From assembly GCA_017469355.1 (NCBI GenBank), contig JAFUGM010000065.1, positions 29,263 to 93,262 on the forward strand: 64,000 bases of DNA. Direction: 5' to 3'. Made by a program: the position numbers and the translations under genes. The notes under the pieces were generated by a model that made no database searches, was not told the origin of the DNA, and saw only the letters and a program-made list of their open reading frames with translations. This document shows, one piece after another, positions 1 to 64,000 of the stretch; within the stretch, counting starts at the first letter, position 1; each line of letters opens with the position of its first letter. The stretch comes from Solobacterium sp. GTDB lineage: Bacteria > Bacillota_I > Bacilli_A > Erysipelotrichales > Erysipelotrichaceae.

Positions 1-29
1 CCATATGATGTGCATAGAATAGGGGTCAT
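1..29 (-). CDS. Possible 5' end of a further gene of the PTS operon (MTPILCTSY..., runs off the window)
   Basis: ATG at 29 on the minus strand, preceded by GGAAAGG and 27 nt after the stop of the upstream oxidoreductase; only 9 codons visible. Confidence 0.3.
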
Positions 30-55
30 GTGGGTTACCTTTCCGAATTAAACTC

Positions 56-1048
56 TCAGTCGTTTGCGCCGCCGAAGAATATTCCAGCGTCCTTTCTCGC
101 GGTTTCCATCAGTTTCATGGTTTCCACCGTCTTTTCCATCATCTTATGGGAGAGTTCCACTTCACCTCTTTCAATCAGTTGATCCATTTTCCGAAACATG
201 TATTCCCTGGTATCGGGATGCTCGACCACATCAATCTTTACCGGTTCTTCCCCGTTCAATGTGAGGTAAATGTCCTGCATGTTTGCGGGCATGTTTTCAA
301 TACGGATGAACCCTTTGGTTCCCTGAATAAATGCCTGTTGCTGACCAGCGCAGTCCTTTGCGGTATAGCTGATTGCCTTGCAGGAACCATAATCCATCAT
401 CAGAACGCCAGAGACATCAATGCCGTTGTATCCGATATTGGGATAGTACTTGAAGGATTCCGGTACTCCAAACAGTTCTACGATCAACGAGATCGGGTAG
501 ATATTCAGATCATAAAGAGCACCGCCTGCAAGCTCTGGGGAGAAGACTGGAAGAACAGTTCCTTCAAGATATTTGTCATATCGGCGGGAGTATTGTGAGT
601 ATGCCATATGAACAATCTTGAGATCCCCGATTCTGGCGATTGCGTCACGTAATGCCTGAAGATTTTCGGTATATCTGGAAGGAGTGCAGTCAAGAAGAAT
701 TACATTCTTTTCCTTCGCGAGGTCTAGCAGTTCTTTCGCTTGAGCACCTGTGGTAGAGAAGGGCTTTTCACAAATGACGTTCTTACCTGCGAGAATGGAT
801 TTCTTCGCAAATTCATAGTGAAGAGAATTGATTACCGCTACATATACGGTGTCAAACGCATCACATGTCAGGAAACGATCAATGTCATAGTCGACATAAT
901 CTACCCCAAACTGTGCAGCGAGTTCTTTCGCCGCATCTACCTGGCGCTCCAGGCACCAGATTCCCTTCACAGTAATGTTGCTTTTGTTCTGAAATGTATT
1001 CAGAAATACGGTGGCGATCATTCCTGATCCGATCATTCCAACTTTCAT
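56..1048 (-). CDS. Gfo/Idh/MocA family NAD(P)-dependent oxidoreductase
   Basis: N-terminal Rossmann motif IGSGMIA, CEKPF motif, GGALYDLNIY; 330 aa. Confidence 0.9.
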   Translation of the reverse strand: MKVGMIGSGMIATVFLNTFQNKSNITVKGIWCLERQVDAAKELAAQFGVDYVDYDIDRFLTCDAFDTVYVAVINSLHYEFAKKSILAGKNVICEKPFSTTGAQAKELLDLAKEKNVILLDCTPSRYTENLQALRDAIARIGDLKIVHMAYSQYSRRYDKYLEGTVLPVFSPELAGGALYDLNIYPISLIVELFGVPESFKYYPNIGYNGIDVSGVLMMDYGSCKAISYTAKDCAGQQQAFIQGTKGFIRIENMPANMQDIYLTLNGEEPVKIDVVEHPDTREYMFRKMDQLIERGEVELSHKMMEKTVETMKLMETARKDAGIFFGGAND

Positions 1049-1105
1049 AGTTCAATCTCCTGTTTATGGGGAAAGGCAGTCAGAACTGCCTTTCCACTGT
1101 GTTTC

Positions 1106-1414
1106 TTACTTTGTGTTCTGCTCGATTGCCTCAATGATCTTTGGACCATTGGTAATGCATGCAGTAGAAGTTACATTGAAGATTTTCTTCCCTTCAAAAC
1201 GATCACGTTCACGAATCGGAATATCCTTTGTGAGAATTACCGCATCTGCTTCCTTTACTTCTTCCGGAGTAATGCGGTTATCAATTCCGAGCGCTCCCTG
1301 TGTTTCAACTTTGATTTCATGCCCGCGTTCTTTTGCGGCCTTCTCAATTCCTTCCGCAGCCATGAAGGTGTGCGCAACACCCGCTGCACATGCGGTTACG
1401 GCTAATAATTTCAT
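1106..1414 (-). CDS. PTS fructose/mannitol-family EIIB component
   Basis: VTACAAGVAHTFMAAE phospho-Cys motif, KVETQG; 102 aa. Confidence 0.93.
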   Translation of the reverse strand: MKLLAVTACAAGVAHTFMAAEGIEKAAKERGHEIKVETQGALGIDNRITPEEVKEADAVILTKDIPIRERDRFEGKKIFNVTSTACITNGPKIIEAIEQNTK

Positions 1415-1860
1415 TCCAGTCCTCCTGTGGCTTCTTCGATGAGAGCCAATAAGTCATCCTCATTGTCAATAGTGAAGAGTTTCTGCTTGAAGTCGTCATA
1501 GATTAACTGACGGGCAAGCTTGGCAAGAATCTTGAGGTGGATGTCACCTCCGGTTTCTGGAGCGGCGATTCCAAATACCAGCCGTATCGGCTGATCTCCG
1601 CCTTCCCAGGGAATTTCTTCTTTCAGCCTCATGAATACAAGACCTGGTTCATTGACGAAGGAGGTGCGTGCATGCGGCATCGCAATTCCATCGCCAAGAT
1701 TGGTAGAAATCTCTGCTTCCCGTTCATACACTGCTTTGCGATATCCTTCAAGATCATTCAGCTTTCCGGCATTAAACATGAGCTGTGCTGAATGAGCAAT
1801 TACTTCATCCTTGTTTTTGAGATCCACATTAATGGAGATCAGATCTTTGTTAATCAGCAT
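1411..1860 (-). CDS. PTS fructose-family EIIA component
   Basis: REAEISTNLGDGIAMPHAR (phospho-His), HLKILAKLAR; 149 aa. Confidence 0.93.
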   Translation of the reverse strand: MLINKDLISINVDLKNKDEVIAHSAQLMFNAGKLNDLEGYRKAVYEREAEISTNLGDGIAMPHARTSFVNEPGLVFMRLKEEIPWEGGDQPIRLVFGIAAPETGGDIHLKILAKLARQLIYDDFKQKLFTIDNEDDLLALIEEATGGLE

Positions 1861-1862
1861 AA

Positions 1863-2981
1863 TTAGAAGTCCAGATCGATTTCTTCACCCTTCTGGGTCA
1901 CAACTGCTTCCTTATCCGCATCAGCTGATACTTCCTTGGAATCATTCTTTGTCTTCTTGAAGAAAGTGATGAAGAGTGCACCGGCAACGATGCCGATGAA
2001 CCATGCGATCAGTGTTCCGAAGATATTGGTGTTTCCTGCAAGATTTGGCAGACCACCCCAGTTTACGATGGAGCCTGCACCTGTAAGACTTACTGCGACA
2101 ACACCGACAATCGAACCAATGATGCAGCCGGCATAGACAATCTTGTCAGAGAGAGCAAGAGGAATTGCACCTTCAGTGATTGCGAACAGTCCGAGGAATC
2201 CTGCGGCAGTTGCTGCTTCCTTCTCATCTTCTGTAAACACAGAAGGCTTCAGGAAACGTGCCAGGCAGCAAACCAGTGGAGGAATTGCGGATGTTGTGAC
2301 AACCATAAGAAGCAGACGCTGAGCAATCATGACTGGTAAGCCAGTTGCAGGATCGATCGTGGAAAGCATTGCGAGAGGAACTGCACCAAGTGCCTTGTTT
2401 CCAAACAGACCGAGGTCGAAGGAACCAAAGAAGCCGATGATGATAGCGAAGAGGATCAGGGACCCTGTGCTGAGGCCCTCTGCAAATGCGGTCAACCAGT
2501 TTGTGAATGCGGTGATGATCGGTCCCAATGTTGTCTGCATCAGCCATGCACCGATGACAGAGATCACTGTTGGAATAACGATGATGGACCAGAGCGCGGA
2601 GAAGTTCTTGTTTACCTTCACCTTTTTCATGAGAAGAGCAATGATACCAACGAAGAAACCTGCTGCGATTCCACCGAGGAATCCTGCCCCGCTGTCCTGA
2701 GCGACCTGTCCAATAATGAGACCCGGACCGATTGCGACTTTGTCAGCGATAGAGTAACCGATGTAAGCGGCGATGACTGCCGGCATCAGATTCAGACCAT
2801 ATTTTCCTAAAATGAAGAAGAAATAGCCGAGTGTGCCGGGAGCTTCCCACGGTGCTGTTCCACCGAACGCGACACCGAGTCCGCAGCAGATACCACCGAC
2901 AACAACGACGGGGATCAGGTAGGAGACGCCGGCCAAGATGTGTTTCTTGGCATCCTTGAAGACATTTAATACTTCTGACAT
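1863..2981 (-). CDS. PTS fructose-family EIIC permease
   Basis: KHILAGVSYLIPVVVVGG, GLFAITEGAIP and many TM segments; start reassigned to ATG 2981 (MSEVL) behind AGAAAGGG. Confidence 0.92.
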   Translation of the reverse strand: MSEVLNVFKDAKKHILAGVSYLIPVVVVGGICCGLGVAFGGTAPWEAPGTLGYFFFILGKYGLNLMPAVIAAYIGYSIADKVAIGPGLIIGQVAQDSGAGFLGGIAAGFFVGIIALLMKKVKVNKNFSALWSIIVIPTVISVIGAWLMQTTLGPIITAFTNWLTAFAEGLSTGSLILFAIIIGFFGSFDLGLFGNKALGAVPLAMLSTIDPATGLPVMIAQRLLLMVVTTSAIPPLVCCLARFLKPSVFTEDEKEAATAAGFLGLFAITEGAIPLALSDKIVYAGCIIGSIVGVVAVSLTGAGSIVNWGGLPNLAGNTNIFGTLIAWFIGIVAGALFITFFKKTKNDSKEVSADADKEAVVTQKGEEIDLDF

Positions 2982-3206
2982 AAACTTTAACCCTTTCTGT
3001 TTTGGCTTAACGCCTTGCACCTTTGTGCCTGTAACCACAAGATATACATGCAGGAAAGGGGTTTCAATACTTCGTTGGGGTGTTGTAAAAGTGTTCAATA
3101 AAAACATGCATGAAGACGAAAAAATCCTTGAACATTTTTACGCTTGCGATTAGATATATTTCTATACGACAACATTTGATGAATAATGATGCCGAAGGAG
3201 GTACGC

Positions 3207-4067
3207 ATGACAATTTCAGAATCTTTGGCAATACAGGAAAACTTTTCTGATTCGGAACGAGAAATCGCGGATTACATTCTTTCCCAAAAAGAGAAGATTC
3301 TGGAACAATCAGTTCATGACATCTGTGATGCCACATTCACATCCACATCTTCCGTGGTAAGACTTTGTCGGAAAATCGGATTCAGCGGGTACAAAGAGTT
3401 TAAAATCCGTTATGCCAGAGAACTGGAGCGTCGGATTGAATCCCTGGATGCAGTAGATCCGGATTTCCCGTTTGGGCCGAAAGATACGGTACTGGATATC
3501 AGTCAAAAGATGAATGTGTTAATGATTAATACATTAAATTCTACGTATGACATTCTTACCAGAAACTCCAAAAGTATCAAACAGGCTGCTGAACTGATCC
3601 TGCATTCCAATCGGATCTCTCTGATTGCAATGGGGGATTCCTACCTGAAAGGACAATTGTTTCAATCCAATATGATGAAGATTGGAAAAGTTGTTCTGAT
3701 GGCGAATGTGTTTGGTGAGAATTATTCTCATATCGATCTTCTGGAACCCAGTGATTGCGCGATTGTTATTTCTTACAGTGGTGATACCAAGCAGGTATAT
3801 GATGCGGCAAAGGTATTGAAACGCAGAGGAGTTCCTCTGATTGTAATAACTGCCAACGCAGAGTCCAAGTGTGGAAAGCTTTCAGGAATCTTGATCGATA
3901 TGCCAAATAAGGAAGAGAAGTGGAAAAAGCAGGCAACCTTTTTTTCTCAGATAGCAACGGAATACATATTGAATGTCATATATTCCTGTATTTATGTCAT
4001 GGACTACGAAAAGAGTACGAACATGCGTCACCGCTCCATTCAAGAATACAGTGACACAAGGTATTGA
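3207..4067 (+). CDS. RpiR/MurR family transcriptional regulator (HTH + SIS)
   Basis: FSDSEREIADYI...SSVVRLCRKIGFSGYKEFK, SIS motif ISYSGDT; RBS AAGGAGG before ATG 3207; divergent from the PTS operon. Confidence 0.92.
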   Translation: MTISESLAIQENFSDSEREIADYILSQKEKILEQSVHDICDATFTSTSSVVRLCRKIGFSGYKEFKIRYARELERRIESLDAVDPDFPFGPKDTVLDISQKMNVLMINTLNSTYDILTRNSKSIKQAAELILHSNRISLIAMGDSYLKGQLFQSNMMKIGKVVLMANVFGENYSHIDLLEPSDCAIVISYSGDTKQVYDAAKVLKRRGVPLIVITANAESKCGKLSGILIDMPNKEEKWKKQATFFSQIATEYILNVIYSCIYVMDYEKSTNMRHRSIQEYSDTRY

Positions 4068-4083
4068 AAAGGAGAATAATGGA

Positions 4084-4839
4084 ATGAACGCAAACATCAA
4101 GGAAATCGGACACGTAAGTTTCAAACTGAAAAACAAAGATGCATTTACAGACTGGTATCAGAATACTCTCGGTCTCAAGGTTGGATTTATTCTGCAGAAG
4201 AATCCCGGTGAGGATTACATTATTTACTACAATCTGAATCGTGGGCAGTTTATAGAGATCTTCCCGGAGACCAGTTTTCTGACCTGGGCGGATTACGATG
4301 GAAACAATCAGGAAGAAAAGTACAGCTATCAGTATGCCGTGCTTGGGACTGGTGAAGGAAAGCGGATGATCGATCCGGAAAACAATAAGTGGATTGTCAA
4401 TGAAGGCGAAAAGTATATTTCCAAAGTTGTTTACCATGTGAAGAATCTGGAACGCTCCATTCACTTCTATACCGATATTTATGAGCTGGATGTGGCACGT
4501 ATCGATGATACTACAGCGCATGTTATAGTGAATGAATATCAGGTGATTGAGCTCCAGGAATACGACTATCCGGAAAATAATTGCACTAATAATAAAGGGC
4601 AATGCCACTATGCTTTGATTGTGAATGACATTGTGAAATTCGCAGAAGACATGGTAAACAAGGGAATTCAGCTTTACCATGGACCGAAGCTGATGAATAA
4701 GCCATACACCGGGCCGTATGTTCTTGAAAAGCACTCGGAGAATACCTACAACTTCTATATGCAGGACCCGGATGATAATGAAATCGAGGTCATGTGCTAC
4801 AGTGAAGACAGCTTCCAGGTGAAGTACGCAATTCAGTAA
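4084..4839 (+). CDS. Two-domain VOC/glyoxalase family protein
   Basis: IGHVSFKLK, YHVKNLERSIHFYTDI, HYALIV, FYMQDPDDNEIE; start at ATG 4084 behind AAGGAG. Confidence 0.8.
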   Translation: MNANIKEIGHVSFKLKNKDAFTDWYQNTLGLKVGFILQKNPGEDYIIYYNLNRGQFIEIFPETSFLTWADYDGNNQEEKYSYQYAVLGTGEGKRMIDPENNKWIVNEGEKYISKVVYHVKNLERSIHFYTDIYELDVARIDDTTAHVIVNEYQVIELQEYDYPENNCTNNKGQCHYALIVNDIVKFAEDMVNKGIQLYHGPKLMNKPYTGPYVLEKHSENTYNFYMQDPDDNEIEVMCYSEDSFQVKYAIQ

Positions 4840-4841
4840 TC

Positions 4842-5753
4842 ATGTTGAAGCTGGCATTGGCAGGCCCGGGATATATTAGCCGCCGTTTTCTTGAAGGAGC
4901 CCGATATCTTAGTGATGTAAAGGTGGTGGCATTAATATCCAGGACACCTGAACGGGTTAAGGCATATGCGGAGAAGTTTGATATTCCTGAAGTGATGACC
5001 TATGATGCGTTTTATCAGAAGGAAGAGATTCCTGCTGTGTACGTATGCACGCCAACCCCATCACACTACGCGATTGTAAAGGCGTGTCTTTCTCATGGGA
5101 AACATGTTCTGTGTGAAAAACCGATGTGTCTTTCCTTGGAGGAAGAAGAGGAGTTGTTCGCATTAGCAGAAGAAAACCATGTGCTTCTTATGGAAGCGTA
5201 TAAAGCACTGTTCACACCCGCATATGACTTGATGAAGGAACTGCTGGATCAACAGGCCATTGGTAATGTGCGGTATGCCACAGGATGTTTTGCGCGCTCA
5301 GGAGATCTGACTCGTCTGCCGGAGCACTTTGGAAGGGATTATGTATATGATCTCAGCTGTTATCCGGTATCGTTTCTGTTATCACTCACAGGTAAGAAAG
5401 TGCAGTCAGCCGTGCACACCGAATTCGAACAGGATGGAAATGTGCTGAGCTCCAGTATTGATATGAGCTGCTCTGACGGATGTATTCTTAACGCCCGATC
5501 CTCTTTTCTCTACACCGATGAGATGGTGCGAATTTATGGTGAAACAGGAATGATTTCGTGTTATCAGTTCTGGCGTCCAAGAGAAGTAATCCTTGAATCG
5601 GAGGAAGGAAGAGAGGCTTTTCCGTTCGAATATGAAAGTGAGTTCACCTTTGAAACACAGCACTTTGCAGATTTGATACGTGATGGCTTTACGGAGAGCC
5701 ACATCGCTTCAAAATCACTTTCTTTAACCTCTTGTAAGGTGTTGACCAGATAA
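4842..5753 (+). CDS. Gfo/Idh/MocA family oxidoreductase
   Basis: LAGPGYIS, VYVCTPTPSH, LCEKPM; 303 aa. Confidence 0.9.
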   Translation: MLKLALAGPGYISRRFLEGARYLSDVKVVALISRTPERVKAYAEKFDIPEVMTYDAFYQKEEIPAVYVCTPTPSHYAIVKACLSHGKHVLCEKPMCLSLEEEEELFALAEENHVLLMEAYKALFTPAYDLMKELLDQQAIGNVRYATGCFARSGDLTRLPEHFGRDYVYDLSCYPVSFLLSLTGKKVQSAVHTEFEQDGNVLSSSIDMSCSDGCILNARSSFLYTDEMVRIYGETGMISCYQFWRPREVILESEEGREAFPFEYESEFTFETQHFADLIRDGFTESHIASKSLSLTSCKVLTR

Positions 5754-5785
5754 ATCGGTAACTTGTTTGGGGTGAGGATCCAGAT

Positions 5786-5913
5786 ATGAAAATCTGCGAG
5801 CTCATTTGACATACTTGCAATAAGTTTCGCTTTCAGAACAAGAATAAAGGCTGTAACTTTTGTGAGTTCAGAAATCCTCTTACTTGTCACAGCCTTATTA
5901 TCTGAATTATGAA
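5786..5913. repeat. 128-bp non-coding direct repeat, copy 1, with internal hairpin AAGGCTGT...ACAGCCTT
   Basis: Ungapped hand alignment to 7479-7606 with 12 mismatches in 128 nt. Confidence 0.92.
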
Positions 5914-6005
5914 ACGGCACCGGTTCAAAGTGTCGTTTTCTATATGCACGCCATAGTGTTGAGCTTACTGAAGCAGAATGTCAGTCCTTATTGGGCTGCC
6001 AGATT

Positions 6006-6488
6006 TTATAATGACCAGATCTTTTTGAGAATTTCTCGAGTTTGAATCTTCTTGTCAAAGATGTCTTCTGTCAGCCCAGATAAATCAAGAATTCGTTCAA
6101 TAACCCACTCTTCACTCTGCGTATGATAGACCTCATAGTTATCGGTTAATAATTTGAGATTGAAGGTTTTAATGAATTTCTTGCTTGATATTTCTCTTGT
6201 ATAGCAGATGTAGCGGGTAATGTATCCAAGCCAATGCATAACAGGTTCAGGCTGCTTACTCTTACCGTAATTGCTTTTGCCATATTCCTCTTCAATCTGT
6301 AAGAAACAATCCATTACGTCATAGGAAAACAGATGATTTTGATAATCATCCAGTTTTGACGCAAATCTGGAATGATAAAATCGCCGTAAGAAAATTGCGG
6401 ATGAACAATCCAGCTCATCAATAGAAGCAGAAAAGATAGCTGCCTGGTAAGAACAGAGTTTTGAACCATTAGAATCAAGCTCTTTCAT
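6006..6488 (-). CDS. Partner (putative antitoxin) of the DUF3990 protein
   Basis: 160 aa, 4-nt overlap with the upstream gene; MHWLGYITRY and YEVYHTQ...VIERI resemble a Firmicute family I recall as commonly annotated 'antitoxin'; AT-rich. Confidence 0.6.
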   Translation of the reverse strand: MKELDSNGSKLCSYQAAIFSASIDELDCSSAIFLRRFYHSRFASKLDDYQNHLFSYDVMDCFLQIEEEYGKSNYGKSKQPEPVMHWLGYITRYICYTREISSKKFIKTFNLKLLTDNYEVYHTQSEEWVIERILDLSGLTEDIFDKKIQTREILKKIWSL

Positions 6489-7336
6489 TTTAATATCTCG
6501 TCAATGTACTTTCCTTTTCCTCTGTATTCTCGCTTTGCAAGATCGAGTTTTGTCTGAATAATTTTGTTTCTGTCTATTGAAGAAAGGATAGAGTGGCTCC
6601 TTTCCTCGTCGCATAAATAGTATCGATCAAGAAAAATCAGAGAATTAATCGCCTTAGATGTTTTAAATACATACTGCTTACCCAAACGGGATGCGGAGAG
6701 TGAATGAAGTGCCTGTACGCTGGTAATTTCGCCATTTGAAAACTGATTCAATATTTCGAACATTTTATTATCCACAATCGGCGCAATGATTACATCTTTT
6801 CCGCTGAGCTTATCCAGGATGGAGCTGATATACTTGTGGCTTTGATAATTTGACAATTTGTGGCGGAAATAAGAGATGGCAAGCATCCAATCAAGGTCGC
6901 AATCAAATTCGAATGTTTTTAATCCGCTTAGATCTGCCTTGAACGCATAGACAGAAGATGATTGGTATTCTTCAACAAAACTGACTGCGGCTCCTAAGGA
7001 TTCTGAACAATAAAAGCCACGAGAAAAATCGGAAGTTAACCGAGATCCGTCTGCGGTAATCTGATCAATTCCGTATCTTGACCCGTGATAAAAAAGTTTC
7101 TCATTTCCTGTCAGGCTTTCTAGAAACAATTCGTTTTTTGCTTCTGAAAGAACATAACCGCTTTTGTAAATGTAGGAGTATGTTTTTTCGAGTACTTGAG
7201 GCGATGGATTACCCTCTAATGCATACAATAATGTCCTCTTACTGATTCCGATTTTTTCTGCCAGTGAAGTAAGATCATTACCTGATACAGTAAATATGAA
7301 ATCCACATCTTTTTTAAAGTCGTAGTTCATAATCAC
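6485..7336 (-). CDS. N-terminal HTH + DUF3990 (ADP-ribosyltransferase-like) domain protein
   Basis: LTSLAEKIGISKRTL HTH; FYHGS, DFSRGFYCS, WLxxIxxxR, DVIIAPIVD and LGKQYVFKTSKA match the DUF3990 pattern. Confidence 0.78.
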   Translation of the reverse strand: MIMNYDFKKDVDFIFTVSGNDLTSLAEKIGISKRTLLYALEGNPSPQVLEKTYSYIYKSGYVLSEAKNELFLESLTGNEKLFYHGSRYGIDQITADGSRLTSDFSRGFYCSESLGAAVSFVEEYQSSSVYAFKADLSGLKTFEFDCDLDWMLAISYFRHKLSNYQSHKYISSILDKLSGKDVIIAPIVDNKMFEILNQFSNGEITSVQALHSLSASRLGKQYVFKTSKAINSLIFLDRYYLCDEERSHSILSSIDRNKIIQTKLDLAKREYRGKGKYIDEILK

Positions 7337-7393
7337 ATTTTAATGTGAATGAAGTTCAATTACAACTTCTAGGTGCAAAATTGCACCTAGAAG
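7333..7393. promoter_or_regulatory. Two palindromic operator-like sites at the start of the DUF3990 gene
   Basis: TCACATT-tt-AATGTGA (7333-7348) and perfect 13-bp inverted repeat CTTCTAGGTGCAA-aa-TTGCACCTAGAAG (7366-7393). Confidence 0.6.
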
Positions 7394-7478
7394 ATTAGCG
7401 ATACCTTATGCGTAACGCAGAAGGACGCTTGTGATGTTTATGAATACAGAAATAGGGATTTAAGCATCTGATCTACTG

Positions 7479-7606
7479 ATGAAAATCTGAGAACTCATTT
7501 GACATACTTACAGTAAGTTTCACTTTCAAAACAAGAAAAAAGGCTGTAACTTTTGTAAGCTCAGAAATCTTCTTACTTGTCACAGCCTTATCATCTAAAT
7601 TATGAA
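7479..7606. repeat. 128-bp non-coding direct repeat, copy 2
   Basis: About 91% identical to 5786-5913; its right end overlaps the stop codon of the gene ending at 7600. Confidence 0.92.
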
Positions 7607-8064
7607 CCATGAAACAGGGACGCGAGTTCCTGTTTTGCCTCAGAGGCCGTTGGACTCACAATCAACACAGCGATATTGTCATTGGTATAAATGTATCCCT
7701 CATTTAACAATGCCAGCTGGTCTGGCGCATACTGAGAAGCACTGTTCTGTAATGTGGCCAGATAGTAGTTCAGGCGCTCCGATGCCTTAAGGGCAGTCGC
7801 TTCATCCACGGTTTCCACTACCACCAGAAGCTGTGCTCCCTGATCGGAAGCGAACGAGGAGTAGGCATCGATGATGTCTTCTTCCTGAAGACCGATTAAG
7901 CGGGCAGTAAGTTCACTGGATTGAGGGCTGACATTTTCCATATGATCGGAAAGCGATCGATATACGGTCTCCGCATTTACCGGTTCTGCTTCCGCGGTAT
8001 CTGCACCGCACGCAGTGCTGAACATCAGAAGAACCGTGCAGAGAATGGAAAAGATTCGTTTCAT
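7600..8064 (-). CDS. Lipoprotein, DUF4358-like
   Basis: Signal peptide with lipobox (MFSTAC-G); start reassigned to ATG 8064; YAPDQLALLNEGYIYT C-terminal pattern. Confidence 0.65.
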   Translation of the reverse strand: MKRIFSILCTVLLMFSTACGADTAEAEPVNAETVYRSLSDHMENVSPQSSELTARLIGLQEEDIIDAYSSFASDQGAQLLVVVETVDEATALKASERLNYYLATLQNSASQYAPDQLALLNEGYIYTNDNIAVLIVSPTASEAKQELASLFHGS

Positions 8065-8132
8065 TGGTGTGCCCTCCGAAGAAAAGTATGTTGTAATTAT
8101 AATACAGGTTTCAGATAACACAGGAGGCGGGT

Positions 8133-9068
8133 TTGACCACATTCAGGTACCGTATGTTCGAACATGCGGCGAAGCGATTGAAGATGAAGGAGAATCTGAG
8201 CGTATCCGGCGATGAACGGACACGTTTTCTTGCGCAGCTGCGTTCGCATCAGAGTGTGGAACTTCCCTATAAATATCTGCGTAAACATGCGGAAGTCGGG
8301 ACATTTACCTCTCGTAACTGTAAGACACTGATCCTGACCCCACATGAAAATCCATCCGGAATAGGAGTTCTGTATCTCTATGGCGGAGGCTTTCTCAATC
8401 CGCCAAGAATGGAAGATTATAAGCTGGCAGTGACATTGATGGAGGAAACCGGATGTGATATCTATTTCCCGTTATACCCATTGTTTCCTGATCATGTCAT
8501 GCATGAAACAGTAGAAGGGGTTATCGGGGCACTTGAGAAAATGGCTGGTGTCTATCCCCGTGGCCATACGGCAGTGCTGGGGTTTTCCAGCGGTGCTTCA
8601 CTTTGTATTTATACCTGGATGTACCTCATGCATGAAGGAATGGATCTGCCAATGCCAGAGCGTTGGCTGCTGAACTCTCCGGTATTACATATACCTACAA
8701 GTGACTCTGAAGCAGAACAGATGCGCAAGATCGACGCAGTGGATCCGGTTCTTCCTTCCACATTCTTTACGGAAGAGGGACTCTGTGGGCTTATGTATGA
8801 GCGGGAAGAACCTCGCTATCGCTATCTAGCGGATCCGTTATCTTATACACTTTCCGGAATTCCAAGGACCGATCTCTGGTATGGCACCCATGAAGTGCTG
8901 TCAGTTTATATGAATGAAGTAATACGGAAGGAAGAACTGGAAGATCTGCCGGTTACCATACATGAAGGAACCGGATTGATGCATTGTTGGGGATTATACA
9001 GTGCGTCAAAGGAATCCAGAGAAACAAGAAAGGAATATATCACCGCGATTCGTGAACTTGCGGTGTAA
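8133..9068 (+). CDS. Alpha/beta hydrolase (GDXG/HSL-like esterase)
   Basis: YLYGGGF oxyanion motif, GFSSG nucleophile elbow, GTHE, LMHCW; exact start uncertain. Confidence 0.8.
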   Translation: MTTFRYRMFEHAAKRLKMKENLSVSGDERTRFLAQLRSHQSVELPYKYLRKHAEVGTFTSRNCKTLILTPHENPSGIGVLYLYGGGFLNPPRMEDYKLAVTLMEETGCDIYFPLYPLFPDHVMHETVEGVIGALEKMAGVYPRGHTAVLGFSSGASLCIYTWMYLMHEGMDLPMPERWLLNSPVLHIPTSDSEAEQMRKIDAVDPVLPSTFFTEEGLCGLMYEREEPRYRYLADPLSYTLSGIPRTDLWYGTHEVLSVYMNEVIRKEELEDLPVTIHEGTGLMHCWGLYSASKESRETRKEYITAIRELAV

Positions 9069-9087
9069 CGAAATGAAGGAGGATGGT

Positions 9088-10092
9088 ATGGCAGTAAAAC
9101 GCAGAAAAGGGATTCATCCGCTTCTTTCACTCTTGCTGGTGCTTTTGGCCGCAGGAGCGGGAGTGGGGCTCAGTGCTCGTTCCTATATCAGAACGAAATA
9201 TGTTTCTACCACACATGCCAACTGGAGCGCAGAGGCGTTCTCCATGTTGGATCATTCCTCACTGGAATATAAAGCAGCTTCCCTGTTTCTTACTGAGGAA
9301 GAACAGGCAGCCTTAACAGCGCAGAGCGAAGTGCCTCTGGAAGGTGAATCAGCACTTGTGAATGTTCTTCCTGAAGGGGAGGAAACAGAATCCGGAATTC
9401 ATATCGAACATGTTTCTGCGGGGACCTATGAGGGATTCATGATTGTCGTTCCTGATCCGGAAGATGTGTCGATTGTCATCAATCCGGGATATCAGAACGG
9501 CGCTCCCGGGCCAGAACTGGATTGGTATGTGGAAGAGTTCCACGCATTGGCCGGGATTAACGGCGGTGGTTTTGAAGATGTTGGAGGACGAGGGGATGGA
9601 AGTATCCCTCAGGGACTGGTCATTCAGAATGGAAGAATCGTTCATGGAAGCGAAGGGATGCGTTCATCCATTGTCGGGATCGATAAAAATGGAAAACTGG
9701 TCACCGCAACTGTGACTGGGGAAGAGGCACTGAACCGTGGTGTTGTGGAAGCAGTTACCTTTGGGCCGACATTCATTGAAAACGGCAGAGTGGTTTATAC
9801 CTCTGCCGATGCCGGGACATTGAATATGTTGAACCCGAGAACTGCGATCGGCCAGAAGGAAGATGGAACGATGCTGTTGCTGGTGGTGGATGGCCGAGGG
9901 CCAACCAGTTTTGGCGCGCAATATGAAGATGTGATCGACATCTTCCAGGAATACGGTGCAGTGAATGCGGGGAATCTTGATGGCGGAAACTCTTCCGTCA
10001 TGATCTATGAAGGAGAATATGCGAACTATCCGGTATCGATGTATAACTCGCGCAATCTGCCTTCGGTCATTCTGGTAAAGGGGGACCGTTAA
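9088..10092 (+). CDS. Phosphodiester glycosidase (NAGPA/DUF2233) family protein, membrane-anchored
   Basis: INGGGF, FGPTFI, NPRTAIGQ, DGRG, NLDGGNSS motifs; start ATG 9088 behind AAGGAGG. Confidence 0.88.
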   Translation: MAVKRRKGIHPLLSLLLVLLAAGAGVGLSARSYIRTKYVSTTHANWSAEAFSMLDHSSLEYKAASLFLTEEEQAALTAQSEVPLEGESALVNVLPEGEETESGIHIEHVSAGTYEGFMIVVPDPEDVSIVINPGYQNGAPGPELDWYVEEFHALAGINGGGFEDVGGRGDGSIPQGLVIQNGRIVHGSEGMRSSIVGIDKNGKLVTATVTGEEALNRGVVEAVTFGPTFIENGRVVYTSADAGTLNMLNPRTAIGQKEDGTMLLLVVDGRGPTSFGAQYEDVIDIFQEYGAVNAGNLDGGNSSVMIYEGEYANYPVSMYNSRNLPSVILVKGDR

Positions 10093-10093
10093 T

Positions 10094-11149
10094 ATGGCAC
10101 GCAGAAGAGGAATTCGGCCGCTTGTTGTATTGATTGCCATGGCACTGGCTGGTGGAGCCAGCTATGCGGTAGGTATGTCAAAGGTGAAGCGGGCTGAACA
10201 GGAGTTTATTTCATATGAACAGGAGATGCCGCAGGTGCAGATCGAAGAAGTCATGGCTTCCCTGCGTAATCATGAACTGGATGGAATATTTGAAACGACA
10301 CAGAAACTGAGCCCATCGCTTGATTCCAGAGATGCCTATATGGAGAAGCTGGAAGAACTCTTGGAGACGGAAGATCCCACATCGTTACAGGCGGTTCCGG
10401 AATCTCTGGAAGAGACGGTACGTACCTATCGTCTTCTTCAAAGGAATACTCCGATTGGAACAATGATTCTTTTGAATGAAGACGGGGAATGGAAGCCTGC
10501 GATTCCGATTGAAGGGGAGGAAAGCTATACCGTAGAAGTACCGCAGGGGATTGAACTTGAAGTATATGGTTCACCAGTATCCTCGCAATACCGGATCGCT
10601 TCTGGCCAACAGGCATCTAACTTCTTCCAGGTAAGTGATTCATCTATTATTCCGATCGTAGATATTTATCAGTTTGATGGACTGCTGGGCGCACCAGCGC
10701 TGAATGAAGCAGAAGGGTATTCTATGATTCAGGATGTGCTGAGTGGAAACTGGCTGCTGGGGAAAGAAGTGATAGATGAGGCACTAAAGCAGGAACTGAT
10801 TCATGATGCGGAATTGATTGCGATGTATCCGGCAGAAGATACTTCACTTGCGAGTGTTACCGCAATCAGTGACACCACATCTTCCTGGTATCGTAAATAT
10901 GTCACTCTGCAGAATTACTGGTTTACGGCTCACAATACGATGGAATTGTCGAATGAATCCATTCAGGCTGTGATGCAGAGTGAAGATACGATCGTCGCTC
11001 ATATTACGTTTGACTATTATGCGGATAATGGGGAAGTTAATCGTACCTGGCATGTGGGCTATCAGCTGACCTTTAGAAAGTCAGGGGATACCTGGCTGGT
11101 ATGCGGCACCGAATTGAATTCTCTGTTGAATCCAGAACAGAAACACTGA
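10094..11149 (+). CDS. Hypothetical membrane-anchored protein
   Basis: 351-aa ORF 1 nt after the previous stop; N-terminal TM helix and acidic extracellular region. Confidence 0.75.
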   Translation: MARRRGIRPLVVLIAMALAGGASYAVGMSKVKRAEQEFISYEQEMPQVQIEEVMASLRNHELDGIFETTQKLSPSLDSRDAYMEKLEELLETEDPTSLQAVPESLEETVRTYRLLQRNTPIGTMILLNEDGEWKPAIPIEGEESYTVEVPQGIELEVYGSPVSSQYRIASGQQASNFFQVSDSSIIPIVDIYQFDGLLGAPALNEAEGYSMIQDVLSGNWLLGKEVIDEALKQELIHDAELIAMYPAEDTSLASVTAISDTTSSWYRKYVTLQNYWFTAHNTMELSNESIQAVMQSEDTIVAHITFDYYADNGEVNRTWHVGYQLTFRKSGDTWLVCGTELNSLLNPEQKH

Positions 11150-11157
11150 GGAATAAT

Positions 11158-11183
11158 TCATGCGGGGATTCCCGCATGATTTC
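11158..11183 (+). terminator. Intrinsic terminator
   Basis: TCATGCGGG-gatt-CCCGCATGA followed by TTTC. Confidence 0.65.
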
Positions 11184-11236
11184 ATTACAGAGAACGCAGA
11201 AGATTAAAAACACTATTCTGGAAGAGGGTGAGCCCA

Positions 11237-12451
11237 TCAGTTCCATTCACCTGCCAGAAGGAATTCCCGTATATTTCGGTGTTTGATTCCATTGCGGCTC
11301 ATATCAAACTCATCCAACGACACAACATACTTTGGGAAGTTGTCGCGGATGTTGTCATATGCGCTGAACTCACGCTGAATAGTATCTTCAGATGCCAACA
11401 GATAAGCAACCTGAACATACAGTTTCTCACCACACTTTTCACCGACAAAATCAATCTCCTTATCTCCTGTTCTGCCAACCGTTACCTCATAGCCCCGGCG
11501 CAGCAGCTCCAAATAGACGATGTTTTCCAAAATGAGATTAATGTCTTTTCTATTCCCGCCGTAAACAGCTTCGCGGATTCCGTGGTCCGCAATGTAATAC
11601 TTCTCGTTTGAGGAGAGAATATGCTTACCCTGCAGATCCTCACGCTTTACCTGATAAAACAGATAAGCGTCGCAGCAGTATTTGATGTAGTTCAGGATTG
11701 TCTCGGGCGCGACGATACGGTGCTCGTTTTTGAGAAACCTGGAAAGAGAAGTTGCGGAGAATGGTTGACCTGTATTTGTCATGACATAGGCGATTATTCG
11801 TTCCAGTAAATCCACATCACGGATTTTATTGCGCTTTACAATATCCTTAAGCTGAATGGAATTGAAAAGATCATGAAGGTATTGTCTGGACGGCTCATCC
11901 GCATACTGAATGTTCGCAAGGTAAGGCATACCGCCAGACAGAAGATATTGCTGGAAACACGCCTCAATCGAATTATCCGGTGCAGCAGTTCGATACAGTT
12001 CCAGGAACTCCGCAAAGGAGAACGGATAAATAACGAACTCAACATAGCGTCCTCCAAGGTATGTGGCAAGCTCGCCAGACAACAGCTTTGCGTTAGAACC
12101 GGTGATATAGATGTCGCAGTTAAGTGTGACGCGAAATGAGTTGATACATTTCTCCCAATTCGTGACTTCCTGAATCTCGTCAAAAAAGAGATATACTTTA
12201 CCGTCAATCTCTGCGGCTCTTCTGCAGATTTCTTCATGCAGAGTCTCAGCATTCTGCAGGTGGGAATAGTTCATATCCTCAAAGTTGATGGAAATGAGTT
12301 TTGACGGATCAACACCGGACTCAACAAGTTCCTGTTTAATCTGTTCTAACATGACCGATTTACCGCAACGGTGAATACCGGTCATAACTTTAATTAGATC
12401 CGTCCCGATAAAAGGACGGATACGGCTCATATACATTTCGCGTTTTATCAT
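11237..12451 (-). CDS. AAA+ ATPase (AAA_14 + DUF4143 type)
   Basis: TGIHRCGKS Walker A, FFDEIQ Walker B, ITGSN, KYYIAD, LENIVYLELLRR, EIDF; RBS GAAAGGAGG. Confidence 0.9.
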   Translation of the reverse strand: MIKREMYMSRIRPFIGTDLIKVMTGIHRCGKSVMLEQIKQELVESGVDPSKLISINFEDMNYSHLQNAETLHEEICRRAAEIDGKVYLFFDEIQEVTNWEKCINSFRVTLNCDIYITGSNAKLLSGELATYLGGRYVEFVIYPFSFAEFLELYRTAAPDNSIEACFQQYLLSGGMPYLANIQYADEPSRQYLHDLFNSIQLKDIVKRNKIRDVDLLERIIAYVMTNTGQPFSATSLSRFLKNEHRIVAPETILNYIKYCCDAYLFYQVKREDLQGKHILSSNEKYYIADHGIREAVYGGNRKDINLILENIVYLELLRRGYEVTVGRTGDKEIDFVGEKCGEKLYVQVAYLLASEDTIQREFSAYDNIRDNFPKYVVSLDEFDMSRNGIKHRNIREFLLAGEWN

Positions 12452-12532
12452 GGATGAAAAAGCCTCCTTTCTTGGAGTGGTTCAAGTAAAACACACATAA
12501 AAATTATAAATTAGAACTAAAACAAGAATTCG

Positions 12533-12586
12533 TCAGTTGTAACTGATAAAATCTGATATTAATCTGAAGTTCACAGTTGTGACTGA
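12533..12586. promoter_or_regulatory. Paired operator-like sites upstream of the ATPase
   Basis: Palindrome TCAGTT-gt-AACTGA at 12533-12546; near copy CAGTTGTGACTGA at 12574-12586, 40 bp apart. Confidence 0.45.
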
Positions 12587-12704
12587 GTTAATGAGAATAG
12601 ATTTAAATACAGGTTAAGTTATTGCATAAAACCAGGTTGGGTATGGTTCAACTGCTTGAGAATGTTGAATACGGAACTGCCAGGGCAATCGTAAAGGTCA
12701 ATAA

Positions 12705-13580
12705 TTATAGAGTATTACGGGAGCGGTCATCTGCTTGAAGTCGATATTGTCTTGGCGTGATCCCCTGTCTTGCCTTAAATGCGTTGATGAATGCTGCGTC
12801 GGAACTGTATCCGAGGTGTTCCGCAATTTCAGAAATCGTAGTAGATGTTGTCCGTAACATCAGTCTTGCATAGCGGAGTTTTGTGAGCGATACATATTCG
12901 ATCGGCGCATATCCGGTTTCGTTATGAAAACGTCTTGCGAAATGATATGGACTGAGTCCGACCGCGTCCGCAATCATTTCGAGTGTCAGCTTATGAGTGA
13001 TATTCTGACGAATATATTCAATCGCTGAAGTGGAAATCGGGGATAACTGAGAGGCGGAAGGAGTGGACTCTGAAGACTCCGCGCTTCCAAGCTGACACAG
13101 AGTTTCATATACGAGAGTTGACATGCGTACTTCATCGGCGGTCTCCTCATAACAGAGCCGCATCAGAGGTTCTTTGATGTTTGAGTAGATTGTTTCATTG
13201 CGGGAAGAGGAAAAGACAGGGCTATGATTCTGCGCGATCAGATAATCACTCAGTGACTCGGCCTGATTTCCTGAGAAGTGGAAAAACAGAAATTCTCCAT
13301 TCTCTAAGGTTTGATAACTATGTGGATGGGCGCAGTTCAACAGGAGAATCTCTCCCGCGGATGCTTCATATGCGGATCCGTTATATTCCACATTCATATG
13401 GCCAGAGATGAGATAGATGAAAAGAGGCGGTCTTCCACCGTCGTTGGAGACGCGATATCTATGATCTGTGTGGAAATACCCACAACTGATCATGCATAAG
13501 AAGTGAGAACGGAATTCCTCATCCGGGAAAAAGAAGCACATGCTTGAGTCATCCGAAACACCTTTTTCTTTCCACAGCAT
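12705..13580 (-). CDS. AraC family transcriptional regulator
   Basis: N-terminal cupin-like domain; LSPYHFARRF...ISEIAEHLGYSSDAAFINAFK; divergent from nanE. Confidence 0.92.
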   Translation of the reverse strand: MLWKEKGVSDDSSMCFFFPDEEFRSHFLCMISCGYFHTDHRYRVSNDGGRPPLFIYLISGHMNVEYNGSAYEASAGEILLLNCAHPHSYQTLENGEFLFFHFSGNQAESLSDYLIAQNHSPVFSSSRNETIYSNIKEPLMRLCYEETADEVRMSTLVYETLCQLGSAESSESTPSASQLSPISTSAIEYIRQNITHKLTLEMIADAVGLSPYHFARRFHNETGYAPIEYVSLTKLRYARLMLRTTSTTISEIAEHLGYSSDAAFINAFKARQGITPRQYRLQADDRSRNTL

Positions 13581-13736
13581 AGCAGCACCTCCGCAATATT
13601 CACTAATTACGTATCTATAATAAGCCTTAATATCCTAGAAATAGCGCAAGATAAATAAATTATTCCGCAGGAATAGCTATAGTTTCAATTGCGGGGGATG
13701 CGTAAGATGGGAGTCAAGAAACGGAGATTGAAACAG

Positions 13737-14486
13737 ATGACAGTGAATAAAGAAGAATTATTGAACTCCATGCGTGGTGGGCTGATTGTATCCTGCCAGG
13801 TACAGCCGGATGATCCGGTGTATTCCATGGACTTTGTGTTAAAGATGGCGCAGGCTGCCAAATGGGCAGGAGCGGTCGGGATTCGAGCCAACTCCCCGGA
13901 TCAGATTCGTATGATTCGGGAGAATGTGGATCTGCCGATGATCGGATTGTATAAAATCTGGCATGAATCGACAGATGTATTCATTACACCAACATTAGAT
14001 GCCGCAAAGGAAGTTTATGAGGCAGGGGCAGAGATTATTGCACTTGATTGCACAGACCAGATCACTGCCGAAGGAGAACCCGCCTGGCATCTGCTTGAGA
14101 AAGTGAAGAAGGAACTGCCAGACGCATTGATCTTTGCGGATGTTTCCAACTATGATGAAGCTGAACGGGCAGTGAATCTTGGGGCGGATATTGTTGGGCC
14201 GACACTCTATGGATATACCGAGGCTACCCGGCATATTGAATCCCCGGATCTCAGAGAATTCGCCCGGATGTGCAGAGATTTCAAAGATCGAGCATTTATG
14301 GTCATGGAAGGACATATCTATACACCGGAGGATGCGGTAAAAGCGTTGTACCTTGGGGCCGATGCGGTTGTTGTAGGAAGTGCTATCACCCGTCCTCATC
14401 TGACTGCCAGAAGATTTGTGGATCTGATGTCCGGTCTTCAGAATAACTGGCGGGAAGCAGAACGCAGTAAACATAACGTACAGTAA
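13737..14486 (+). CDS. nanE: N-acetylmannosamine-6-phosphate 2-epimerase
   Basis: GGLIVSCQ, GIRANS, LPMIGLYK (catalytic Lys position), EGHIYTPE, VVVGSAITRP; start ATG 13737. Confidence 0.85.
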   Translation: MTVNKEELLNSMRGGLIVSCQVQPDDPVYSMDFVLKMAQAAKWAGAVGIRANSPDQIRMIRENVDLPMIGLYKIWHESTDVFITPTLDAAKEVYEAGAEIIALDCTDQITAEGEPAWHLLEKVKKELPDALIFADVSNYDEAERAVNLGADIVGPTLYGYTEATRHIESPDLREFARMCRDFKDRAFMVMEGHIYTPEDAVKALYLGADAVVVGSAITRPHLTARRFVDLMSGLQNNWREAERSKHNVQ

Positions 14487-14506
14487 AAACGATTGTGGAG
14501 TGAAGT

Positions 14507-16810
14507 ATGGTCAAGTTTGATATTGAGGGAGCGCAGAACGTCGAAGTCAGTAAGCGTATACCCTGTGAAAAATCATTGGTGGAACAGCTGGAGATTATGG
14601 AACGGTATACGGAAACCCATAAGCGCTTCAGTAAGGAGTCTATCTCACGCAGAGAGGTGGAATGCCTGAAAGTTCTTTATCCTGCGTTGTTCCGATCGGT
14701 TGAAGATAGTGACCTGACCGCAGGACGAATGGACTTTCTTCCCATTGGGTTTGGTTGTGTCACTTCGGTTGGAGGAGTTGGACATTATTGTGTATTTGGT
14801 AAACTTCGCGCTTTTCAACGGGATATCGCGGAACTGGGACAGGAGTACTATGACCGTACAGAAGCGCTGTATCAATACTGGGTTGACCATGATCTCAAGA
14901 CCCAATACTGCCGGGAAGTGTTAACGGAGACAACCATTGGTCGTTTTATTGATGTGGAGTATCCACTGATCGCAACGGCACGTCTTTCCGGAATGATGCT
15001 GGATTATCCAAAACTTCTGGATCACGGAATCGGTGGATTACGGACCATCATTACGGAGCGTCTTTCAAAAGACGAGGGAAATGAATTTCTCATGGCATCC
15101 CTCGATTGTCTGGATTTATTTACCACATGTGCTGATGCGGTACGGGAGAAGGTGCTGAAACAAAAAGAAGCTCTTGGTGAAACGAACCCGAAGCGGGCAG
15201 CGCAGTTAACTCGTATGGCTAATGACCTGTTGACCATTCGGAAAGGGAAACCGGAACACTTTACCGAAGCACTGCAGCTGTTCTGGCTGTATGCCTTATT
15301 GGCAGGCGTAATCAACTATGGCCGTCTTGATGATTTTCTTGGGCCGTATCTTGCGAAAGATCTCGACAGTGGGGTGCTCAGTGAGCAGGATGCCTATGAT
15401 CTGTTGAAGTCACTCTGGCAGATGATTGAAAACCGCAGAACGACCGTAAACGGACGTATTATCGTTGGTGGGAAAGGAAGAAAGCACCCGGAAGAAGCCG
15501 ATCGCTTCCTCCATATCGCAATGAAGGTATGTAAGGACTGTCGGTTTGTGGAACCGCAGTTTACCCTCCGTATCGATGAAACAACATCGGAGGAAACCTG
15601 GGCAGAAGCCATGGATGCCTTAGGGGTCGGTGCGACTTATCCTACGATCTATAACGATGAAGTAAATGTGCCTGCTGTTTCGTTTGGTATGCGGGTGGAC
15701 GAAGAAACCGCTGCTCGTTATGTGCCGTTTGGCTGTACGGAATTTGTGCTCTGGGGCCAGAGCACCGGTACTCCGAATATCTGTATTAACCTGCTTAAGA
15801 TTCTGAATATCTATATGAATCGTGGTGTGGATCCGATGGATGGCCAATATAAACTCGGACCATTGAAGGCAAAGGATCTTTCCTCGATCACTAGCTTTGA
15901 TGAGTTCCTGGAAGGATATCAGGAAGTGCTGAATTACTATATGGATCTTGCGGGAGAAGCACAGTATCGTTCTTATGAAATCATGAATGAACACGTCAGT
16001 TTCCTGTTTACCAGTATTCTGATGGATGACTGTATCGAGCGCGGAAAGGCACTGCTGGATGGAGGAGTGCGATATCTAGGCGGCACATGCGAAACCTATG
16101 GAAATATCAATGCGTCAGATTCCCTATGGGCAATTAAGCATCTGGTATTTGATGAACATAAATATACGCTTCCTCAACTGGAAGAAGCGATTCTTGCGGA
16201 CTTTAACGGATATGAACATATCCGCAAAGACTGTCTGGCATGTGATAAGTACGGAAATGATCTTTCCACTGCGGATGATATGGCAAATATGCTGTATGAA
16301 TTTGTGGCGAAGGGAATCCGTGACCGTGGCATCCGTCTTGGTATGCAGTATTTCCTGATTGTCATCAGTAATAACTCTCTGAATACTGAATGGGGTCTTC
16401 GCACCTCTGCCTCCGCCGATGGAAGACATACTGGAGTCTATATGAATCCTGCGAATAATCCGCAGGGAGGTGCCGATAAGAACGGTCCTACTGCCATGTT
16501 AAATTCCCTGGCGAAGTTTGATGCGAAATATCATGGTGGATCGGTTCAGAATATCAAGTTTGCGAAAGGAATGTTCAACCAGAATAAGCCGTTGATTGAA
16601 GGGATGTTCAAGACCTATTTCCGCAAGGGCGGCTGTCATATCATGGTTACTGTGGTGGATAAAGGCGCACTGGAAGATGCGATGATTCATCCTGAAAACT
16701 ATCCGGATCTGATAGTCCGGGTTGCGGGCTATTCCGCGGTATTTGTAAATCTCGATAAGACAGTTCAGAAAGAACTGCTGAGTCGGCATCTCTATGGAGG
16801 AGAAGCGTGA
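14507..16810 (+). CDS. Glycyl radical enzyme (PFL2/dehydratase-like clade), substrate unknown
   Basis: Single-Cys loop VPFGCTEF, glycyl loop LIVRVAGYSAVF, EALQLFW, GRLDDFL; 767 aa; lacks the PFL Cys-Cys pair. Confidence 0.92.
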   Translation: MVKFDIEGAQNVEVSKRIPCEKSLVEQLEIMERYTETHKRFSKESISRREVECLKVLYPALFRSVEDSDLTAGRMDFLPIGFGCVTSVGGVGHYCVFGKLRAFQRDIAELGQEYYDRTEALYQYWVDHDLKTQYCREVLTETTIGRFIDVEYPLIATARLSGMMLDYPKLLDHGIGGLRTIITERLSKDEGNEFLMASLDCLDLFTTCADAVREKVLKQKEALGETNPKRAAQLTRMANDLLTIRKGKPEHFTEALQLFWLYALLAGVINYGRLDDFLGPYLAKDLDSGVLSEQDAYDLLKSLWQMIENRRTTVNGRIIVGGKGRKHPEEADRFLHIAMKVCKDCRFVEPQFTLRIDETTSEETWAEAMDALGVGATYPTIYNDEVNVPAVSFGMRVDEETAARYVPFGCTEFVLWGQSTGTPNICINLLKILNIYMNRGVDPMDGQYKLGPLKAKDLSSITSFDEFLEGYQEVLNYYMDLAGEAQYRSYEIMNEHVSFLFTSILMDDCIERGKALLDGGVRYLGGTCETYGNINASDSLWAIKHLVFDEHKYTLPQLEEAILADFNGYEHIRKDCLACDKYGNDLSTADDMANMLYEFVAKGIRDRGIRLGMQYFLIVISNNSLNTEWGLRTSASADGRHTGVYMNPANNPQGGADKNGPTAMLNSLAKFDAKYHGGSVQNIKFAKGMFNQNKPLIEGMFKTYFRKGGCHIMVTVVDKGALEDAMIHPENYPDLIVRVAGYSAVFVNLDKTVQKELLSRHLYGGEA

Positions 16811-17712
16811 GTTCTCTGCCTGTATTCAATATTGAGCGATTCGCGATTCATGATGGGCCAGGTATCCGCACCGCAGTGTTTCTTCAGGGATGCGGTCTTT
16901 CCTGCAGGTGGTGTGCCAATCCGGAATCACAGAAAATCGGTCCGCATCTGATGTTTCTGAGCCAGAAGTGTATCGGATGCGGTCAATGTGCTGCAGTCTG
17001 CCCCAATGGTGTACCAGTGATTAAAGAGGGGAAAGCGCAGTTTGATCGAGCTCGCTGTGTGAACTGTGGAACCTGTGTGGAAGGATGTCTTGGGGATGCG
17101 CTGAAGATCAGTGGGAAGGCGATGGAGCCGGAGGAAATCTTTGATACGGTGATTCGGGATAAGGACTACTATGACTCAAGTCAGGGCGGGGTGACGCTGT
17201 CTGGGGGAGAAGCGCTCCTGCATATCAACGAGTTGATTCCATTTATTCATCTATGTAGGGAACATCAGATACCTATAGCGACCGAGACCTGTGGATATGT
17301 ATCGGAGTCAATCATGAAAACCGCACTGGACTATATTGACCTCTTCCTGTTTGATTTGAAATCGATGAATCCAGAGCGATTCAGAGAAAATACCGGTGGT
17401 GATCTTTCTGTTGTGCTTCGCAGCTTTCAATTAGTTGCGGAACATTATCCCGAACGGATCATCGTTCGAATTCCCGTCATCCCTGAGTTTAATCACTCGA
17501 TGGAAGACATTAAGGCGATACTTTCCTTTGCGTGCAGTCAAGGTGTTAAGCGGGCGGATCTGCTTCCGTATCATACCCTTGGGATGACAAAGTATCGTCA
17601 ACTTGGTATTCCGTATCCCTATCCGGTAGAAACAGGGTTAAAGGAAGATGACCTTCTGCCCTATCTGAAGATTGGGGAAGAGCTTGGGATGACACTGCGA
17701 ATCGGCGGATAG
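16807..17712 (+). CDS. Glycyl-radical enzyme activating enzyme (radical SAM with ferredoxin insert)
   Basis: HDGPGIRT, GCGLSCRWCANPES, two CxxCxxCxxxC motifs, GGVTLSGGE; 4-nt overlap with the GRE gene. Confidence 0.95.
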   Translation: MSSLPVFNIERFAIHDGPGIRTAVFLQGCGLSCRWCANPESQKIGPHLMFLSQKCIGCGQCAAVCPNGVPVIKEGKAQFDRARCVNCGTCVEGCLGDALKISGKAMEPEEIFDTVIRDKDYYDSSQGGVTLSGGEALLHINELIPFIHLCREHQIPIATETCGYVSESIMKTALDYIDLFLFDLKSMNPERFRENTGGDLSVVLRSFQLVAEHYPERIIVRIPVIPEFNHSMEDIKAILSFACSQGVKRADLLPYHTLGMTKYRQLGIPYPYPVETGLKEDDLLPYLKIGEELGMTLRIGG

Positions 17713-17787
17713 TGCGCCGATCAAAACGATATCGTTGTAAACTTAGAAGGAATCCACGGATTCCTTTTTTGGAAGAGGAGGGAGAAG

Positions 17788-19131
17788 ATGCAGCAGATAA
17801 AGTGCCCGCATTGCGGAGAAGTATTTACGATTGATGAGTCTAATTACAATTCCATTGTGAAACAGATACGTGATCATGAGTTTTCTGAGGAGCTTTCAAA
17901 GCGTACCGAAGAATTGCAGAAATCATATGAGTACCGGCTGGAAGCTGTAAAAGCCGAAGCGAAAAACGAGACGGATGAGAAACTTCGGGCGATGGATGCA
18001 CAGCTGAGTGATCTGAACCACCAGCTGGAGACTGCCCGCTCACAAAGTGAACAGGCTTCCGCGATCGCGGTGGCGCAGGAAAAAGAAAAGCTTTCCGAAA
18101 CCATTTCCCAGCTGGAAACAGAAATGGCTGTATTGAAGAACCAGATTGACTCCAGGGAAAAGGAAGCGGAACTGGTGCTGGAAAAGAAACTTGCGGAACT
18201 CTCTGAACAGAAAAATGCGGAGATTCAGGAATTCCGGCTGAAACTGGAGTCCCAGCAGAATGAATACCGCAGTCAGGAAGCACTCCTGAAAGCCGGTTAT
18301 GAAGAACAGATCAATGCGCGTGAGGCAGAGATCGAACATCAGAAGGAACTTGTCCAGCAATACAAGGACTTTAAACTCCGTCAGTCCACCAAGATGGTTG
18401 GGGAATCGCTTGAACAGCATTGTGCCTATGAGTTTAACCGTGTGCGCATGGGGATGTTTCCCAATGCGTATTTTGAAAAGGACAATGACGCTAAGACAGG
18501 TTCGAAGGGAGATTTCATTTTCAAGGAATCAGATGAGGAAGGAAATGAACTCATTTCCATCATGTTTGAGATGAAGAATGAGAATGAGACAACCGCAACC
18601 AAACATAAAAATGAAGATTTCTTCAAGGAACTGGATAAGGACCGGAATGAAAAACATTGCGAATATGCGATTCTTGTGTCGATGTTGGAACTGGATAATG
18701 ATTTGTATAACGATGGAATCGTAGATGTGTCTTATCGGTATCCCAAGATGTATGTCATTCGTCCGCAGTTCTTCATTCCGATGATTACCTTACTGAGGAA
18801 TGCCGCATTGAACACTATGAGCTACAAACATCAGCTTACGCTGGAGCGTAACAATAACCTTGATATCACTCATTTCGAGGAGAACATGGAAGACTTCAAG
18901 AAGAAGTTCGGCAGAAACTATGAACTCGCCGCAAGAAGATTCAAGGAAGCGATTGAGGATATTGATAAGACCATCCGTGATCTTGAGAAGACAAAGGCTG
19001 CGCTCATATCCTCAGAGGATAATCTGCGGCTTGCGAATAATAAGGCACAGGATCTGACAATTAAAAAACTGACCAGGAACGCCCCATCACTTCGAGAGAA
19101 GTTTGAAGAACTCCATAACGAAAGCGAATAA
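17788..19131 (+). CDS. DUF2130 domain coiled-coil protein
   Basis: IKCPHCGE N-terminus, long coiled coil, STKMVGESLEQHC, SKGDFIF, MFEMKNE, KELDKDR. Confidence 0.85.
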   Translation: MQQIKCPHCGEVFTIDESNYNSIVKQIRDHEFSEELSKRTEELQKSYEYRLEAVKAEAKNETDEKLRAMDAQLSDLNHQLETARSQSEQASAIAVAQEKEKLSETISQLETEMAVLKNQIDSREKEAELVLEKKLAELSEQKNAEIQEFRLKLESQQNEYRSQEALLKAGYEEQINAREAEIEHQKELVQQYKDFKLRQSTKMVGESLEQHCAYEFNRVRMGMFPNAYFEKDNDAKTGSKGDFIFKESDEEGNELISIMFEMKNENETTATKHKNEDFFKELDKDRNEKHCEYAILVSMLELDNDLYNDGIVDVSYRYPKMYVIRPQFFIPMITLLRNAALNTMSYKHQLTLERNNNLDITHFEENMEDFKKKFGRNYELAARRFKEAIEDIDKTIRDLEKTKAALISSEDNLRLANNKAQDLTIKKLTRNAPSLREKFEELHNESE

Positions 19132-19145
19132 ATACAGAGACAGTG

Positions 19146-20075
19146 TCAATAGTTATTGCCATGCATGGAGTTGTGGACCTTCATATTTTCTACGGAGTTT
19201 CCTTCAGGATGGAAATGTTGGAGATGAGTGATTGACAGCTTTCTGTAATTCAGGGGGCTGACTCCTACCATGGAAGAAAACCGTGTGCTGAACGATGCGT
19301 CATCGCTGAACCCGGTTGCTAGTGCAATCTCATGGACGGACATATCGGTTACTTCAAGGTATTCTTTCGCCTGAGTGATGCGAAGAGAAAGAATGTAGTT
19401 ATATGGAGTCGTTCCCATGTATTTGCGGAACATTCGCATGTAATACGCTCTCGACATGTGTGCAATGTGAAGCAGATCGTCAAATTTTATATGCTCTGTA
19501 AAGTGCTGCTGAATATAGGCGGCACTTTTTTCAATTAATTTGTGATTTCGTGTGAGCGGTTCTTCCGGGCGGAGTACCATACCGGTCAGAAGTGTATGTA
19601 ACAGGAGACTGTCTTCCAGCACAGTAGAGGAAGAAGGGGTTTTTAGATTCTCAAGTATCGTTTCAATATGAGATTTGAAATCAAGGGAACGGACTGGCAC
19701 TGCGGTATTGCGCTGATTCGGGATGAGCAGTTCCTCGATTCCTTTCATTCCTTCTCCATCAAAGTGAATCCAATAGTGTGTCCAGATTCCCACATCAGAT
19801 GCCGTTCGATAGGATTGAGGACTGCGACAATTGAGAACGACTGCCATGCCCGGAAGTAATCGAATGGTTGTATCGTTCTGATGAATGATACCGCATCCTT
19901 CAATGGTAAAAAACAGAAGATAGCTGTCTTTATAATCTCGCTCTGTATAGAAGTGTTCTTTTGCGTAAAAGATTCCTGCTTCGGTACAGAAAAAAGACTG
20001 CTTTAATGCAAGTTCGGTCGGAGTAGTTCGTAACCAGAGGCTCTCCGGTTCAATGTCGAGGTTATATGTCAACAT
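19146..20075 (-). CDS. AraC family transcriptional regulator (RhaR/RhaS-like role)
   Basis: MSRAYYMRMFRK...GFSDDASFSTRF; divergent from rhaB. Confidence 0.9.
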   Translation of the reverse strand: MLTYNLDIEPESLWLRTTPTELALKQSFFCTEAGIFYAKEHFYTERDYKDSYLLFFTIEGCGIIHQNDTTIRLLPGMAVVLNCRSPQSYRTASDVGIWTHYWIHFDGEGMKGIEELLIPNQRNTAVPVRSLDFKSHIETILENLKTPSSSTVLEDSLLLHTLLTGMVLRPEEPLTRNHKLIEKSAAYIQQHFTEHIKFDDLLHIAHMSRAYYMRMFRKYMGTTPYNYILSLRITQAKEYLEVTDMSVHEIALATGFSDDASFSTRFSSMVGVSPLNYRKLSITHLQHFHPEGNSVENMKVHNSMHGNNY

Positions 20076-20184
20076 AATCTGTATACTTTTTCAAAAAAAC
20101 AGAATACTAATCTCGATAGAATCATATAATAACAAGCCCTATACTACAAATAACTCAGAAGAAAATTAATAAAAGGAGGAGGAT

Positions 20185-21609
20185 ATGTCGTCTTATCATC
20201 TTGCGGTGGATATCGGGGCATCTTCCGGTCGACATATGATCGGCTGGCTTGAAGACGGAATGATTCATCTGAAAGAGATTTATCGCTTTGAGAATCGACT
20301 GATTCATAAAAATGATCATCTCTGCTGGGATATTGATCACCTATATGAAGAATTACTTCAGGGATTGAAAGAGTGCAAAAAACAAGGTTATGAGCCTGAG
20401 ACGATGGGAATCGATACCTGGGCTGTCGACTATGTTCTTCTAGATAAAAACGGTAACCGGTTGGGGGACGCAGTGTCTTATCGTGATGACCGAACAAACT
20501 CCATCCGTGATGAATTAGAGAAGAATGGGATTCTATCGTTTGAAGAACATTATGGAATCACAGGAATCCAGTACCAGAAGTTCAATACCTGTTATCAGCT
20601 TCTTGCCTTGAAAAAGGAAAACCCAGAACTTCTGGAACAGGCTGACTTTATGTTGCTGATTCCGGATTACCTGAATTATCTGCTTACTGGAATGAAGGCA
20701 CAGGAATATACCAACGCAACTACAACCGGGCTTGTGAATGCAGAGTTAAAGACCTGGGATGAAGAATTGATCAATCGTCTTGAACTCCCATCACATATCT
20801 TTCTGAATATCTCTCCTGCTGGCACAATACTTGGAGAACTCTCAGAAGAAGTACAAAAAGAGACAGGCATGAATATCAACGTGATTCTGCCCGCAACCCA
20901 TGATACCGGGAGTGCATATCTTGCGGTTCCCGCCGCGGATGAAAATGCTGTATTCCTGTCTTCTGGAACCTGGTCATTACTGGGTGTTGAAAACAGGAAT
21001 GCGATCACCTCAAAGGAAAGCTGTCAAAAGAATTTCACGAATGAAGGTGGGTACGATTATCGATATCGGTATTTGAAGAACATCATGGGTTTATGGATGA
21101 TTCAAAGTATCCGGAGGGAATTAACGGAACCGGATGGTACTCTCCCATCCTTTCCATCCCTGATTGCGGCGGCCAAAGAATTTCGGGAGTTCCCCTCGGT
21201 AATTAATCCTGATGATGATCGCTTCCTGGCTCCAGCTTCCATGATTGAAGAAGTAAAATACGCCTGCGCAGATACCAGGCAGGCAGTGCCAGAACAAATT
21301 GGTGAAGTGATGCAGGTAGTTTATAACTCCCTGGCACAGGATTACGTACGAGCCATTGAAGAATTACAGACATTAACAGGAAGGACATATACGGCACTTC
21401 ACATTGTTGGAGGTGGCAGCCAGGATATGTATCTTAACCAGATGACCGCAAACGCTACAGGGTTGCCTGTTTATGCTGGGCCTGTTGAAGGTACGGCTCT
21501 TGGGAATCTTGTAGCGCAGCTTATTACAACTGGCGAGATTGAAACATTAAATGACGCAAGGCGCATGATAAAACACAGTTTTGAAATCAAGGAGGTATAC
21601 CCGCAATGA
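20185..21609 (+). CDS. rhaB: Rhamnulokinase (FGGY family)
   Basis: LAVDIGASSGR, GIDTWAVDY, HDTGSAY, SSGTWSLLG, FTNEGG, KNIMGLW. Confidence 0.9.
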   Translation: MSSYHLAVDIGASSGRHMIGWLEDGMIHLKEIYRFENRLIHKNDHLCWDIDHLYEELLQGLKECKKQGYEPETMGIDTWAVDYVLLDKNGNRLGDAVSYRDDRTNSIRDELEKNGILSFEEHYGITGIQYQKFNTCYQLLALKKENPELLEQADFMLLIPDYLNYLLTGMKAQEYTNATTTGLVNAELKTWDEELINRLELPSHIFLNISPAGTILGELSEEVQKETGMNINVILPATHDTGSAYLAVPAADENAVFLSSGTWSLLGVENRNAITSKESCQKNFTNEGGYDYRYRYLKNIMGLWMIQSIRRELTEPDGTLPSFPSLIAAAKEFREFPSVINPDDDRFLAPASMIEEVKYACADTRQAVPEQIGEVMQVVYNSLAQDYVRAIEELQTLTGRTYTALHIVGGGSQDMYLNQMTANATGLPVYAGPVEGTALGNLVAQLITTGEIETLNDARRMIKHSFEIKEVYPQ

Positions 21610-22439
21610 CAATATTAGATGTGGAATTTGTAAATGGATTTATTCGCATGTGCAATGACGGCTGGCTTCAGGGCTGGCATGAAAGAAATGGTGGAAATCT
21701 ATCTTATCGTCTCAAGCCGGAAGAAGTTGAAAACGTAAAATCGTTCTTTCATGAACCGGGAGAATGGAAAGCGATAGGCACATCTGTGCCAGCTCTTTCC
21801 GGTGAGTATTTCATGGTGACTGGCTCAGGAAAGTACTTTCGAAATGTCATTCTCGATCCCGAGGATACCACATGCATTATTGAACTGGATGAACAGGGTG
21901 AGAATTATCGGATTTTATGGGGACTGCGGAATGGAGGAAGACCAACCAGTGAACTTCCAAGTCATCTTATGAATCATGAGGTTAAGAAACTCGCAAGCAA
22001 TGATACACATCGTGTGATTTACCATGCGCATACAACGAATGTCATAGCACTTACATTTGTGTTGCCTCTCCAAGATGAAGTGTTTACACGCGAGCTTTGG
22101 GAAATGGCTACAGAATGCCCGGTGGTATTCCCGTCAGGAGTTGGCGTTGTCGGATGGATGGTTCCCGGAGGTCGCGATATTGCGGTCGCTACAAGTGATT
22201 TGATGAAGAAATACGATGTTGCTATATGGGCGCATCATGGAATGTTTGTGTCGGGAGAAAACTTCGATCTGACATTCGGTCTGATGCATACCGTTGAAAA
22301 GAGCGCAGAAATTCTTGTGAAGACGCTCAGTATGAGCCCGAATAAACTTCAAACGATCACACCACAGAATTTCCGGGATCTTGCGAAGGACTTCAATGTC
22401 ACATTGCCGGAACGATTCTTATATGAGAAGGGAGAATAA
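21606..22439 (+). CDS. rhaD: Rhamnulose-1-phosphate aldolase
   Basis: GWHERNGGNLS, PTSELPSH, VIYHAH, WAHHG, VEKSAEI. Confidence 0.93.
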   Translation: MTILDVEFVNGFIRMCNDGWLQGWHERNGGNLSYRLKPEEVENVKSFFHEPGEWKAIGTSVPALSGEYFMVTGSGKYFRNVILDPEDTTCIIELDEQGENYRILWGLRNGGRPTSELPSHLMNHEVKKLASNDTHRVIYHAHTTNVIALTFVLPLQDEVFTRELWEMATECPVVFPSGVGVVGWMVPGGRDIAVATSDLMKKYDVAIWAHHGMFVSGENFDLTFGLMHTVEKSAEILVKTLSMSPNKLQTITPQNFRDLAKDFNVTLPERFLYEKGE

Positions 22440-22441
22440 TC

Positions 22442-23863
22442 ATGTTAGTAGAAACGAAAGCCAGAGTCGGCGTATTCTCAATTGCCCTTGGCGCATATCT
22501 GCCCCAGTTTCCAAGCCTGGTGCCAGAATTTCAGTCGCAGTATGAGGAGTTCAAAAAGACAATTCCCAACACCGTCGATCTGATCGATGGAGGTATTGTC
22601 ACTACGAAAGAACAGTCACAGGCCGCAGGTGATAAATTCCGTGCCGCAGATGTAGATCTTGTGATTATGCAGCTGCTGACGTATGCGACCAGCTATAATA
22701 TGCTGCCGGCAGTACGTGACCTGGATGTACCTGTCGTACTTGTCAACGTACAGAAACTGAAGGCCCCGGACTATGAACATACCGATAATGCAAAATGGCT
22801 TGGTGAGCTTTATGCGTGTGGAGCAGTTGGTGAAATGGTCGCGGACCTGAATCGTGCAGGAAAGCGGCATGCAGTGATTACCGGTGTTGTTGAAGGTGGC
22901 GATCCGGAAGTTCAGAAAGAAATTGAGGAATGGTGTCGTGCTGCTCAGGTAAGACGGCGTTTCAGAGATACCAATCTTGCGCAGATTGGAAGACCATATC
23001 CAGGTATGATGGATCTTTATATCGATGAGACAAATCTGTATCACCGGATGTGGGTTTATACAAAACAGTTTGACTGGGAGAAAATGTGGGCGATTGCGGA
23101 TCACATTACAGATGAAGCGGCAATTCGTGCCAAAGCTGAAGATATCCTGAACACCTTTGAGATCGAAGGAGATTCATCGATTGAAACGGTGTGGGAGATG
23201 GCGAAGTACGTTGTGGCGTTTGAACAGTGGGTGAAAGACGAACAGATTGGTTTGATTGCGTCTCATTATGATGGATTTGCGCAAGGCGTCGCCGGGAAAC
23301 TGGACAGTATGTTAATTCCTGCCTTCTCCATGCTGATTAAACAGGGGACTGCATGTGCGGTAGAAGGTGATATCAAAGTTGCGATGGCAATGTCCATACT
23401 TAAAACCATTTCCGGAACCGGTCAGCTTTCAGAAATGTATTCGATCGACTTCAATGAAGACATTTGTATCATCGGTCACAGTGGCAGTGGAGACGCGGAT
23501 ATTTCACAAGCCCACAAACCTACAATGAAGGTGGTTCCAGTCTTTCATGGAAAAACAGGAGGAGGATATCTCACACAGTTCTATCCACCTGCTGGACCAG
23601 TCACTTACCTTGCGATCACTCAGGACCGGGATGGACACTTTAAATTTGTTGCGGCAGAAGGAGTGAATGAAGAAGGACCTATATTCATGTTTGGTGATAC
23701 GAATATGCGTACGAGATTCTCTTGCGGAGCCAGAGAATTCATGAATAAATGGAATGAAGCAGGGCCTACGCATCATATGGCCGCCGCAGTCGGAAGGCAT
23801 ATTGATACCATTCAAAAGGTCGCAAAGATCTTTAATATACCATGTGAAGTGATTGTTCGATGA
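22442..23863 (+). CDS. L-fucose/L-arabinose isomerase family sugar isomerase
   Basis: IGRPYPGMMD, CAVEGD, SEMY, GHSG, GPTHHMA motifs of the FucI/AraA fold; 473 aa. Confidence 0.8.
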   Translation: MLVETKARVGVFSIALGAYLPQFPSLVPEFQSQYEEFKKTIPNTVDLIDGGIVTTKEQSQAAGDKFRAADVDLVIMQLLTYATSYNMLPAVRDLDVPVVLVNVQKLKAPDYEHTDNAKWLGELYACGAVGEMVADLNRAGKRHAVITGVVEGGDPEVQKEIEEWCRAAQVRRRFRDTNLAQIGRPYPGMMDLYIDETNLYHRMWVYTKQFDWEKMWAIADHITDEAAIRAKAEDILNTFEIEGDSSIETVWEMAKYVVAFEQWVKDEQIGLIASHYDGFAQGVAGKLDSMLIPAFSMLIKQGTACAVEGDIKVAMAMSILKTISGTGQLSEMYSIDFNEDICIIGHSGSGDADISQAHKPTMKVVPVFHGKTGGGYLTQFYPPAGPVTYLAITQDRDGHFKFVAAEGVNEEGPIFMFGDTNMRTRFSCGAREFMNKWNEAGPTHHMAAAVGRHIDTIQKVAKIFNIPCEVIVR

Positions 23864-23907
23864 TATATAAGGACGAAATGCCTTAGGTAGTTGAGATACA
23901 GAGTTTG

Positions 23908-23943
23908 ATAGCAGCACTTGGAAATCGAGCGCTGCTATTTTTT
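23908..23943 (+). terminator. Intrinsic terminator of the rha operon
   Basis: ATAGCAGC...GCTGCTAT stem followed by a T-run. Confidence 0.7.
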
Positions 23944-24001
23944 GCTTTCTACAGTGAATTTCATATTACTCGTGGGTCATAACTCATTTCGCTACTTTTG
24001 A

Positions 24002-24048
24002 ATTCTATTCCAGAAAATTAAAAAAATTTCATTTTTCTGGAATAGAAT
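24002..24048. promoter_or_regulatory. Perfect 16-bp inverted repeat upstream of the ATPase gene
   Basis: ATTCTATTCCAGAAAA (24002-24017), 15-nt spacer, TTTTCTGGAATAGAAT (24033-24048). Confidence 0.6.
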
Positions 24049-24074
24049 ATATACTGAATTTGGAGATATACATC

Positions 24075-25271
24075 ATGAACATTATTGAGAGAACGGAATA
24101 CCTGGATAAGCTGATTGGCTGTATCGGTACACCTGACATTAAAGTGATAACCGGAATCAGACGATCTGGGAAATCGATTTTAATATCTCAGTTTTCTGAT
24201 TATCTGAAGAAATCAACGAAGAATTTAAACCTGATATACATAGATCTTCAACAATTGGATTATGTGGATCTTCTGGAGTATAAAAGTCTTCATGACTTTT
24301 GTGTTGGGAAACACAAAAAGAATAAAACCAATGTTTTGATCATTGATGAGGTTCAGCTTTGCGATGGTTTTGAAAAGGCAATTAACAGCCTTCATTCCAA
24401 AAGAATATATGACATCTATTTGACTGGCTCAAACGCATTCTTGTTAAGCAGTGATCTTGCGACACTGTTTACTGGAAGGACAATTGAGGTAGAGGTTCTG
24501 CCATTCTCATTTTCGGAGTATCTTCAGTATTTTGAAAGAAATGATATTCAAGAAGCATTTGATGATTATTTTAAGATTGGTGGGATGCCCGGCTCATATG
24601 AGTATCATGACGAACGTAGACGATATGACTACATTACGGATGTTTATCGCACTATTATCGAACGAGATTTGTTCCAAAAATATAGAATAAGGAACAAGAG
24701 AGAACTGATGCAGGTGTCAGACTTCATGTTGGATAACATTTCAAACTTAACGTCACCTCATAATATCTGCGTGGAGCTTAACAAAGACTATAGTCAAATT
24801 ACAGAAAAGACTATTTCAAAGTATATTTCGTATCTGGAAAGATCTTTCGTTTTGTATGTGGCTAATAGATATGATCTGAAAGGGAAGAAATATCTCAGAA
24901 GCAGTAAAAAGTATTATGTGGCAGATCATGGAATACGGTATGCCGTTTTGGGAAGCAGAAATCTGGATTATGGCAGGACGTATGAAAACATCGTTTATCT
25001 TGAACTGAGAAGACGTGGGTACGATGTATATGTAGGCAAGCTCTATCAGAAAGAGATCGATTTCGTGGCGACGAAGCAGAGCGAAAAACTCTATATACAG
25101 GTTTCTGATGATATTTCGCAGGAAAGCACGTTAAAAAGGGAATATGAACCACTTCTAGCGATTAAAGATGGTTACCAAAAGATCATAATTGCAAGAACAA
25201 GGCATCCGATGTACCAATACGAAGGTATCAAGATTTTTGATATTGCAAGATGGCTGGCAGGCAACGATTAG
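24075..25271 (+). CDS. AAA+ ATPase (AAA_14 + DUF4143 type)
   Basis: TGIRRSGKS, IIDEVQ, LTGSN, YENIVYLELRRR, EIDF; start ATG 24075 behind GGAG. Confidence 0.9.
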   Translation: MNIIERTEYLDKLIGCIGTPDIKVITGIRRSGKSILISQFSDYLKKSTKNLNLIYIDLQQLDYVDLLEYKSLHDFCVGKHKKNKTNVLIIDEVQLCDGFEKAINSLHSKRIYDIYLTGSNAFLLSSDLATLFTGRTIEVEVLPFSFSEYLQYFERNDIQEAFDDYFKIGGMPGSYEYHDERRRYDYITDVYRTIIERDLFQKYRIRNKRELMQVSDFMLDNISNLTSPHNICVELNKDYSQITEKTISKYISYLERSFVLYVANRYDLKGKKYLRSSKKYYVADHGIRYAVLGSRNLDYGRTYENIVYLELRRRGYDVYVGKLYQKEIDFVATKQSEKLYIQVSDDISQESTLKREYEPLLAIKDGYQKIIIARTRHPMYQYEGIKIFDIARWLAGND

Positions 25272-25618
25272 TAACAAGAAGAGAGATTTCATAATGCATG
25301 TGCATTGATTTAAAGAGATTACCTCTTCACTGGAACAGCCCAAAAATAATAATTCATAAGGTATCGGATAATGGCATTTGATCACAATGCAGTTTATCTT
25401 TGCTATCTCGAAATCCGGAATCTTTGATGAATGGAAATTAAAGTGCAGAATACTATTCTGGTTTTGAGAATAAGAGAGATAGAATATATAGAATCGTTTG
25501 GCAATACTTACAAACTGAGGATTTAAAAACTTGGCGGTTTTTTGCGTTAATATTATTGGAGAATGAAACTGTCATTAGACGGCTTAACAATGATGGCAAA
25601 CTAATTAAGGAGAGAAGA

Positions 25619-26443
25619 ATGAAGTGGATATTTATCACAAACAGTAAGTACTTTAATTTTGAAGCTGCTATTAGAGATGATGAAGTAGGATTTAAAGACA
25701 ATAATTATAAAATTGAACCGGGCGACATCGTTTATATCTATGAAGCTGGGAAAGAAAAATGGATTCGGTTTAAATGTGTTGTGACAAGTGCTAACAATGA
25801 ACGTACCGTTACTGATGAAAGAAAATATGGGGGATGGGGGAAAGATGAACCCATATTCAATTTCACTGTTTCCCTGGACTATGAGTTTAGTTCTCCAATT
25901 ACGTTTAGTCAGCTAGTTGAACATGGAATAAGTCCAAAACGTATTTCAGTCACGAAAAGCTCAAGAAAACCGGAAGTGTTTGAATTCTTAGAAGAATGCG
26001 AGGCATTGGATCGTATAAGAAATGAACCTCAGGAAGCGGAAGAGGAGACTTCTGTTATTGGAGGAGAGCGTACCGCAACGGTAAAACAGAGAATCAATCA
26101 GACATACTTCCGGGATCGTCTGATTAAGAAATATGGAAAATGTGCTGTATGTGGCAACGATGAAATCAGACTGTTGAATGCCAGCCATATTATTCCGTGG
26201 CGTGATTGTGATGATAATGCAAAAATAGAGCTTAATAACGGGTTGCTACTTTGCCCAGCTCATGACCGATGCTTTGATCTTGGCTATATCAGCTTTGATG
26301 AAAATGGAAAGATTATGGTTTCTTCCAAACTGTCAAAAGATAATAAGGCATTGTTAAATATCAAGTCTTCACAGAAGATAGAACTGACCGAAGATATGAA
26401 GCCTTATATGGATTACCATCGTAAAAACATCTTTCAGAAATAG
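25619..26443 (+). CDS. EVE/PUA-like domain + HNH endonuclease (putative modification-dependent restriction nuclease)
   Basis: N-terminal MKWIF...IEPGDIVYIYE; C-terminal CAVCG, ASHIIPW, NGLLLCPAHDRCFD; start ATG 25619 behind AAGGAG. Confidence 0.8.
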   Translation: MKWIFITNSKYFNFEAAIRDDEVGFKDNNYKIEPGDIVYIYEAGKEKWIRFKCVVTSANNERTVTDERKYGGWGKDEPIFNFTVSLDYEFSSPITFSQLVEHGISPKRISVTKSSRKPEVFEFLEECEALDRIRNEPQEAEEETSVIGGERTATVKQRINQTYFRDRLIKKYGKCAVCGNDEIRLLNASHIIPWRDCDDNAKIELNNGLLLCPAHDRCFDLGYISFDENGKIMVSSKLSKDNKALLNIKSSQKIELTEDMKPYMDYHRKNIFQK

Positions 26444-26521
26444 TTGAACCGAGTTGGATTTTAGATTCATATTCTGCAAAAATAGCGAATGAACCATGCT
26501 GTTAGAAATAGCCTAAAATAG

Positions 26522-26550
26522 AAAAAACCGCATCACAACAATGCGGTTTT
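26522..26550 (-). terminator. Terminator downstream of the tRNA
   Basis: AAAACCGCAT...ATGCGGTTTT hairpin. Confidence 0.7.
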
Positions 26551-26557
26551 AATGTGA

Positions 26558-26630
26558 TGCCGACTACCGGATTCGAACCAGCGACCTACTCATTACGAAT
26601 GAGTTGCTCTACCAGCTGAGCTAAGTCGGC
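26558..26630 (-). tRNA. tRNA-Thr (anticodon CGT)
   Basis: GCCGACTTAGCTCAGCTGGTAGAGCAACTCATTCGTAATGAGTAGGTCGCTGGTTCGAATCCGGTAGTCGGCA folds as a cloverleaf; CCA not encoded. Confidence 0.97.
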
Positions 26631-26644
26631 GCAAACGCATGACT

Positions 26645-26673
26645 ATTATAAGCGAAGTGCGGTATGCTTTCAA
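26645..26673 (-). promoter_or_regulatory. SigA-type promoter of tRNA-Thr
   Basis: TTGAAA-17 nt-TATAAT on the minus strand just upstream of the tRNA. Confidence 0.8.
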
Positions 26674-26694
26674 TGAGGACTTACCGGAGGAATT

Positions 26695-27606
26695 ATGAGT
26701 AATCGAACAGTTTACAGCCCGGTTTCAGAGTGGCTGAATATGAATAAAGGTGCACGTCTTGAAGAGATACGTTTACGTTCCGGAAAGACACTTACCGCAG
26801 AGTTTGACCCGGATGCGCCACAATATTTTGAAACCTTATGTAATGGAGAAATACTTTCTGCTGCTGGGGCAGATATGATTTTTCTGAGAGGATTCAATGT
26901 GCCGGATCCCGCCATTGCGGGAATCACCGTCAAGGAAGAGAAGGATACAATTCGTGCCCTGAAACATCTGACTGGAAGGCCGGTTGGCATCTTTCTCGAA
27001 CCAGTACCTTCTAAGGAAAGCCGGAAAGCATCTACAGGGGTATCCCGCTTTATTGCGGCGACACCCGGCAATGCTTTAAAAGCCGCAGCCTATGGGGTGG
27101 ATATGATTGTGCTGATCGTCAATCCGGAAACTGGTGGAGATACCTCATCCATTAATGACACTCTGAAAGAATTCAAAAAAATAATCGGAGATAAGGTGAT
27201 TCTTGGCACAGGAAAGATTTACCCTGATGGGAATGCGGATGAAGATCCGATTCTTTCCATTGATGAAATCAATGGATTTGTGAATAATGGGGCAGATGTA
27301 ATCGTACTTCCTTCTCCCGGAACCATTCCGGGAATTAATCAGGAATGGGAAGCTTCACGCATCCGGCAGATTCATTATCGTAAGCGGATCGCAATGAGTA
27401 TTTCCGGACCGGTGCTGAACAGTCAGTCCCAGAAACTTGTCATGGAAGCCGCAGTACGCTCTTATCAGGCAGGAGCGGACATTCACCATATCATGGGAGA
27501 TGGATTCTTCTGTATGACTTCATATGATACGGTAATGAATTACTCTCTGGCTCTTAAGGGGAAAGAAGAAACACTGTTCCGTATCGCCGCTTCGATTAAC
27601 CGTTAA
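26695..27606 (+). CDS. Uncharacterised TIM-barrel protein (family often annotated PEP-phosphonomutase-like)
   Basis: GADMIF, LTGRPVGIFLEP, GADVIVLPSPGTIPG, GADIHHI, YSLALKG...LFRIAASINR; 303 aa. Confidence 0.6.
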   Translation: MSNRTVYSPVSEWLNMNKGARLEEIRLRSGKTLTAEFDPDAPQYFETLCNGEILSAAGADMIFLRGFNVPDPAIAGITVKEEKDTIRALKHLTGRPVGIFLEPVPSKESRKASTGVSRFIAATPGNALKAAAYGVDMIVLIVNPETGGDTSSINDTLKEFKKIIGDKVILGTGKIYPDGNADEDPILSIDEINGFVNNGADVIVLPSPGTIPGINQEWEASRIRQIHYRKRIAMSISGPVLNSQSQKLVMEAAVRSYQAGADIHHIMGDGFFCMTSYDTVMNYSLALKGKEETLFRIAASINR

Positions 27607-27635
27607 TTGATTGAATCGTACAGGTGAACTATAAT
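27607..27635 (+). promoter_or_regulatory. SigA-type promoter of glmS
   Basis: TTGATT-17 nt-TATAAT. Confidence 0.7.
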
Positions 27636-27659
27636 GATTCCCGTCATGGAGCTTTGAGG

Positions 27660-27800
27660 TAAGTTAGCGCCAGGCCTGTGAGATCTCACAGGTGACGAGG
27701 ACCGGGTAGTTATCGAAAGATTCGGCGGATGACCCGGAGGATTGATACGTCCTGAACAATGGGAAAAACCAGTCGGTGACGGCTGAACAGATCCATTCGG
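27660..27800 (+). ncRNA. glmS ribozyme (GlcN6P-responsive riboswitch)
   Basis: AGCGCC, P1 CTGTGAG/CTCACAG, GACGAGG, TTATCGAA...TTCGGCGGATG core directly upstream of glmS; 3' end approximate. Confidence 0.92.
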
Positions 27801-27847
27801 TATCCTCCATGATTGTTTTTCACTTGAAATCAGGAGGATATTTTTTC

Positions 27848-29665
27848 ATGTGTGGAATTACCGGATTTACGGGCAAGCAGCCTGCGCTGCCGTTTTTACT
27901 GCAGGGGTTGTCCAAGCTGGAGTATCGCGGATACGATTCCGCGGGTGTAACCCTTGTCAACTCCAGAAAACTGAAAACATGGAAGGCGAAGGGTCGTCTG
28001 AGTGAGCTGGAAAAGCTGCTTTCAAGAAACCTGACGCAGTCCTGCGGCATTGGGCATACCCGATGGGCAACCCATGGTGTCCCCAGCAATATGAACGCAC
28101 ATCCTCATATGAATGAGGAAGAAACCATTTCAGTGGTTCATAACGGAATTGTGGAGAACTATGCGTCATTAAAGGAAGAACTGCTGGCGCAGGGCTATCA
28201 CTTTCAGTCGGATACCGACAGTGAAGTAATCGTACAGCTGCTTGACAGTTATTACCGTCGAAAGCCAGTGATGAAAGACGCATTGATGCGGACGGTAAAA
28301 CGATTGGAAGGCTCGTATGCCTTATGTGTTACTTCTATCTATGAGCCTAATACGATCTATGTGGCGAAACAGGAAAGCCCGATGGTGTTAGGGAGGTCGG
28401 AAGAAGGGACCTTCTGTGCTTCAGATGCGCCTGCCTTACTGGAATATACCAGAGAGATTCTTCCCTTGCAGGATGGGCAGTTTGCGATTTTGAATAAGGA
28501 CTCCCTGGAGGTGTTTGATGCTAAAGGGAAAACTGTGATCCCGCAATGGATTCACTTTCCTTATGACGTGCAGGCTGCGCAGAAAAATGGCTATGACTCG
28601 TTCATGATGAAGGAGATTCATGAACAGCCTTCCGTGATAAGAGAAACACTTCGGGGCCGATTTCATGGAAGCCGGGTTGTGCTTCCGATCATAGACCAGC
28701 TGGATGTTGACTGGACAACGATACATCAGACGATCTTCATTGCCTGCGGCACTGCCTATCATGCATGTGTTTATGCGGATATTCTTTATCGAAGATATAC
28801 CGGTGGGTTAAGCAGTGTCATTCCCGCATCAGAATTCCGTTATTCCAATCCTGCGGTGGATGAACATACGCTTTGTGTCTTCGTATCTCAGTCAGGAGAA
28901 ACAGCAGATACACTTGCGGCACTGAAACTCGCAAAGGCAAGAGGTTGTGTGACGATCGCAGTTGTTAATGTCCTTGGCTCTTCCATCGCGCGTCAGACAG
29001 ATGCGGTTCTGTATACGGCAGCTGGCCCGGAAATCGCGGTGGCGAGCACAAAGGCATATACTACTCAGCTGGTGCTTCTCCATGTGCTGGTATTGAAGCT
29101 GGCGGAACTCTTACAACATAGGGTTAGAGGAATTACCCGCATCATCGCTGACCTCAAGCGGCTGCCGGAGATAACGGAACAGGCATTGGAAACAGAACCG
29201 GAAGTAAAGAAACTGGCGCATATGTTAAAGGATAAAAACGATGCGTATTTTATTGGACGGCAGCTGGATTATCCGACCGCATTAGAAGGCGCTTTGAAGC
29301 TGAAAGAGATTTCCTATGTTCATGCGGATGCGTATTATGCGGGAGAGCTGAAACATGGCCCAATTGCGCTGATTGAACAAGATACTGTTGTGACGGCTAT
29401 CGCAACCCAACCGGAGGTGTGTGGAAAAACCATCTCCAATATCAAAGAGACCGTCGCCCGGGGAGCGAATGTTATCCTGATTACCAATCCGGATACTGAC
29501 GCAAAGGAATTCAAATATGTTGTTCGTATTCCTGAGGTAACACCGGAACTTGCGGCGATACCTTCTGCTGTGATACTGCAGTTATTTGCGTATTATGGGG
29601 CGAAGGAAAAGGGCTGTGATATTGATAAACCAAGAAACCTCGCAAAATCAGTAACCGTGGAGTGA
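27848..29665 (+). CDS. glmS: Glutamine-fructose-6-phosphate aminotransferase (isomerizing)
   Basis: MCGITG start (ATG 27848 behind AGGAGG), LEYRGYDSAG, GHTRWATHG, SQSGETADT, NLAKSVTVE C-terminus. Confidence 0.98.
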   Translation: MCGITGFTGKQPALPFLLQGLSKLEYRGYDSAGVTLVNSRKLKTWKAKGRLSELEKLLSRNLTQSCGIGHTRWATHGVPSNMNAHPHMNEEETISVVHNGIVENYASLKEELLAQGYHFQSDTDSEVIVQLLDSYYRRKPVMKDALMRTVKRLEGSYALCVTSIYEPNTIYVAKQESPMVLGRSEEGTFCASDAPALLEYTREILPLQDGQFAILNKDSLEVFDAKGKTVIPQWIHFPYDVQAAQKNGYDSFMMKEIHEQPSVIRETLRGRFHGSRVVLPIIDQLDVDWTTIHQTIFIACGTAYHACVYADILYRRYTGGLSSVIPASEFRYSNPAVDEHTLCVFVSQSGETADTLAALKLAKARGCVTIAVVNVLGSSIARQTDAVLYTAAGPEIAVASTKAYTTQLVLLHVLVLKLAELLQHRVRGITRIIADLKRLPEITEQALETEPEVKKLAHMLKDKNDAYFIGRQLDYPTALEGALKLKEISYVHADAYYAGELKHGPIALIEQDTVVTAIATQPEVCGKTISNIKETVARGANVILITNPDTDAKEFKYVVRIPEVTPELAAIPSAVILQLFAYYGAKEKGCDIDKPRNLAKSVTVE

Positions 29666-29702
29666 AAAAAGCACCTGGGGAGACACATCCTCAGGTGTTT
29701 AT
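29666..29702 (+). terminator. Bidirectional terminator between glmS and the convergent gene
   Basis: AAAAAAGCACCTG...CAGGTGTTT. Confidence 0.55.
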
Positions 29703-29708
29703 CTAAGA

Positions 29709-31649
29709 TCAGGGAAAGGGAATCCATTCCCTGAATTTGAAATAATTCGTGCGATAAATCATGCGTGAGATCAGGAAGAGATTCTCTACTTCCGTATTGA
29801 TCTGTTCCACTGCAGTGCGATCGAGCGTATCGTCATACTCATCGCTGGAAGCGTAATAAGCACCATCATCCGTGATCCAGCTTCCGTTGGGGAAGATGAC
29901 CAGTTTTGAGGATGGATCGAAGTAATCGGTTCCTACATAAATACGAGGTTCAAAGTGAATTCCCACCAGATTGAGTACGGTAGGAAGAATGTCGAACGTG
30001 CTGTTTACCCGGTCGAGTTTTTCCGGAGTCATGGAAGGTGTATAGAAGATCATTGGTGTACGGTCTTCGTTCAGTCCATCGAGGCGATCCGCCTCCTGTC
30101 CGCCATAATCCGCAAGTGTTTTAATCGCGGTTTCAAGCGGATGGTGATCCGCGAATAACACAATCAATGTGTTATCCAGTTTACCTGCCTGGTCTAACTG
30201 ATCCATCAGGTATTCAAGTGATTTATCAAGTTCGATGGACTTGGACAGATAGCGTTTAACTTCCATTGGATAGTCCGGATGAACCTGATTAATTTCATCC
30301 AGATATCGGTTGCCAAGCTCACTCTCCTGGTCGTAGGGGAAGTGTGTACTGCTTGTCACATAAAGGGAGAAGAAGCGGTCTTCATTAATCCAGAGCGGAA
30401 TGGTCAATTCCATCATTTCCAGATCCGACTGCCAACCCCAGATCTGTTTGTAGTCGAGGTCATCGAAATTGTAATAAGCCTGACAGCCGCTGTTGGAATA
30501 CAGCGTTCTTCGCTCATAGAATTCGTCCTGCCAGTTATGGTAAGCACTGGAGTAATAACCGGATTGATAGAACACATTGAAGATACTGTTGGCCCAATGA
30601 TTCTCCGCATAGGAATTCGGCGTACATACTTCGGAAAGCGGAACCAGAGACGTCTCTGAGACAAACTCGCTTTCTCCGGTCGCGCAGGAGAACTTCGGCG
30701 TGTAATGGTGGGTAAAATCCCATCCTTCTTCCTTCATCCAGTAGATGGTCGGGGTTAATACCGGATCAATTGCCATATAGTCGAACGCTTCAATCATGAT
30801 ATAGACCACATTGAAGTCCTGAAACATACCGGTATGATCGTTGTAATCATAAAGACGTCGGCCTAGCAGATATCTATCGATCGTACTGAGTTCATCGTTG
30901 GTTTCTTCCTGCATCATCGCAACCCAGGAACTGTCATCGATTTCACTCCGTCGGGTAATGACTTCCTCATTCTGCACATCGGTTTCCGGTGTTTCGGAGA
31001 CGATGAACTCCGGCTGTTCAGAAACGATGAGTTCTTCGTTACCGCTGTCTGCCAGTAAATCAAGCATCAGGAATCTTCCAAGTCCAACTTCCCGTATTGT
31101 TCGATCAATAAATGTCGGGTTGCTGTAAAGGCGAAGAAGTCCATCCGCAGCTAAGGAAGCGATACCCATACCTTCCAGTGCGATACAGCAGACTATTGTA
31201 AGAATCAGATGACGAACCTTCCGTATTGTTGAAAAGTAACAGCGGATATTCAGCACACATACAATGACCGGTGCCACAAGCGCAAGATAGTATTCCGGTT
31301 TGATGAGATTGATGAACTGACCTACAAATTCACTGATTCGCCCCATTCCATCCGATGCGGCTTTGACCGACATATAGGAACCATAGAAATTCATGAACTG
31401 GAGCTGCGTGATGGCATAGACCGAAAAGAACAGACCGATGATACTGACCAGCAGTTTTCCCGCTGCCTGTGGGAAAAGAGAACAGATCCACGCAAGAATC
31501 AAGGCCATGGAAAGAGAAAACAGTTCAATACGCAGAAAGGACGAGTTAAATACCTCAGGGAAGGAAAGAAGACGGAAAAAGGATTCCGTAATCAGAAACA
31601 TGAACGCAAGTTCAAGAAACAGGACTGAAAAGAAACTGCGTTTTTGCAT
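29709..31649 (-). CDS. LTA synthase (LtaS)/sulfatase family membrane protein
   Basis: Five N-terminal TM helices; IMIEAFD, CATGESEF, SAYH, STHFPY, FADHHP; start set at MQKRS (31649), uncertain. Confidence 0.85.
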   Translation of the reverse strand: MQKRSFFSVLFLELAFMFLITESFFRLLSFPEVFNSSFLRIELFSLSMALILAWICSLFPQAAGKLLVSIIGLFFSVYAITQLQFMNFYGSYMSVKAASDGMGRISEFVGQFINLIKPEYYLALVAPVIVCVLNIRCYFSTIRKVRHLILTIVCCIALEGMGIASLAADGLLRLYSNPTFIDRTIREVGLGRFLMLDLLADSGNEELIVSEQPEFIVSETPETDVQNEEVITRRSEIDDSSWVAMMQEETNDELSTIDRYLLGRRLYDYNDHTGMFQDFNVVYIMIEAFDYMAIDPVLTPTIYWMKEEGWDFTHHYTPKFSCATGESEFVSETSLVPLSEVCTPNSYAENHWANSIFNVFYQSGYYSSAYHNWQDEFYERRTLYSNSGCQAYYNFDDLDYKQIWGWQSDLEMMELTIPLWINEDRFFSLYVTSSTHFPYDQESELGNRYLDEINQVHPDYPMEVKRYLSKSIELDKSLEYLMDQLDQAGKLDNTLIVLFADHHPLETAIKTLADYGGQEADRLDGLNEDRTPMIFYTPSMTPEKLDRVNSTFDILPTVLNLVGIHFEPRIYVGTDYFDPSSKLVIFPNGSWITDDGAYYASSDEYDDTLDRTAVEQINTEVENLFLISRMIYRTNYFKFREWIPFP

Positions 31650-31767
31650 AACGTTATTGTACTCAAAATCCATATGGATCGCATGAAAAACGATTGTTGG
31701 GGAACCAATCTGGCAATGGACAAAAAAGAAGCAGGACCGTAGACTGAAATGGAAAGAAGGAAACGGA

Positions 31768-31932
31768 ATGGATATCAGAACATATTTCCCCGGACTTCTC
31801 TGTTTTGGATTCATGGTTCTGGGGTTAGGAACCGGGACAATGACCTATGTGATGTCTGTCGCATGGGCATATGTGGCGGTAAAGTTCGTGAACCATTACA
31901 TATTAAAAAAGAAACCGGAGTCAGAGGAATGA
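31768..31932 (+). CDS. Small membrane protein (54 aa), below the ORF-track cut-off
   Basis: MDIRTYFPGLLCFGFMVLGLGTGTMTYVMSVAWAYVAVKFVNHYILKKKPESEE; purine-rich RBS; ATGA overlap with the next ORF. Confidence 0.55.
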   Translation: MDIRTYFPGLLCFGFMVLGLGTGTMTYVMSVAWAYVAVKFVNHYILKKKPESEE

Positions 31933-32000
31933 ATATCGTAATTGTCATAGTGATGATTGTCGGCACCAGTCTTATGGTGCAGTGGGCAAGCAAGTTATGA
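31929..32000 (+). CDS. 23-aa hydrophobic peptide
   Basis: MNIVIVIVMIVGTSLMVQWASKL; ATGA overlaps at both ends; GGAG upstream. Confidence 0.4.
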   Translation: MNIVIVIVMIVGTSLMVQWASKL

Positions 32001-32212
32001 GTGAAGTGAAACCTGGAAGATACCGCCATTTCAAAGGGAAGGAATACACCGTCCTTGGCATTGCATTACACAGCGAAACCATGGAGGAGATGGTCGTTTA
32101 TCGGGCGGAATATGGCGAACATGGGCTCTGGGTCCGACCAGCTTCCATGTTTGCGGAAACCGTGGTTCACGAAGGGAAGGAAATCCCAAGGTTTCAATAT
32201 ATCGGCTCTTAA
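31997..32212 (+). CDS. DUF1653 domain protein
   Basis: PGRYRHFKGKEY...HSET.EEMVVYRA.YG...LWVRPASMF. Confidence 0.88.
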   Translation: MSEVKPGRYRHFKGKEYTVLGIALHSETMEEMVVYRAEYGEHGLWVRPASMFAETVVHEGKEIPRFQYIGS

Positions 32213-32241
32213 ACAATAACGAGGTCAACCATGGCCTCGTT

Positions 32242-32757
32242 TTAATGAAGCGATGTCAGAACTTTTAGTAACGTAATGGCGATAAGACACAGCAGATTCA
32301 TACGATTACGCCACCGCTTCCCAGAGAACAGGACATAGAACGCTATTCCAATCCCTATAGAGACAACACCCTGAATAAGCGTACCTTCGAAAATCAATGC
32401 ACGAATGCCAGTGAGAAGAAAGCTGGAGGGAATGGAGGCGATACATAACCCGCCCAGATAACCGCCGGTATGACTTCCATAATATGCGCCAAGGCCACCG
32501 GTAATACTGCTTACTACCACAAACCATAGGGTTCCAAGCGATAACTCCGTCGCTCCTTTCAGCGATGTGCTGATTACAGCACCGATAAGAACACATCCGG
32601 TAAGTCCCATGGAAGAGGGAATGGTATCCGCCAGAAAAAACGCAGTCACAAATCCTGCGATCGTCCACCAGGTGACCATATCTGTTCCTGATTGAGCAGG
32701 AAGAACGCAGAGTACAAGGCCAATTCCTAACGCGCAAAGATAACGATACTTCTTCAT
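32242..32757 (-). CDS. Hypothetical multi-pass membrane protein
   Basis: 171 aa, Gly-rich hydrophobic segments. Confidence 0.65.
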   Translation of the reverse strand: MKKYRYLCALGIGLVLCVLPAQSGTDMVTWWTIAGFVTAFFLADTIPSSMGLTGCVLIGAVISTSLKGATELSLGTLWFVVVSSITGGLGAYYGSHTGGYLGGLCIASIPSSFLLTGIRALIFEGTLIQGVVSIGIGIAFYVLFSGKRWRNRMNLLCLIAITLLKVLTSLH

Positions 32758-32826
32758 ATAAGCTTATTATTCTGAATTCAACCATGCATGAAAAGTAAAA
32801 TGCCTGCCATGATTGGCAGGCAGAGA

Positions 32827-33306
32827 TTATTCCATCGGATTCGTGGAGAGGTGAAACTCCTGAATCAAAGCGTTGAAACGCAAGCGTTCCTTTTCTTTCA
32901 CCGGTTTAGAGAGATCCGCAAAACAATGATGGATGACATCGGCGTCTTTAAGTACCTCATCCAGAGGCGAATCGATGACATGCTTGTCATCGTGATGGTA
33001 GATCATGGAACAGATGAGATCGGTTTCCTCCGCATTCGTTAACCCCGCATGTTCAAGCATGCGGCGGGCGTATTCAGCTCCCTTATGCGCGTGATCATCA
33101 TAGGAACCATACATATATGCGGCGATATCATGCAGAGCTCCGGCAATGGCAGGGAGTTCATGATTCAGCCCACGCCGCTCAGCGATGAATCCTGCCGCAA
33201 GCGACACTCCAAACAGGTGTTCCAGTGCCTTGTCACGGCGGCTGAGATCAGGCATTCCATTCAGTTCTTCCCGTACAAGTTGCTTAATATCTTCCAGTCT
33301 GCTCAT
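32827..33306 (-). CDS. HD domain phosphohydrolase
   Basis: EHLFGV, GALHDIA, DHAHKG, IYHHD, LKDAD. Confidence 0.88.
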   Translation of the reverse strand: MSRLEDIKQLVREELNGMPDLSRRDKALEHLFGVSLAAGFIAERRGLNHELPAIAGALHDIAAYMYGSYDDHAHKGAEYARRMLEHAGLTNAEETDLICSMIYHHDDKHVIDSPLDEVLKDADVIHHCFADLSKPVKEKERLRFNALIQEFHLSTNPME

Positions 33307-33388
33307 TTCCGTAGTACCTCGTATTCACAATTATAGCCGCTGTCGGAGAATCTCCATATAATGAAACCAGTTCAGGGGGTATGACACT

Positions 33389-34144
33389 ATGAGAGAAAAC
33401 CGTGAATTTTATATTAACGATCAGGGAACAGAACTTCATCTGAAGCTGGAAGTTCCAGAAGCACTCAAGGAGCCTCATACCCTTGGGATCGTCGTTCATG
33501 GGTTTACCGGAGACATGGAGGAGCCCCACATTATTACTGCGACCAAGGCACTGCGCGATGCGGGATGTGCGTCACTTCGGGCAGAACTATATGGACATGG
33601 GAAAAGTGGCGGCGCGTTCTTTGACCATACCATTGACCGCTGGCTGGAGAATCTTAGAGCTGTCATTGCCTATGCCAGAACATTAAAGGAGTATGACCGC
33701 CTGATTCTCTGTGGTCACTCTCAGGGTGGGCTGCTTGTCATGTTGGAAGCAGCAGAAATCCCGGATCAGATCGATGCGCTCATTCCACTGTCTCCTGCTG
33801 TCATGATTCCCGAAGAGTCAAGAAACGGAATCCTGCTGGGAGTGCAGTTCTCGCCTGATCATCTTCCGGAACAGATTCTTGTGGAAGATGGAATACCGCT
33901 TGGAAAAGCCTATCTTGAATGTGCTCAGGCGATTGACCCATATGCGGTTATCGGGGCGTATCATGGCCCGGTGCTGATTGTTCATGGGGCGGATGACCTG
34001 ACCGTACCGCTTTCAGTCGCAGAGCGAGCGAGTAAAGAATATGAGAATGTGACGCTTACGGTAATCGAAGGAGAAGATCATTGTTTTGACTTCCATCCGG
34101 ATCAGATGGCAGAAGCGGTGCGCTCGTTTGTGGAAAAGCTGTGA
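33389..34144 (+). CDS. Alpha/beta hydrolase (cinnamoyl/feruloyl esterase-like)
   Basis: VVHGFTG, GHGKSGG, GHSQGG, HGADD, EDHCF catalytic triad pattern. Confidence 0.88.
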   Translation: MRENREFYINDQGTELHLKLEVPEALKEPHTLGIVVHGFTGDMEEPHIITATKALRDAGCASLRAELYGHGKSGGAFFDHTIDRWLENLRAVIAYARTLKEYDRLILCGHSQGGLLVMLEAAEIPDQIDALIPLSPAVMIPEESRNGILLGVQFSPDHLPEQILVEDGIPLGKAYLECAQAIDPYAVIGAYHGPVLIVHGADDLTVPLSVAERASKEYENVTLTVIEGEDHCFDFHPDQMAEAVRSFVEKL

Positions 34145-34180
34145 AATCATTCTCAAACTGGATGAAAGATCATAATTCTT

Positions 34181-34984
34181 ATGGTAAAATACCAACATTG
34201 TGCCGGAATTGAAAACCTTCCGGCATTATCAACGTTGGAGGAAACCCCTTTGTCTGAAGCTACAAAAAAGCAGATCTCAAGAAGAGTAATGCGTTTTCTG
34301 TTAGAAGCTGTTTCGATCGCATTCGTGATTGCGGTCATTTTTGTGGTACTGCGCAAGTGGGCTCCGGGTCTCATTGAGACAGTTGAAACAGGAGATGTAA
34401 ATCAGGTAGAGGATTATATTCGTCATCAGGGTGCGATGGGGAAATCGATTCTGGTTCTGATTCAGGTGGTAGAGACCATATCTATTGTGCTTCCGGCAGT
34501 TCCGGTATTTATTGCGGCAGGCGCATTGTTTGGTAAGCTGCACGGCTTCCTGCTTTGCTATATTACGAATCTGGTTATGAACTATATTATTTTCACGATC
34601 GCAAGAAAGTTCCGTATCCGCACGGATGACTTTGACGAGGCTGCCAGAAATCCCCGGATCGAAAAGCTGATGACAGTTTCCGATCGTCCGGTACTGTTTG
34701 TGATTCTTCTGAGTCTGATTCCGGTCATTCCCAATGGCACGATTCCGTATGTGTCTGCGCAGACTGGAATGGATGAAAAAGAGTATATGAAGGGGCTTGC
34801 GATCGGGTCGATGCCAACGATTCTTTTCTACGCATGCTTCGGTGATATTCTTCTTAACTTCAGCTTCCGTTCCATTCTTCCATTCTTGATAGTCATTATC
34901 GTGGCGGTGGTAGCGATCGTAGTTTTCCGCAAGCAGATTCTGGCATTATTTGAAAAACTGAATGAAAAGCGTCTGGCGAAATAA
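34181..34984 (+). CDS. TVP38/TMEM64 (DedA/VTT) family membrane protein
   Basis: VLPAVPVFIAAGALFG, LSLIPVIPNG, AIGSMP. Confidence 0.85.
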   Translation: MVKYQHCAGIENLPALSTLEETPLSEATKKQISRRVMRFLLEAVSIAFVIAVIFVVLRKWAPGLIETVETGDVNQVEDYIRHQGAMGKSILVLIQVVETISIVLPAVPVFIAAGALFGKLHGFLLCYITNLVMNYIIFTIARKFRIRTDDFDEAARNPRIEKLMTVSDRPVLFVILLSLIPVIPNGTIPYVSAQTGMDEKEYMKGLAIGSMPTILFYACFGDILLNFSFRSILPFLIVIIVAVVAIVVFRKQILALFEKLNEKRLAK

Positions 34985-35188
34985 TGGTTCAGCCTAAAAT
35001 CTGTGCATAGATAGAATAATGGAGAATCAATTCAGGAGTATCCATTACATATAGCTTTCAATTTCAAGCTTAATGAAAGCTGTTTTTATTATCTGAAGCG
35101 ACCCGTCACCGCATTTTGTAAGACCAATATGGATGTATCCTATTTCCGTTGATGAAATTGAATAAATTTCTGCCGATATATTTAATTG

Positions 35189-35214
35189 CCGAAATTAATA
35201 GAAATTATTTTCGG
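35189..35214. promoter_or_regulatory. Inverted repeat in the abiEi promoter region
   Basis: CCGAAATTAAT-agaa-ATTATTTTCGG (1 mismatch) just upstream of the RBS. Confidence 0.5.
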
Positions 35215-35240
35215 AATAGCCTATATTCAGGGACAAGGAG

Positions 35241-35831
35241 GTGATGACTGTGATCGTACTTGATGAGAACCAGAAATACTACACAACCAATGAGCTGAAA
35301 GACATGGGTTATTCTTACTACAAGATCGGCCAGATGGAAGAACGTGGTCAGCTGCACCGCATCAACAGGGCCACTTACGAAAACCTCGATTATAACGGTG
35401 ATGAGAATGATTTCATTAACGCTGCTGCATACGCTCCAGACGGTGTGATTTGTCTGATGAGTGCCGCCCGATATTATGAGCTTACTAATTTCCTTCCCGA
35501 TGTGATCAATGTTGCGATCGACCGGAAGAAAAAAGTCAGTACTCTTCCTGACTGGCCCCAGATCAAGATATTCTATTTCGCTCCTTCTCGTATGGGTACC
35601 GGTGTCATGGAGATTACGGAAGGTGGCAATTCATTCCACATCTTTGATATTGAAAAGACCGTTGTTGATATTATTTACTACCGCAATAAGATCGGTATTG
35701 AGGAAACATCGGAAGTTCTGCGCAACTATCTAAAGAGAAAGGATCGGCAAATCGACCGGCTCTATACTTACGCTAAAATACTGCGGTGCGAAACTATTTT
35801 AAGAACTTATCTGGAGGTGCTTGTTTCATGA
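35241..35831 (+). CDS. Type IV toxin-antitoxin system AbiEi-family antitoxin
   Basis: wHTH N-terminus (YYKIGQMEERGQLHRINRATY), GVICLMSAARYYEL, IFDIEKTVVD, YLEVL; start may be GTG 35250. Confidence 0.85.
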   Translation: MMTVIVLDENQKYYTTNELKDMGYSYYKIGQMEERGQLHRINRATYENLDYNGDENDFINAAAYAPDGVICLMSAARYYELTNFLPDVINVAIDRKKKVSTLPDWPQIKIFYFAPSRMGTGVMEITEGGNSFHIFDIEKTVVDIIYYRNKIGIEETSEVLRNYLKRKDRQIDRLYTYAKILRCETILRTYLEVLVS

Positions 35832-35849
35832 ATCAGAAAAGGATCTGCG

Positions 35850-37238
35850 TTACAGATCCTCTTGGCGGGGCAGACTGATTTTACAGCCGCACCCGCCTTT
35901 ATTTTTGACTTCATATACTGCTTCATCTGCGCTGGCAAACAGATCCGCATAGGTTTCATGATATATGCCAAACGCTGCGCCACAGCTGACACTGGCAGAT
36001 GGAAGCCCATCCGCAGGAGCCTGTAACTGGTCGTTGATCGTACGAAGTTTATATTCGATCAATGAAGCAGAAGGGGAACTGATATCCCGCATGATGACAA
36101 TGAATTCATCTCCTCCAGGCCGGCATACATAATCCTGCGAACGGAAAGCACTGCGAAGAACTTGAGCTACACGGATTAATACCTGGTCTCCCACCACATG
36201 ACCATAGGTGTCATTAATACCCTTGAATTTATCGACATCGATTACTAACAGTGCCGAGGAAGGAAGATCCAGATTCCTTACAATCAGATCATATCCTGCG
36301 CGGTTATAACAGCCGGTCAGTTTGTCATGGGAAGCTTCAAACGCAAGATGCCGGTTCTGTTCCTGATGCGATTCAAACATCCGGTTATAGGTAGAGGCGA
36401 GGAAGCGGAACTCAGAAGATCCCTTGATAGGAATCAGTTCTTCCTGACGAATATACTGTTCTGCTTTCAGAAGGGGATTGATGACGAGGATCAATGTTGT
36501 AATCAACATCCCGATAGAGATCAATATTAATAAGACAATCACGACTGCCTGCCAGATTAACAGGTATTGCAGTTCCACCTGAATGGTGGACTGCGCAGAC
36601 TCTACTTCATCTTTCAGGTCGATGAGACAGCTTTCGATATGCGAAGATATCGTGGCTTTATTCTGCTGGTACGTGCTGTCATAGATGATTCGCCGGGCAA
36701 GAAATTCCTTTTCAAACGAGGAAGAGTTACGGTCTTCCTCACTGAGTATTACATTCTGTATCTCCTGCGGAAGTTCGGATACTTCATATCCATACGCATC
36801 TGATGTCAGGCGCATCGCATAGTATTCCCGATCCATCAGCCGTACGGATTCCGCCATTGCCTGTTCGAGTGACTGATATGCCTGAGAGTCGCCATGGATT
36901 TCCTTGAGTTCTTCCAATCCTTGATCTCTTGTGCGAATAGACAGTGCTTCTTCAAAGTACGCGTCCATATATTCCTTGTTTCCTGTCTGCACATAGAGTC
37001 TTGCGTAGTTGGTAAGAATATCGGATCCATCCTGCAGTTTCTCCGCACTGGTCTGCCAGTCGATCAGGTTATGGGTACTTTCAGAAATTGCCTCATACCC
37101 CTGATTGATTCTTACCGTCACAAATAGCAGTACCGCGGAAAGAAGAATCATGAGACTGACCATGACATACAGAAGATGTCGAATGGAGAGATCGAACGGA
37201 AGTTCAGACTGTTCTGTTGTTGTGGTTGGGTTGTTCAA
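35850..37238 (-). CDS. Membrane-bound diguanylate cyclase (GGDEF)
   Basis: Two TM helices around a periplasmic-type domain; HDKLTGCYNR, DVDKFKGINDTYGH..GD, RPGGDEF; TTG start at 37238 is tentative. Confidence 0.9.
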   Translation of the reverse strand: MNNPTTTTEQSELPFDLSIRHLLYVMVSLMILLSAVLLFVTVRINQGYEAISESTHNLIDWQTSAEKLQDGSDILTNYARLYVQTGNKEYMDAYFEEALSIRTRDQGLEELKEIHGDSQAYQSLEQAMAESVRLMDREYYAMRLTSDAYGYEVSELPQEIQNVILSEEDRNSSSFEKEFLARRIIYDSTYQQNKATISSHIESCLIDLKDEVESAQSTIQVELQYLLIWQAVVIVLLILISIGMLITTLILVINPLLKAEQYIRQEELIPIKGSSEFRFLASTYNRMFESHQEQNRHLAFEASHDKLTGCYNRAGYDLIVRNLDLPSSALLVIDVDKFKGINDTYGHVVGDQVLIRVAQVLRSAFRSQDYVCRPGGDEFIVIMRDISSPSASLIEYKLRTINDQLQAPADGLPSASVSCGAAFGIYHETYADLFASADEAVYEVKNKGGCGCKISLPRQEDL

Positions 37239-37408
37239 ATGAATACCATCCTTTGTTATATGGCGGAAACATAAGGTACACACGTTCCGCACAGCAAGAA
37301 AGAATAGCACGAGTTAACGAGTCTGTACAGGATGAGCGCATGTATATCAATGGAATAAAGGTTTCGGGAAGACTATAGTAAAAGACATAACCGAAAGGAC
37401 AGATAACA

Positions 37409-38215
37409 ATGAGTGTTTTGGAGTTGGTAAGTGAAAGAAGAAGTGTAAGAACATTCGATGGAAGAGCGCTGGAAGAAGAGGACGTACAGAAGATCAGTTC
37501 GTTTGCGTCCGCAGTGAAGAATCCGTATGGGATTCCTGTAAAATGGGTGCTACTCAGTGCTTCCACCAGTAAGCTTAATGTTCCGGTAGTTACCGGCGCA
37601 GATACCTATCTTGCGGGTGTGGTTGCGGATGTGCCGCATGCGGAAGAAGCGTTTGGCTACGCGTTTGAACAGGTTGTGTTATATGCGCAGTCATTGGGAA
37701 TCGGGACAACCATCATTGCCGGAACGATGGATCGGGAAGGCTTTGAACGGGCTATTTCTTTGAAGGAAGGCGAAGTCATGCCATGTGTGACACCGCTTGG
37801 CTATCCCGCAAAGAAGATGTCCTTCCGTGAACAGATGATGCGTAAGGGAGTAAAGGCAGATGTCCGCCTCCCGTTTGAAAAGCTGTTTTTCAACGAGACA
37901 TTTGAAACCCCGCTTTCCAAAGAAGAAGCAGGAACCTATGGTGACCTTCTGGAGCTAGTACGTTTAGCACCTTCGGCAGTCAATCGTCAGCCATGGCGTA
38001 TTGTAAAGCAGGGCTCACAGTTTCATTTCTTTGAGACAAAAGCCAAAGGGTTTGACGATGGCTGGGATATTCAGAAAGTCGATCTTGGAATCGCGTTAAG
38101 TCATTTTGCGTGCGGACTGGATGAGCAGGAAATTCAGGCAGAGTTTGTGCTTGAGGAACCGGAACTCTCCTTACCGGAAAACACACAGTATATCGCCACA
38201 TATCGGATTGGTTAA
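37409..38215 (+). CDS. Nitroreductase family protein
   Basis: RRSVRTF, RLAPSAVNRQPW, DLGIALSHF. Confidence 0.9.
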   Translation: MSVLELVSERRSVRTFDGRALEEEDVQKISSFASAVKNPYGIPVKWVLLSASTSKLNVPVVTGADTYLAGVVADVPHAEEAFGYAFEQVVLYAQSLGIGTTIIAGTMDREGFERAISLKEGEVMPCVTPLGYPAKKMSFREQMMRKGVKADVRLPFEKLFFNETFETPLSKEEAGTYGDLLELVRLAPSAVNRQPWRIVKQGSQFHFFETKAKGFDDGWDIQKVDLGIALSHFACGLDEQEIQAEFVLEEPELSLPENTQYIATYRIG

Positions 38216-38325
38216 TCCATCTGAATCCTTACCATTCACATAGCGCTTTGGGACACTTTGTTCTAAAGCACTTTTTAAGAGAATAAAAATCACCGCAGCT
38301 TATGCGGTGACAGGAATTTCAAGAA

Positions 38326-38547
38326 TTACTGCTTTTGTTTCAGGCGGGCTTTTGCGTCTTCTACGGTCTCGCCTTCTTTGGTCAGAAACTGACCGACAAA
38401 CCCATCTTCAATTCTGGTGTAGGTATCCACCACACCGGATTCCACTTTCTTGTAGCTTCCGACAACACCGTCTTCTACTTTCTGGAAACCGCTTGTTACA
38501 ACTTCCGCAATTTTCTCGTTCGCTTTACCCAGTTTGGATTCTGCCAT
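38326..38547 (-). CDS. Small hypothetical protein with 11-residue amphipathic repeats
   Basis: MAESKLG start behind AAGGAG; KIAEVVTSGFQ/KVEDGVVGSYK/KVESGVVDTYT/RIEDGFVGQFL. Confidence 0.75.
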   Translation of the reverse strand: MAESKLGKANEKIAEVVTSGFQKVEDGVVGSYKKVESGVVDTYTRIEDGFVGQFLTKEGETVEDAKARLKQKQ

Positions 38548-38922
38548 TTGTTTTCTCCTTTTATGTTTCCTCACGTTATATATGGTTTTATACCATGAAA
38601 AATTCATAGTTGAGAAACCGAATTATTGAAGGTGCCAAGAGTCTGATTATGGTTAAGGAGTTCAGCGCAGGCAGAAAATTATAGTATAGTTAGGAATAAC
38701 TAACACAGGCTGAACAGGAGGAATGACAGGTGAATCGTGATCGGATTGGAACGTTTCTGACAATTGGTGCAGTTGCGTTAGTTACGTGTGGAATGGAACG
38801 CTGATGCTACCTGGAACGGCAGTTATTATGAGCCCACTGTGGGCCATGTGCTGATGTGCATTGCATTCTGGCTGGCATATCGGAAGTATGAGAATACGTT
38901 GGAATAATGAGGGAGTGATGGT

Positions 38923-39408
38923 ATGGTTTTGATTCTGGAATGTATTGTAGTCTGCTTTATTCTTCTTGTGCCATGTGTGGTTGTGATTGCGAATGGCATA
39001 CACAATGGCGTATTTCTGTTTGAACAGGATGTGCAGGACCGTGTGGTAGAAATGGGTTTGATTTCCAGAGAACAGATTCAAAAAAATCTGAAGATCTTCA
39101 AGTGGTCAACACTGAGTGCTCTGGTTGTGTTTGTTCTGGTTGCGGTTTATGTCATCAATGGGGCACGTGGGTTCTGGCAGCCGTTCTGGCAGATCTATGC
39201 GCTGGCTATGGCAGAGGGCTTGTTTGACCGCTTCTTTATTGATGCGTATTGGGTAGGTCATACAAGGGCCTGGACAATCCCGGGCACCGAAGACCTGAAG
39301 CCATATATTCCAAGAAAGCGACTGATTATCAAGTGGCTGATTGTTCTGGTAGGGAATCCGCTGATTGCGGCAGTGCTCTCAGGAATCATGGTTCTATTTG
39401 TGCATTGA
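38923..39408 (+). CDS. Hypothetical membrane protein
   Basis: 161 aa, 3-4 TM segments, RBS GAGGGAG; W.IPGTEDL.PYIP motif. Confidence 0.75.
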   Translation: MVLILECIVVCFILLVPCVVVIANGIHNGVFLFEQDVQDRVVEMGLISREQIQKNLKIFKWSTLSALVVFVLVAVYVINGARGFWQPFWQIYALAMAEGLFDRFFIDAYWVGHTRAWTIPGTEDLKPYIPRKRLIIKWLIVLVGNPLIAAVLSGIMVLFVH

Positions 39409-39419
39409 GGGAAGATGCC

Positions 39420-40364
39420 ATGAGTTTGTTATATCGCATACTGAAGCCTGTCGTACGGAAGATCGTAAAAGGGAGTTCAGTTCATCAGGAAGCGGACTAT
39501 GAAGAATTTAAACAGGCTTCCTACCAGGTTCAAGCGAAGTTTCATTTTTCGCTGCCCAAGATCCATGGATTTGAATTCCGTGATGAGCAGTTGGATGGCT
39601 TTCATATCATCGTAGGAAAGGAAGCTGGAACAGATCCGACCCATGCGGTGGTTTATTTCCCTGGGGGAGGATCCCGGCGTTGGCAGCTTCCCTATAAGAA
39701 CTCCATGAAGAACTATATTCATAAGACCGGAGCGGAATTATGGATTCCGTTATATCCGCTGCTGCCGGATTATGATCTGATGGAAGAAACGGAGTTCACC
39801 ATTCGTGTACATGAAAAAATGATGGAGAAGTTTCTTCCGGAGAATATCGTATGGCTTGGATTTTCCGGTGGTGCGGATGTGCTGTTTCAGGCAGGACGTC
39901 ATATGGTACAGAAGTATCCGGAGATTCCAATGCCGGGAATGATGATTCCGGTATCCTGCTCTGGATTATTGATGAGTGAGGCGTCGAAGGAACGGATGAA
40001 AGAAATTGATTCCCGTGATCCAATTCTTCATTGGGATATGTTTGAGAAAATGGTGAAATACTATAATCCAAACGGTGATCTGCCGCAGTATATTCTGGGC
40101 AAGGCAGATGAAGATGACTATACCGGCTTCCCTAAGGTCATCATGTATTTTGCGGGAGATGAAGTTTTTGCGGGTATCGCTCCTGATTATGAAGCGTCCT
40201 TTATCCGCTGTGGAGTGAAGGACTATGATATTCGAATCATTGAAGATGTGCCTCACGCCTGGCCGGTATTTACCTTTTTGCCAGAAGGGCGAGCAGGGGA
40301 AGCGATGTTGATTGAGGATATCAATGCGTTCTTTTATGGCTCTGATGCCACCAAACCACAATGA
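39420..40364 (+). CDS. Alpha/beta hydrolase (GDXG-like)
   Basis: YFPGGGS, GFSGG, AGDE, PHAW; start reassigned to ATG 39420. Confidence 0.8.
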   Translation: MSLLYRILKPVVRKIVKGSSVHQEADYEEFKQASYQVQAKFHFSLPKIHGFEFRDEQLDGFHIIVGKEAGTDPTHAVVYFPGGGSRRWQLPYKNSMKNYIHKTGAELWIPLYPLLPDYDLMEETEFTIRVHEKMMEKFLPENIVWLGFSGGADVLFQAGRHMVQKYPEIPMPGMMIPVSCSGLLMSEASKERMKEIDSRDPILHWDMFEKMVKYYNPNGDLPQYILGKADEDDYTGFPKVIMYFAGDEVFAGIAPDYEASFIRCGVKDYDIRIIEDVPHAWPVFTFLPEGRAGEAMLIEDINAFFYGSDATKPQ

Positions 40365-40374
40365 GGAGATTGTT

Positions 40375-41268
40375 ATGGCAAGAAAAGATTCAGAAAATCA
40401 GAAAAAGACAATGAGTCGTATGTTTCGTGGCACAGATATCTTCAAGCCGCTGAATACGGGGAGAATCGATGATCATGTCGCATGTGTCAGGGAGTGGGTT
40501 GCGAATATCTTTTTCTATACGCACAATGACACGACTATTATGATTGACGCCGGATATAACTATGAACGGCTGAGTGAAAAGATGCGCTGGCTGGATATCG
40601 ATCCCTCTTCCATACATCATATTCTGATCACGCATCAGGATACCGACCACGTTGGTGCGTTAGAGGCAGACAGTGAACTTCTGTTTAAGGATGCGACGAT
40701 CTACCTGAGTGAGATAGAAAATCGTTATCTTACTGGTGAAGTGAGAAGAAAAGTATTTCATGGACTATATAAGCTGCCACAGGTAAACACAGAGAATCCG
40801 CGTGTGTTGTTAAACGATGGGCAGATTCTGGATATAGAAGGAATACGGGTAGAATGTATTCTGGTTCCGGGACATACCTGGGGTCATATGGTTTACCTGA
40901 TTGAGGATGAATATCTGTTTACTGGTGATACACTCTGGTTTGGCGCAGATGGCGGATATAGTTTCATCAGCACGCTGGCAGAAGATAATCGCTTGTCTAT
41001 TCAATCCCTGGAGAAATTAGAACAGAACCTTCGAAACAGAAACAGAACCATTAAGCTGATTACCGGTCATACCGGATGGACCGATGATCTGTCCTTTGCG
41101 TTCCGGCACAGAACAGAACTCTGCGCTCCGTTTAAGAAGCGTATGCATGACCCGGATGCGCCATATGATGGATATGATGAATCGGACGATACAGAAGAAC
41201 ACGCCCGCAATGGAGTGCTTGCCAAACAGATTGATTACACCCCGGATGGAGTGGTAACTGAATCGTAA
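40375..41268 (+). CDS. MBL-fold metallo-hydrolase
   Basis: IDAG, THQDTDHVG, PGHTWGH, LFTGD, TGH; start ATG 40375 behind GAGGAG. Confidence 0.88.
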   Translation: MARKDSENQKKTMSRMFRGTDIFKPLNTGRIDDHVACVREWVANIFFYTHNDTTIMIDAGYNYERLSEKMRWLDIDPSSIHHILITHQDTDHVGALEADSELLFKDATIYLSEIENRYLTGEVRRKVFHGLYKLPQVNTENPRVLLNDGQILDIEGIRVECILVPGHTWGHMVYLIEDEYLFTGDTLWFGADGGYSFISTLAEDNRLSIQSLEKLEQNLRNRNRTIKLITGHTGWTDDLSFAFRHRTELCAPFKKRMHDPDAPYDGYDESDDTEEHARNGVLAKQIDYTPDGVVTES

Positions 41269-41382
41269 GAACCTGCGATATGGCTCAGGAATTCAAATGA
41301 TTACGGAGAATACTATTGATGAGCAGACAATGAGGGAATACGCTTTAGAAGACAACGTGATAGAAAGAGAAACAGAACACCT

Positions 41383-41436
41383 ATGATAAAGATCCTATTT
41401 GTCTGCCATGGCATTAGCCACAGAGCGGTGGCATAA
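41383..41436 (+). pseudogene. Displaced 5' fragment of an LMW protein tyrosine phosphatase gene
   Basis: MIKILFVCHG then ISHRAVA-stop; matches RILFVCHG of the intact gene at 43406. Confidence 0.8.
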
Positions 41437-41524
41437 GCGGATAAAGTGGGGCAAAACGGGGTAAATCGGTCCAACGGTATAGAAACCTACTACCGTTTTA
41501 CTACCGTCCGGGAGACTGAAAACA

Positions 41525-41671
41525 AAATATGATCACATCTGCATCCTGGGCTTTTTCAATGACAGGACGGATGCTGTCGCGGATTGCACATATGCCGTTA
41601 GTCTTACTGTTCTTGATCTTACATGCGAAGCAGCTACGGCATCCGGTAAACTCATATTCTAAAAGATTAAA
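41525..41671 (-). pseudogene. Fragment of a flavodoxin/iron-sulfur flavoprotein (FMN reductase-like) gene
   Basis: FTGCRSCFACK...CAIRD...IEKAQDADVIIF; truncated exactly before the expected GSP motif. Confidence 0.7.
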
Positions 41672-41839
41672 CACAAACATAAACCGTAAGAATACAGCAG
41701 TAACAGACATAATGGAGTTGACAGATCCAGGTTCAGATCCCGGATTTGTCGTCTTTTTTCTTGCAATGTGTTAGCTTGACTGGCATAATGACGGCAGATT
41801 CAGGATTGAATCCCAGATTTGCCAACAGGAGGTTTGCTA

Positions 41840-43099
41840 ATGGATTATATCAAACGTGCAATTGAGGATATCGCTGAGCATTCAGACAAAACATTCAAGA
41901 GTATACTGATCACCGGAGCACGACAGACAGGAAAGACGGAGATGATAAAACACCTCTTTCCTGACAAGAAATTTGTTCTGATTGATGATCCGTTTGTAGA
42001 GGATCAGGCAAATAACAATCCCAACATGTTTATGATGCTGAACCAACCGCCAGTGGTCTATGATGAAGTGCAACGTGCCCCCGGCTTGTTCCGCTATATA
42101 AAAATCGCATGTGACGAAGCGACAGACAGGGGATTATTTTGCCTATCTGGCTCTCAACCTCTCGAACTAATGGAGAAAGCGTCAGAGTCACTTTCGGGGA
42201 GGATTGGCATTATCGAGATGGCACCTCTTTCTGCAAGGGAGATTGATAGAGACTTATTTAATATGCCGTTCCTTCCCACTATGGAATATGTACAGGAACG
42301 CAACAAAACAGCAAAGGCTCCGAAAAATCTGTGGGAGAGAATCCACCGTGGAGGATACCCAGAGCTCCAAAAAACGGACGTTGATTGGGGAGTTTTCTTT
42401 TCAAGTTATGTTAAAACCTATCTGGAACGTGATGTTCGAAAACTATCAGCTGTTCAGGATCTAAATGACTTCAGACGGTTTATGGTGGCTGTTGCAGCCA
42501 GAACCGGACAGATGGTGAACTACAGCAACATAGCTGACGAAATAGGCAAAGATCAGACTACTGTGAAATCATGGATGTCTATTCTGGAAGCGTCTGGTAT
42601 AGTCTACTTGCTGGAACCCTATACACCAAGTGTATTGAACCGGGCAATTAAAACCCCGAAAGTATATTTTAGGGATACCGGACTTGCAGCGTATCTTACC
42701 CGCTGGCTATCGCCCGACACATTAGCAAATGGCGCTATGAGCGGTGAATTCTTTGAAACATATGTAATCTCAGAAATACTGAAGTCATATTCAAACCGAG
42801 GAATCGACTACAGATATTGTGTATCTTATTATCGGGGACGTGATAAGAAAAAAGTTAAGAAGAATGGAGAGACAACATTCGTTGAGAGCGAAATTGATCT
42901 GATCATCGAGGAAAATGGTACTTTGTATCCGATTGAGATCAAGAAGAATACTTCCGTTACTGCCGATGAGACATCCGCGTTTTTAGTTCTTGATAAGGTT
43001 GAAGAAAAAAAGAGGGGAACGGGGGCAATCATTTGTAATTGTCCGCAGCCAGGAATGCTGAGGGAAAATATTTTGCAGATACCTGTTTGGTATATTTAA
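41840..43099 (+). CDS. AAA+ ATPase (AAA_14 + DUF4143 type)
   Basis: TGARQTGKT, YDEVQ, LSGSQ, RGGYPE, KVYFRDTG, EIDLII...PIEIK; start ATG 41840 behind AGGAGG. Confidence 0.9.
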   Translation: MDYIKRAIEDIAEHSDKTFKSILITGARQTGKTEMIKHLFPDKKFVLIDDPFVEDQANNNPNMFMMLNQPPVVYDEVQRAPGLFRYIKIACDEATDRGLFCLSGSQPLELMEKASESLSGRIGIIEMAPLSAREIDRDLFNMPFLPTMEYVQERNKTAKAPKNLWERIHRGGYPELQKTDVDWGVFFSSYVKTYLERDVRKLSAVQDLNDFRRFMVAVAARTGQMVNYSNIADEIGKDQTTVKSWMSILEASGIVYLLEPYTPSVLNRAIKTPKVYFRDTGLAAYLTRWLSPDTLANGAMSGEFFETYVISEILKSYSNRGIDYRYCVSYYRGRDKKKVKKNGETTFVESEIDLIIEENGTLYPIEIKKNTSVTADETSAFLVLDKVEEKKRGTGAIICNCPQPGMLRENILQIPVWYI

Positions 43100-43405
43100 A
43101 ACACAGGAGCAGGATGGATCAATCCATTTTGCTCCTGTAATCGCAATTGATGACCATTAAGAATTCCTGACGTCAATTCTTTTTGTATTATCCCTGGATA
43201 AGTTTCTGCTCTCTTTTTTAAGAACAGGCAAGTGTTGTGGGAAAGACTTATAGAGGCGTGTCGTAAGGACTGACGAGATACGACAGATTTTACGACAAAA
43301 TCGGGGGAAGATATGTAACGATATGCCTATTTATGCGAACGATCAGCAGTTTCGATAATTCGCAGGAACCGCTTGTTTATGTGGTTTGAAAGGATATGCA
43401 AACTT

Positions 43406-43876
43406 ATGAAACGTAAAATTAGAATACTGTTTGTCTGCCATGGAAATATATGCAGGAGTCCGATGGCGGAATTTGTGATGAAAGATCTGGTAAACCGATC
43501 GGGAGTTTCCGATCAGTTTGAGATCGCATCCGCAGCCACAAGTACAGAAGAGATTGGGAACTCCGTATATCCTCCCGCAAGAAGAAAACTTGCCGAACAC
43601 GGGATTTCCTGTGAAGGGAAACGGGCTAGGCAGATTACCTATTCTGATTATGATACCTATGATTATCTGATTGGGATGGACGGGGAGAACCTGCGGAATA
43701 TGAGACGTTATTGGCGAAATGATCCTGAACACAAGGTTTCACTTCTTCTGGACTATACAGATCATCCCGGTAGTGTTGCGGACCCCTGGTATACTGGAAA
43801 CTTCGACCGCACCTGGGATGATGTGCTGGAAGGATGTACCGGGCTGCTCGATCACATCATGAATACTGAGTTATAA
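43406..43876 (+). CDS. Low molecular weight protein tyrosine phosphatase
   Basis: CHGNICRS (CX5R) P-loop and DPWY motif; start ATG 43406 behind GAAAGGA. Confidence 0.93.
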   Translation: MKRKIRILFVCHGNICRSPMAEFVMKDLVNRSGVSDQFEIASAATSTEEIGNSVYPPARRKLAEHGISCEGKRARQITYSDYDTYDYLIGMDGENLRNMRRYWRNDPEHKVSLLLDYTDHPGSVADPWYTGNFDRTWDDVLEGCTGLLDHIMNTEL

Positions 43877-43909
43877 CAAAACACGGGCACCGATCGGTGC
43901 CCGTTCATA

Positions 43910-45193
43910 TCATTCTGCAGCTTCGGTTTCTGGTTCTTCCTCAGGAGGATTCAGGATATTGTGCCAATCCGTGCTGGAAAGAATTGTTTCAGAAGGAATG
44001 TTTGTTTCATCTGACCATGGCTTCAGGTACAGACACCAGAATTCATCATAGGTCATTCCGGTCGCGTATACTGCCTGCGCGAGCTCCTTTCCGACATAGC
44101 GGTAATGCCAGGGTTCAAACTCATAGCCGGTAATATCTTCCTTGCCTTCGGGATAACGGAGTATCCATCCGTAATCCATACAGTTGTTGGAAACCCAGAC
44201 ATAGGCAGAAGTCTCATTGAAGTCTTTGTCTTCTTCCCCAGTCATGGTGATATCTACCGCTAGCCCGGTCTGATGTTCGGAGAATCCAGGCCGTGCACTT
44301 TCACGGTCTGCCTGTTCCTGCCCATGGTTGAACACATAGGTGTCATAGAGGGAAGACTGCGCGTCATAGGAGCGGTAGGAGCTTACCGCATAGAACGGTA
44401 CACCCATCGCTCTGCCGCCGGCAGCCCATGTCTCCATGGCTTCTGCGGCTTCTTTTGCAAGCTGCGTTCCTGGTGCCCCACACTGCATGGAGAGATCAGT
44501 CAGCCCTTTGGGGAGATAGGAGTTCTCCAGGTAGAAATGCTTGTTTACTAACATATCTGTGGTTGTGACCGCAGGATAGGTCTGCTCATATGGTTTGGAG
44601 TAGCTTCCCGAGAGTTCAAAGGAACTGCGGGAGTTCTCCGGGTGATTCAGACAGTCATCGATGTAGTTCTGTTCGATTAACAGATAGTCATATGTAAGCA
44701 GCGGCGTCAGTTCCACAAACCGCAGGTTTTCATACAGATTGAGAATCTGATCTTCTTCATATCCCTTATCACGAAGGCGATTGACCATCAGGAAGTCCGT
44801 ATTATCGAGATACTTTTCACCGGATATGACGGTATAGAGTTCCAGATAGTCGGTATTCACGGTCTTTTCCTTCAGACAGGACGCAAGATAGTCACTGTAC
44901 CACTCATGTTCGAGAAGGGTTTTAGCCAGCTTCAGCTCACGGATCGACGCAATGGTTTCCTTATCATATCCCAGGGCCTTGAGCTTCTTTGTCTCGACGG
45001 ATCTAGGAATCGTGAGAATTGCGATAATCGCTAGAACTCCCGCAAGCGCAAACCATACCTCCTTGCGGAGTTGTTTCAGTTTCAGCTTCCGTTTCTTCTT
45101 TTTCTTTGGGGCGGTTGTTCCGGAAGTAACCGTGGGGTTATTCCAGGGAAGCACCAGCCGGTATTTTCTGCGTTTCTTTTTCTTCGATGCCAT
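43910..45193 (-). CDS. M15B (VanY-like) D,D-carboxypeptidase, membrane-anchored
   Basis: SSYRSY, SEHQTGLAVD, GWILRYP, EPWHYRYVG; N-terminal basic tail plus TM helix. Confidence 0.88.
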   Translation of the reverse strand: MASKKKKRRKYRLVLPWNNPTVTSGTTAPKKKKKRKLKLKQLRKEVWFALAGVLAIIAILTIPRSVETKKLKALGYDKETIASIRELKLAKTLLEHEWYSDYLASCLKEKTVNTDYLELYTVISGEKYLDNTDFLMVNRLRDKGYEEDQILNLYENLRFVELTPLLTYDYLLIEQNYIDDCLNHPENSRSSFELSGSYSKPYEQTYPAVTTTDMLVNKHFYLENSYLPKGLTDLSMQCGAPGTQLAKEAAEAMETWAAGGRAMGVPFYAVSSYRSYDAQSSLYDTYVFNHGQEQADRESARPGFSEHQTGLAVDITMTGEEDKDFNETSAYVWVSNNCMDYGWILRYPEGKEDITGYEFEPWHYRYVGKELAQAVYATGMTYDEFWCLYLKPWSDETNIPSETILSSTDWHNILNPPEEEPETEAAE

Positions 45194-45854
45194 AACAGTC
45201 CTTAAAGTGATTCCATTCTCCTTCTTCCGGTGGAAGACAGGTCAGTATAACAGGTTCTTTGGAAACCGGATGCGGGAATTCAAGACGTACAGCCCATAAG
45301 GCAATCTGCCCGTGTTCCGGGTTGGGGTGATAACGGTGATCCGATACCAGTGGCAGTCCCCGGGAAGAGAACTGCACACGAATCTGATGGGGGCGGCCAG
45401 TCTCGAGTTCAATCTGTACGAGGGAACGTCCATTTCGCTCTCCCAGCAGTTTATAATGCAGGACCGAGCGCTTTCCATGGGCTTCATCCGTTACCTTTAC
45501 CATATTGGAAGAAGGGTCTTTGACCAGCCAGTCTACCAGTGTTCCTTCCTCCTCTTTGGGAATTCCATCGAGAATTGCGTAGTAGGTTTTCTTCATTGCG
45601 TGCCTACGCACCTGATCCGACAGTCGGGAAGCCGCCTTGGAGGTCTTGGCGAAGATCATCGCTCCGCCAACCGGCCGATCCAGCCGATGAACCAGCCCGA
45701 GATAGACATTCCCCGGTTTGTGATAGGTCTCCTTCAGATACTGCTTCAGTTCTGAAAGAAGATCGGGATCGTTGCTGGAATCGGAATTCACCAGCATATT
45801 CGCAGGTTTTTCTACTCCCAGCAGGTGATTGTCCTCATACAGAATTCTAATCAT
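45138..45854 (-). CDS. RluA family pseudouridine synthase
   Basis: ILYEDNHLL.VEKP, HRLDRPVGG, TGRPHQIR; start ATG 45854. Confidence 0.92.
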   Translation of the reverse strand: MIRILYEDNHLLGVEKPANMLVNSDSSNDPDLLSELKQYLKETYHKPGNVYLGLVHRLDRPVGGAMIFAKTSKAASRLSDQVRRHAMKKTYYAILDGIPKEEEGTLVDWLVKDPSSNMVKVTDEAHGKRSVLHYKLLGERNGRSLVQIELETGRPHQIRVQFSSRGLPLVSDHRYHPNPEHGQIALWAVRLEFPHPVSKEPVILTCLPPEEGEWNHFKDCYGIEEKETQKIPAGASLE

Positions 45855-46728
45855 TGCGCTGCCATCTTCCATAGATGCCGCAGGGCAATAACAGATCGCG
45901 CTGCTGTACCGGAATCGCCACCTCACCAGAGGTGATCGTACCGTGGGTGATCCGTTCTCCCAGGGTTGTTTTCATCAGGTCTTCCAGCACGATGGAGGAA
46001 AATCCTGTCGTATAGCTGTTAATCAGGAAGAAGAGCCCATTCCTGTCAAAGATATCAAGACATGCCTGAATCAAACGGGTCAGTTCCTTTTCAAACTTCC
46101 ACAGTTCCCCATTGGGGCCTCTTCCGTAAGAAGGGGGATCCATGACGATTCCGTGATAGGTGCGGCCACGCCGTTTCTCCCGCTCTGCGAACTTAACACA
46201 GTCATCTACGATGAAGCGGATGGTATGGTCCTGCAGGTGAGACAAGTCACGGTTTTCCTTTGCCCAGGAAACCATTCCCTTGGACGCATCTACGTGAACA
46301 ACTTCCGCTGCGCCTGCTTCAGCGCATGCCATGGTTGCCCCGCCAGTATACGCAAACAGGTTTAATATTCGCAGATTCTCTTCCTGATGGGAGGAAATCT
46401 GCTGTCCCATCCAGTCCCAGTTGACGGCCTGTTCCGGAAATAATCCGGTATGTTTGAAGCCGGTTGGACTGACCTTGAAGGTGAGATTGCGATAGGACAC
46501 ATTCCAGGATTCAGGAAGGGAATGCCGGTATTCCCACTCTCCGCCGCCTTTACTGGAACGATGATAGATTGCATCTGCCTGTTTCCATAACGACGAAGCG
46601 GTATCCGCAGGCCAGATGGCCTGGGGGTCAGGACGACGGAGCGTAATTCCGTTCCAGCGTTCCAGCTTCTCTCCGTTTCCGGCGTCGAGACAGATGTAAT
46701 CAGTCCAGTTGTCAGCGGTCAATAACAT
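45847..46728 (-). CDS. Class I SAM-dependent (rRNA) methyltransferase, RlmI/K-like
   Basis: GLFPEQ, LNLFAYTGG, VHVDAS, MDPPSYG. Confidence 0.88.
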   Translation of the reverse strand: MLLTADNWTDYICLDAGNGEKLERWNGITLRRPDPQAIWPADTASSLWKQADAIYHRSSKGGGEWEYRHSLPESWNVSYRNLTFKVSPTGFKHTGLFPEQAVNWDWMGQQISSHQEENLRILNLFAYTGGATMACAEAGAAEVVHVDASKGMVSWAKENRDLSHLQDHTIRFIVDDCVKFAEREKRRGRTYHGIVMDPPSYGRGPNGELWKFEKELTRLIQACLDIFDRNGLFFLINSYTTGFSSIVLEDLMKTTLGERITHGTITSGEVAIPVQQRDLLLPCGIYGRWQRND

Positions 46729-46837
46729 GAGTGTCAGTCTTCCTTACAGGCTCATATTATACCATGCGGGGAACACTCTGCCGCAGGACCTCCATGGTAT
46801 AATAGACAGCACGTCAAAGCGGAAAGGAAGTACGGAA

Positions 46838-48997
46838 ATGATCGATGTCAGTATCTTGAATGAGGAACAGAAGGAAGCAGTTCTGGCGGAGGAGAAATAC
46901 CTGCGTGTGGTCGCTGGTGCCGGATCGGGAAAGACACGTGTACTGACAATGCGGATTGCCCACCTGATTCAGGATCTGGATGTTCGCCCGTCTTCTATTC
47001 TTGCGATTACCTTTACGAACAAGGCCGCCAATGAGATGAAGGAGCGGATTAAGAAAATGATGCCGGAGGAAACCTCTCAGGCATGGATTTCCACCATCCA
47101 TTCCCTGTGTGTACGGATTCTTCGGGAAGACATTCTGGCAATGGGGTGGCCCCGTAATTTCACGGTGCTTGATGCGGATGATCAGAAAAGCATTCTTCGG
47201 GAAGCCTATAAGGAATTTAAGGTTGATGCCCAGACCTATTCCTACAGTTCACTGCTGAACTATATCTCCAATAATAAGTCTGCGGATATCAGCGTAGACC
47301 GTGCCTATGTGTTAGCCGGGTCGTATTCCGGGGAAAAGATCAAGGCGCAGATTTATGAATACTATGTAAAGCGACAGAATGATCTCTATGCGCTGGACTT
47401 TGATGATCTGATTCTCTATACCGTACGGATGTTTCGGAAGTATACGGAGATTCTTGCGAAATGGCAGCGGCGCTTTGGCTATATACATGTGGATGAGTTC
47501 CAGGATATTGATGGAATTCAGTATGAACTGATTCGTCAGCTTACCGGAATGAATAACAGTCTGTATGTGGTCGGAGATCCCGATCAGACTATCTATACCT
47601 GGAGAGGCGCAGACGTGAATATCATTCTTAATTTCACGAAAGACTTCCCCACAAGCCGTACGATTTACCTGAATCAGAATTATCGCAGTACCTCTGTGAT
47701 TCTGAATGGCGCAAACTCCGTCATTAAACATAACCGGAATCGTCTGGAAAAGGATCTGTTTACCAGCCGGGAAAGTGAAGAAAAGATCATTCACTATTCC
47801 AGTGCTGGAGAAGAATATCAGGCAGTATGGATTGCCAATACGATCAAGGAACTGCATAGTTCAGGGAAGGATTATCACGATATTGCGATTCTCTATCGCT
47901 CCAATTATCTGTCAAGAGCACTGGAAAAAGCATTGCTTGATGAGCGGATTCCCTATGTCATTTATGGTGGGGTGCGCTTCTATGAACGGCAGGAAATCAA
48001 GGATGCGCTCTGCTATCTTCGTATGGTCACATCAGCGGATGACCTGGCATTGCGCCGTATCATAAACAAACCGAAGCGGGGACTTGGAAATAAATCGCTT
48101 GATACGATTGAAGAGGCCGCCCGGGCAAGTCAGAGAACCATGTATGAGGTGATACGGGATGATAAGGTGCTGAGTGGAAAGGCACAGAAAACCGTGGATG
48201 CCTTTGTGGCGATGGTGGAACGCTGGAGACGGAAGGCGGAAGAAGGTGAAGTGGAGCTGTTCCGTCTGTTCGAACAGATTCTTGATGAATCCGGTCTGAA
48301 ACATTCCTATGAAGAAAACCAGGAACTGGACCGGGTAGAAAACATGAAGGAATTAATCGATGATGTCCGGGAATTTACCGTAAACTATCCCGAATCTACG
48401 CTGGAAGAATATCTTCAGGAGGTCAGTCTTTATGGCGATCGGGATGAAGTGCTGAGTTCCGACTATGTACAGCTCATGACCGTTCATTCTGCTAAGGGTC
48501 TGGAGTTCGACACGGTATTCGTAACCGACATGAACGATGGTATCTTCCCCAATGAGCGGGCAATGAATGACGGAAATAAAGGAGTAGAGGAAGAGCGTCG
48601 TCTTGCGTACGTAGCCTTTACCCGTGCAAAAAACCGTTTGTATCTCACCGAAGCCGCAGGCTACAGTTACATTCTTCAGAAGGTGCGTACCAGAAGTCGT
48701 TTCATCGATGAAATCGATGACTCCTGCATTGAACATCAGGGCGCCGTACGGGAAGAAACGAAACCGGGATGGATCAGTATCTTTGAAGATAAGCCAGTGA
48801 AGGAAACCCGGATGGATTCCTCGATGATTACCCAGTACAGAAAGGGAGAACAGGTAGTTCATTCCAAGTTTGGGGAAGGGGTTGTATTGAAGTGCACCGG
48901 AGGGATTGTGGAAATCGCATTTCCGTATCCCTATGGAGTAAAGAAGATCGCGGCCGGGCATCCCTCGCTCACCCGCAAGAAGGAATTATTGAGCTGA
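46838..48997 (+). CDS. pcrA: ATP-dependent DNA helicase PcrA
   Basis: AGAGSGKT, TFTNKAA, VDEFQD, VGDPDQTIY, NYRS, MTVHSAKGLEF, EERRLAYVA.TRA; start ATG 46838. Confidence 0.95.
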   Translation: MIDVSILNEEQKEAVLAEEKYLRVVAGAGSGKTRVLTMRIAHLIQDLDVRPSSILAITFTNKAANEMKERIKKMMPEETSQAWISTIHSLCVRILREDILAMGWPRNFTVLDADDQKSILREAYKEFKVDAQTYSYSSLLNYISNNKSADISVDRAYVLAGSYSGEKIKAQIYEYYVKRQNDLYALDFDDLILYTVRMFRKYTEILAKWQRRFGYIHVDEFQDIDGIQYELIRQLTGMNNSLYVVGDPDQTIYTWRGADVNIILNFTKDFPTSRTIYLNQNYRSTSVILNGANSVIKHNRNRLEKDLFTSRESEEKIIHYSSAGEEYQAVWIANTIKELHSSGKDYHDIAILYRSNYLSRALEKALLDERIPYVIYGGVRFYERQEIKDALCYLRMVTSADDLALRRIINKPKRGLGNKSLDTIEEAARASQRTMYEVIRDDKVLSGKAQKTVDAFVAMVERWRRKAEEGEVELFRLFEQILDESGLKHSYEENQELDRVENMKELIDDVREFTVNYPESTLEEYLQEVSLYGDRDEVLSSDYVQLMTVHSAKGLEFDTVFVTDMNDGIFPNERAMNDGNKGVEEERRLAYVAFTRAKNRLYLTEAAGYSYILQKVRTRSRFIDEIDDSCIEHQGAVREETKPGWISIFEDKPVKETRMDSSMITQYRKGEQVVHSKFGEGVVLKCTGGIVEIAFPYPYGVKKIAAGHPSLTRKKELLS

Positions 48998-49656
48998 TGC
49001 ATATCTGGAGACAATTGTCACCGCAGGAGAGAAAACAGTACTTTCTGGATTACTATCTCGTAAAAACACTGATTGGTATTGCGGTGCTGATTTTTCTTGT
49101 GGTTCTGATTCGTGATCTGACGGCAGTGAAAAAAACATATGCGCTGCGGATTGGAGTCTATGACACTTCCTTCACCGATCATGAAAAGGATGATTTGATC
49201 TATCACATTCAGAAAACCCTGAATACGGCAGAGTCCGTGGAAATCGATGACGCGTATACTTCTCTGAATGATCAGGATCTGATGCGGATCGTCTCACGAT
49301 CCACCAGCGGTCAGCTGGATGTGATCCTTGCGGATCGAACTACCTTTGAATATCTTGCGGGATATGGGTACTTCAAGGATCTGGAACAATCTGCTTCTGA
49401 GGAGTTTCTGAGTATTTATTCTGAACGGTTGTTATACTGCGCTGGCCTTGATATTGGGGAAGATGGATTCCAGAAAGAAAACGCTGAAGGCAATGGCGAG
49501 CTTTACGCCGCAGGAGTTCTGTTAGAAGGAACTGGGCTTGCGGAATACCTGCCCGACATGGAAGAACCGGTAATGGGTGTAATATATGAGTCGGAACATC
49601 TCAAGCAGGCAGAAGCACTTCTGCAGTTGATGGGTACCTCAGGGAGGAAAGAATAG
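48997..49656 (+). CDS. Hypothetical membrane-anchored protein
   Basis: TGATG overlap with pcrA; N-terminal TM helix; 219 aa. Confidence 0.7.
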   Translation: MHIWRQLSPQERKQYFLDYYLVKTLIGIAVLIFLVVLIRDLTAVKKTYALRIGVYDTSFTDHEKDDLIYHIQKTLNTAESVEIDDAYTSLNDQDLMRIVSRSTSGQLDVILADRTTFEYLAGYGYFKDLEQSASEEFLSIYSERLLYCAGLDIGEDGFQKENAEGNGELYAAGVLLEGTGLAEYLPDMEEPVMGVIYESEHLKQAEALLQLMGTSGRKE

Positions 49657-50802
49657 ATGAACCAGGAGCTCAGTCTGAAAACACCAGTGAAGCAGCGAGC
49701 GATTTCCTTGAAACAGGAGATGGAAGAACTTCCGGTTGTGATTCATCCGGAAGAGTTTCTGGCTGGTGAAGTCATTCAAGGACAGGAACCGGTCTATTAT
49801 CTGTTTCCTGATATGAAACGCTGGCTCACCCTTGGCCCGGCAACCCTTCGCGGCAGAATCAAGGAACAGCTGTATGTTTGTTCTGGCGAGAGACGCGAAT
49901 TATACGAATGTGTTCTGCTTGTGCTGGATGGAGCGATTACATACATGTCACGCTGTGCCAAGAACGCAGATCGAATGAGCGTCGATCTGCCGGAATATGA
50001 AGAAACACTTCGCTCGACTGCCCATGTCTGCCGTGATCTGACGGGGCGGGCGGCCCAGACGTATTGGGAAGCCCTGCAGTCCGCGTTATTTCTGATGATA
50101 CTGTTACAGAATGAAAATCGCAGCGGACGGTTTTTGATTGGCCGGGTGGATCGATTGCTCAATCATTACTATCTGCAAGATCTGCGGCAGGGGACATTGA
50201 ATGAAGAAGTTGCGAAGGAGCTTACGTTGGAGTTTGTCCGCAAATGCGGCCCGATTGTCCCAGAAGAAGCAGGAGAAAATGAAACGGAACTGACAGAAGT
50301 ATTCCGCAAAGTTCAGAAGGAACTTGGGGTAAGCCCGGATGATACGATCATGGAATACTATGAATCCGGTATCATGCATGGAAGGCTGACAACACCGTTA
50401 TTTGACTATCAGAAAATGAACGCATCCCTCTGGGATGAAACAAGAACATTTGGAAACGCAGAAGAATTGAAGGACTATACGCTGTCACTCATTCGGGAGT
50501 GGGCTGTTCATATCGGAAAGAAAATCGTGGATGTATGCGCATCTTCTCCGTTACTTTCCTCTGTTACGGAAGGGACCCTGGAAGGTGGGACGGATATTTC
50601 TCTTGAGATGAAAGCCACAATTCTTTCGGACCTGCAGTTTGCGGGAGAAGAAGTATTCCTGTCTAAGGTTCAGCAGATACTGAGCGAGTTGAATGCCGGT
50701 GAAGAAGATCTCAGCGAGCAGTTTCGCAGAGAAGCGATTGAAACATTGAATCAATATGTATTACCGGCACTGGATCATGACGAGGAGGAATCTCTGGGAT
50801 GA
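49657..50802 (+). CDS. Shortened glycyl-radical-enzyme homologue lacking both catalytic loops
   Basis: Blocks align by eye to the intact GRE at 14507 (YWEALQ, GRVDRLL..YY..DL..G.L, LLSSVTEG.LEGG.D); no GCxE and no RVxG. Confidence 0.75.
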   Translation: MNQELSLKTPVKQRAISLKQEMEELPVVIHPEEFLAGEVIQGQEPVYYLFPDMKRWLTLGPATLRGRIKEQLYVCSGERRELYECVLLVLDGAITYMSRCAKNADRMSVDLPEYEETLRSTAHVCRDLTGRAAQTYWEALQSALFLMILLQNENRSGRFLIGRVDRLLNHYYLQDLRQGTLNEEVAKELTLEFVRKCGPIVPEEAGENETELTEVFRKVQKELGVSPDDTIMEYYESGIMHGRLTTPLFDYQKMNASLWDETRTFGNAEELKDYTLSLIREWAVHIGKKIVDVCASSPLLSSVTEGTLEGGTDISLEMKATILSDLQFAGEEVFLSKVQQILSELNAGEEDLSEQFRREAIETLNQYVLPALDHDEEESLG

Positions 50803-51623
50803 GGTATCTGTTTCTGGATATTGATAATACGCTTTACAGTCCTGCTCAGGGCTGTATTCCTTCATCTGCCCTGCAGGCGATCTCTTCTGCCAGGAAAAAC
50901 GGTTCGAAGGTATTTCTCTGTACGGGGCGAAGCCTTGCGGAGAGTGCGGATTATCTTCAGCTTCCCATTGATGGATTTGTATTTGCGAGTGGGGCCATGT
51001 GCTACGCTGAAGGGAAACGGGTTTACGACCATCCAATTGAGGCGGAGCTGATTCAGGAAGTGGAACAGTTAATTCATTCCTGTGGAATGGGCGTGCTGCT
51101 GGGCGGTTCTGCCGGAGCGTATGTGGATTCCTTGTGTCGGACGCATCTAGAAGGATATCTCAGCGGCGGCGATACGGATCAGGGAAACCGCCTTGCGGTG
51201 ATGTTAAGAAATGGAATGTATTCGTATGCGGATCGTCATCCGGCAGATCCCATCTATAAGCTCGGTGCCAGTGTTGAACATGGTGGGTCCTTCGAAGAGC
51301 TGAGGACGCGGCTCCCGGAGGCACTGAATATGATTGTCACGATCACCTCTTCCAGCGGTGATTTTGCGGAGATCACGGATAAACGCATTAATAAGGCAAC
51401 TGGGATCCAGCAGATTTTGAAGACCTATGGCGCAGATATGGAAGAAGCGGTCGGGATCGGAGACAGCGGAAATGATATTGAAATGATCCGGGCCTGTGGG
51501 GTTGGCATAGCGATGGGGAATGCATTCCCTGAAGTGAAGGAAGCCGCAGACTGGGTGACGACACATATTGATGAAGACGGATTGCGTAACGCATTTCTTC
51601 ATGTCGGAGTGATCACGGAGTAA
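50799..51623 (+). CDS. Cof-type HAD-IIB family hydrolase
   Basis: FLDIDNTL, LCTGRS, INKATG, GDSGND.EMI, AMGNA. Confidence 0.93.
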   Translation: MRYLFLDIDNTLYSPAQGCIPSSALQAISSARKNGSKVFLCTGRSLAESADYLQLPIDGFVFASGAMCYAEGKRVYDHPIEAELIQEVEQLIHSCGMGVLLGGSAGAYVDSLCRTHLEGYLSGGDTDQGNRLAVMLRNGMYSYADRHPADPIYKLGASVEHGGSFEELRTRLPEALNMIVTITSSSGDFAEITDKRINKATGIQQILKTYGADMEEAVGIGDSGNDIEMIRACGVGIAMGNAFPEVKEAADWVTTHIDEDGLRNAFLHVGVITE

Positions 51624-51626
51624 GCC

Positions 51627-53603
51627 ATGAATAATCAGAAAGTAAGTGAAATGCGGGAATTAATTGACCGCCTGAATCACGCATCAGAAGCCTATTACAA
51701 CGGTCTTCCCGAAGAGATGACAGACTATGAGTGGGACGCGCTGTTTGATCGGGTCAAACGCCTGGAAGAAGAAACCGGATTTCAGTTTCCGGACAGCCCG
51801 ACAGCGAATGTCTCGGCAGATACGACGGTTGGGCAGAAAGAACCGCATGAATTTGCGGCGCTTTCCCTTGCGAAAACAAAACGCCCGGAAGATCTTGTGA
51901 AATGGGCGGAAGGAAAACCGATCTGGATTTCCTGGAAGCTGGATGGACTGACTCTGGTTGTGACCTATGACAATGGGCATTTAACGAAGATCGTCACCCG
52001 TGGGGATGGTCATATCGGAACCAATATCACACATCTTCGATCTGGAATTCAGGGGATTCCCGAGCAGATTCCCTATACCGGACACACGGTGATCCGTGGA
52101 GAAGCTGTCATATCGTATAAGGACTTTGAGACATTCCGTCTTGAGTCGGAAGAAGATTATGCCAATCCACGTAATCTTGCGTCAGGATCATTGACACTCA
52201 AAGATGTGGAAGAAGTTAAGAAACGTCATATCCACTGGATACCCTTTACGCTGGTGCATATGGATGAGCCATGCGTTTCCTGGGGAGAACGGATGGACTG
52301 GCTGGACGCGCAGGGGTTTGACTCAGTCGAACGGGAACGGATTAATCATCCGGAACTGTCTGTCATACAGTCTGTCATTGACGCCTGGACGAAGAACGTT
52401 ACAGATCGTGTAAATCCCTATCCGGTCGACGGCCTGGTCATTGGCTATGACGATACGGAGTATGCGTCAACTGGCAGTGTAACCGGTCATCATGCGACAA
52501 GGGCCGGATATGCGTTTAAATGGCAGGATGAAGCGGTGGAGTCTTTGCTCGATCACATTGAATGGAGCTGTGCGGCTTCCACCATCACACCGGTTGCGGT
52601 ATTTGAACCGGTAGAAATTGAAGGAACAACGGTAAAGCGCGCAAGTCTCTGTAATATCAGTGAGTGTGAACGTCTTGGCATTGGTGATAAGGGGACGGTG
52701 CTTTCCGTCATCAAGGCGAATAAGATCATTCCCAAAGTAATTCATGTGTCAAAGACCGAAGGCGCATTGACGATACCTTGCGCCTGCCCGGTATGCGGAA
52801 GTGAAACGGGAATTTCTGTCAGTGAACAAAGTGGGACGAAGACATTAAAGTGCCTGAATCCGGACTGCGCCGCCAAGCAGTTAAAGAAGTTTACACGCTT
52901 TGTGTCGAAGGGCGGTATGGATATTGATGGGATTTCCGAGCAGACACTCGATCGCTTTATCAATGAAGGATGGATTCGGGAATATGCGGATATCTACCGT
53001 CTGAGCGATCACCATGACGAGATCGCACAGCTGGATGGATTCGGGGAAAAGAGCGCAGACAATATTTCTGCCTCGATTGCGCAGGCAAGAAACGTTCCGG
53101 ATGCGCGAGTGATCTTTGCGTTATGTATTCCTCTGGTAGGCCCGGATGTCGCACGGAAACTGCTTTCTGCCTATTCGTTTCATGAGCTCTTTCAAGTGGC
53201 TCGACAGGCAGAAACAGAGGATTACTTCTCGGTAATTGATGGAATCGGACCGGAAAAAAGCGCGGCGTTTGTGTCATGGGTAAAGAACCCCGCCAACTGG
53301 CAGATTCTTGAGCATCTTCTTGAAGAAGTGGAAGTGGTGGAAAGCGTTACCGAACCGGGTGGAGCCAAATGCGCAAACCTGACCTTCGTGGTGACAGGCG
53401 ATGTACATATCTATAAGAACCGGAATGAACTGAAGGCGTATATTGAGTCTCAGGGTGGAAAGGTGACCGGATCGGTATCCGGAAATACCTCATTCCTGAT
53501 CAACAATGATGTGACAAGCACCTCCGGGAAGAACAGGAAAGCGCAGGAGCTTGGAATTCCGATTCTTTCCGAAGAAGAATTTGTTCGCCGCTTTCGGGAT
53601 TAA
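51627..53603 (+). CDS. ligA: NAD-dependent DNA ligase
   Basis: WKLDG adenylation motif, TRGDG, RGE, NPRNLASGS, Zn finger CPVCG...C, BRCT VVTG. Confidence 0.96.
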   Translation: MNNQKVSEMRELIDRLNHASEAYYNGLPEEMTDYEWDALFDRVKRLEEETGFQFPDSPTANVSADTTVGQKEPHEFAALSLAKTKRPEDLVKWAEGKPIWISWKLDGLTLVVTYDNGHLTKIVTRGDGHIGTNITHLRSGIQGIPEQIPYTGHTVIRGEAVISYKDFETFRLESEEDYANPRNLASGSLTLKDVEEVKKRHIHWIPFTLVHMDEPCVSWGERMDWLDAQGFDSVERERINHPELSVIQSVIDAWTKNVTDRVNPYPVDGLVIGYDDTEYASTGSVTGHHATRAGYAFKWQDEAVESLLDHIEWSCAASTITPVAVFEPVEIEGTTVKRASLCNISECERLGIGDKGTVLSVIKANKIIPKVIHVSKTEGALTIPCACPVCGSETGISVSEQSGTKTLKCLNPDCAAKQLKKFTRFVSKGGMDIDGISEQTLDRFINEGWIREYADIYRLSDHHDEIAQLDGFGEKSADNISASIAQARNVPDARVIFALCIPLVGPDVARKLLSAYSFHELFQVARQAETEDYFSVIDGIGPEKSAAFVSWVKNPANWQILEHLLEEVEVVESVTEPGGAKCANLTFVVTGDVHIYKNRNELKAYIESQGGKVTGSVSGNTSFLINNDVTSTSGKNRKAQELGIPILSEEEFVRRFRD

Positions 53604-53653
53604 ACATTCCGAAGGTAGAAAAAAAGAACATGAAGCGATAAAATGTACCTGCT

Positions 53654-54418
53654 ATGGCAACAAGTAAAACAAAAACAAAAACACCGTCACAGAGCACCAG
53701 ATCTTCCGGATCTGGATCAACGGTCAAAAAGAGCAGCGCGAAGCGTAAGAAAGCCAAAGCCAGCACTGGAACGAAGGTTCTGTTCTGGATTGTGCTGATT
53801 ATCTTTTTGATTCCGTTTCTTGTGATGGGATATATTCTCTTATCTGCCATGATGGATCAGGGAAAACCGGTCATCGGCAGCCGTTATGACAATGACCACG
53901 ACCCGGCCATTACCTCTGCGGAAGTAAGTGAAGTGGAAAGTGCGGTAAAGGGAGTCAGCGGAGTGGAAAGCAGTTTCGCAAATCTTGCGACAGGTACACT
54001 GCGTGTATATGCGGATATCAGTGACAGTGCTTCGGCGGAAAGCGCAGAAAACACCGCAAGAACGATTTATAACAAGGTGACAGGTGTTTTGAACCCCAGT
54101 GTCTATTTCTCCCAGAATAATGGGATGAAGATGTATGACCTGGAGATTCATGTCTATAATCAGAACAAGGATTCTGACAGTAACTTTGTATATGTGATCG
54201 CGACCAGGACCAGTTCCATGAGTGAACCGATCTATCAGCTGGTCAGTGAACCGATTGACGGAGAACTTGCGGAAAGCCTGCGACAGGCAGTGGAGAATCG
54301 AAATAATCCGACACCGACGCCGGATGAACTTACAGTTGGGGATGGCGATGTGGAAGAACTTCCCGATGATACAGAACCTCAGCCGGAGGAAGTTCAGGAA
54401 GATACAGATGAGGGATAA
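53654..54418 (+). CDS. Hypothetical membrane-anchored protein
   Basis: Basic N-tail, single TM helix, acidic C-tail; 254 aa. Confidence 0.75.
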   Translation: MATSKTKTKTPSQSTRSSGSGSTVKKSSAKRKKAKASTGTKVLFWIVLIIFLIPFLVMGYILLSAMMDQGKPVIGSRYDNDHDPAITSAEVSEVESAVKGVSGVESSFANLATGTLRVYADISDSASAESAENTARTIYNKVTGVLNPSVYFSQNNGMKMYDLEIHVYNQNKDSDSNFVYVIATRTSSMSEPIYQLVSEPIDGELAESLRQAVENRNNPTPTPDELTVGDGDVEELPDDTEPQPEEVQEDTDEG

Positions 54419-54453
54419 GGCATGCGGCGCATGCCTTATTTTATGGGAATGAT

Positions 54454-55782
54454 ATGAAAAAGAATGATCTCTGGGAAGCGACAGCAGAAGGATATACCTA
54501 TGACGGAGCCGGCGTAGTTCATGCGGGGGACCTTGTTTTTTTCGTTCCAGGTTTGTTGGAAGGAGAAACAGCGGAACTCGGTGTTACCGCCATGAAGAAA
54601 AACTATGGTTATGCGCGTATCGCAAAGCTGAAGAAAGCTTCAGCACATCGCGTCGAACCGGCATGTTCGGTATATAAACAGTGCGGCGGCTGTTCGTTAT
54701 TACATATGGATACGGAAGAGCAGATGCGCTTCAAGGAAGAAAAAGTCAAAGGTATCTTCCGTCAGAATGCGGGGATGGATATCACACCGCTTCCGATTCT
54801 TACAACAGAACATATCCATGCGTACCGTAATAAAGTACAGGTCCCTGTTCAGACAGATCATGGGACGGTAAGGATGGGCTTCTATCGTAATCGTACAAAT
54901 GAGATTGTGGAGTTTGACCGCTGTGTTGTGCAGACAGATCTTTCAAATGACATCGTGCAGTTCATTAAACAGGAACTGGCAAAACTTCACTGTAATGGAT
55001 TTCGTCATGTGTTAATCAAACATGCCCATCATACAGGGCAGGTAATGATCTGCCTGATTGTAAGAGAGTATCCTTTCCGCAATGCGGAGAAACTGGTGTT
55101 GGAAACGGTAAAGCGATTTCCTGCGATACGTTCTTTTACCTGCATTGTGAATCGGAGAGAAGACAATGTGATTCTGGATGGCAGGGAAACCGTTCTATAT
55201 GGTGATCCCTATATTGAGGAAGAACTTCTCGGGTGCCGATTCCGGATCAGTGCCAGATCGTTTTTTCAGATTAATCCCTACAGTACGGAATTGCTGTATT
55301 CAAAGGCAATTGAGTATGCGGGTCTTTCTGGAAAGGAAACAGTCATTGATCTTTATTGCGGAACCGGCACTATCGGCATCTTATGCGCAAAGCATGCGAA
55401 AAAGGTATATGGAATCGAAATTGTGGAAGATGCGATAAAAGATGCGAAAGTAAACGCTGAACTGAATGATATTCATAACATCACATTCTTTGCGGCAGAT
55501 GCCAGAAAAGGCGCAAGGCGCCTGATAGAGAATAAGATCACTGCAGATGTGGTGATTGTGGATCCGCCAAGAAAAGGCTGTTCAAAAGAAACACTGGACG
55601 CAATACTTACAATCTCACCACACCGTCTTGTATATGTGTCATGTGATCCTGCGACTCTTGCGAGAGATTGCGCATATATGAAAGAGCACGGTTATTCTCC
55701 AGATAAGATTCAGCCAGTGGATATGTTTCCTGGAACAACGCATGTTGAGTGTGTGTCGTTGCTATGTCGCGAAGGACGTTGA
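54454..55782 (+). CDS. rlmD: 23S rRNA (uracil-5)-methyltransferase RlmD/RumA
   Basis: TRAM domain, CSVYKQCGGC, SFFQIN, DLYCGTGTIG, VDPPRKG, YVSCDPATLARD, DMFP.T.HVE. Confidence 0.95.
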   Translation: MKKNDLWEATAEGYTYDGAGVVHAGDLVFFVPGLLEGETAELGVTAMKKNYGYARIAKLKKASAHRVEPACSVYKQCGGCSLLHMDTEEQMRFKEEKVKGIFRQNAGMDITPLPILTTEHIHAYRNKVQVPVQTDHGTVRMGFYRNRTNEIVEFDRCVVQTDLSNDIVQFIKQELAKLHCNGFRHVLIKHAHHTGQVMICLIVREYPFRNAEKLVLETVKRFPAIRSFTCIVNRREDNVILDGRETVLYGDPYIEEELLGCRFRISARSFFQINPYSTELLYSKAIEYAGLSGKETVIDLYCGTGTIGILCAKHAKKVYGIEIVEDAIKDAKVNAELNDIHNITFFAADARKGARRLIENKITADVVIVDPPRKGCSKETLDAILTISPHRLVYVSCDPATLARDCAYMKEHGYSPDKIQPVDMFPGTTHVECVSLLCREGR

Positions 55783-55995
55783 AATACTGCGATTTGAAGC
55801 GCCTTTTCCGCATTTTGTCTTTACCCGGATCGATGATATATCTGTCATCAAAACACTGGTAAAAACCATAAATGTGTCGGTAAGGATGTATATTTAGCGC
55901 CGGTTGCAATGTGTAGAATATAATTATTGGAACTAGTCTTATTATCCGTACATCACGTGAAATACTAATTATTGCAAATAGACGAAGGAGTAATT

Positions 55996-58602
55996 ATGGA
56001 AAACATAGAAGTTCAATTTAATGATGAAGGCAATATCATTGATTTCCTTTCTGGCAGAGAATTACGAGATACTCCTGAAGAACGTGTGCGCCAAAGATTT
56101 ATTGGAATTTTACAGTCAGATTATGGATATCCTAAAAATCAATTGGCTATAGAAATCCCTATCCAACAAGGATCGAAGATTTTAACAAATTCAACTGATG
56201 GTTCTGAAATTCGTGCTGATATCGTGGTCTATAACAGCAAAAAAGCATGTTTGGAAAAGGATCAGGGCAATATTCTTTTTGTTGTTGAGTGTAAAAAGCC
56301 AAATGTCAGCGCCGGATATGCACAACTTGTTTCATATATTTACAATACTTCGGCTGTTGGCGGTGTATGGACAAATGGTGACGGACTTACAGTTTATAAG
56401 AAAAAGACCGGTTCAAAGGTTGGCTTAGATACAATTTTGTCACTTCCGAGATATCGGGAAAGCTGGAACGGTGATGATATCATTCCCAGCAAATCAAGCT
56501 TGCCGAGACCGCATAATGTTCGTTTTTTACTTTCGTCATGTCACAACAAACTGTATGGACGCGGAATGGAAAATGAAGATTTTGATTTAGCGATGGATAT
56601 GGTAAGGATCTTATTAGCTAAAATTCAAGATGAAACAACACCTGGGGAATTTCCGAGGTTTTGGATAACGGAGAAAGACTTCCAAACCATAGAAGGAAGA
56701 AAACACGCTGCCGCCGTTATACAAGCATTATTCAGAGAATATGCCGATCAATATCCGGATGTGTTTGAACCACATGAAAAGATACAAGTGGGCGATGATT
56801 GTATAGCTGAAGCTGTTGGTATTTTAAAAAACTGGAGTTTGGCGGCAAGAAACGATGATGCTGACGACTGGGATTTAATGGGCGAAGCATATGAACAGTT
56901 CACTCACATTAATTTAAAGCGTCAACAAGGGCAGTTTTTCACAAACCGTCTTGTGATTGAAATGATGGTCAAAGTTCTTGATCCTGCTGTTGGGGAACAT
57001 GCCCTTGATCCAGCTGGAGGAAGCGGGGGCTTTGCAACAAGTATTTTCCGTTATTTAAGAAGAAAAGTTATTGCTAATACAGATCCAAATTCGCCGATAC
57101 GTGATCGCCAATTAGCCACAATTAAAGATAGTGTATATTTAGTGGAAATCGCGGCACGATTAGTAAAAATTGCAAAATGCGCGATGCTTTTAACGGGAGA
57201 TGGTCAAAGCGGAATGACGCGGGGTAACTCTCTTGATTTATACTCGCATTTTGACCCTTGGATTGTTTCCAGATGCGCTAAAGGCAAAACTAATGCCCCT
57301 TCTGTTATTGCAACGAATCCGCCGTTTTCCGGGCAAAAAGTGGAGTCACAGATTTCTGATAAGAGTATTTTGAGAAATTATGATTTTGGTCACAGTTTTA
57401 AAAAAATTGAGGACGGCCTTTATAAATTCAGTAACAGCGACAATGATGTACTGCTTCATCAGGCACCAGAACTACTGTTCTTGGAAAGATGTATTGATTG
57501 GCTGAAACCGGGAGGTAGGTTAGGAATTATCCTTCCAAAGGGTATTTTAGATAATGTGAGTTATGAGGCATATCGACAGTGGGTTCTTGAAAGGTGCGAG
57601 ATAAATGGAGTTGTAACTCTCCATAAAGATACATTCCAACCTGATACAGGCGTTCGGACTTGTATATTGTTTATCACAAAGCCTAAAGAGGGAGAAAAAC
57701 CAAGAGAAGACTACAAGATCTTTATGGCTATGTCGCAAAGAATTGGTCAAGACTCCAAAGGAAACTCTGTATTTGTTTTAGATGGCAATGGTAATGCAAC
57801 GTCAGAATTAAACCACGATCTTGATGAGATTGCTAATGCTTTTATAGATTTTAAGAACGATCGTGAACATCCAAAATCGGAATATATTTTCTCGATTTCC
57901 CGTTCTGATCTTAAAGATCATTTGAATATTAACCCTCAGCACTATTCACCAAAATTGAATGCGGCACTCGATGCTGTTCTTGAATATGACAATAAAGAAG
58001 GGTGGGCAACAACTACTGTTGGACAATTGGAAGCAGGAATAAAGATCTATATAGGACCAAGGTGGAATTCTGCAACAATAAAAGTAGACAATCCATTAAC
58101 GACGGAGGGCTTAGTTCCTTACTTGACTGCTAATGCGGCTTTAGAACTGCGTAGATTTACTGTCAAATGGTTAGACCCGTCGAAAGCTAATGCAAGTCAA
58201 AAAAAGTGCATAGAAATGCTAAAGATTGAAGAAGGCGACATTTTGATTTCGAGATCCGGAACGATCGGAAAGGTAACGTATGCAACTTATGACCTTGCAA
58301 ATAATTATATTGTCAGTGATGATCTGGTAAGAATACGAGTCAAAAATCCTGACTTGAGGGCATATCTTTTGGCGTATTTTGCTTCGAATACAGCGCTGTC
58401 ACTTATGCTGTTGGATGAATATGGATCAGTTCAACAGCATCTGCAACCTCGACATATTCAGGAAATGTTGATTCCGGTGCCGGATGATTGGAGTCTTGCA
58501 CAGAATATGATTGATGCAGGAAATATGTTTATAAAGGCGATGGAAGAAATGTCGAAAGCCGATTCAACAATAAGACTTCGCGGATTCGATGCTATGGTGT
58601 GA
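55996..58602 (+). CDS. Single-chain restriction-modification enzyme (HsdR_N-like nuclease + N6-adenine MTase + TRD; Type IIG-like)
   Basis: PEERVRQ, RADIVV...VECKK nuclease motif; GQFFT, DPAGGSGGF, TNPPF; GDILISRSGTIGK TRD motif; start ATG 55996 behind AAGGAG. Confidence 0.85.
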   Translation: MENIEVQFNDEGNIIDFLSGRELRDTPEERVRQRFIGILQSDYGYPKNQLAIEIPIQQGSKILTNSTDGSEIRADIVVYNSKKACLEKDQGNILFVVECKKPNVSAGYAQLVSYIYNTSAVGGVWTNGDGLTVYKKKTGSKVGLDTILSLPRYRESWNGDDIIPSKSSLPRPHNVRFLLSSCHNKLYGRGMENEDFDLAMDMVRILLAKIQDETTPGEFPRFWITEKDFQTIEGRKHAAAVIQALFREYADQYPDVFEPHEKIQVGDDCIAEAVGILKNWSLAARNDDADDWDLMGEAYEQFTHINLKRQQGQFFTNRLVIEMMVKVLDPAVGEHALDPAGGSGGFATSIFRYLRRKVIANTDPNSPIRDRQLATIKDSVYLVEIAARLVKIAKCAMLLTGDGQSGMTRGNSLDLYSHFDPWIVSRCAKGKTNAPSVIATNPPFSGQKVESQISDKSILRNYDFGHSFKKIEDGLYKFSNSDNDVLLHQAPELLFLERCIDWLKPGGRLGIILPKGILDNVSYEAYRQWVLERCEINGVVTLHKDTFQPDTGVRTCILFITKPKEGEKPREDYKIFMAMSQRIGQDSKGNSVFVLDGNGNATSELNHDLDEIANAFIDFKNDREHPKSEYIFSISRSDLKDHLNINPQHYSPKLNAALDAVLEYDNKEGWATTTVGQLEAGIKIYIGPRWNSATIKVDNPLTTEGLVPYLTANAALELRRFTVKWLDPSKANASQKKCIEMLKIEEGDILISRSGTIGKVTYATYDLANNYIVSDDLVRIRVKNPDLRAYLLAYFASNTALSLMLLDEYGSVQQHLQPRHIQEMLIPVPDDWSLAQNMIDAGNMFIKAMEEMSKADSTIRLRGFDAMV

Positions 58603-58649
58603 AAATGTGGCTATTCCATCAGAAGCGAAAGATGTGATGGTGTTATGAA

Positions 58650-58686
58650 CGAGACCCCGGTAATTATGGCAAATACCGGGGTTTCG
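58650..58686 (+). terminator. Hairpin downstream of the R-M gene
   Basis: CGAGACCCCGGTA...TACCGGGGTTTCG. Confidence 0.6.
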
Positions 58687-59146
58687 CATTTGCATGAGAT
58701 GTGTGTTAACATATTAACGTAACCTGATAAAGGACCCCCGAAAACAGGTTAACGGGGCATATACCAAGCGGTATATCCAAGGAAACAATAAAACACGTGT
58801 GTTGTAAGCGCAGTGCCCCTGCATATCCGAATGCCTGCCCACACACTGGATCTGATGTGCGGATTTAACATCAGTGATCTAGAGACCACATCTTGTTCCC
58901 GGAAAAACGGAGTCCGGCTAAGAGAAAGCGGCATTTTGAACGGCATATCTCCGAGTGCTGATATCTTTTTTGGCAGAAGCAAGACCAAGCAGTTCTTGTT
59001 GTAAACATTTTTAAAAAAAGTTCGACATCCTTTTGTCGTACTCATTAACCTTGAAAGCACATCGATTGATGTGTTTTTTGTCGTAAAAAATGAGGGTTAG
59101 ATATGTACTGCTTATGAAGTTATCTATCGATTAGGAGGTACTGTGT

Positions 59147-59230
59147 ATGAAAAATATGATCGGATTTTCGAAGTGCGCTGTTGTATATGAACGTATTGTG
59201 TTTAAAACTCCTAATCCTCATTTCAATTAG
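59147..59230 (+). CDS. 27-aa ORF coupled to (or frameshifted from) the XRE gene
   Basis: Strong RBS AGGAGG, then ATG 59147 to TAG 59230; the last base of the stop is the first base of GTG 59230. Confidence 0.4.
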   Translation: MKNMIGFSKCAVVYERIVFKTPNPHFN

Positions 59231-59598
59231 TGAAATACGGGATCTTTGATCCAGAACATTTTACAGAAGAAGAATTATTACAATTTTTAAAAGAGTCAAA
59301 AACGATGGCAGAGTTTCTGCAAAAGGTGATCAACGGAGAACATTGTGTGACGTCGTTTGCAGGGCAATGTGGCATTAAAACAAGAATGATGCACAAGTAT
59401 CTTAATGGAGAAGTAACGCCGTCTCTGGAGTCGGCATTATTGATTGCGGCGGCACTGAATATGGGTAGCCATTGGATATGGTTTGTAAACCTTATTGATC
59501 CAAGGTTACGAATAATTCTTGTTGAAACGTCACGTGGAAAAACAATTCCGGATATTGACGAAAAACTGGTGGAGAAGCACCTGAAGGGTATTGATTGA
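59230..59598 (+). CDS. XRE-family helix-turn-helix protein
   Basis: VTSFAGQCGIKTRMMHKYLNGEVTPSLESALLIAAALNM. Confidence 0.75.
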   Translation: MKYGIFDPEHFTEEELLQFLKESKTMAEFLQKVINGEHCVTSFAGQCGIKTRMMHKYLNGEVTPSLESALLIAAALNMGSHWIWFVNLIDPRLRIILVETSRGKTIPDIDEKLVEKHLKGID

Positions 59599-59647
59599 TA
59601 CTATGCCCCCGAGGGCACAGTTATAACATTTGGGCGAAGTAACATGA

Positions 59648-59677
59648 AGGTGATCAATGATAAACAATTGATCACCT
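59648..59677. promoter_or_regulatory. Perfect 11-bp inverted repeat upstream of the mobilization operon
   Basis: AGGTGATCAAT-8 nt-ATTGATCACCT. Confidence 0.6.
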
Positions 59678-59723
59678 GTTCTTTGAAAACTGAATGTTTA
59701 TAAATGTTAGGAGGTAATTTTCA

Positions 59724-60068
59724 ATGAATTTAAGAGGTGTAAAACAATTTTTAGATTTCCGTTACCACGATTTCATTAAAGATAAAGTGACGGAACTTAC
59801 CGCCATCAAATATGACGATAAGGAAAAGATGCTGAAAGGAACTCTGACGATTGTCAAGGATCCTGAACAGATTAACAAGTACAAGACCATTAATTTCAAG
59901 ATGGCTGGTGAACCGACAGACGTACAGAAGTATGTTCTTGAGGAAAACTACCACGTCGTAGACATTGAGAAGGTGACTGTGTGGGGAGAGTACATGGATG
60001 GCATTACAGTCACTTGCAAAGGTCTTGAAAAGAACAATGCGCAGAATAACGAAAAGAAGACTGCATAA
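59724..60068 (+). CDS. Hypothetical protein, first gene of the mobilization module
   Basis: 114 aa, RBS AGGAGG, beta-rich composition; position equivalent to Tn916 orf23/orf22 (inference). Confidence 0.75.
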   Translation: MNLRGVKQFLDFRYHDFIKDKVTELTAIKYDDKEKMLKGTLTIVKDPEQINKYKTINFKMAGEPTDVQKYVLEENYHVVDIEKVTVWGEYMDGITVTCKGLEKNNAQNNEKKTA

Positions 60069-61323
60069 ACGGATACTTCTGGTTATGCTTCTGATCGCCC
60101 CTTGCATGATTATGTATGGGGCGATTTTTCTTTCATCCATGTACAATAACCGCGAAAACATTGTGGTCTTTATTGGTAAAGAGTTACTTGCGCTTGAATT
60201 TCTGCTTTTGACAATTTACTTCTGCATGAAGGTCCTTTCGGGTGAGACTCCCGCGACTATGATTTATAAGGAACGAATAATCAACAGATTAGATAATGCG
60301 TTGTTAGCAATAGGTGCGTACCAGATCTGCAGTGAACGCTTTGTTAAGACGCCGCGGATCAGAGTTGATCGCGATGCCATTGTAATCGACTTTGATGGCG
60401 ATCCTGCTGTTAGAAAAAAGATTGAGTCATATAGTGATCAGTTATCAACGGCGTTGCCTAAGGATATGCTGATCAACGGAATGTATTTCAGCAAAAGCCA
60501 AGACGAACTGTATATTTTCTACGACGACTTAAATCTTGATAAGCGAGTAGTATTAGAAAACATTGAACAGGTGCAGGCACTTGTTAAACAGAGGTCTTAT
60601 AGTCAATTGATGATTGATAATAAACGGACAATTGATCTGGAGAAAAATCCAGGAGTGCTAATTGTTGGCGAGTCCGGATCCGGAAAAACGTATGGGACAC
60701 AGTTTCTGATTACGCAAGCGTTGTTGAAAGGCTTTGAAGTCCATATTTGTGACATCAAGAGAACATATCAAGCGTTTTCGAAGAATGCAACATTCCGCTA
60801 TACAGTTCAGGGAATAATTGACGAACTCAAAGCGATCACGGAGAAAATTGAGTTGCGATCGGAGAAGATGGATGCAATTCTCGAAGTCGATCCGACTGCA
60901 ATCGCCACGTGTCACGGGTTTTCAGCAGTACTGGTGGTTGTTGAGGAGTACCTTGCTTTAATGAATGCGGCAACACCGGCAGAAAAAAAAGTTATTGAGA
61001 GTCTTGTGAAACGGATTACAACGACAGGTCGTCAGTTGGGTATGTATCTCATTATTACGATGCAGGTATCTGGTGCAGATACGATTGATACATCAATTCG
61101 TTCAAACTTGGGAGTCAAGCTTGTTTACGGGAATGCATCAGAAACCATATATAGGACTGCATTCGGGCAACAGGATGTACCGCATATTGCATTTGATTTG
61201 GAACGTGGAGAAGGTTTGGGAATGATTGGTAGCCAGCGCTTTCTCTTCAGAACTCCAATGATAAAGTATAAAGCTAGTGATGTTGCTGCAAAACTCAGCG
61301 GTGGTGAACTGGTGGAACTGTAG
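60037..61323 (+). CDS. FtsK/SpoIIIE-domain ATPase (TcpA-like coupling protein)
   Basis: Two N-terminal TM helices, GESGSGKT Walker A, VVVEEY Walker B, TTGRQLG.YLIIT.Q, IRSNLG; start uncertain (ATG 60037). Confidence 0.88.
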   Translation: MRRITKRRLHKRILLVMLLIAPCMIMYGAIFLSSMYNNRENIVVFIGKELLALEFLLLTIYFCMKVLSGETPATMIYKERIINRLDNALLAIGAYQICSERFVKTPRIRVDRDAIVIDFDGDPAVRKKIESYSDQLSTALPKDMLINGMYFSKSQDELYIFYDDLNLDKRVVLENIEQVQALVKQRSYSQLMIDNKRTIDLEKNPGVLIVGESGSGKTYGTQFLITQALLKGFEVHICDIKRTYQAFSKNATFRYTVQGIIDELKAITEKIELRSEKMDAILEVDPTAIATCHGFSAVLVVVEEYLALMNAATPAEKKVIESLVKRITTTGRQLGMYLIITMQVSGADTIDTSIRSNLGVKLVYGNASETIYRTAFGQQDVPHIAFDLERGEGLGMIGSQRFLFRTPMIKYKASDVAAKLSGGELVEL

Positions 61324-61352
61324 GTTTCACCGGTTCACTTGCACACCATACT

Positions 61353-61381
61353 GTGTGTTCGTTACTTGATTACGAACACAC
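61353..61381 (+). other. Candidate nick site (dso/oriT) hairpin
   Basis: GTGTGTTCGT-TACTTGATT-ACGAACACAC: perfect 10-bp stem with loop containing CTTG|AT, 30 nt upstream of the HUH gene. Confidence 0.6.
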
Positions 61382-61410
61382 TACTGAAAAAAATCAGGAA
61401 ATACTGATTA

Positions 61411-62532
61411 ATGAAACAAATATACGATATAAAAGTTACAGCCCATAATGACAATAAACTCCATGTAAGAAAATACGATGGACTTCTCATGAAAGAAATA
61501 TCGTTCTTTCCAAATACACAGACTCCAAAATTAACTAAAAATGAGATTATCGCAAGTTTTATTCGCAGTGAAATAAAGCAAGTTCGTGAAGACTATAATG
61601 TCCAGATTGAGAACATCAAAGCTGAAAAGAAAAATAAGATAGCGGACCTGAAGCAGAGGATGCAAGGTGCTACAAAAGCAGAAATACAGACACTTAAAGA
61701 AGAAATTAAGATGTGCCGGCAGGATGCCAATTATCAAATTGAATTGAAGAAATCCGAGAAAAAAGAAATCATCGAACAGAAGAAAGCCACCATCAAAACA
61801 TTGTTAAAAAAGAATAGGACAGCCAAACCGATTTCAAAAAGGTCTTTGGCCAGATCTCGCCAAAATATTCTGACAACAGTCAAAAACAATGAGGATCATT
61901 TGATTACGTTTGTTACTTTGACATTCGCGGAAAATGTGACAGATATTGATGAAGCGTTTGATGTATTTCATAAGTTCATCGGAAAAGTAAGACGGGAAGA
62001 AAAGGCATCAGGAAGGGAGTTGTATTATCTCGCTATCCCGGAATTTCAAAAACGTGGCGCCGTACATTTCCACATGCTTTGGAGTGTGGATGTTGATTCG
62101 CCAATAATACCAAGAAGAGAAAAGAAACAAGTACGCAGTAAGGGAAAAGAAATCGAAATAGAGTATTACGACATAATGTTCTGGGATTACGGTTATTCAC
62201 AGGCATATAGCATTATTCAGAACGAATTCGACAATGTCGGTTTATACATATCAAAGTATCTGTACAAGGGTTTTAACGACGAAGACAGTGAACGTTTGTA
62301 TTGCCGACAAAAAGTGTTGAAATCTCAAAACCTTAGGCAACCAAACACTTTATCATTGCACAGTAAGAAATCAACAGTTGATATTGATGCTGATCTTAAA
62401 GGTATTACAACTGGACAATATAGGCATCGAGGTTCATCGGAATTTGAACCGGATTTCATAGAAAAGGAATATACCTTTGCAAGCAAAGAAGAAAGGGATG
62501 AATATCTTTACGATCTATTAAACAAAATATGA
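61411..62532 (+). CDS. HUH-superfamily rolling-circle replication initiator/relaxase-like protein
   Basis: Motif 1 FVTLTF, motif 2 PEFQKRGAVHFHML, motif 3 YISKYL. Confidence 0.85.
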   Translation: MKQIYDIKVTAHNDNKLHVRKYDGLLMKEISFFPNTQTPKLTKNEIIASFIRSEIKQVREDYNVQIENIKAEKKNKIADLKQRMQGATKAEIQTLKEEIKMCRQDANYQIELKKSEKKEIIEQKKATIKTLLKKNRTAKPISKRSLARSRQNILTTVKNNEDHLITFVTLTFAENVTDIDEAFDVFHKFIGKVRREEKASGRELYYLAIPEFQKRGAVHFHMLWSVDVDSPIIPRREKKQVRSKGKEIEIEYYDIMFWDYGYSQAYSIIQNEFDNVGLYISKYLYKGFNDEDSERLYCRQKVLKSQNLRQPNTLSLHSKKSTVDIDADLKGITTGQYRHRGSSEFEPDFIEKEYTFASKEERDEYLYDLLNKI

Positions 62533-62550
62533 CACAGAAAGGAGGGTTGT

Positions 62551-62712
62551 ATGACGGATAGCATCCAAAGACAACAGTTCGCCTTACAACTCTCTTATCT
62601 GAGGCAATTGTTAGAACAACATTTAATAAGTGATGATCTGTATCAGCGAATGGTTAATCGGCTGAAGCAGAAATACCATATTCCAACAGCGTATTCGCTG
62701 GCGCAAACATAG
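62551..62712 (+). CDS. 53-aa SHOCT-like helical protein preceding the recombinase
   Basis: RBS GAAAGGAGG; MTDSIQRQQFALQLSYLRQLLEQHLISDDLYQRMVNRLKQKY. Confidence 0.75.
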   Translation: MTDSIQRQQFALQLSYLRQLLEQHLISDDLYQRMVNRLKQKYHIPTAYSLAQT

Positions 62713-62758
62713 CAATCATATGTACAATTAATATACATATAGGTTGCTATGTTTTTTT
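62705..62758 (+). terminator. Long hairpin with T-tract directly upstream of the recombinase
   Basis: AAACATAGCAA...TTGCTATGTTT plus inner ATATGTA/TACATAT stem, followed by a T-run. Confidence 0.55.
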
Positions 62759-62778
62759 GCGTTATGGAGGGTTTGACG

Positions 62779-64000
62779 ATGGCAACGAAAAAAGTTGAAG
62801 TAATACCGGCGGTTCCGGAAAAGGAAAGAACAAAAAAAATTCGAAGAGTGGCAGCTTACTGTCGTGTATCGACAGAAAGTGAGGAACAGGCAGAGTCTTA
62901 CGAGTCACAGCAAAAATATTACACTCAATACATTAATGAAAATCCGAATTATGAAATGGCTGGAATATATGCCGATGCAATCAGCGGTGGTCGTGCGGAA
63001 ACGCGAAGCGACTTTATGAGAATGATTTCAGATGCGATGGCGGGTAAAATTGATCTCATTATCACTAAGTCCATTTCTCGTTTTGCACGCAATACATTAG
63101 ACACGTTACATTACGTTAGGACGCTGAAACAGGCTGGTATAGAGGTTTTCTTTGAAAAGGAGGGTCTGTATACCCTCGGGATGGAAAGTGAACTAGTTCT
63201 AACGGTATTAGCCTCTGTGGCGCAGGCGGAACTTGAGAATACGAGTAAAATCGTTTCCATGGGTTTAAGGCAGAAAATGATACGTGGTGAAATGATTGGC
63301 TACAATGGCTGTCTGGGATATGACTATAACAAAGACACAAAGACAATGACGATAAATGAAAGCGAAGCTGAAATAGTCCGATACATTTTTGACCGTTATT
63401 TATCTGGTGCTGGCTGTGACACGATCGCAAAGGAGTTGACACAATCCCCATGGAAAACAAAGCGAGGAAGCGATACCTGGGGACCCTCTGCAGTTCGAGA
63501 CATACTACACAATGACAAGTATATTGGTGAACTGACGATGGGGAAGACGTTTACGACAGATCCAATCACAAAAAGAAGAATTGATAATATTGGTGAACGT
63601 GAAAAGTTCGTTGTTCACAATCATCATGAACCCATTATTTCAAGAGACGTATTTGAGAGAGTCCAAGAGATAATGGAAAGCCGAGGTAAAAACAGAAAAA
63701 GAAATTTGGTTGCTGGAGAACGACAAGCAAAGTCAAAGCAGTATGCTTTTTCATGTATGATTAACTGCGGCTTTTGCGGGCACTATCTAACAAGAAGGGT
63801 TCAGAACAAAAACATGTCAGGAGAAAAGGTTGTTTGGCAATGTAGCAACAATAGCAAGCACGGAAAAAACGCCTGCCCTCATTGCAAAGCAATTTCGGAA
63901 GAAGCAATTGAAAAAGCGTTCATAGCGTCTTACAACATGATATGTGTGGATAATGAAGATCTTCTCGAAGACCTTTTGCATATGATTGAGGAAGAACTTG
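62779..64000 (+). CDS. Large serine recombinase (integrase), 3' truncated by the window edge; absent from the ORF track
   Basis: MATKKVEVIPA...VAAYCRVSTESEEQ (catalytic Ser), IYADAISG, TKSISRFARNTLD, recombinase domain LGYDY, Zn ribbon CGFCG...WQC; RBS GGAGGG. Confidence 0.95.
   Translation, partial: MATKKVEVIPAVPEKERTKKIRRVAAYCRVSTESEEQAESYESQQKYYTQYINENPNYEMAGIYADAISGGRAETRSDFMRMISDAMAGKIDLIITKSISRFARNTLDTLHYVRTLKQAGIEVFFEKEGLYTLGMESELVLTVLASVAQAELENTSKIVSMGLRQKMIRGEMIGYNGCLGYDYNKDTKTMTINESEAEIVRYIFDRYLSGAGCDTIAKELTQSPWKTKRGSDTWGPSAVRDILHNDKYIGELTMGKTFTTDPITKRRIDNIGEREKFVVHNHHEPIISRDVFERVQEIMESRGKNRKRNLVAGERQAKSKQYAFSCMINCGFCGHYLTRRVQNKNMSGEKVVWQCSNNSKHGKNACPHCKAISEEAIEKAFIASYNMICVDNEDLLEDLLHMIEEEL

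Follow-up and report, generated by a model that had tools for sequence, protein, structure and literature searches.

A Solobacterium operon pairing a NanE-like epimerase with an unassigned glycyl radical enzyme: probable undescribed radical chemistry in hexose phosphate breakdown

Earlier discoveries of glycyl radical enzyme (GRE) functions exposed gut chemistry such as trimethylamine (TMA) formation from choline, hydroxyproline use, sulfite release and anhydroglycolysis. The locus described here raises the question of what reaction is catalysed by an oxygen-sensitive GRE encoded between a predicted sugar-phosphate epimerase and a GRE activase. It lies within a 64,000-nucleotide stretch of DNA from Solobacterium sp., a gut Firmicute, referred to below as the window. 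We consider, with a probability of about 0.7, that the locus is an AraC-controlled three-gene catabolic operon whose conserved core consists of a dedicated NanE-like C2 epimerase and a GRE of a new clade. The operon's products probably degrade a phosphorylated hexose by way of a radical reaction that has yet to be described.

Table 1. Features of the NanE-like/GRE locus, with positions in the window.
Feature	Positions	Strand	Basis
AraC-family regulator	12705-13580	-	HTH_AraC, HTH_18 and AraC_binding domains; divergent from operon
Putative divergent intergenic control region	13581-13736	.	Sequence read; function inferred
Predicted NanE-like hexose-6-phosphate 2-epimerase	13689-14486	+	PF04131 and NF002231 above cut-offs
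Glycyl radical enzyme (GRE), uncharacterised clade	14507-16810	+	767 aa; Cys410-x-Glu412, Gly741
GRE-activating radical SAM enzyme with two-cluster ferredoxin insert	16807-17712	+	TIGR02494, motifs
Intrinsic-terminator-like hairpin closing operon	17747-17770	+	9-bp stem then T-run

The gene order proposed by the sequence-only reading was confirmed from open reading frames and the sequence itself: the AraC gene is divergent, the NanE-like and GRE genes are separated by 20 nt with a GGAG ribosome-binding site ahead of the GRE, and the GRE stop and activase start overlap by 4 nt (GTGA). All three genes are intact and keep their functional motifs. Direct reading 3' of the activase gene revealed the hairpin AAGGAATCC-ACG-GGATTCCTT followed by a T-run, which was not among the matches of a consensus terminator scan. 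Promoter-like matches in the divergent intergenic region were no commoner than in shuffled sequence. The operon in the window contains neither a kinase nor a transporter. In agreement with the earlier claim, domain and profile searches of the neighbourhood found neither shell proteins nor dehydrogenases for alcohols or aldehydes, and none of nanA, nanK, nagA and nagB.

The GRE belongs to the superfamily by its PFL-like barrel (PF02901, 388 bits) and C-terminal glycine-radical domain with the RVxG motif (PF01228, 92 bits). Motif reading confirmed a single catalytic cysteine and an intact radical loop, located at FGCTEF (Cys410 and Glu412) and RVAGYS (Gly741), and Cys410 and Glu412 were invariant in 36 members of the family. 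A glutamate two residues after the single cysteine (CXE) places the protein with the 1,2-eliminase and isomerase classes of GRE, as the motif is common to all eliminase and isomerase GREs (PMC13450708). The protein reached no NCBIfam cut-off, not even that of the broad PFL2/glycerol-dehydratase model TIGR01774 (298 bits versus 678), which this genome's other two GREs exceed with 752 and 713 bits. On the CutC, HypD, HpfG/HpsG and arylacetate decarboxylase models it reached 197-265 bits against cut-offs of 1000-1150. Identity to all solved GREs was 20-25% with none preferred, and a Foldseek search with the AF2 model likewise gave no preferred relative, the TM scores against GRE structures being 0.80-0.85. 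The GRE is thus unassigned, as the sequence-only reading had stated.

The best sequence and fold match was to the B12-independent glycerol dehydratase/1,2-propanediol dehydratase (1r8w, 233 bits, TM 0.84), which shares the CXE motif. The two are nevertheless only 23-25% identical, the substrate contacts His164, Ser282 and Tyr339 of glycerol dehydratase align to glycine or to deletions, and the microcompartment and aldehyde or alcohol dehydrogenases of those systems are missing here. The alignment to glycerol dehydratase suggests a wider pocket with the family-invariant Arg159 and Arg317 nearby. CutC and HplG, which also share the CXE motif and the fold, show that a GRE can cleave a C-N bond by radical chemistry beside a hydroxyl carbon, but identity to them is 21-23%, the score on the CutC model is 240 bits versus 1050, and the genomic context differs.

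The activase scored 316 bits on TIGR02494 (cut-off 174). It contains the radical-SAM motif CGLSCRWC (CX3CX2C) and the ferredoxin clusters CIGCGQCAAVCP and CVNCGTCVEGC, so that the two-cluster insert noted earlier is indeed present. The GRE therefore has an adjacent cognate radical-SAM activase, and the two genes adjoin in 76 of 80 related loci.

The first gene product scored 165 bits on PF04131 and 238 bits on the NanE family model NF002231 (cut-off 189). Homologues are 246-255 aa long, which suggests that translation really begins at the ATG of position 13716 or that of 13737. The active-site residues of Staphylococcus aureus NanE (PMC8482478) were used as reference. Like canonical NanE (S. 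aureus 6VVA, C. perfringens 4UTT), the protein is a member of the TIM barrel family with the VGSAITR motif, and it keeps the equivalents of Gln11, Arg40, Lys63, Asp124, Glu180 and Arg208. This catalytic set of Q, R, K, D, E and R was invariant in all 68 GRE-linked copies, as were the aromatic residues contacting the acetamide group (equivalents of Tyr149 and Phe72). Despite this, the GRE-linked proteins form a separate clade. The protein shows 65-80% identity with other GRE-linked copies and only 34-38% with canonical NanE, both that of E. coli and the canonical copy of this genome. The clade is unusually conserved (74% mean identity) and carries the signature K-I-W-[HN] and E-G-H where canonical NanE has K-[KR]-x-Y and E-G-N. 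Where the NanE signature (PMC8482478) has xPxIGIxK and then a basic residue, the protein reads LPMIGLYK-I, and isoleucine follows the lysine in 65 of the 68 copies. This clade is linked to a GRE and not to nanA or nanK, the expected context of NanE.

The linkage is widespread. NanE was found within 10 kb of the GRE in 68 of 79 related loci of Bacillota, Bacteroidota and Spirochaetota, which places the adjacency far beyond chance, and it was immediately upstream of the GRE in 51 of 75 loci; six loci with full flanks had no NanE nearby. Among 80 related loci, gene counts were 76 for the activase, 68-69 for NanE, 50 for an ROK kinase and about 40-45 for AraC, with DeoR as the flanking regulator in other loci. 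Mean pairwise identities of 69% for the GRE, 74% for the NanE-like protein and 47% for the activase make the GRE and the NanE-like gene the two most conserved of the cassette. Gut and rumen members of the three phyla carry the core, with 61-81% identity within the family, which matched 260 species-level genomes; one Parabacteroides protein cluster comprised 4,796 metagenomic sequences. Cultured carriers include Parabacteroides distasonis, Mediterraneibacter hominis NSJ-55, Catenisphaera adipataccumulans DSM 25799 and Clostridium lacusfryxellense DSM 14205. The copy at locus L086 is broken by a stop codon. Because the GRE falls outside the characterised classes and its nanE linkage is conserved in other genomes, neither of the two objections anticipated by the sequence-only reading applies. 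To our knowledge, no other GRE clade is tied to an epimerase of sugar phosphates, and no description of a NanE-linked GRE family was found in targeted literature searches or in a 2026 GRE review.

These counts bear on the explanation that the genes are adjacent by chance or are remnants of a decaying operon without joint function. The absence of a kinase and a transporter from the operon in the window and the existence of broken copies, such as that at L086, would fit such an explanation. We regard it as very improbable in view of three intact genes with functional motifs, a linkage maintained in three phyla and strong purifying selection.

Genes linked to the cassette provided clues to the substrate. 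The ROK kinase is glucokinase-like and not NanK- or NagK-like, scoring only 130-140 bits on NanK models with cut-offs of 283 and 450. Related loci also carry a GH1 beta-glucosidase, a GH5_4 endoglucanase, GH92 alpha-mannosidases, a true ManA, a phosphohexomutase, a mannose-family PTS and GFO_IDH_MocA genes with AP_endonuc_2. Another neighbour is only GH94-like: it shares the phosphorylase fold of GH94, but identity is no higher than 13-16%. No linked GlcNAc-releasing enzyme of families GH18, GH20 or GH84 was seen. No dedicated downstream enzyme recurs (FSA aldolase and NagA in none of the 80 loci), and NanA occurs in one of the 80. A sialic acid pathway was ruled out by this rarity of NanA and by the absence of nanA and nanK here.

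The sequence-only reading had proposed that the GRE acts on an N-acyl-hexosamine phosphate or related sugar phosphate, perhaps in place of NagA/NagB. The evidence bears this out in part, a sugar phosphate being plausible. A substitute for NagA/NagB was ruled out: both are encoded in this genome, NagA was above its cut-off in 23 of 30 carrier genomes, and the ROK kinase and other linked genes are of glucokinase-like and gluco/manno type. Action of the GRE on ManNAc-6P, GlcNAc-6P or another N-acyl variant, with radical C2-N cleavage and NanE providing the correct C2 epimer, is, in our view, an unlikely explanation. For example, hydrogen abstraction next to the amide, ring opening and hydrolysis of an N-acyl-imine would yield fructose-6-P and acetamide, a product needing no extra enzyme. 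It would account for the score above the NanE cut-off and for the conserved catalytic and acetamide-contacting residues; C-N cleaving GREs exist (CutC, HplG), and some loci have a GlmM-like mutase, NagB-like genes (three loci) or the mannose-family PTS. The loss of the basic residue after the catalytic lysine argues against it, as do the glucokinase-like kinase, the lack of linked GH18, GH20, GH84, nanA and nagA, and the presence instead of a beta-glucosidase, an endoglucanase and alpha-mannosidases. With NagA and NagB at hand in this genome and NagA in most carriers, such a GRE would have no gap to fill. We put a neutral gluco/manno hexose derivative as substrate at slightly under even odds; an N-acyl-hexosamine 6-phosphate is rather doubtful, and an anhydro-alditol phosphate is improbable, as is, to the same degree, something else.

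The only known sugar-phosphate GREs are YbiW and PflD of E. coli, which, as the 'GRE isomerases' in anhydroglycolysis, act as C-O lyases on 1,5-anhydroglucitol-6-P and 1,5-anhydromannitol-6-P. The present GRE resembles them in fold (TM 0.80-0.82), in the single cysteine with a glutamate two residues on, in the RVAGYS loop, in the two-cluster activase and in a nearby AraC-type regulator, and its substrate is likewise likely to be a sugar 6-phosphate. It differs in sequence (26-27% identity; 223 bits versus 1109 on the PflD model NF007437) and in the deletion of three of their loop segments, two of them in the active site. Moreover, no FsaA/FsaB homologue occurs within 10 kb in any of the 80 loci, its place being taken by a near-obligatory NanE-like epimerase.

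A third enzyme of anhydroglycolysis would convert a 1,5-anhydro-alditol 6-phosphate such as AG6P or AM6P by ring opening into a 1-deoxy-ketose phosphate, with the NanE-like barrel acting on the product as an aldolase substitute or isomerase and not as a C2 epimerase. The shared CXE motif is consistent with this, as are GFO_IDH_MocA genes, of the 1,5-anhydrofructose reductase family, flanking about 30 loci and an Frw-type PTS, which adjoins the GRE in locus L087 and in the window lies some 10 kb upstream; the lack of a linked FSA aldolase would leave such a role open for the NanE-like protein. We consider it quite unlikely, given the low PflD score and the missing loops. NanE chemistry requires an open-chain aldehyde, which anhydro-alditols lack, and the oxyanion-stabilising NanE residues are invariant. 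The genome already has a PflD-like GRE, a YbiW-like GRE, FSA and GldA, and the linked ManA, GH92 and phosphohexomutase would be left without explanation. A variant in which the GRE makes 1,5-anhydrofructose-6-P, followed by reduction and opening by a PflD/YbiW-type GRE, was not accepted as a general scheme, since a second, PflD-like GRE is missing from 17 of 30 carrier genomes.

For the catabolic operon that we favour, the following course is proposed. A gluco- or manno-configured hexose derivative would be taken up and phosphorylated at O6, judging from genomic context by the glucokinase-like ROK in most relatives and probably by a PTS here and in some others. The NanE-like enzyme, placed before the GRE in this scheme, may enolise the open-chain aldose 6-phosphate by its conserved Lys and Glu and equilibrate the C2 epimers, one of which would feed the GRE. 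By homology, the activase puts the radical on Gly741. As the CXE motif is common to GRE eliminases and isomerases, the Cys410 thiyl is presumed to take a hydrogen from a hydroxyl-bearing carbon while Glu412 deprotonates that hydroxyl; the ketyl radical would then lose the beta substituent as a C-O or C-N bond breaks, leaving a deoxy-keto sugar phosphate, or else an isomer with an opened ring, for housekeeping enzymes to use.

It is possible, and we suggest it only tentatively, that the NanE-like protein and the GRE are a coupled pair representing a new GRE reaction class, in which a radical mechanism cleaves or isomerises the 6-phosphate of an aldohexose (or hexosamine) able to adopt the open-chain form. 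Examples would be conversion of ManNAc-6P to fructose-6-P and acetamide, or a dehydration of the mannose-6-P type. If so, gut anaerobes, including the abundant Parabacteroides distasonis, would be able to use a common sugar from the diet or the host by a route that has gone unrecognised. Identifying the substrate would bring a new sugar pathway into models of fermentation in gut and rumen and extend radical enzymology by a new reaction.

Two additional copies of the NanE-like clade are present in this genome, both beside DeoR genes and neither with a GRE, and the epimerase may thus also have a GRE-independent role.

The NanE-like/glycyl radical enzyme (GRE) cassette is real, widespread and uncharacterised. 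The four genes described in the sequence-only reading were confirmed at the same coordinates by ORF positions and domain matches, as was the 20 nt gap followed by an overlap between the operon genes. The gap, between the NanE-like and GRE genes, contains a GGAG site, and the overlap is a GTGA stop/start junction between GRE and activase. Spacer, overlap and terminal hairpin thus define a three-gene operon. Since homologues of the NanE-like protein are 246–255 aa, its translation probably begins at one of two ATG codons, 13716 or 13737. Motif reading bore out the single catalytic Cys (FGCTEF; Cys410, with Glu412 at +2), the glycyl loop (RVAGYS; Gly741) and the two-cluster activase (CGLSCRWC plus a pair of ferredoxin motifs of the form CX2CX2CX3C). 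Beside the operon there were no genes for a microcompartment or a dehydrogenase, and no nanA, nanK, nagA or nagB, again as first reported.

Features of the operon and of a separate sugar locus in the window
Feature	Position	Strand	Remarks
GFO_IDH_MocA	56-1048	minus	
PTS IIB	1106-1414		
PTS IIA	1411-1860		
Frw-like PTS IIC	1863-3107		35% identical to E. coli FrwC
RpiR regulator	3186-4067		
VOC/glyoxalase-fold protein	3973-4839		
Second GFO_IDH_MocA	4842-5753		
AraC-family regulator	12705-13580	minus	
NanE-family ORF	13689-14486		PF04131, 165 bits; NF002231, 238 bits (cut-off 189)
GRE, 767 aa	14507-16810		PFL-like and glycine-radical domains
GRE activase	16807-17712		TIGR02494, 316 bits (cut-off 174)
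Hairpin, 9 bp, with T-run	17747-17770		3' of activase

The GRE lies outside the characterised classes, as had been proposed. It reached no NCBIfam equivalog, all scores being far under cut-off (HypD, 265 bits against 1100; CutC, 240 against 1050; HpfG, 236 against 1000; PflD, 223 against 1109). On the broad PFL2/glycerol-dehydratase model (cut-off 678) it scored 298 bits, and the two other GREs of the same genome scored 752 and 713 bits. The top solved relative was B12-independent glycerol dehydratase (233 bits); YbiW and PflD matched at about 179–207 bits. The AlphaFold model (pLDDT 87, pTM 0.89) preferred no structural relative, as eliminase and isomerase GREs all aligned with TM 0.80–0.85 at 20–25% identity. 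No NanE-linked GRE was found in a 2026 GRE review or in targeted literature searches. YbiW and PflD (26–27% identity) both have three loop segments that are absent from this GRE family. Two of these loops are where glycerol dehydratase has its substrate contacts Ser282 and Tyr339, and the third adjoins His164, which aligns to Gly162. In the alignment, the missing loops, together with family-invariant residues including Arg159 and Arg317 at or close to these sites, suggest a wider, anion-binding pocket.

Family GREs (61–81% identical) matched 260 species-level genomes, and a single Parabacteroides cluster held 4,796 metagenomic members. The range comprises Lachnospiraceae, Oscillospiraceae, Erysipelotrichales, Christensenellales and Listeria immobilis, many Bacteroidales (Parabacteroides, Dysgonomonas, Tannerella, Alistipes, Prevotella) and spirochaetes. 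All ORFs in 80 related loci were clustered to count neighbours. The linkage to nanE was kept in other genomes: a NanE-like gene was present in 68–69 of the 80 loci, with activase in 76, ROK kinase in 50 and AraC in 40–45. Among the 75 loci with room for it, 51 had the NanE-like gene directly upstream in the same orientation, and 5 of the 11 NanE-less loci were truncated contigs. In Candidatus Allofournierella pullicola (L086:10001-12286) the family GRE has an in-frame stop codon, possibly a pseudogene or a sequencing error. In the Candidatus Epulonipiscium locus (L087:1934-4210 and flanks), the neighbours of the family GRE are a YbiW-like GRE, one activase and a FrwC-type PTS IIC; no other locus seen has the two GRE types adjacent.

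The GRE-linked NanE-like proteins form a separate clade, 65–80% identical to the window protein, whereas canonical NanE (from E. coli and the Solobacterium sp. genome's own canonical copy) is just 34–38% identical to it. The clade has K-I-W-[HN] and E-G-H in place of canonical K-[KR]-x-Y and E-G-N. With the S. aureus NanE structure (PMC8482478) as reference, all 68 GRE-linked copies retain Gln11, Arg40, Lys63, Asp124, Glu180 and Arg208, as well as the acetamide-touching aromatics Tyr149 and Phe72. Across the 62 related loci in which the three core genes are all present, mean pairwise identity was highest for NanE-like (74%) and GRE (69%), far above activase (47%), ROK kinase (about 50%) and regulator (about 27%). 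This points to tight functional coupling of the two, which may extend to physical association or channeling. Two DeoR-paired copies of the same clade lie elsewhere in the genome with no GRE beside them: C42:5366-6977, which shares 69% identity with the window protein, and C20:37483-39094, which shares 57%. In the C20 copy Arg40 is replaced by Thr and Asp124 by Asn, and from these losses it is probably inactive.

The linked ROK kinase is glucokinase-like by model score (263 and 249 bits on TIGR00744, cut-off 260; only 130–140 bits on the NanK subfamily model, cut-off 283). In Oscillospiraceae of the rumen and gut, the operon that contains the core also encodes a solute-binding protein, a HAD phosphatase, two glycosidases (GH1 beta-glucosidase and secreted GH5_4 endoglucanase) and a protein of 740 aa with the GH94 phosphorylase fold (TM 0.6–0.7, 13–16% identity). 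Elsewhere the genes flanking the core were three GH92 alpha-mannosidases (Cryptobacteroides), a phosphohexomutase (Alistipes), true ManA (at least five loci), and a mannose-family PTS (Listeria and one Clostridiales MAG). GFO_IDH_MocA oxidoreductases (roughly 30 loci) and AP_endonuc_2 barrels (15–20 loci) recurred, and a 3-keto-disaccharide-hydrolase operon lay across the AraC gene in ten Bacteroidota loci. Neither NagA nor FSA aldolase was linked in any of the 80 loci. Because of the linked kinase, glycosidases, isomerase and PTS, and because NagA is never linked, the context is that of a gluco/manno hexose, not an amino sugar. The N-acyl-hexosamine phosphate first suggested as substrate is therefore an unlikely, minority alternative. 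The accompanying idea that the GRE replaces NagA/NagB failed, as the Solobacterium sp. genome contains both and 23 out of 30 carrier genomes encode NagA. As a general model, a relay by way of a PflD-type enzyme was ruled out because 17 of the 30 lack another PflD-like GRE.

Most likely, O6 of a gluco/manno hexose derivative would be phosphorylated, the C2 epimers would be equilibrated by the NanE-like enzyme via enolisation, and the GRE would perform a 1,2-elimination or ring opening that is initiated by a thiyl and assisted by Glu. The chemistry class is predicted from conserved motifs; the substrate and the order of epimerase and GRE we infer.

Besides NagA and NagB, the Solobacterium sp. 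genome encodes an FSA-like aldolase, GldA and two more PFL2-type GREs, 42% identical to PflD and 38% to YbiW. The window GRE thus adds a third, distinct enzyme to these two and fills no NagA/NagB gap. No orthologous ROK kinase was found in this genome. The PTS locus (56-5753) lies about 7 kb away from the cassette's AraC gene and is a possible supply route for the cassette, since GFO genes and Frw-type PTS recur beside it in other genomes. What looks like a rhamnose/fucose-type deoxy-sugar operon lies at 19146-23863, where genes for an FGGY kinase, a class II aldolase and a weak match to L-arabinose/L-fucose isomerase are oriented divergently from a second AraC gene. Paralogous AAA_14/DUF4143 ATPases (11237-12451 and 24060-25271) flank the 12-kb stretch containing both AraC-controlled operons and possibly mark an acquired island. 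A 381-aa ORF (49657-50802) between pcrA and a HAD/ligA pair encodes a GRE-fragment-like protein with neither Cys nor glycyl loop. It matches only the helical N-terminal part of the GRE, over about 150 residues (PFL-like positions 161–316).
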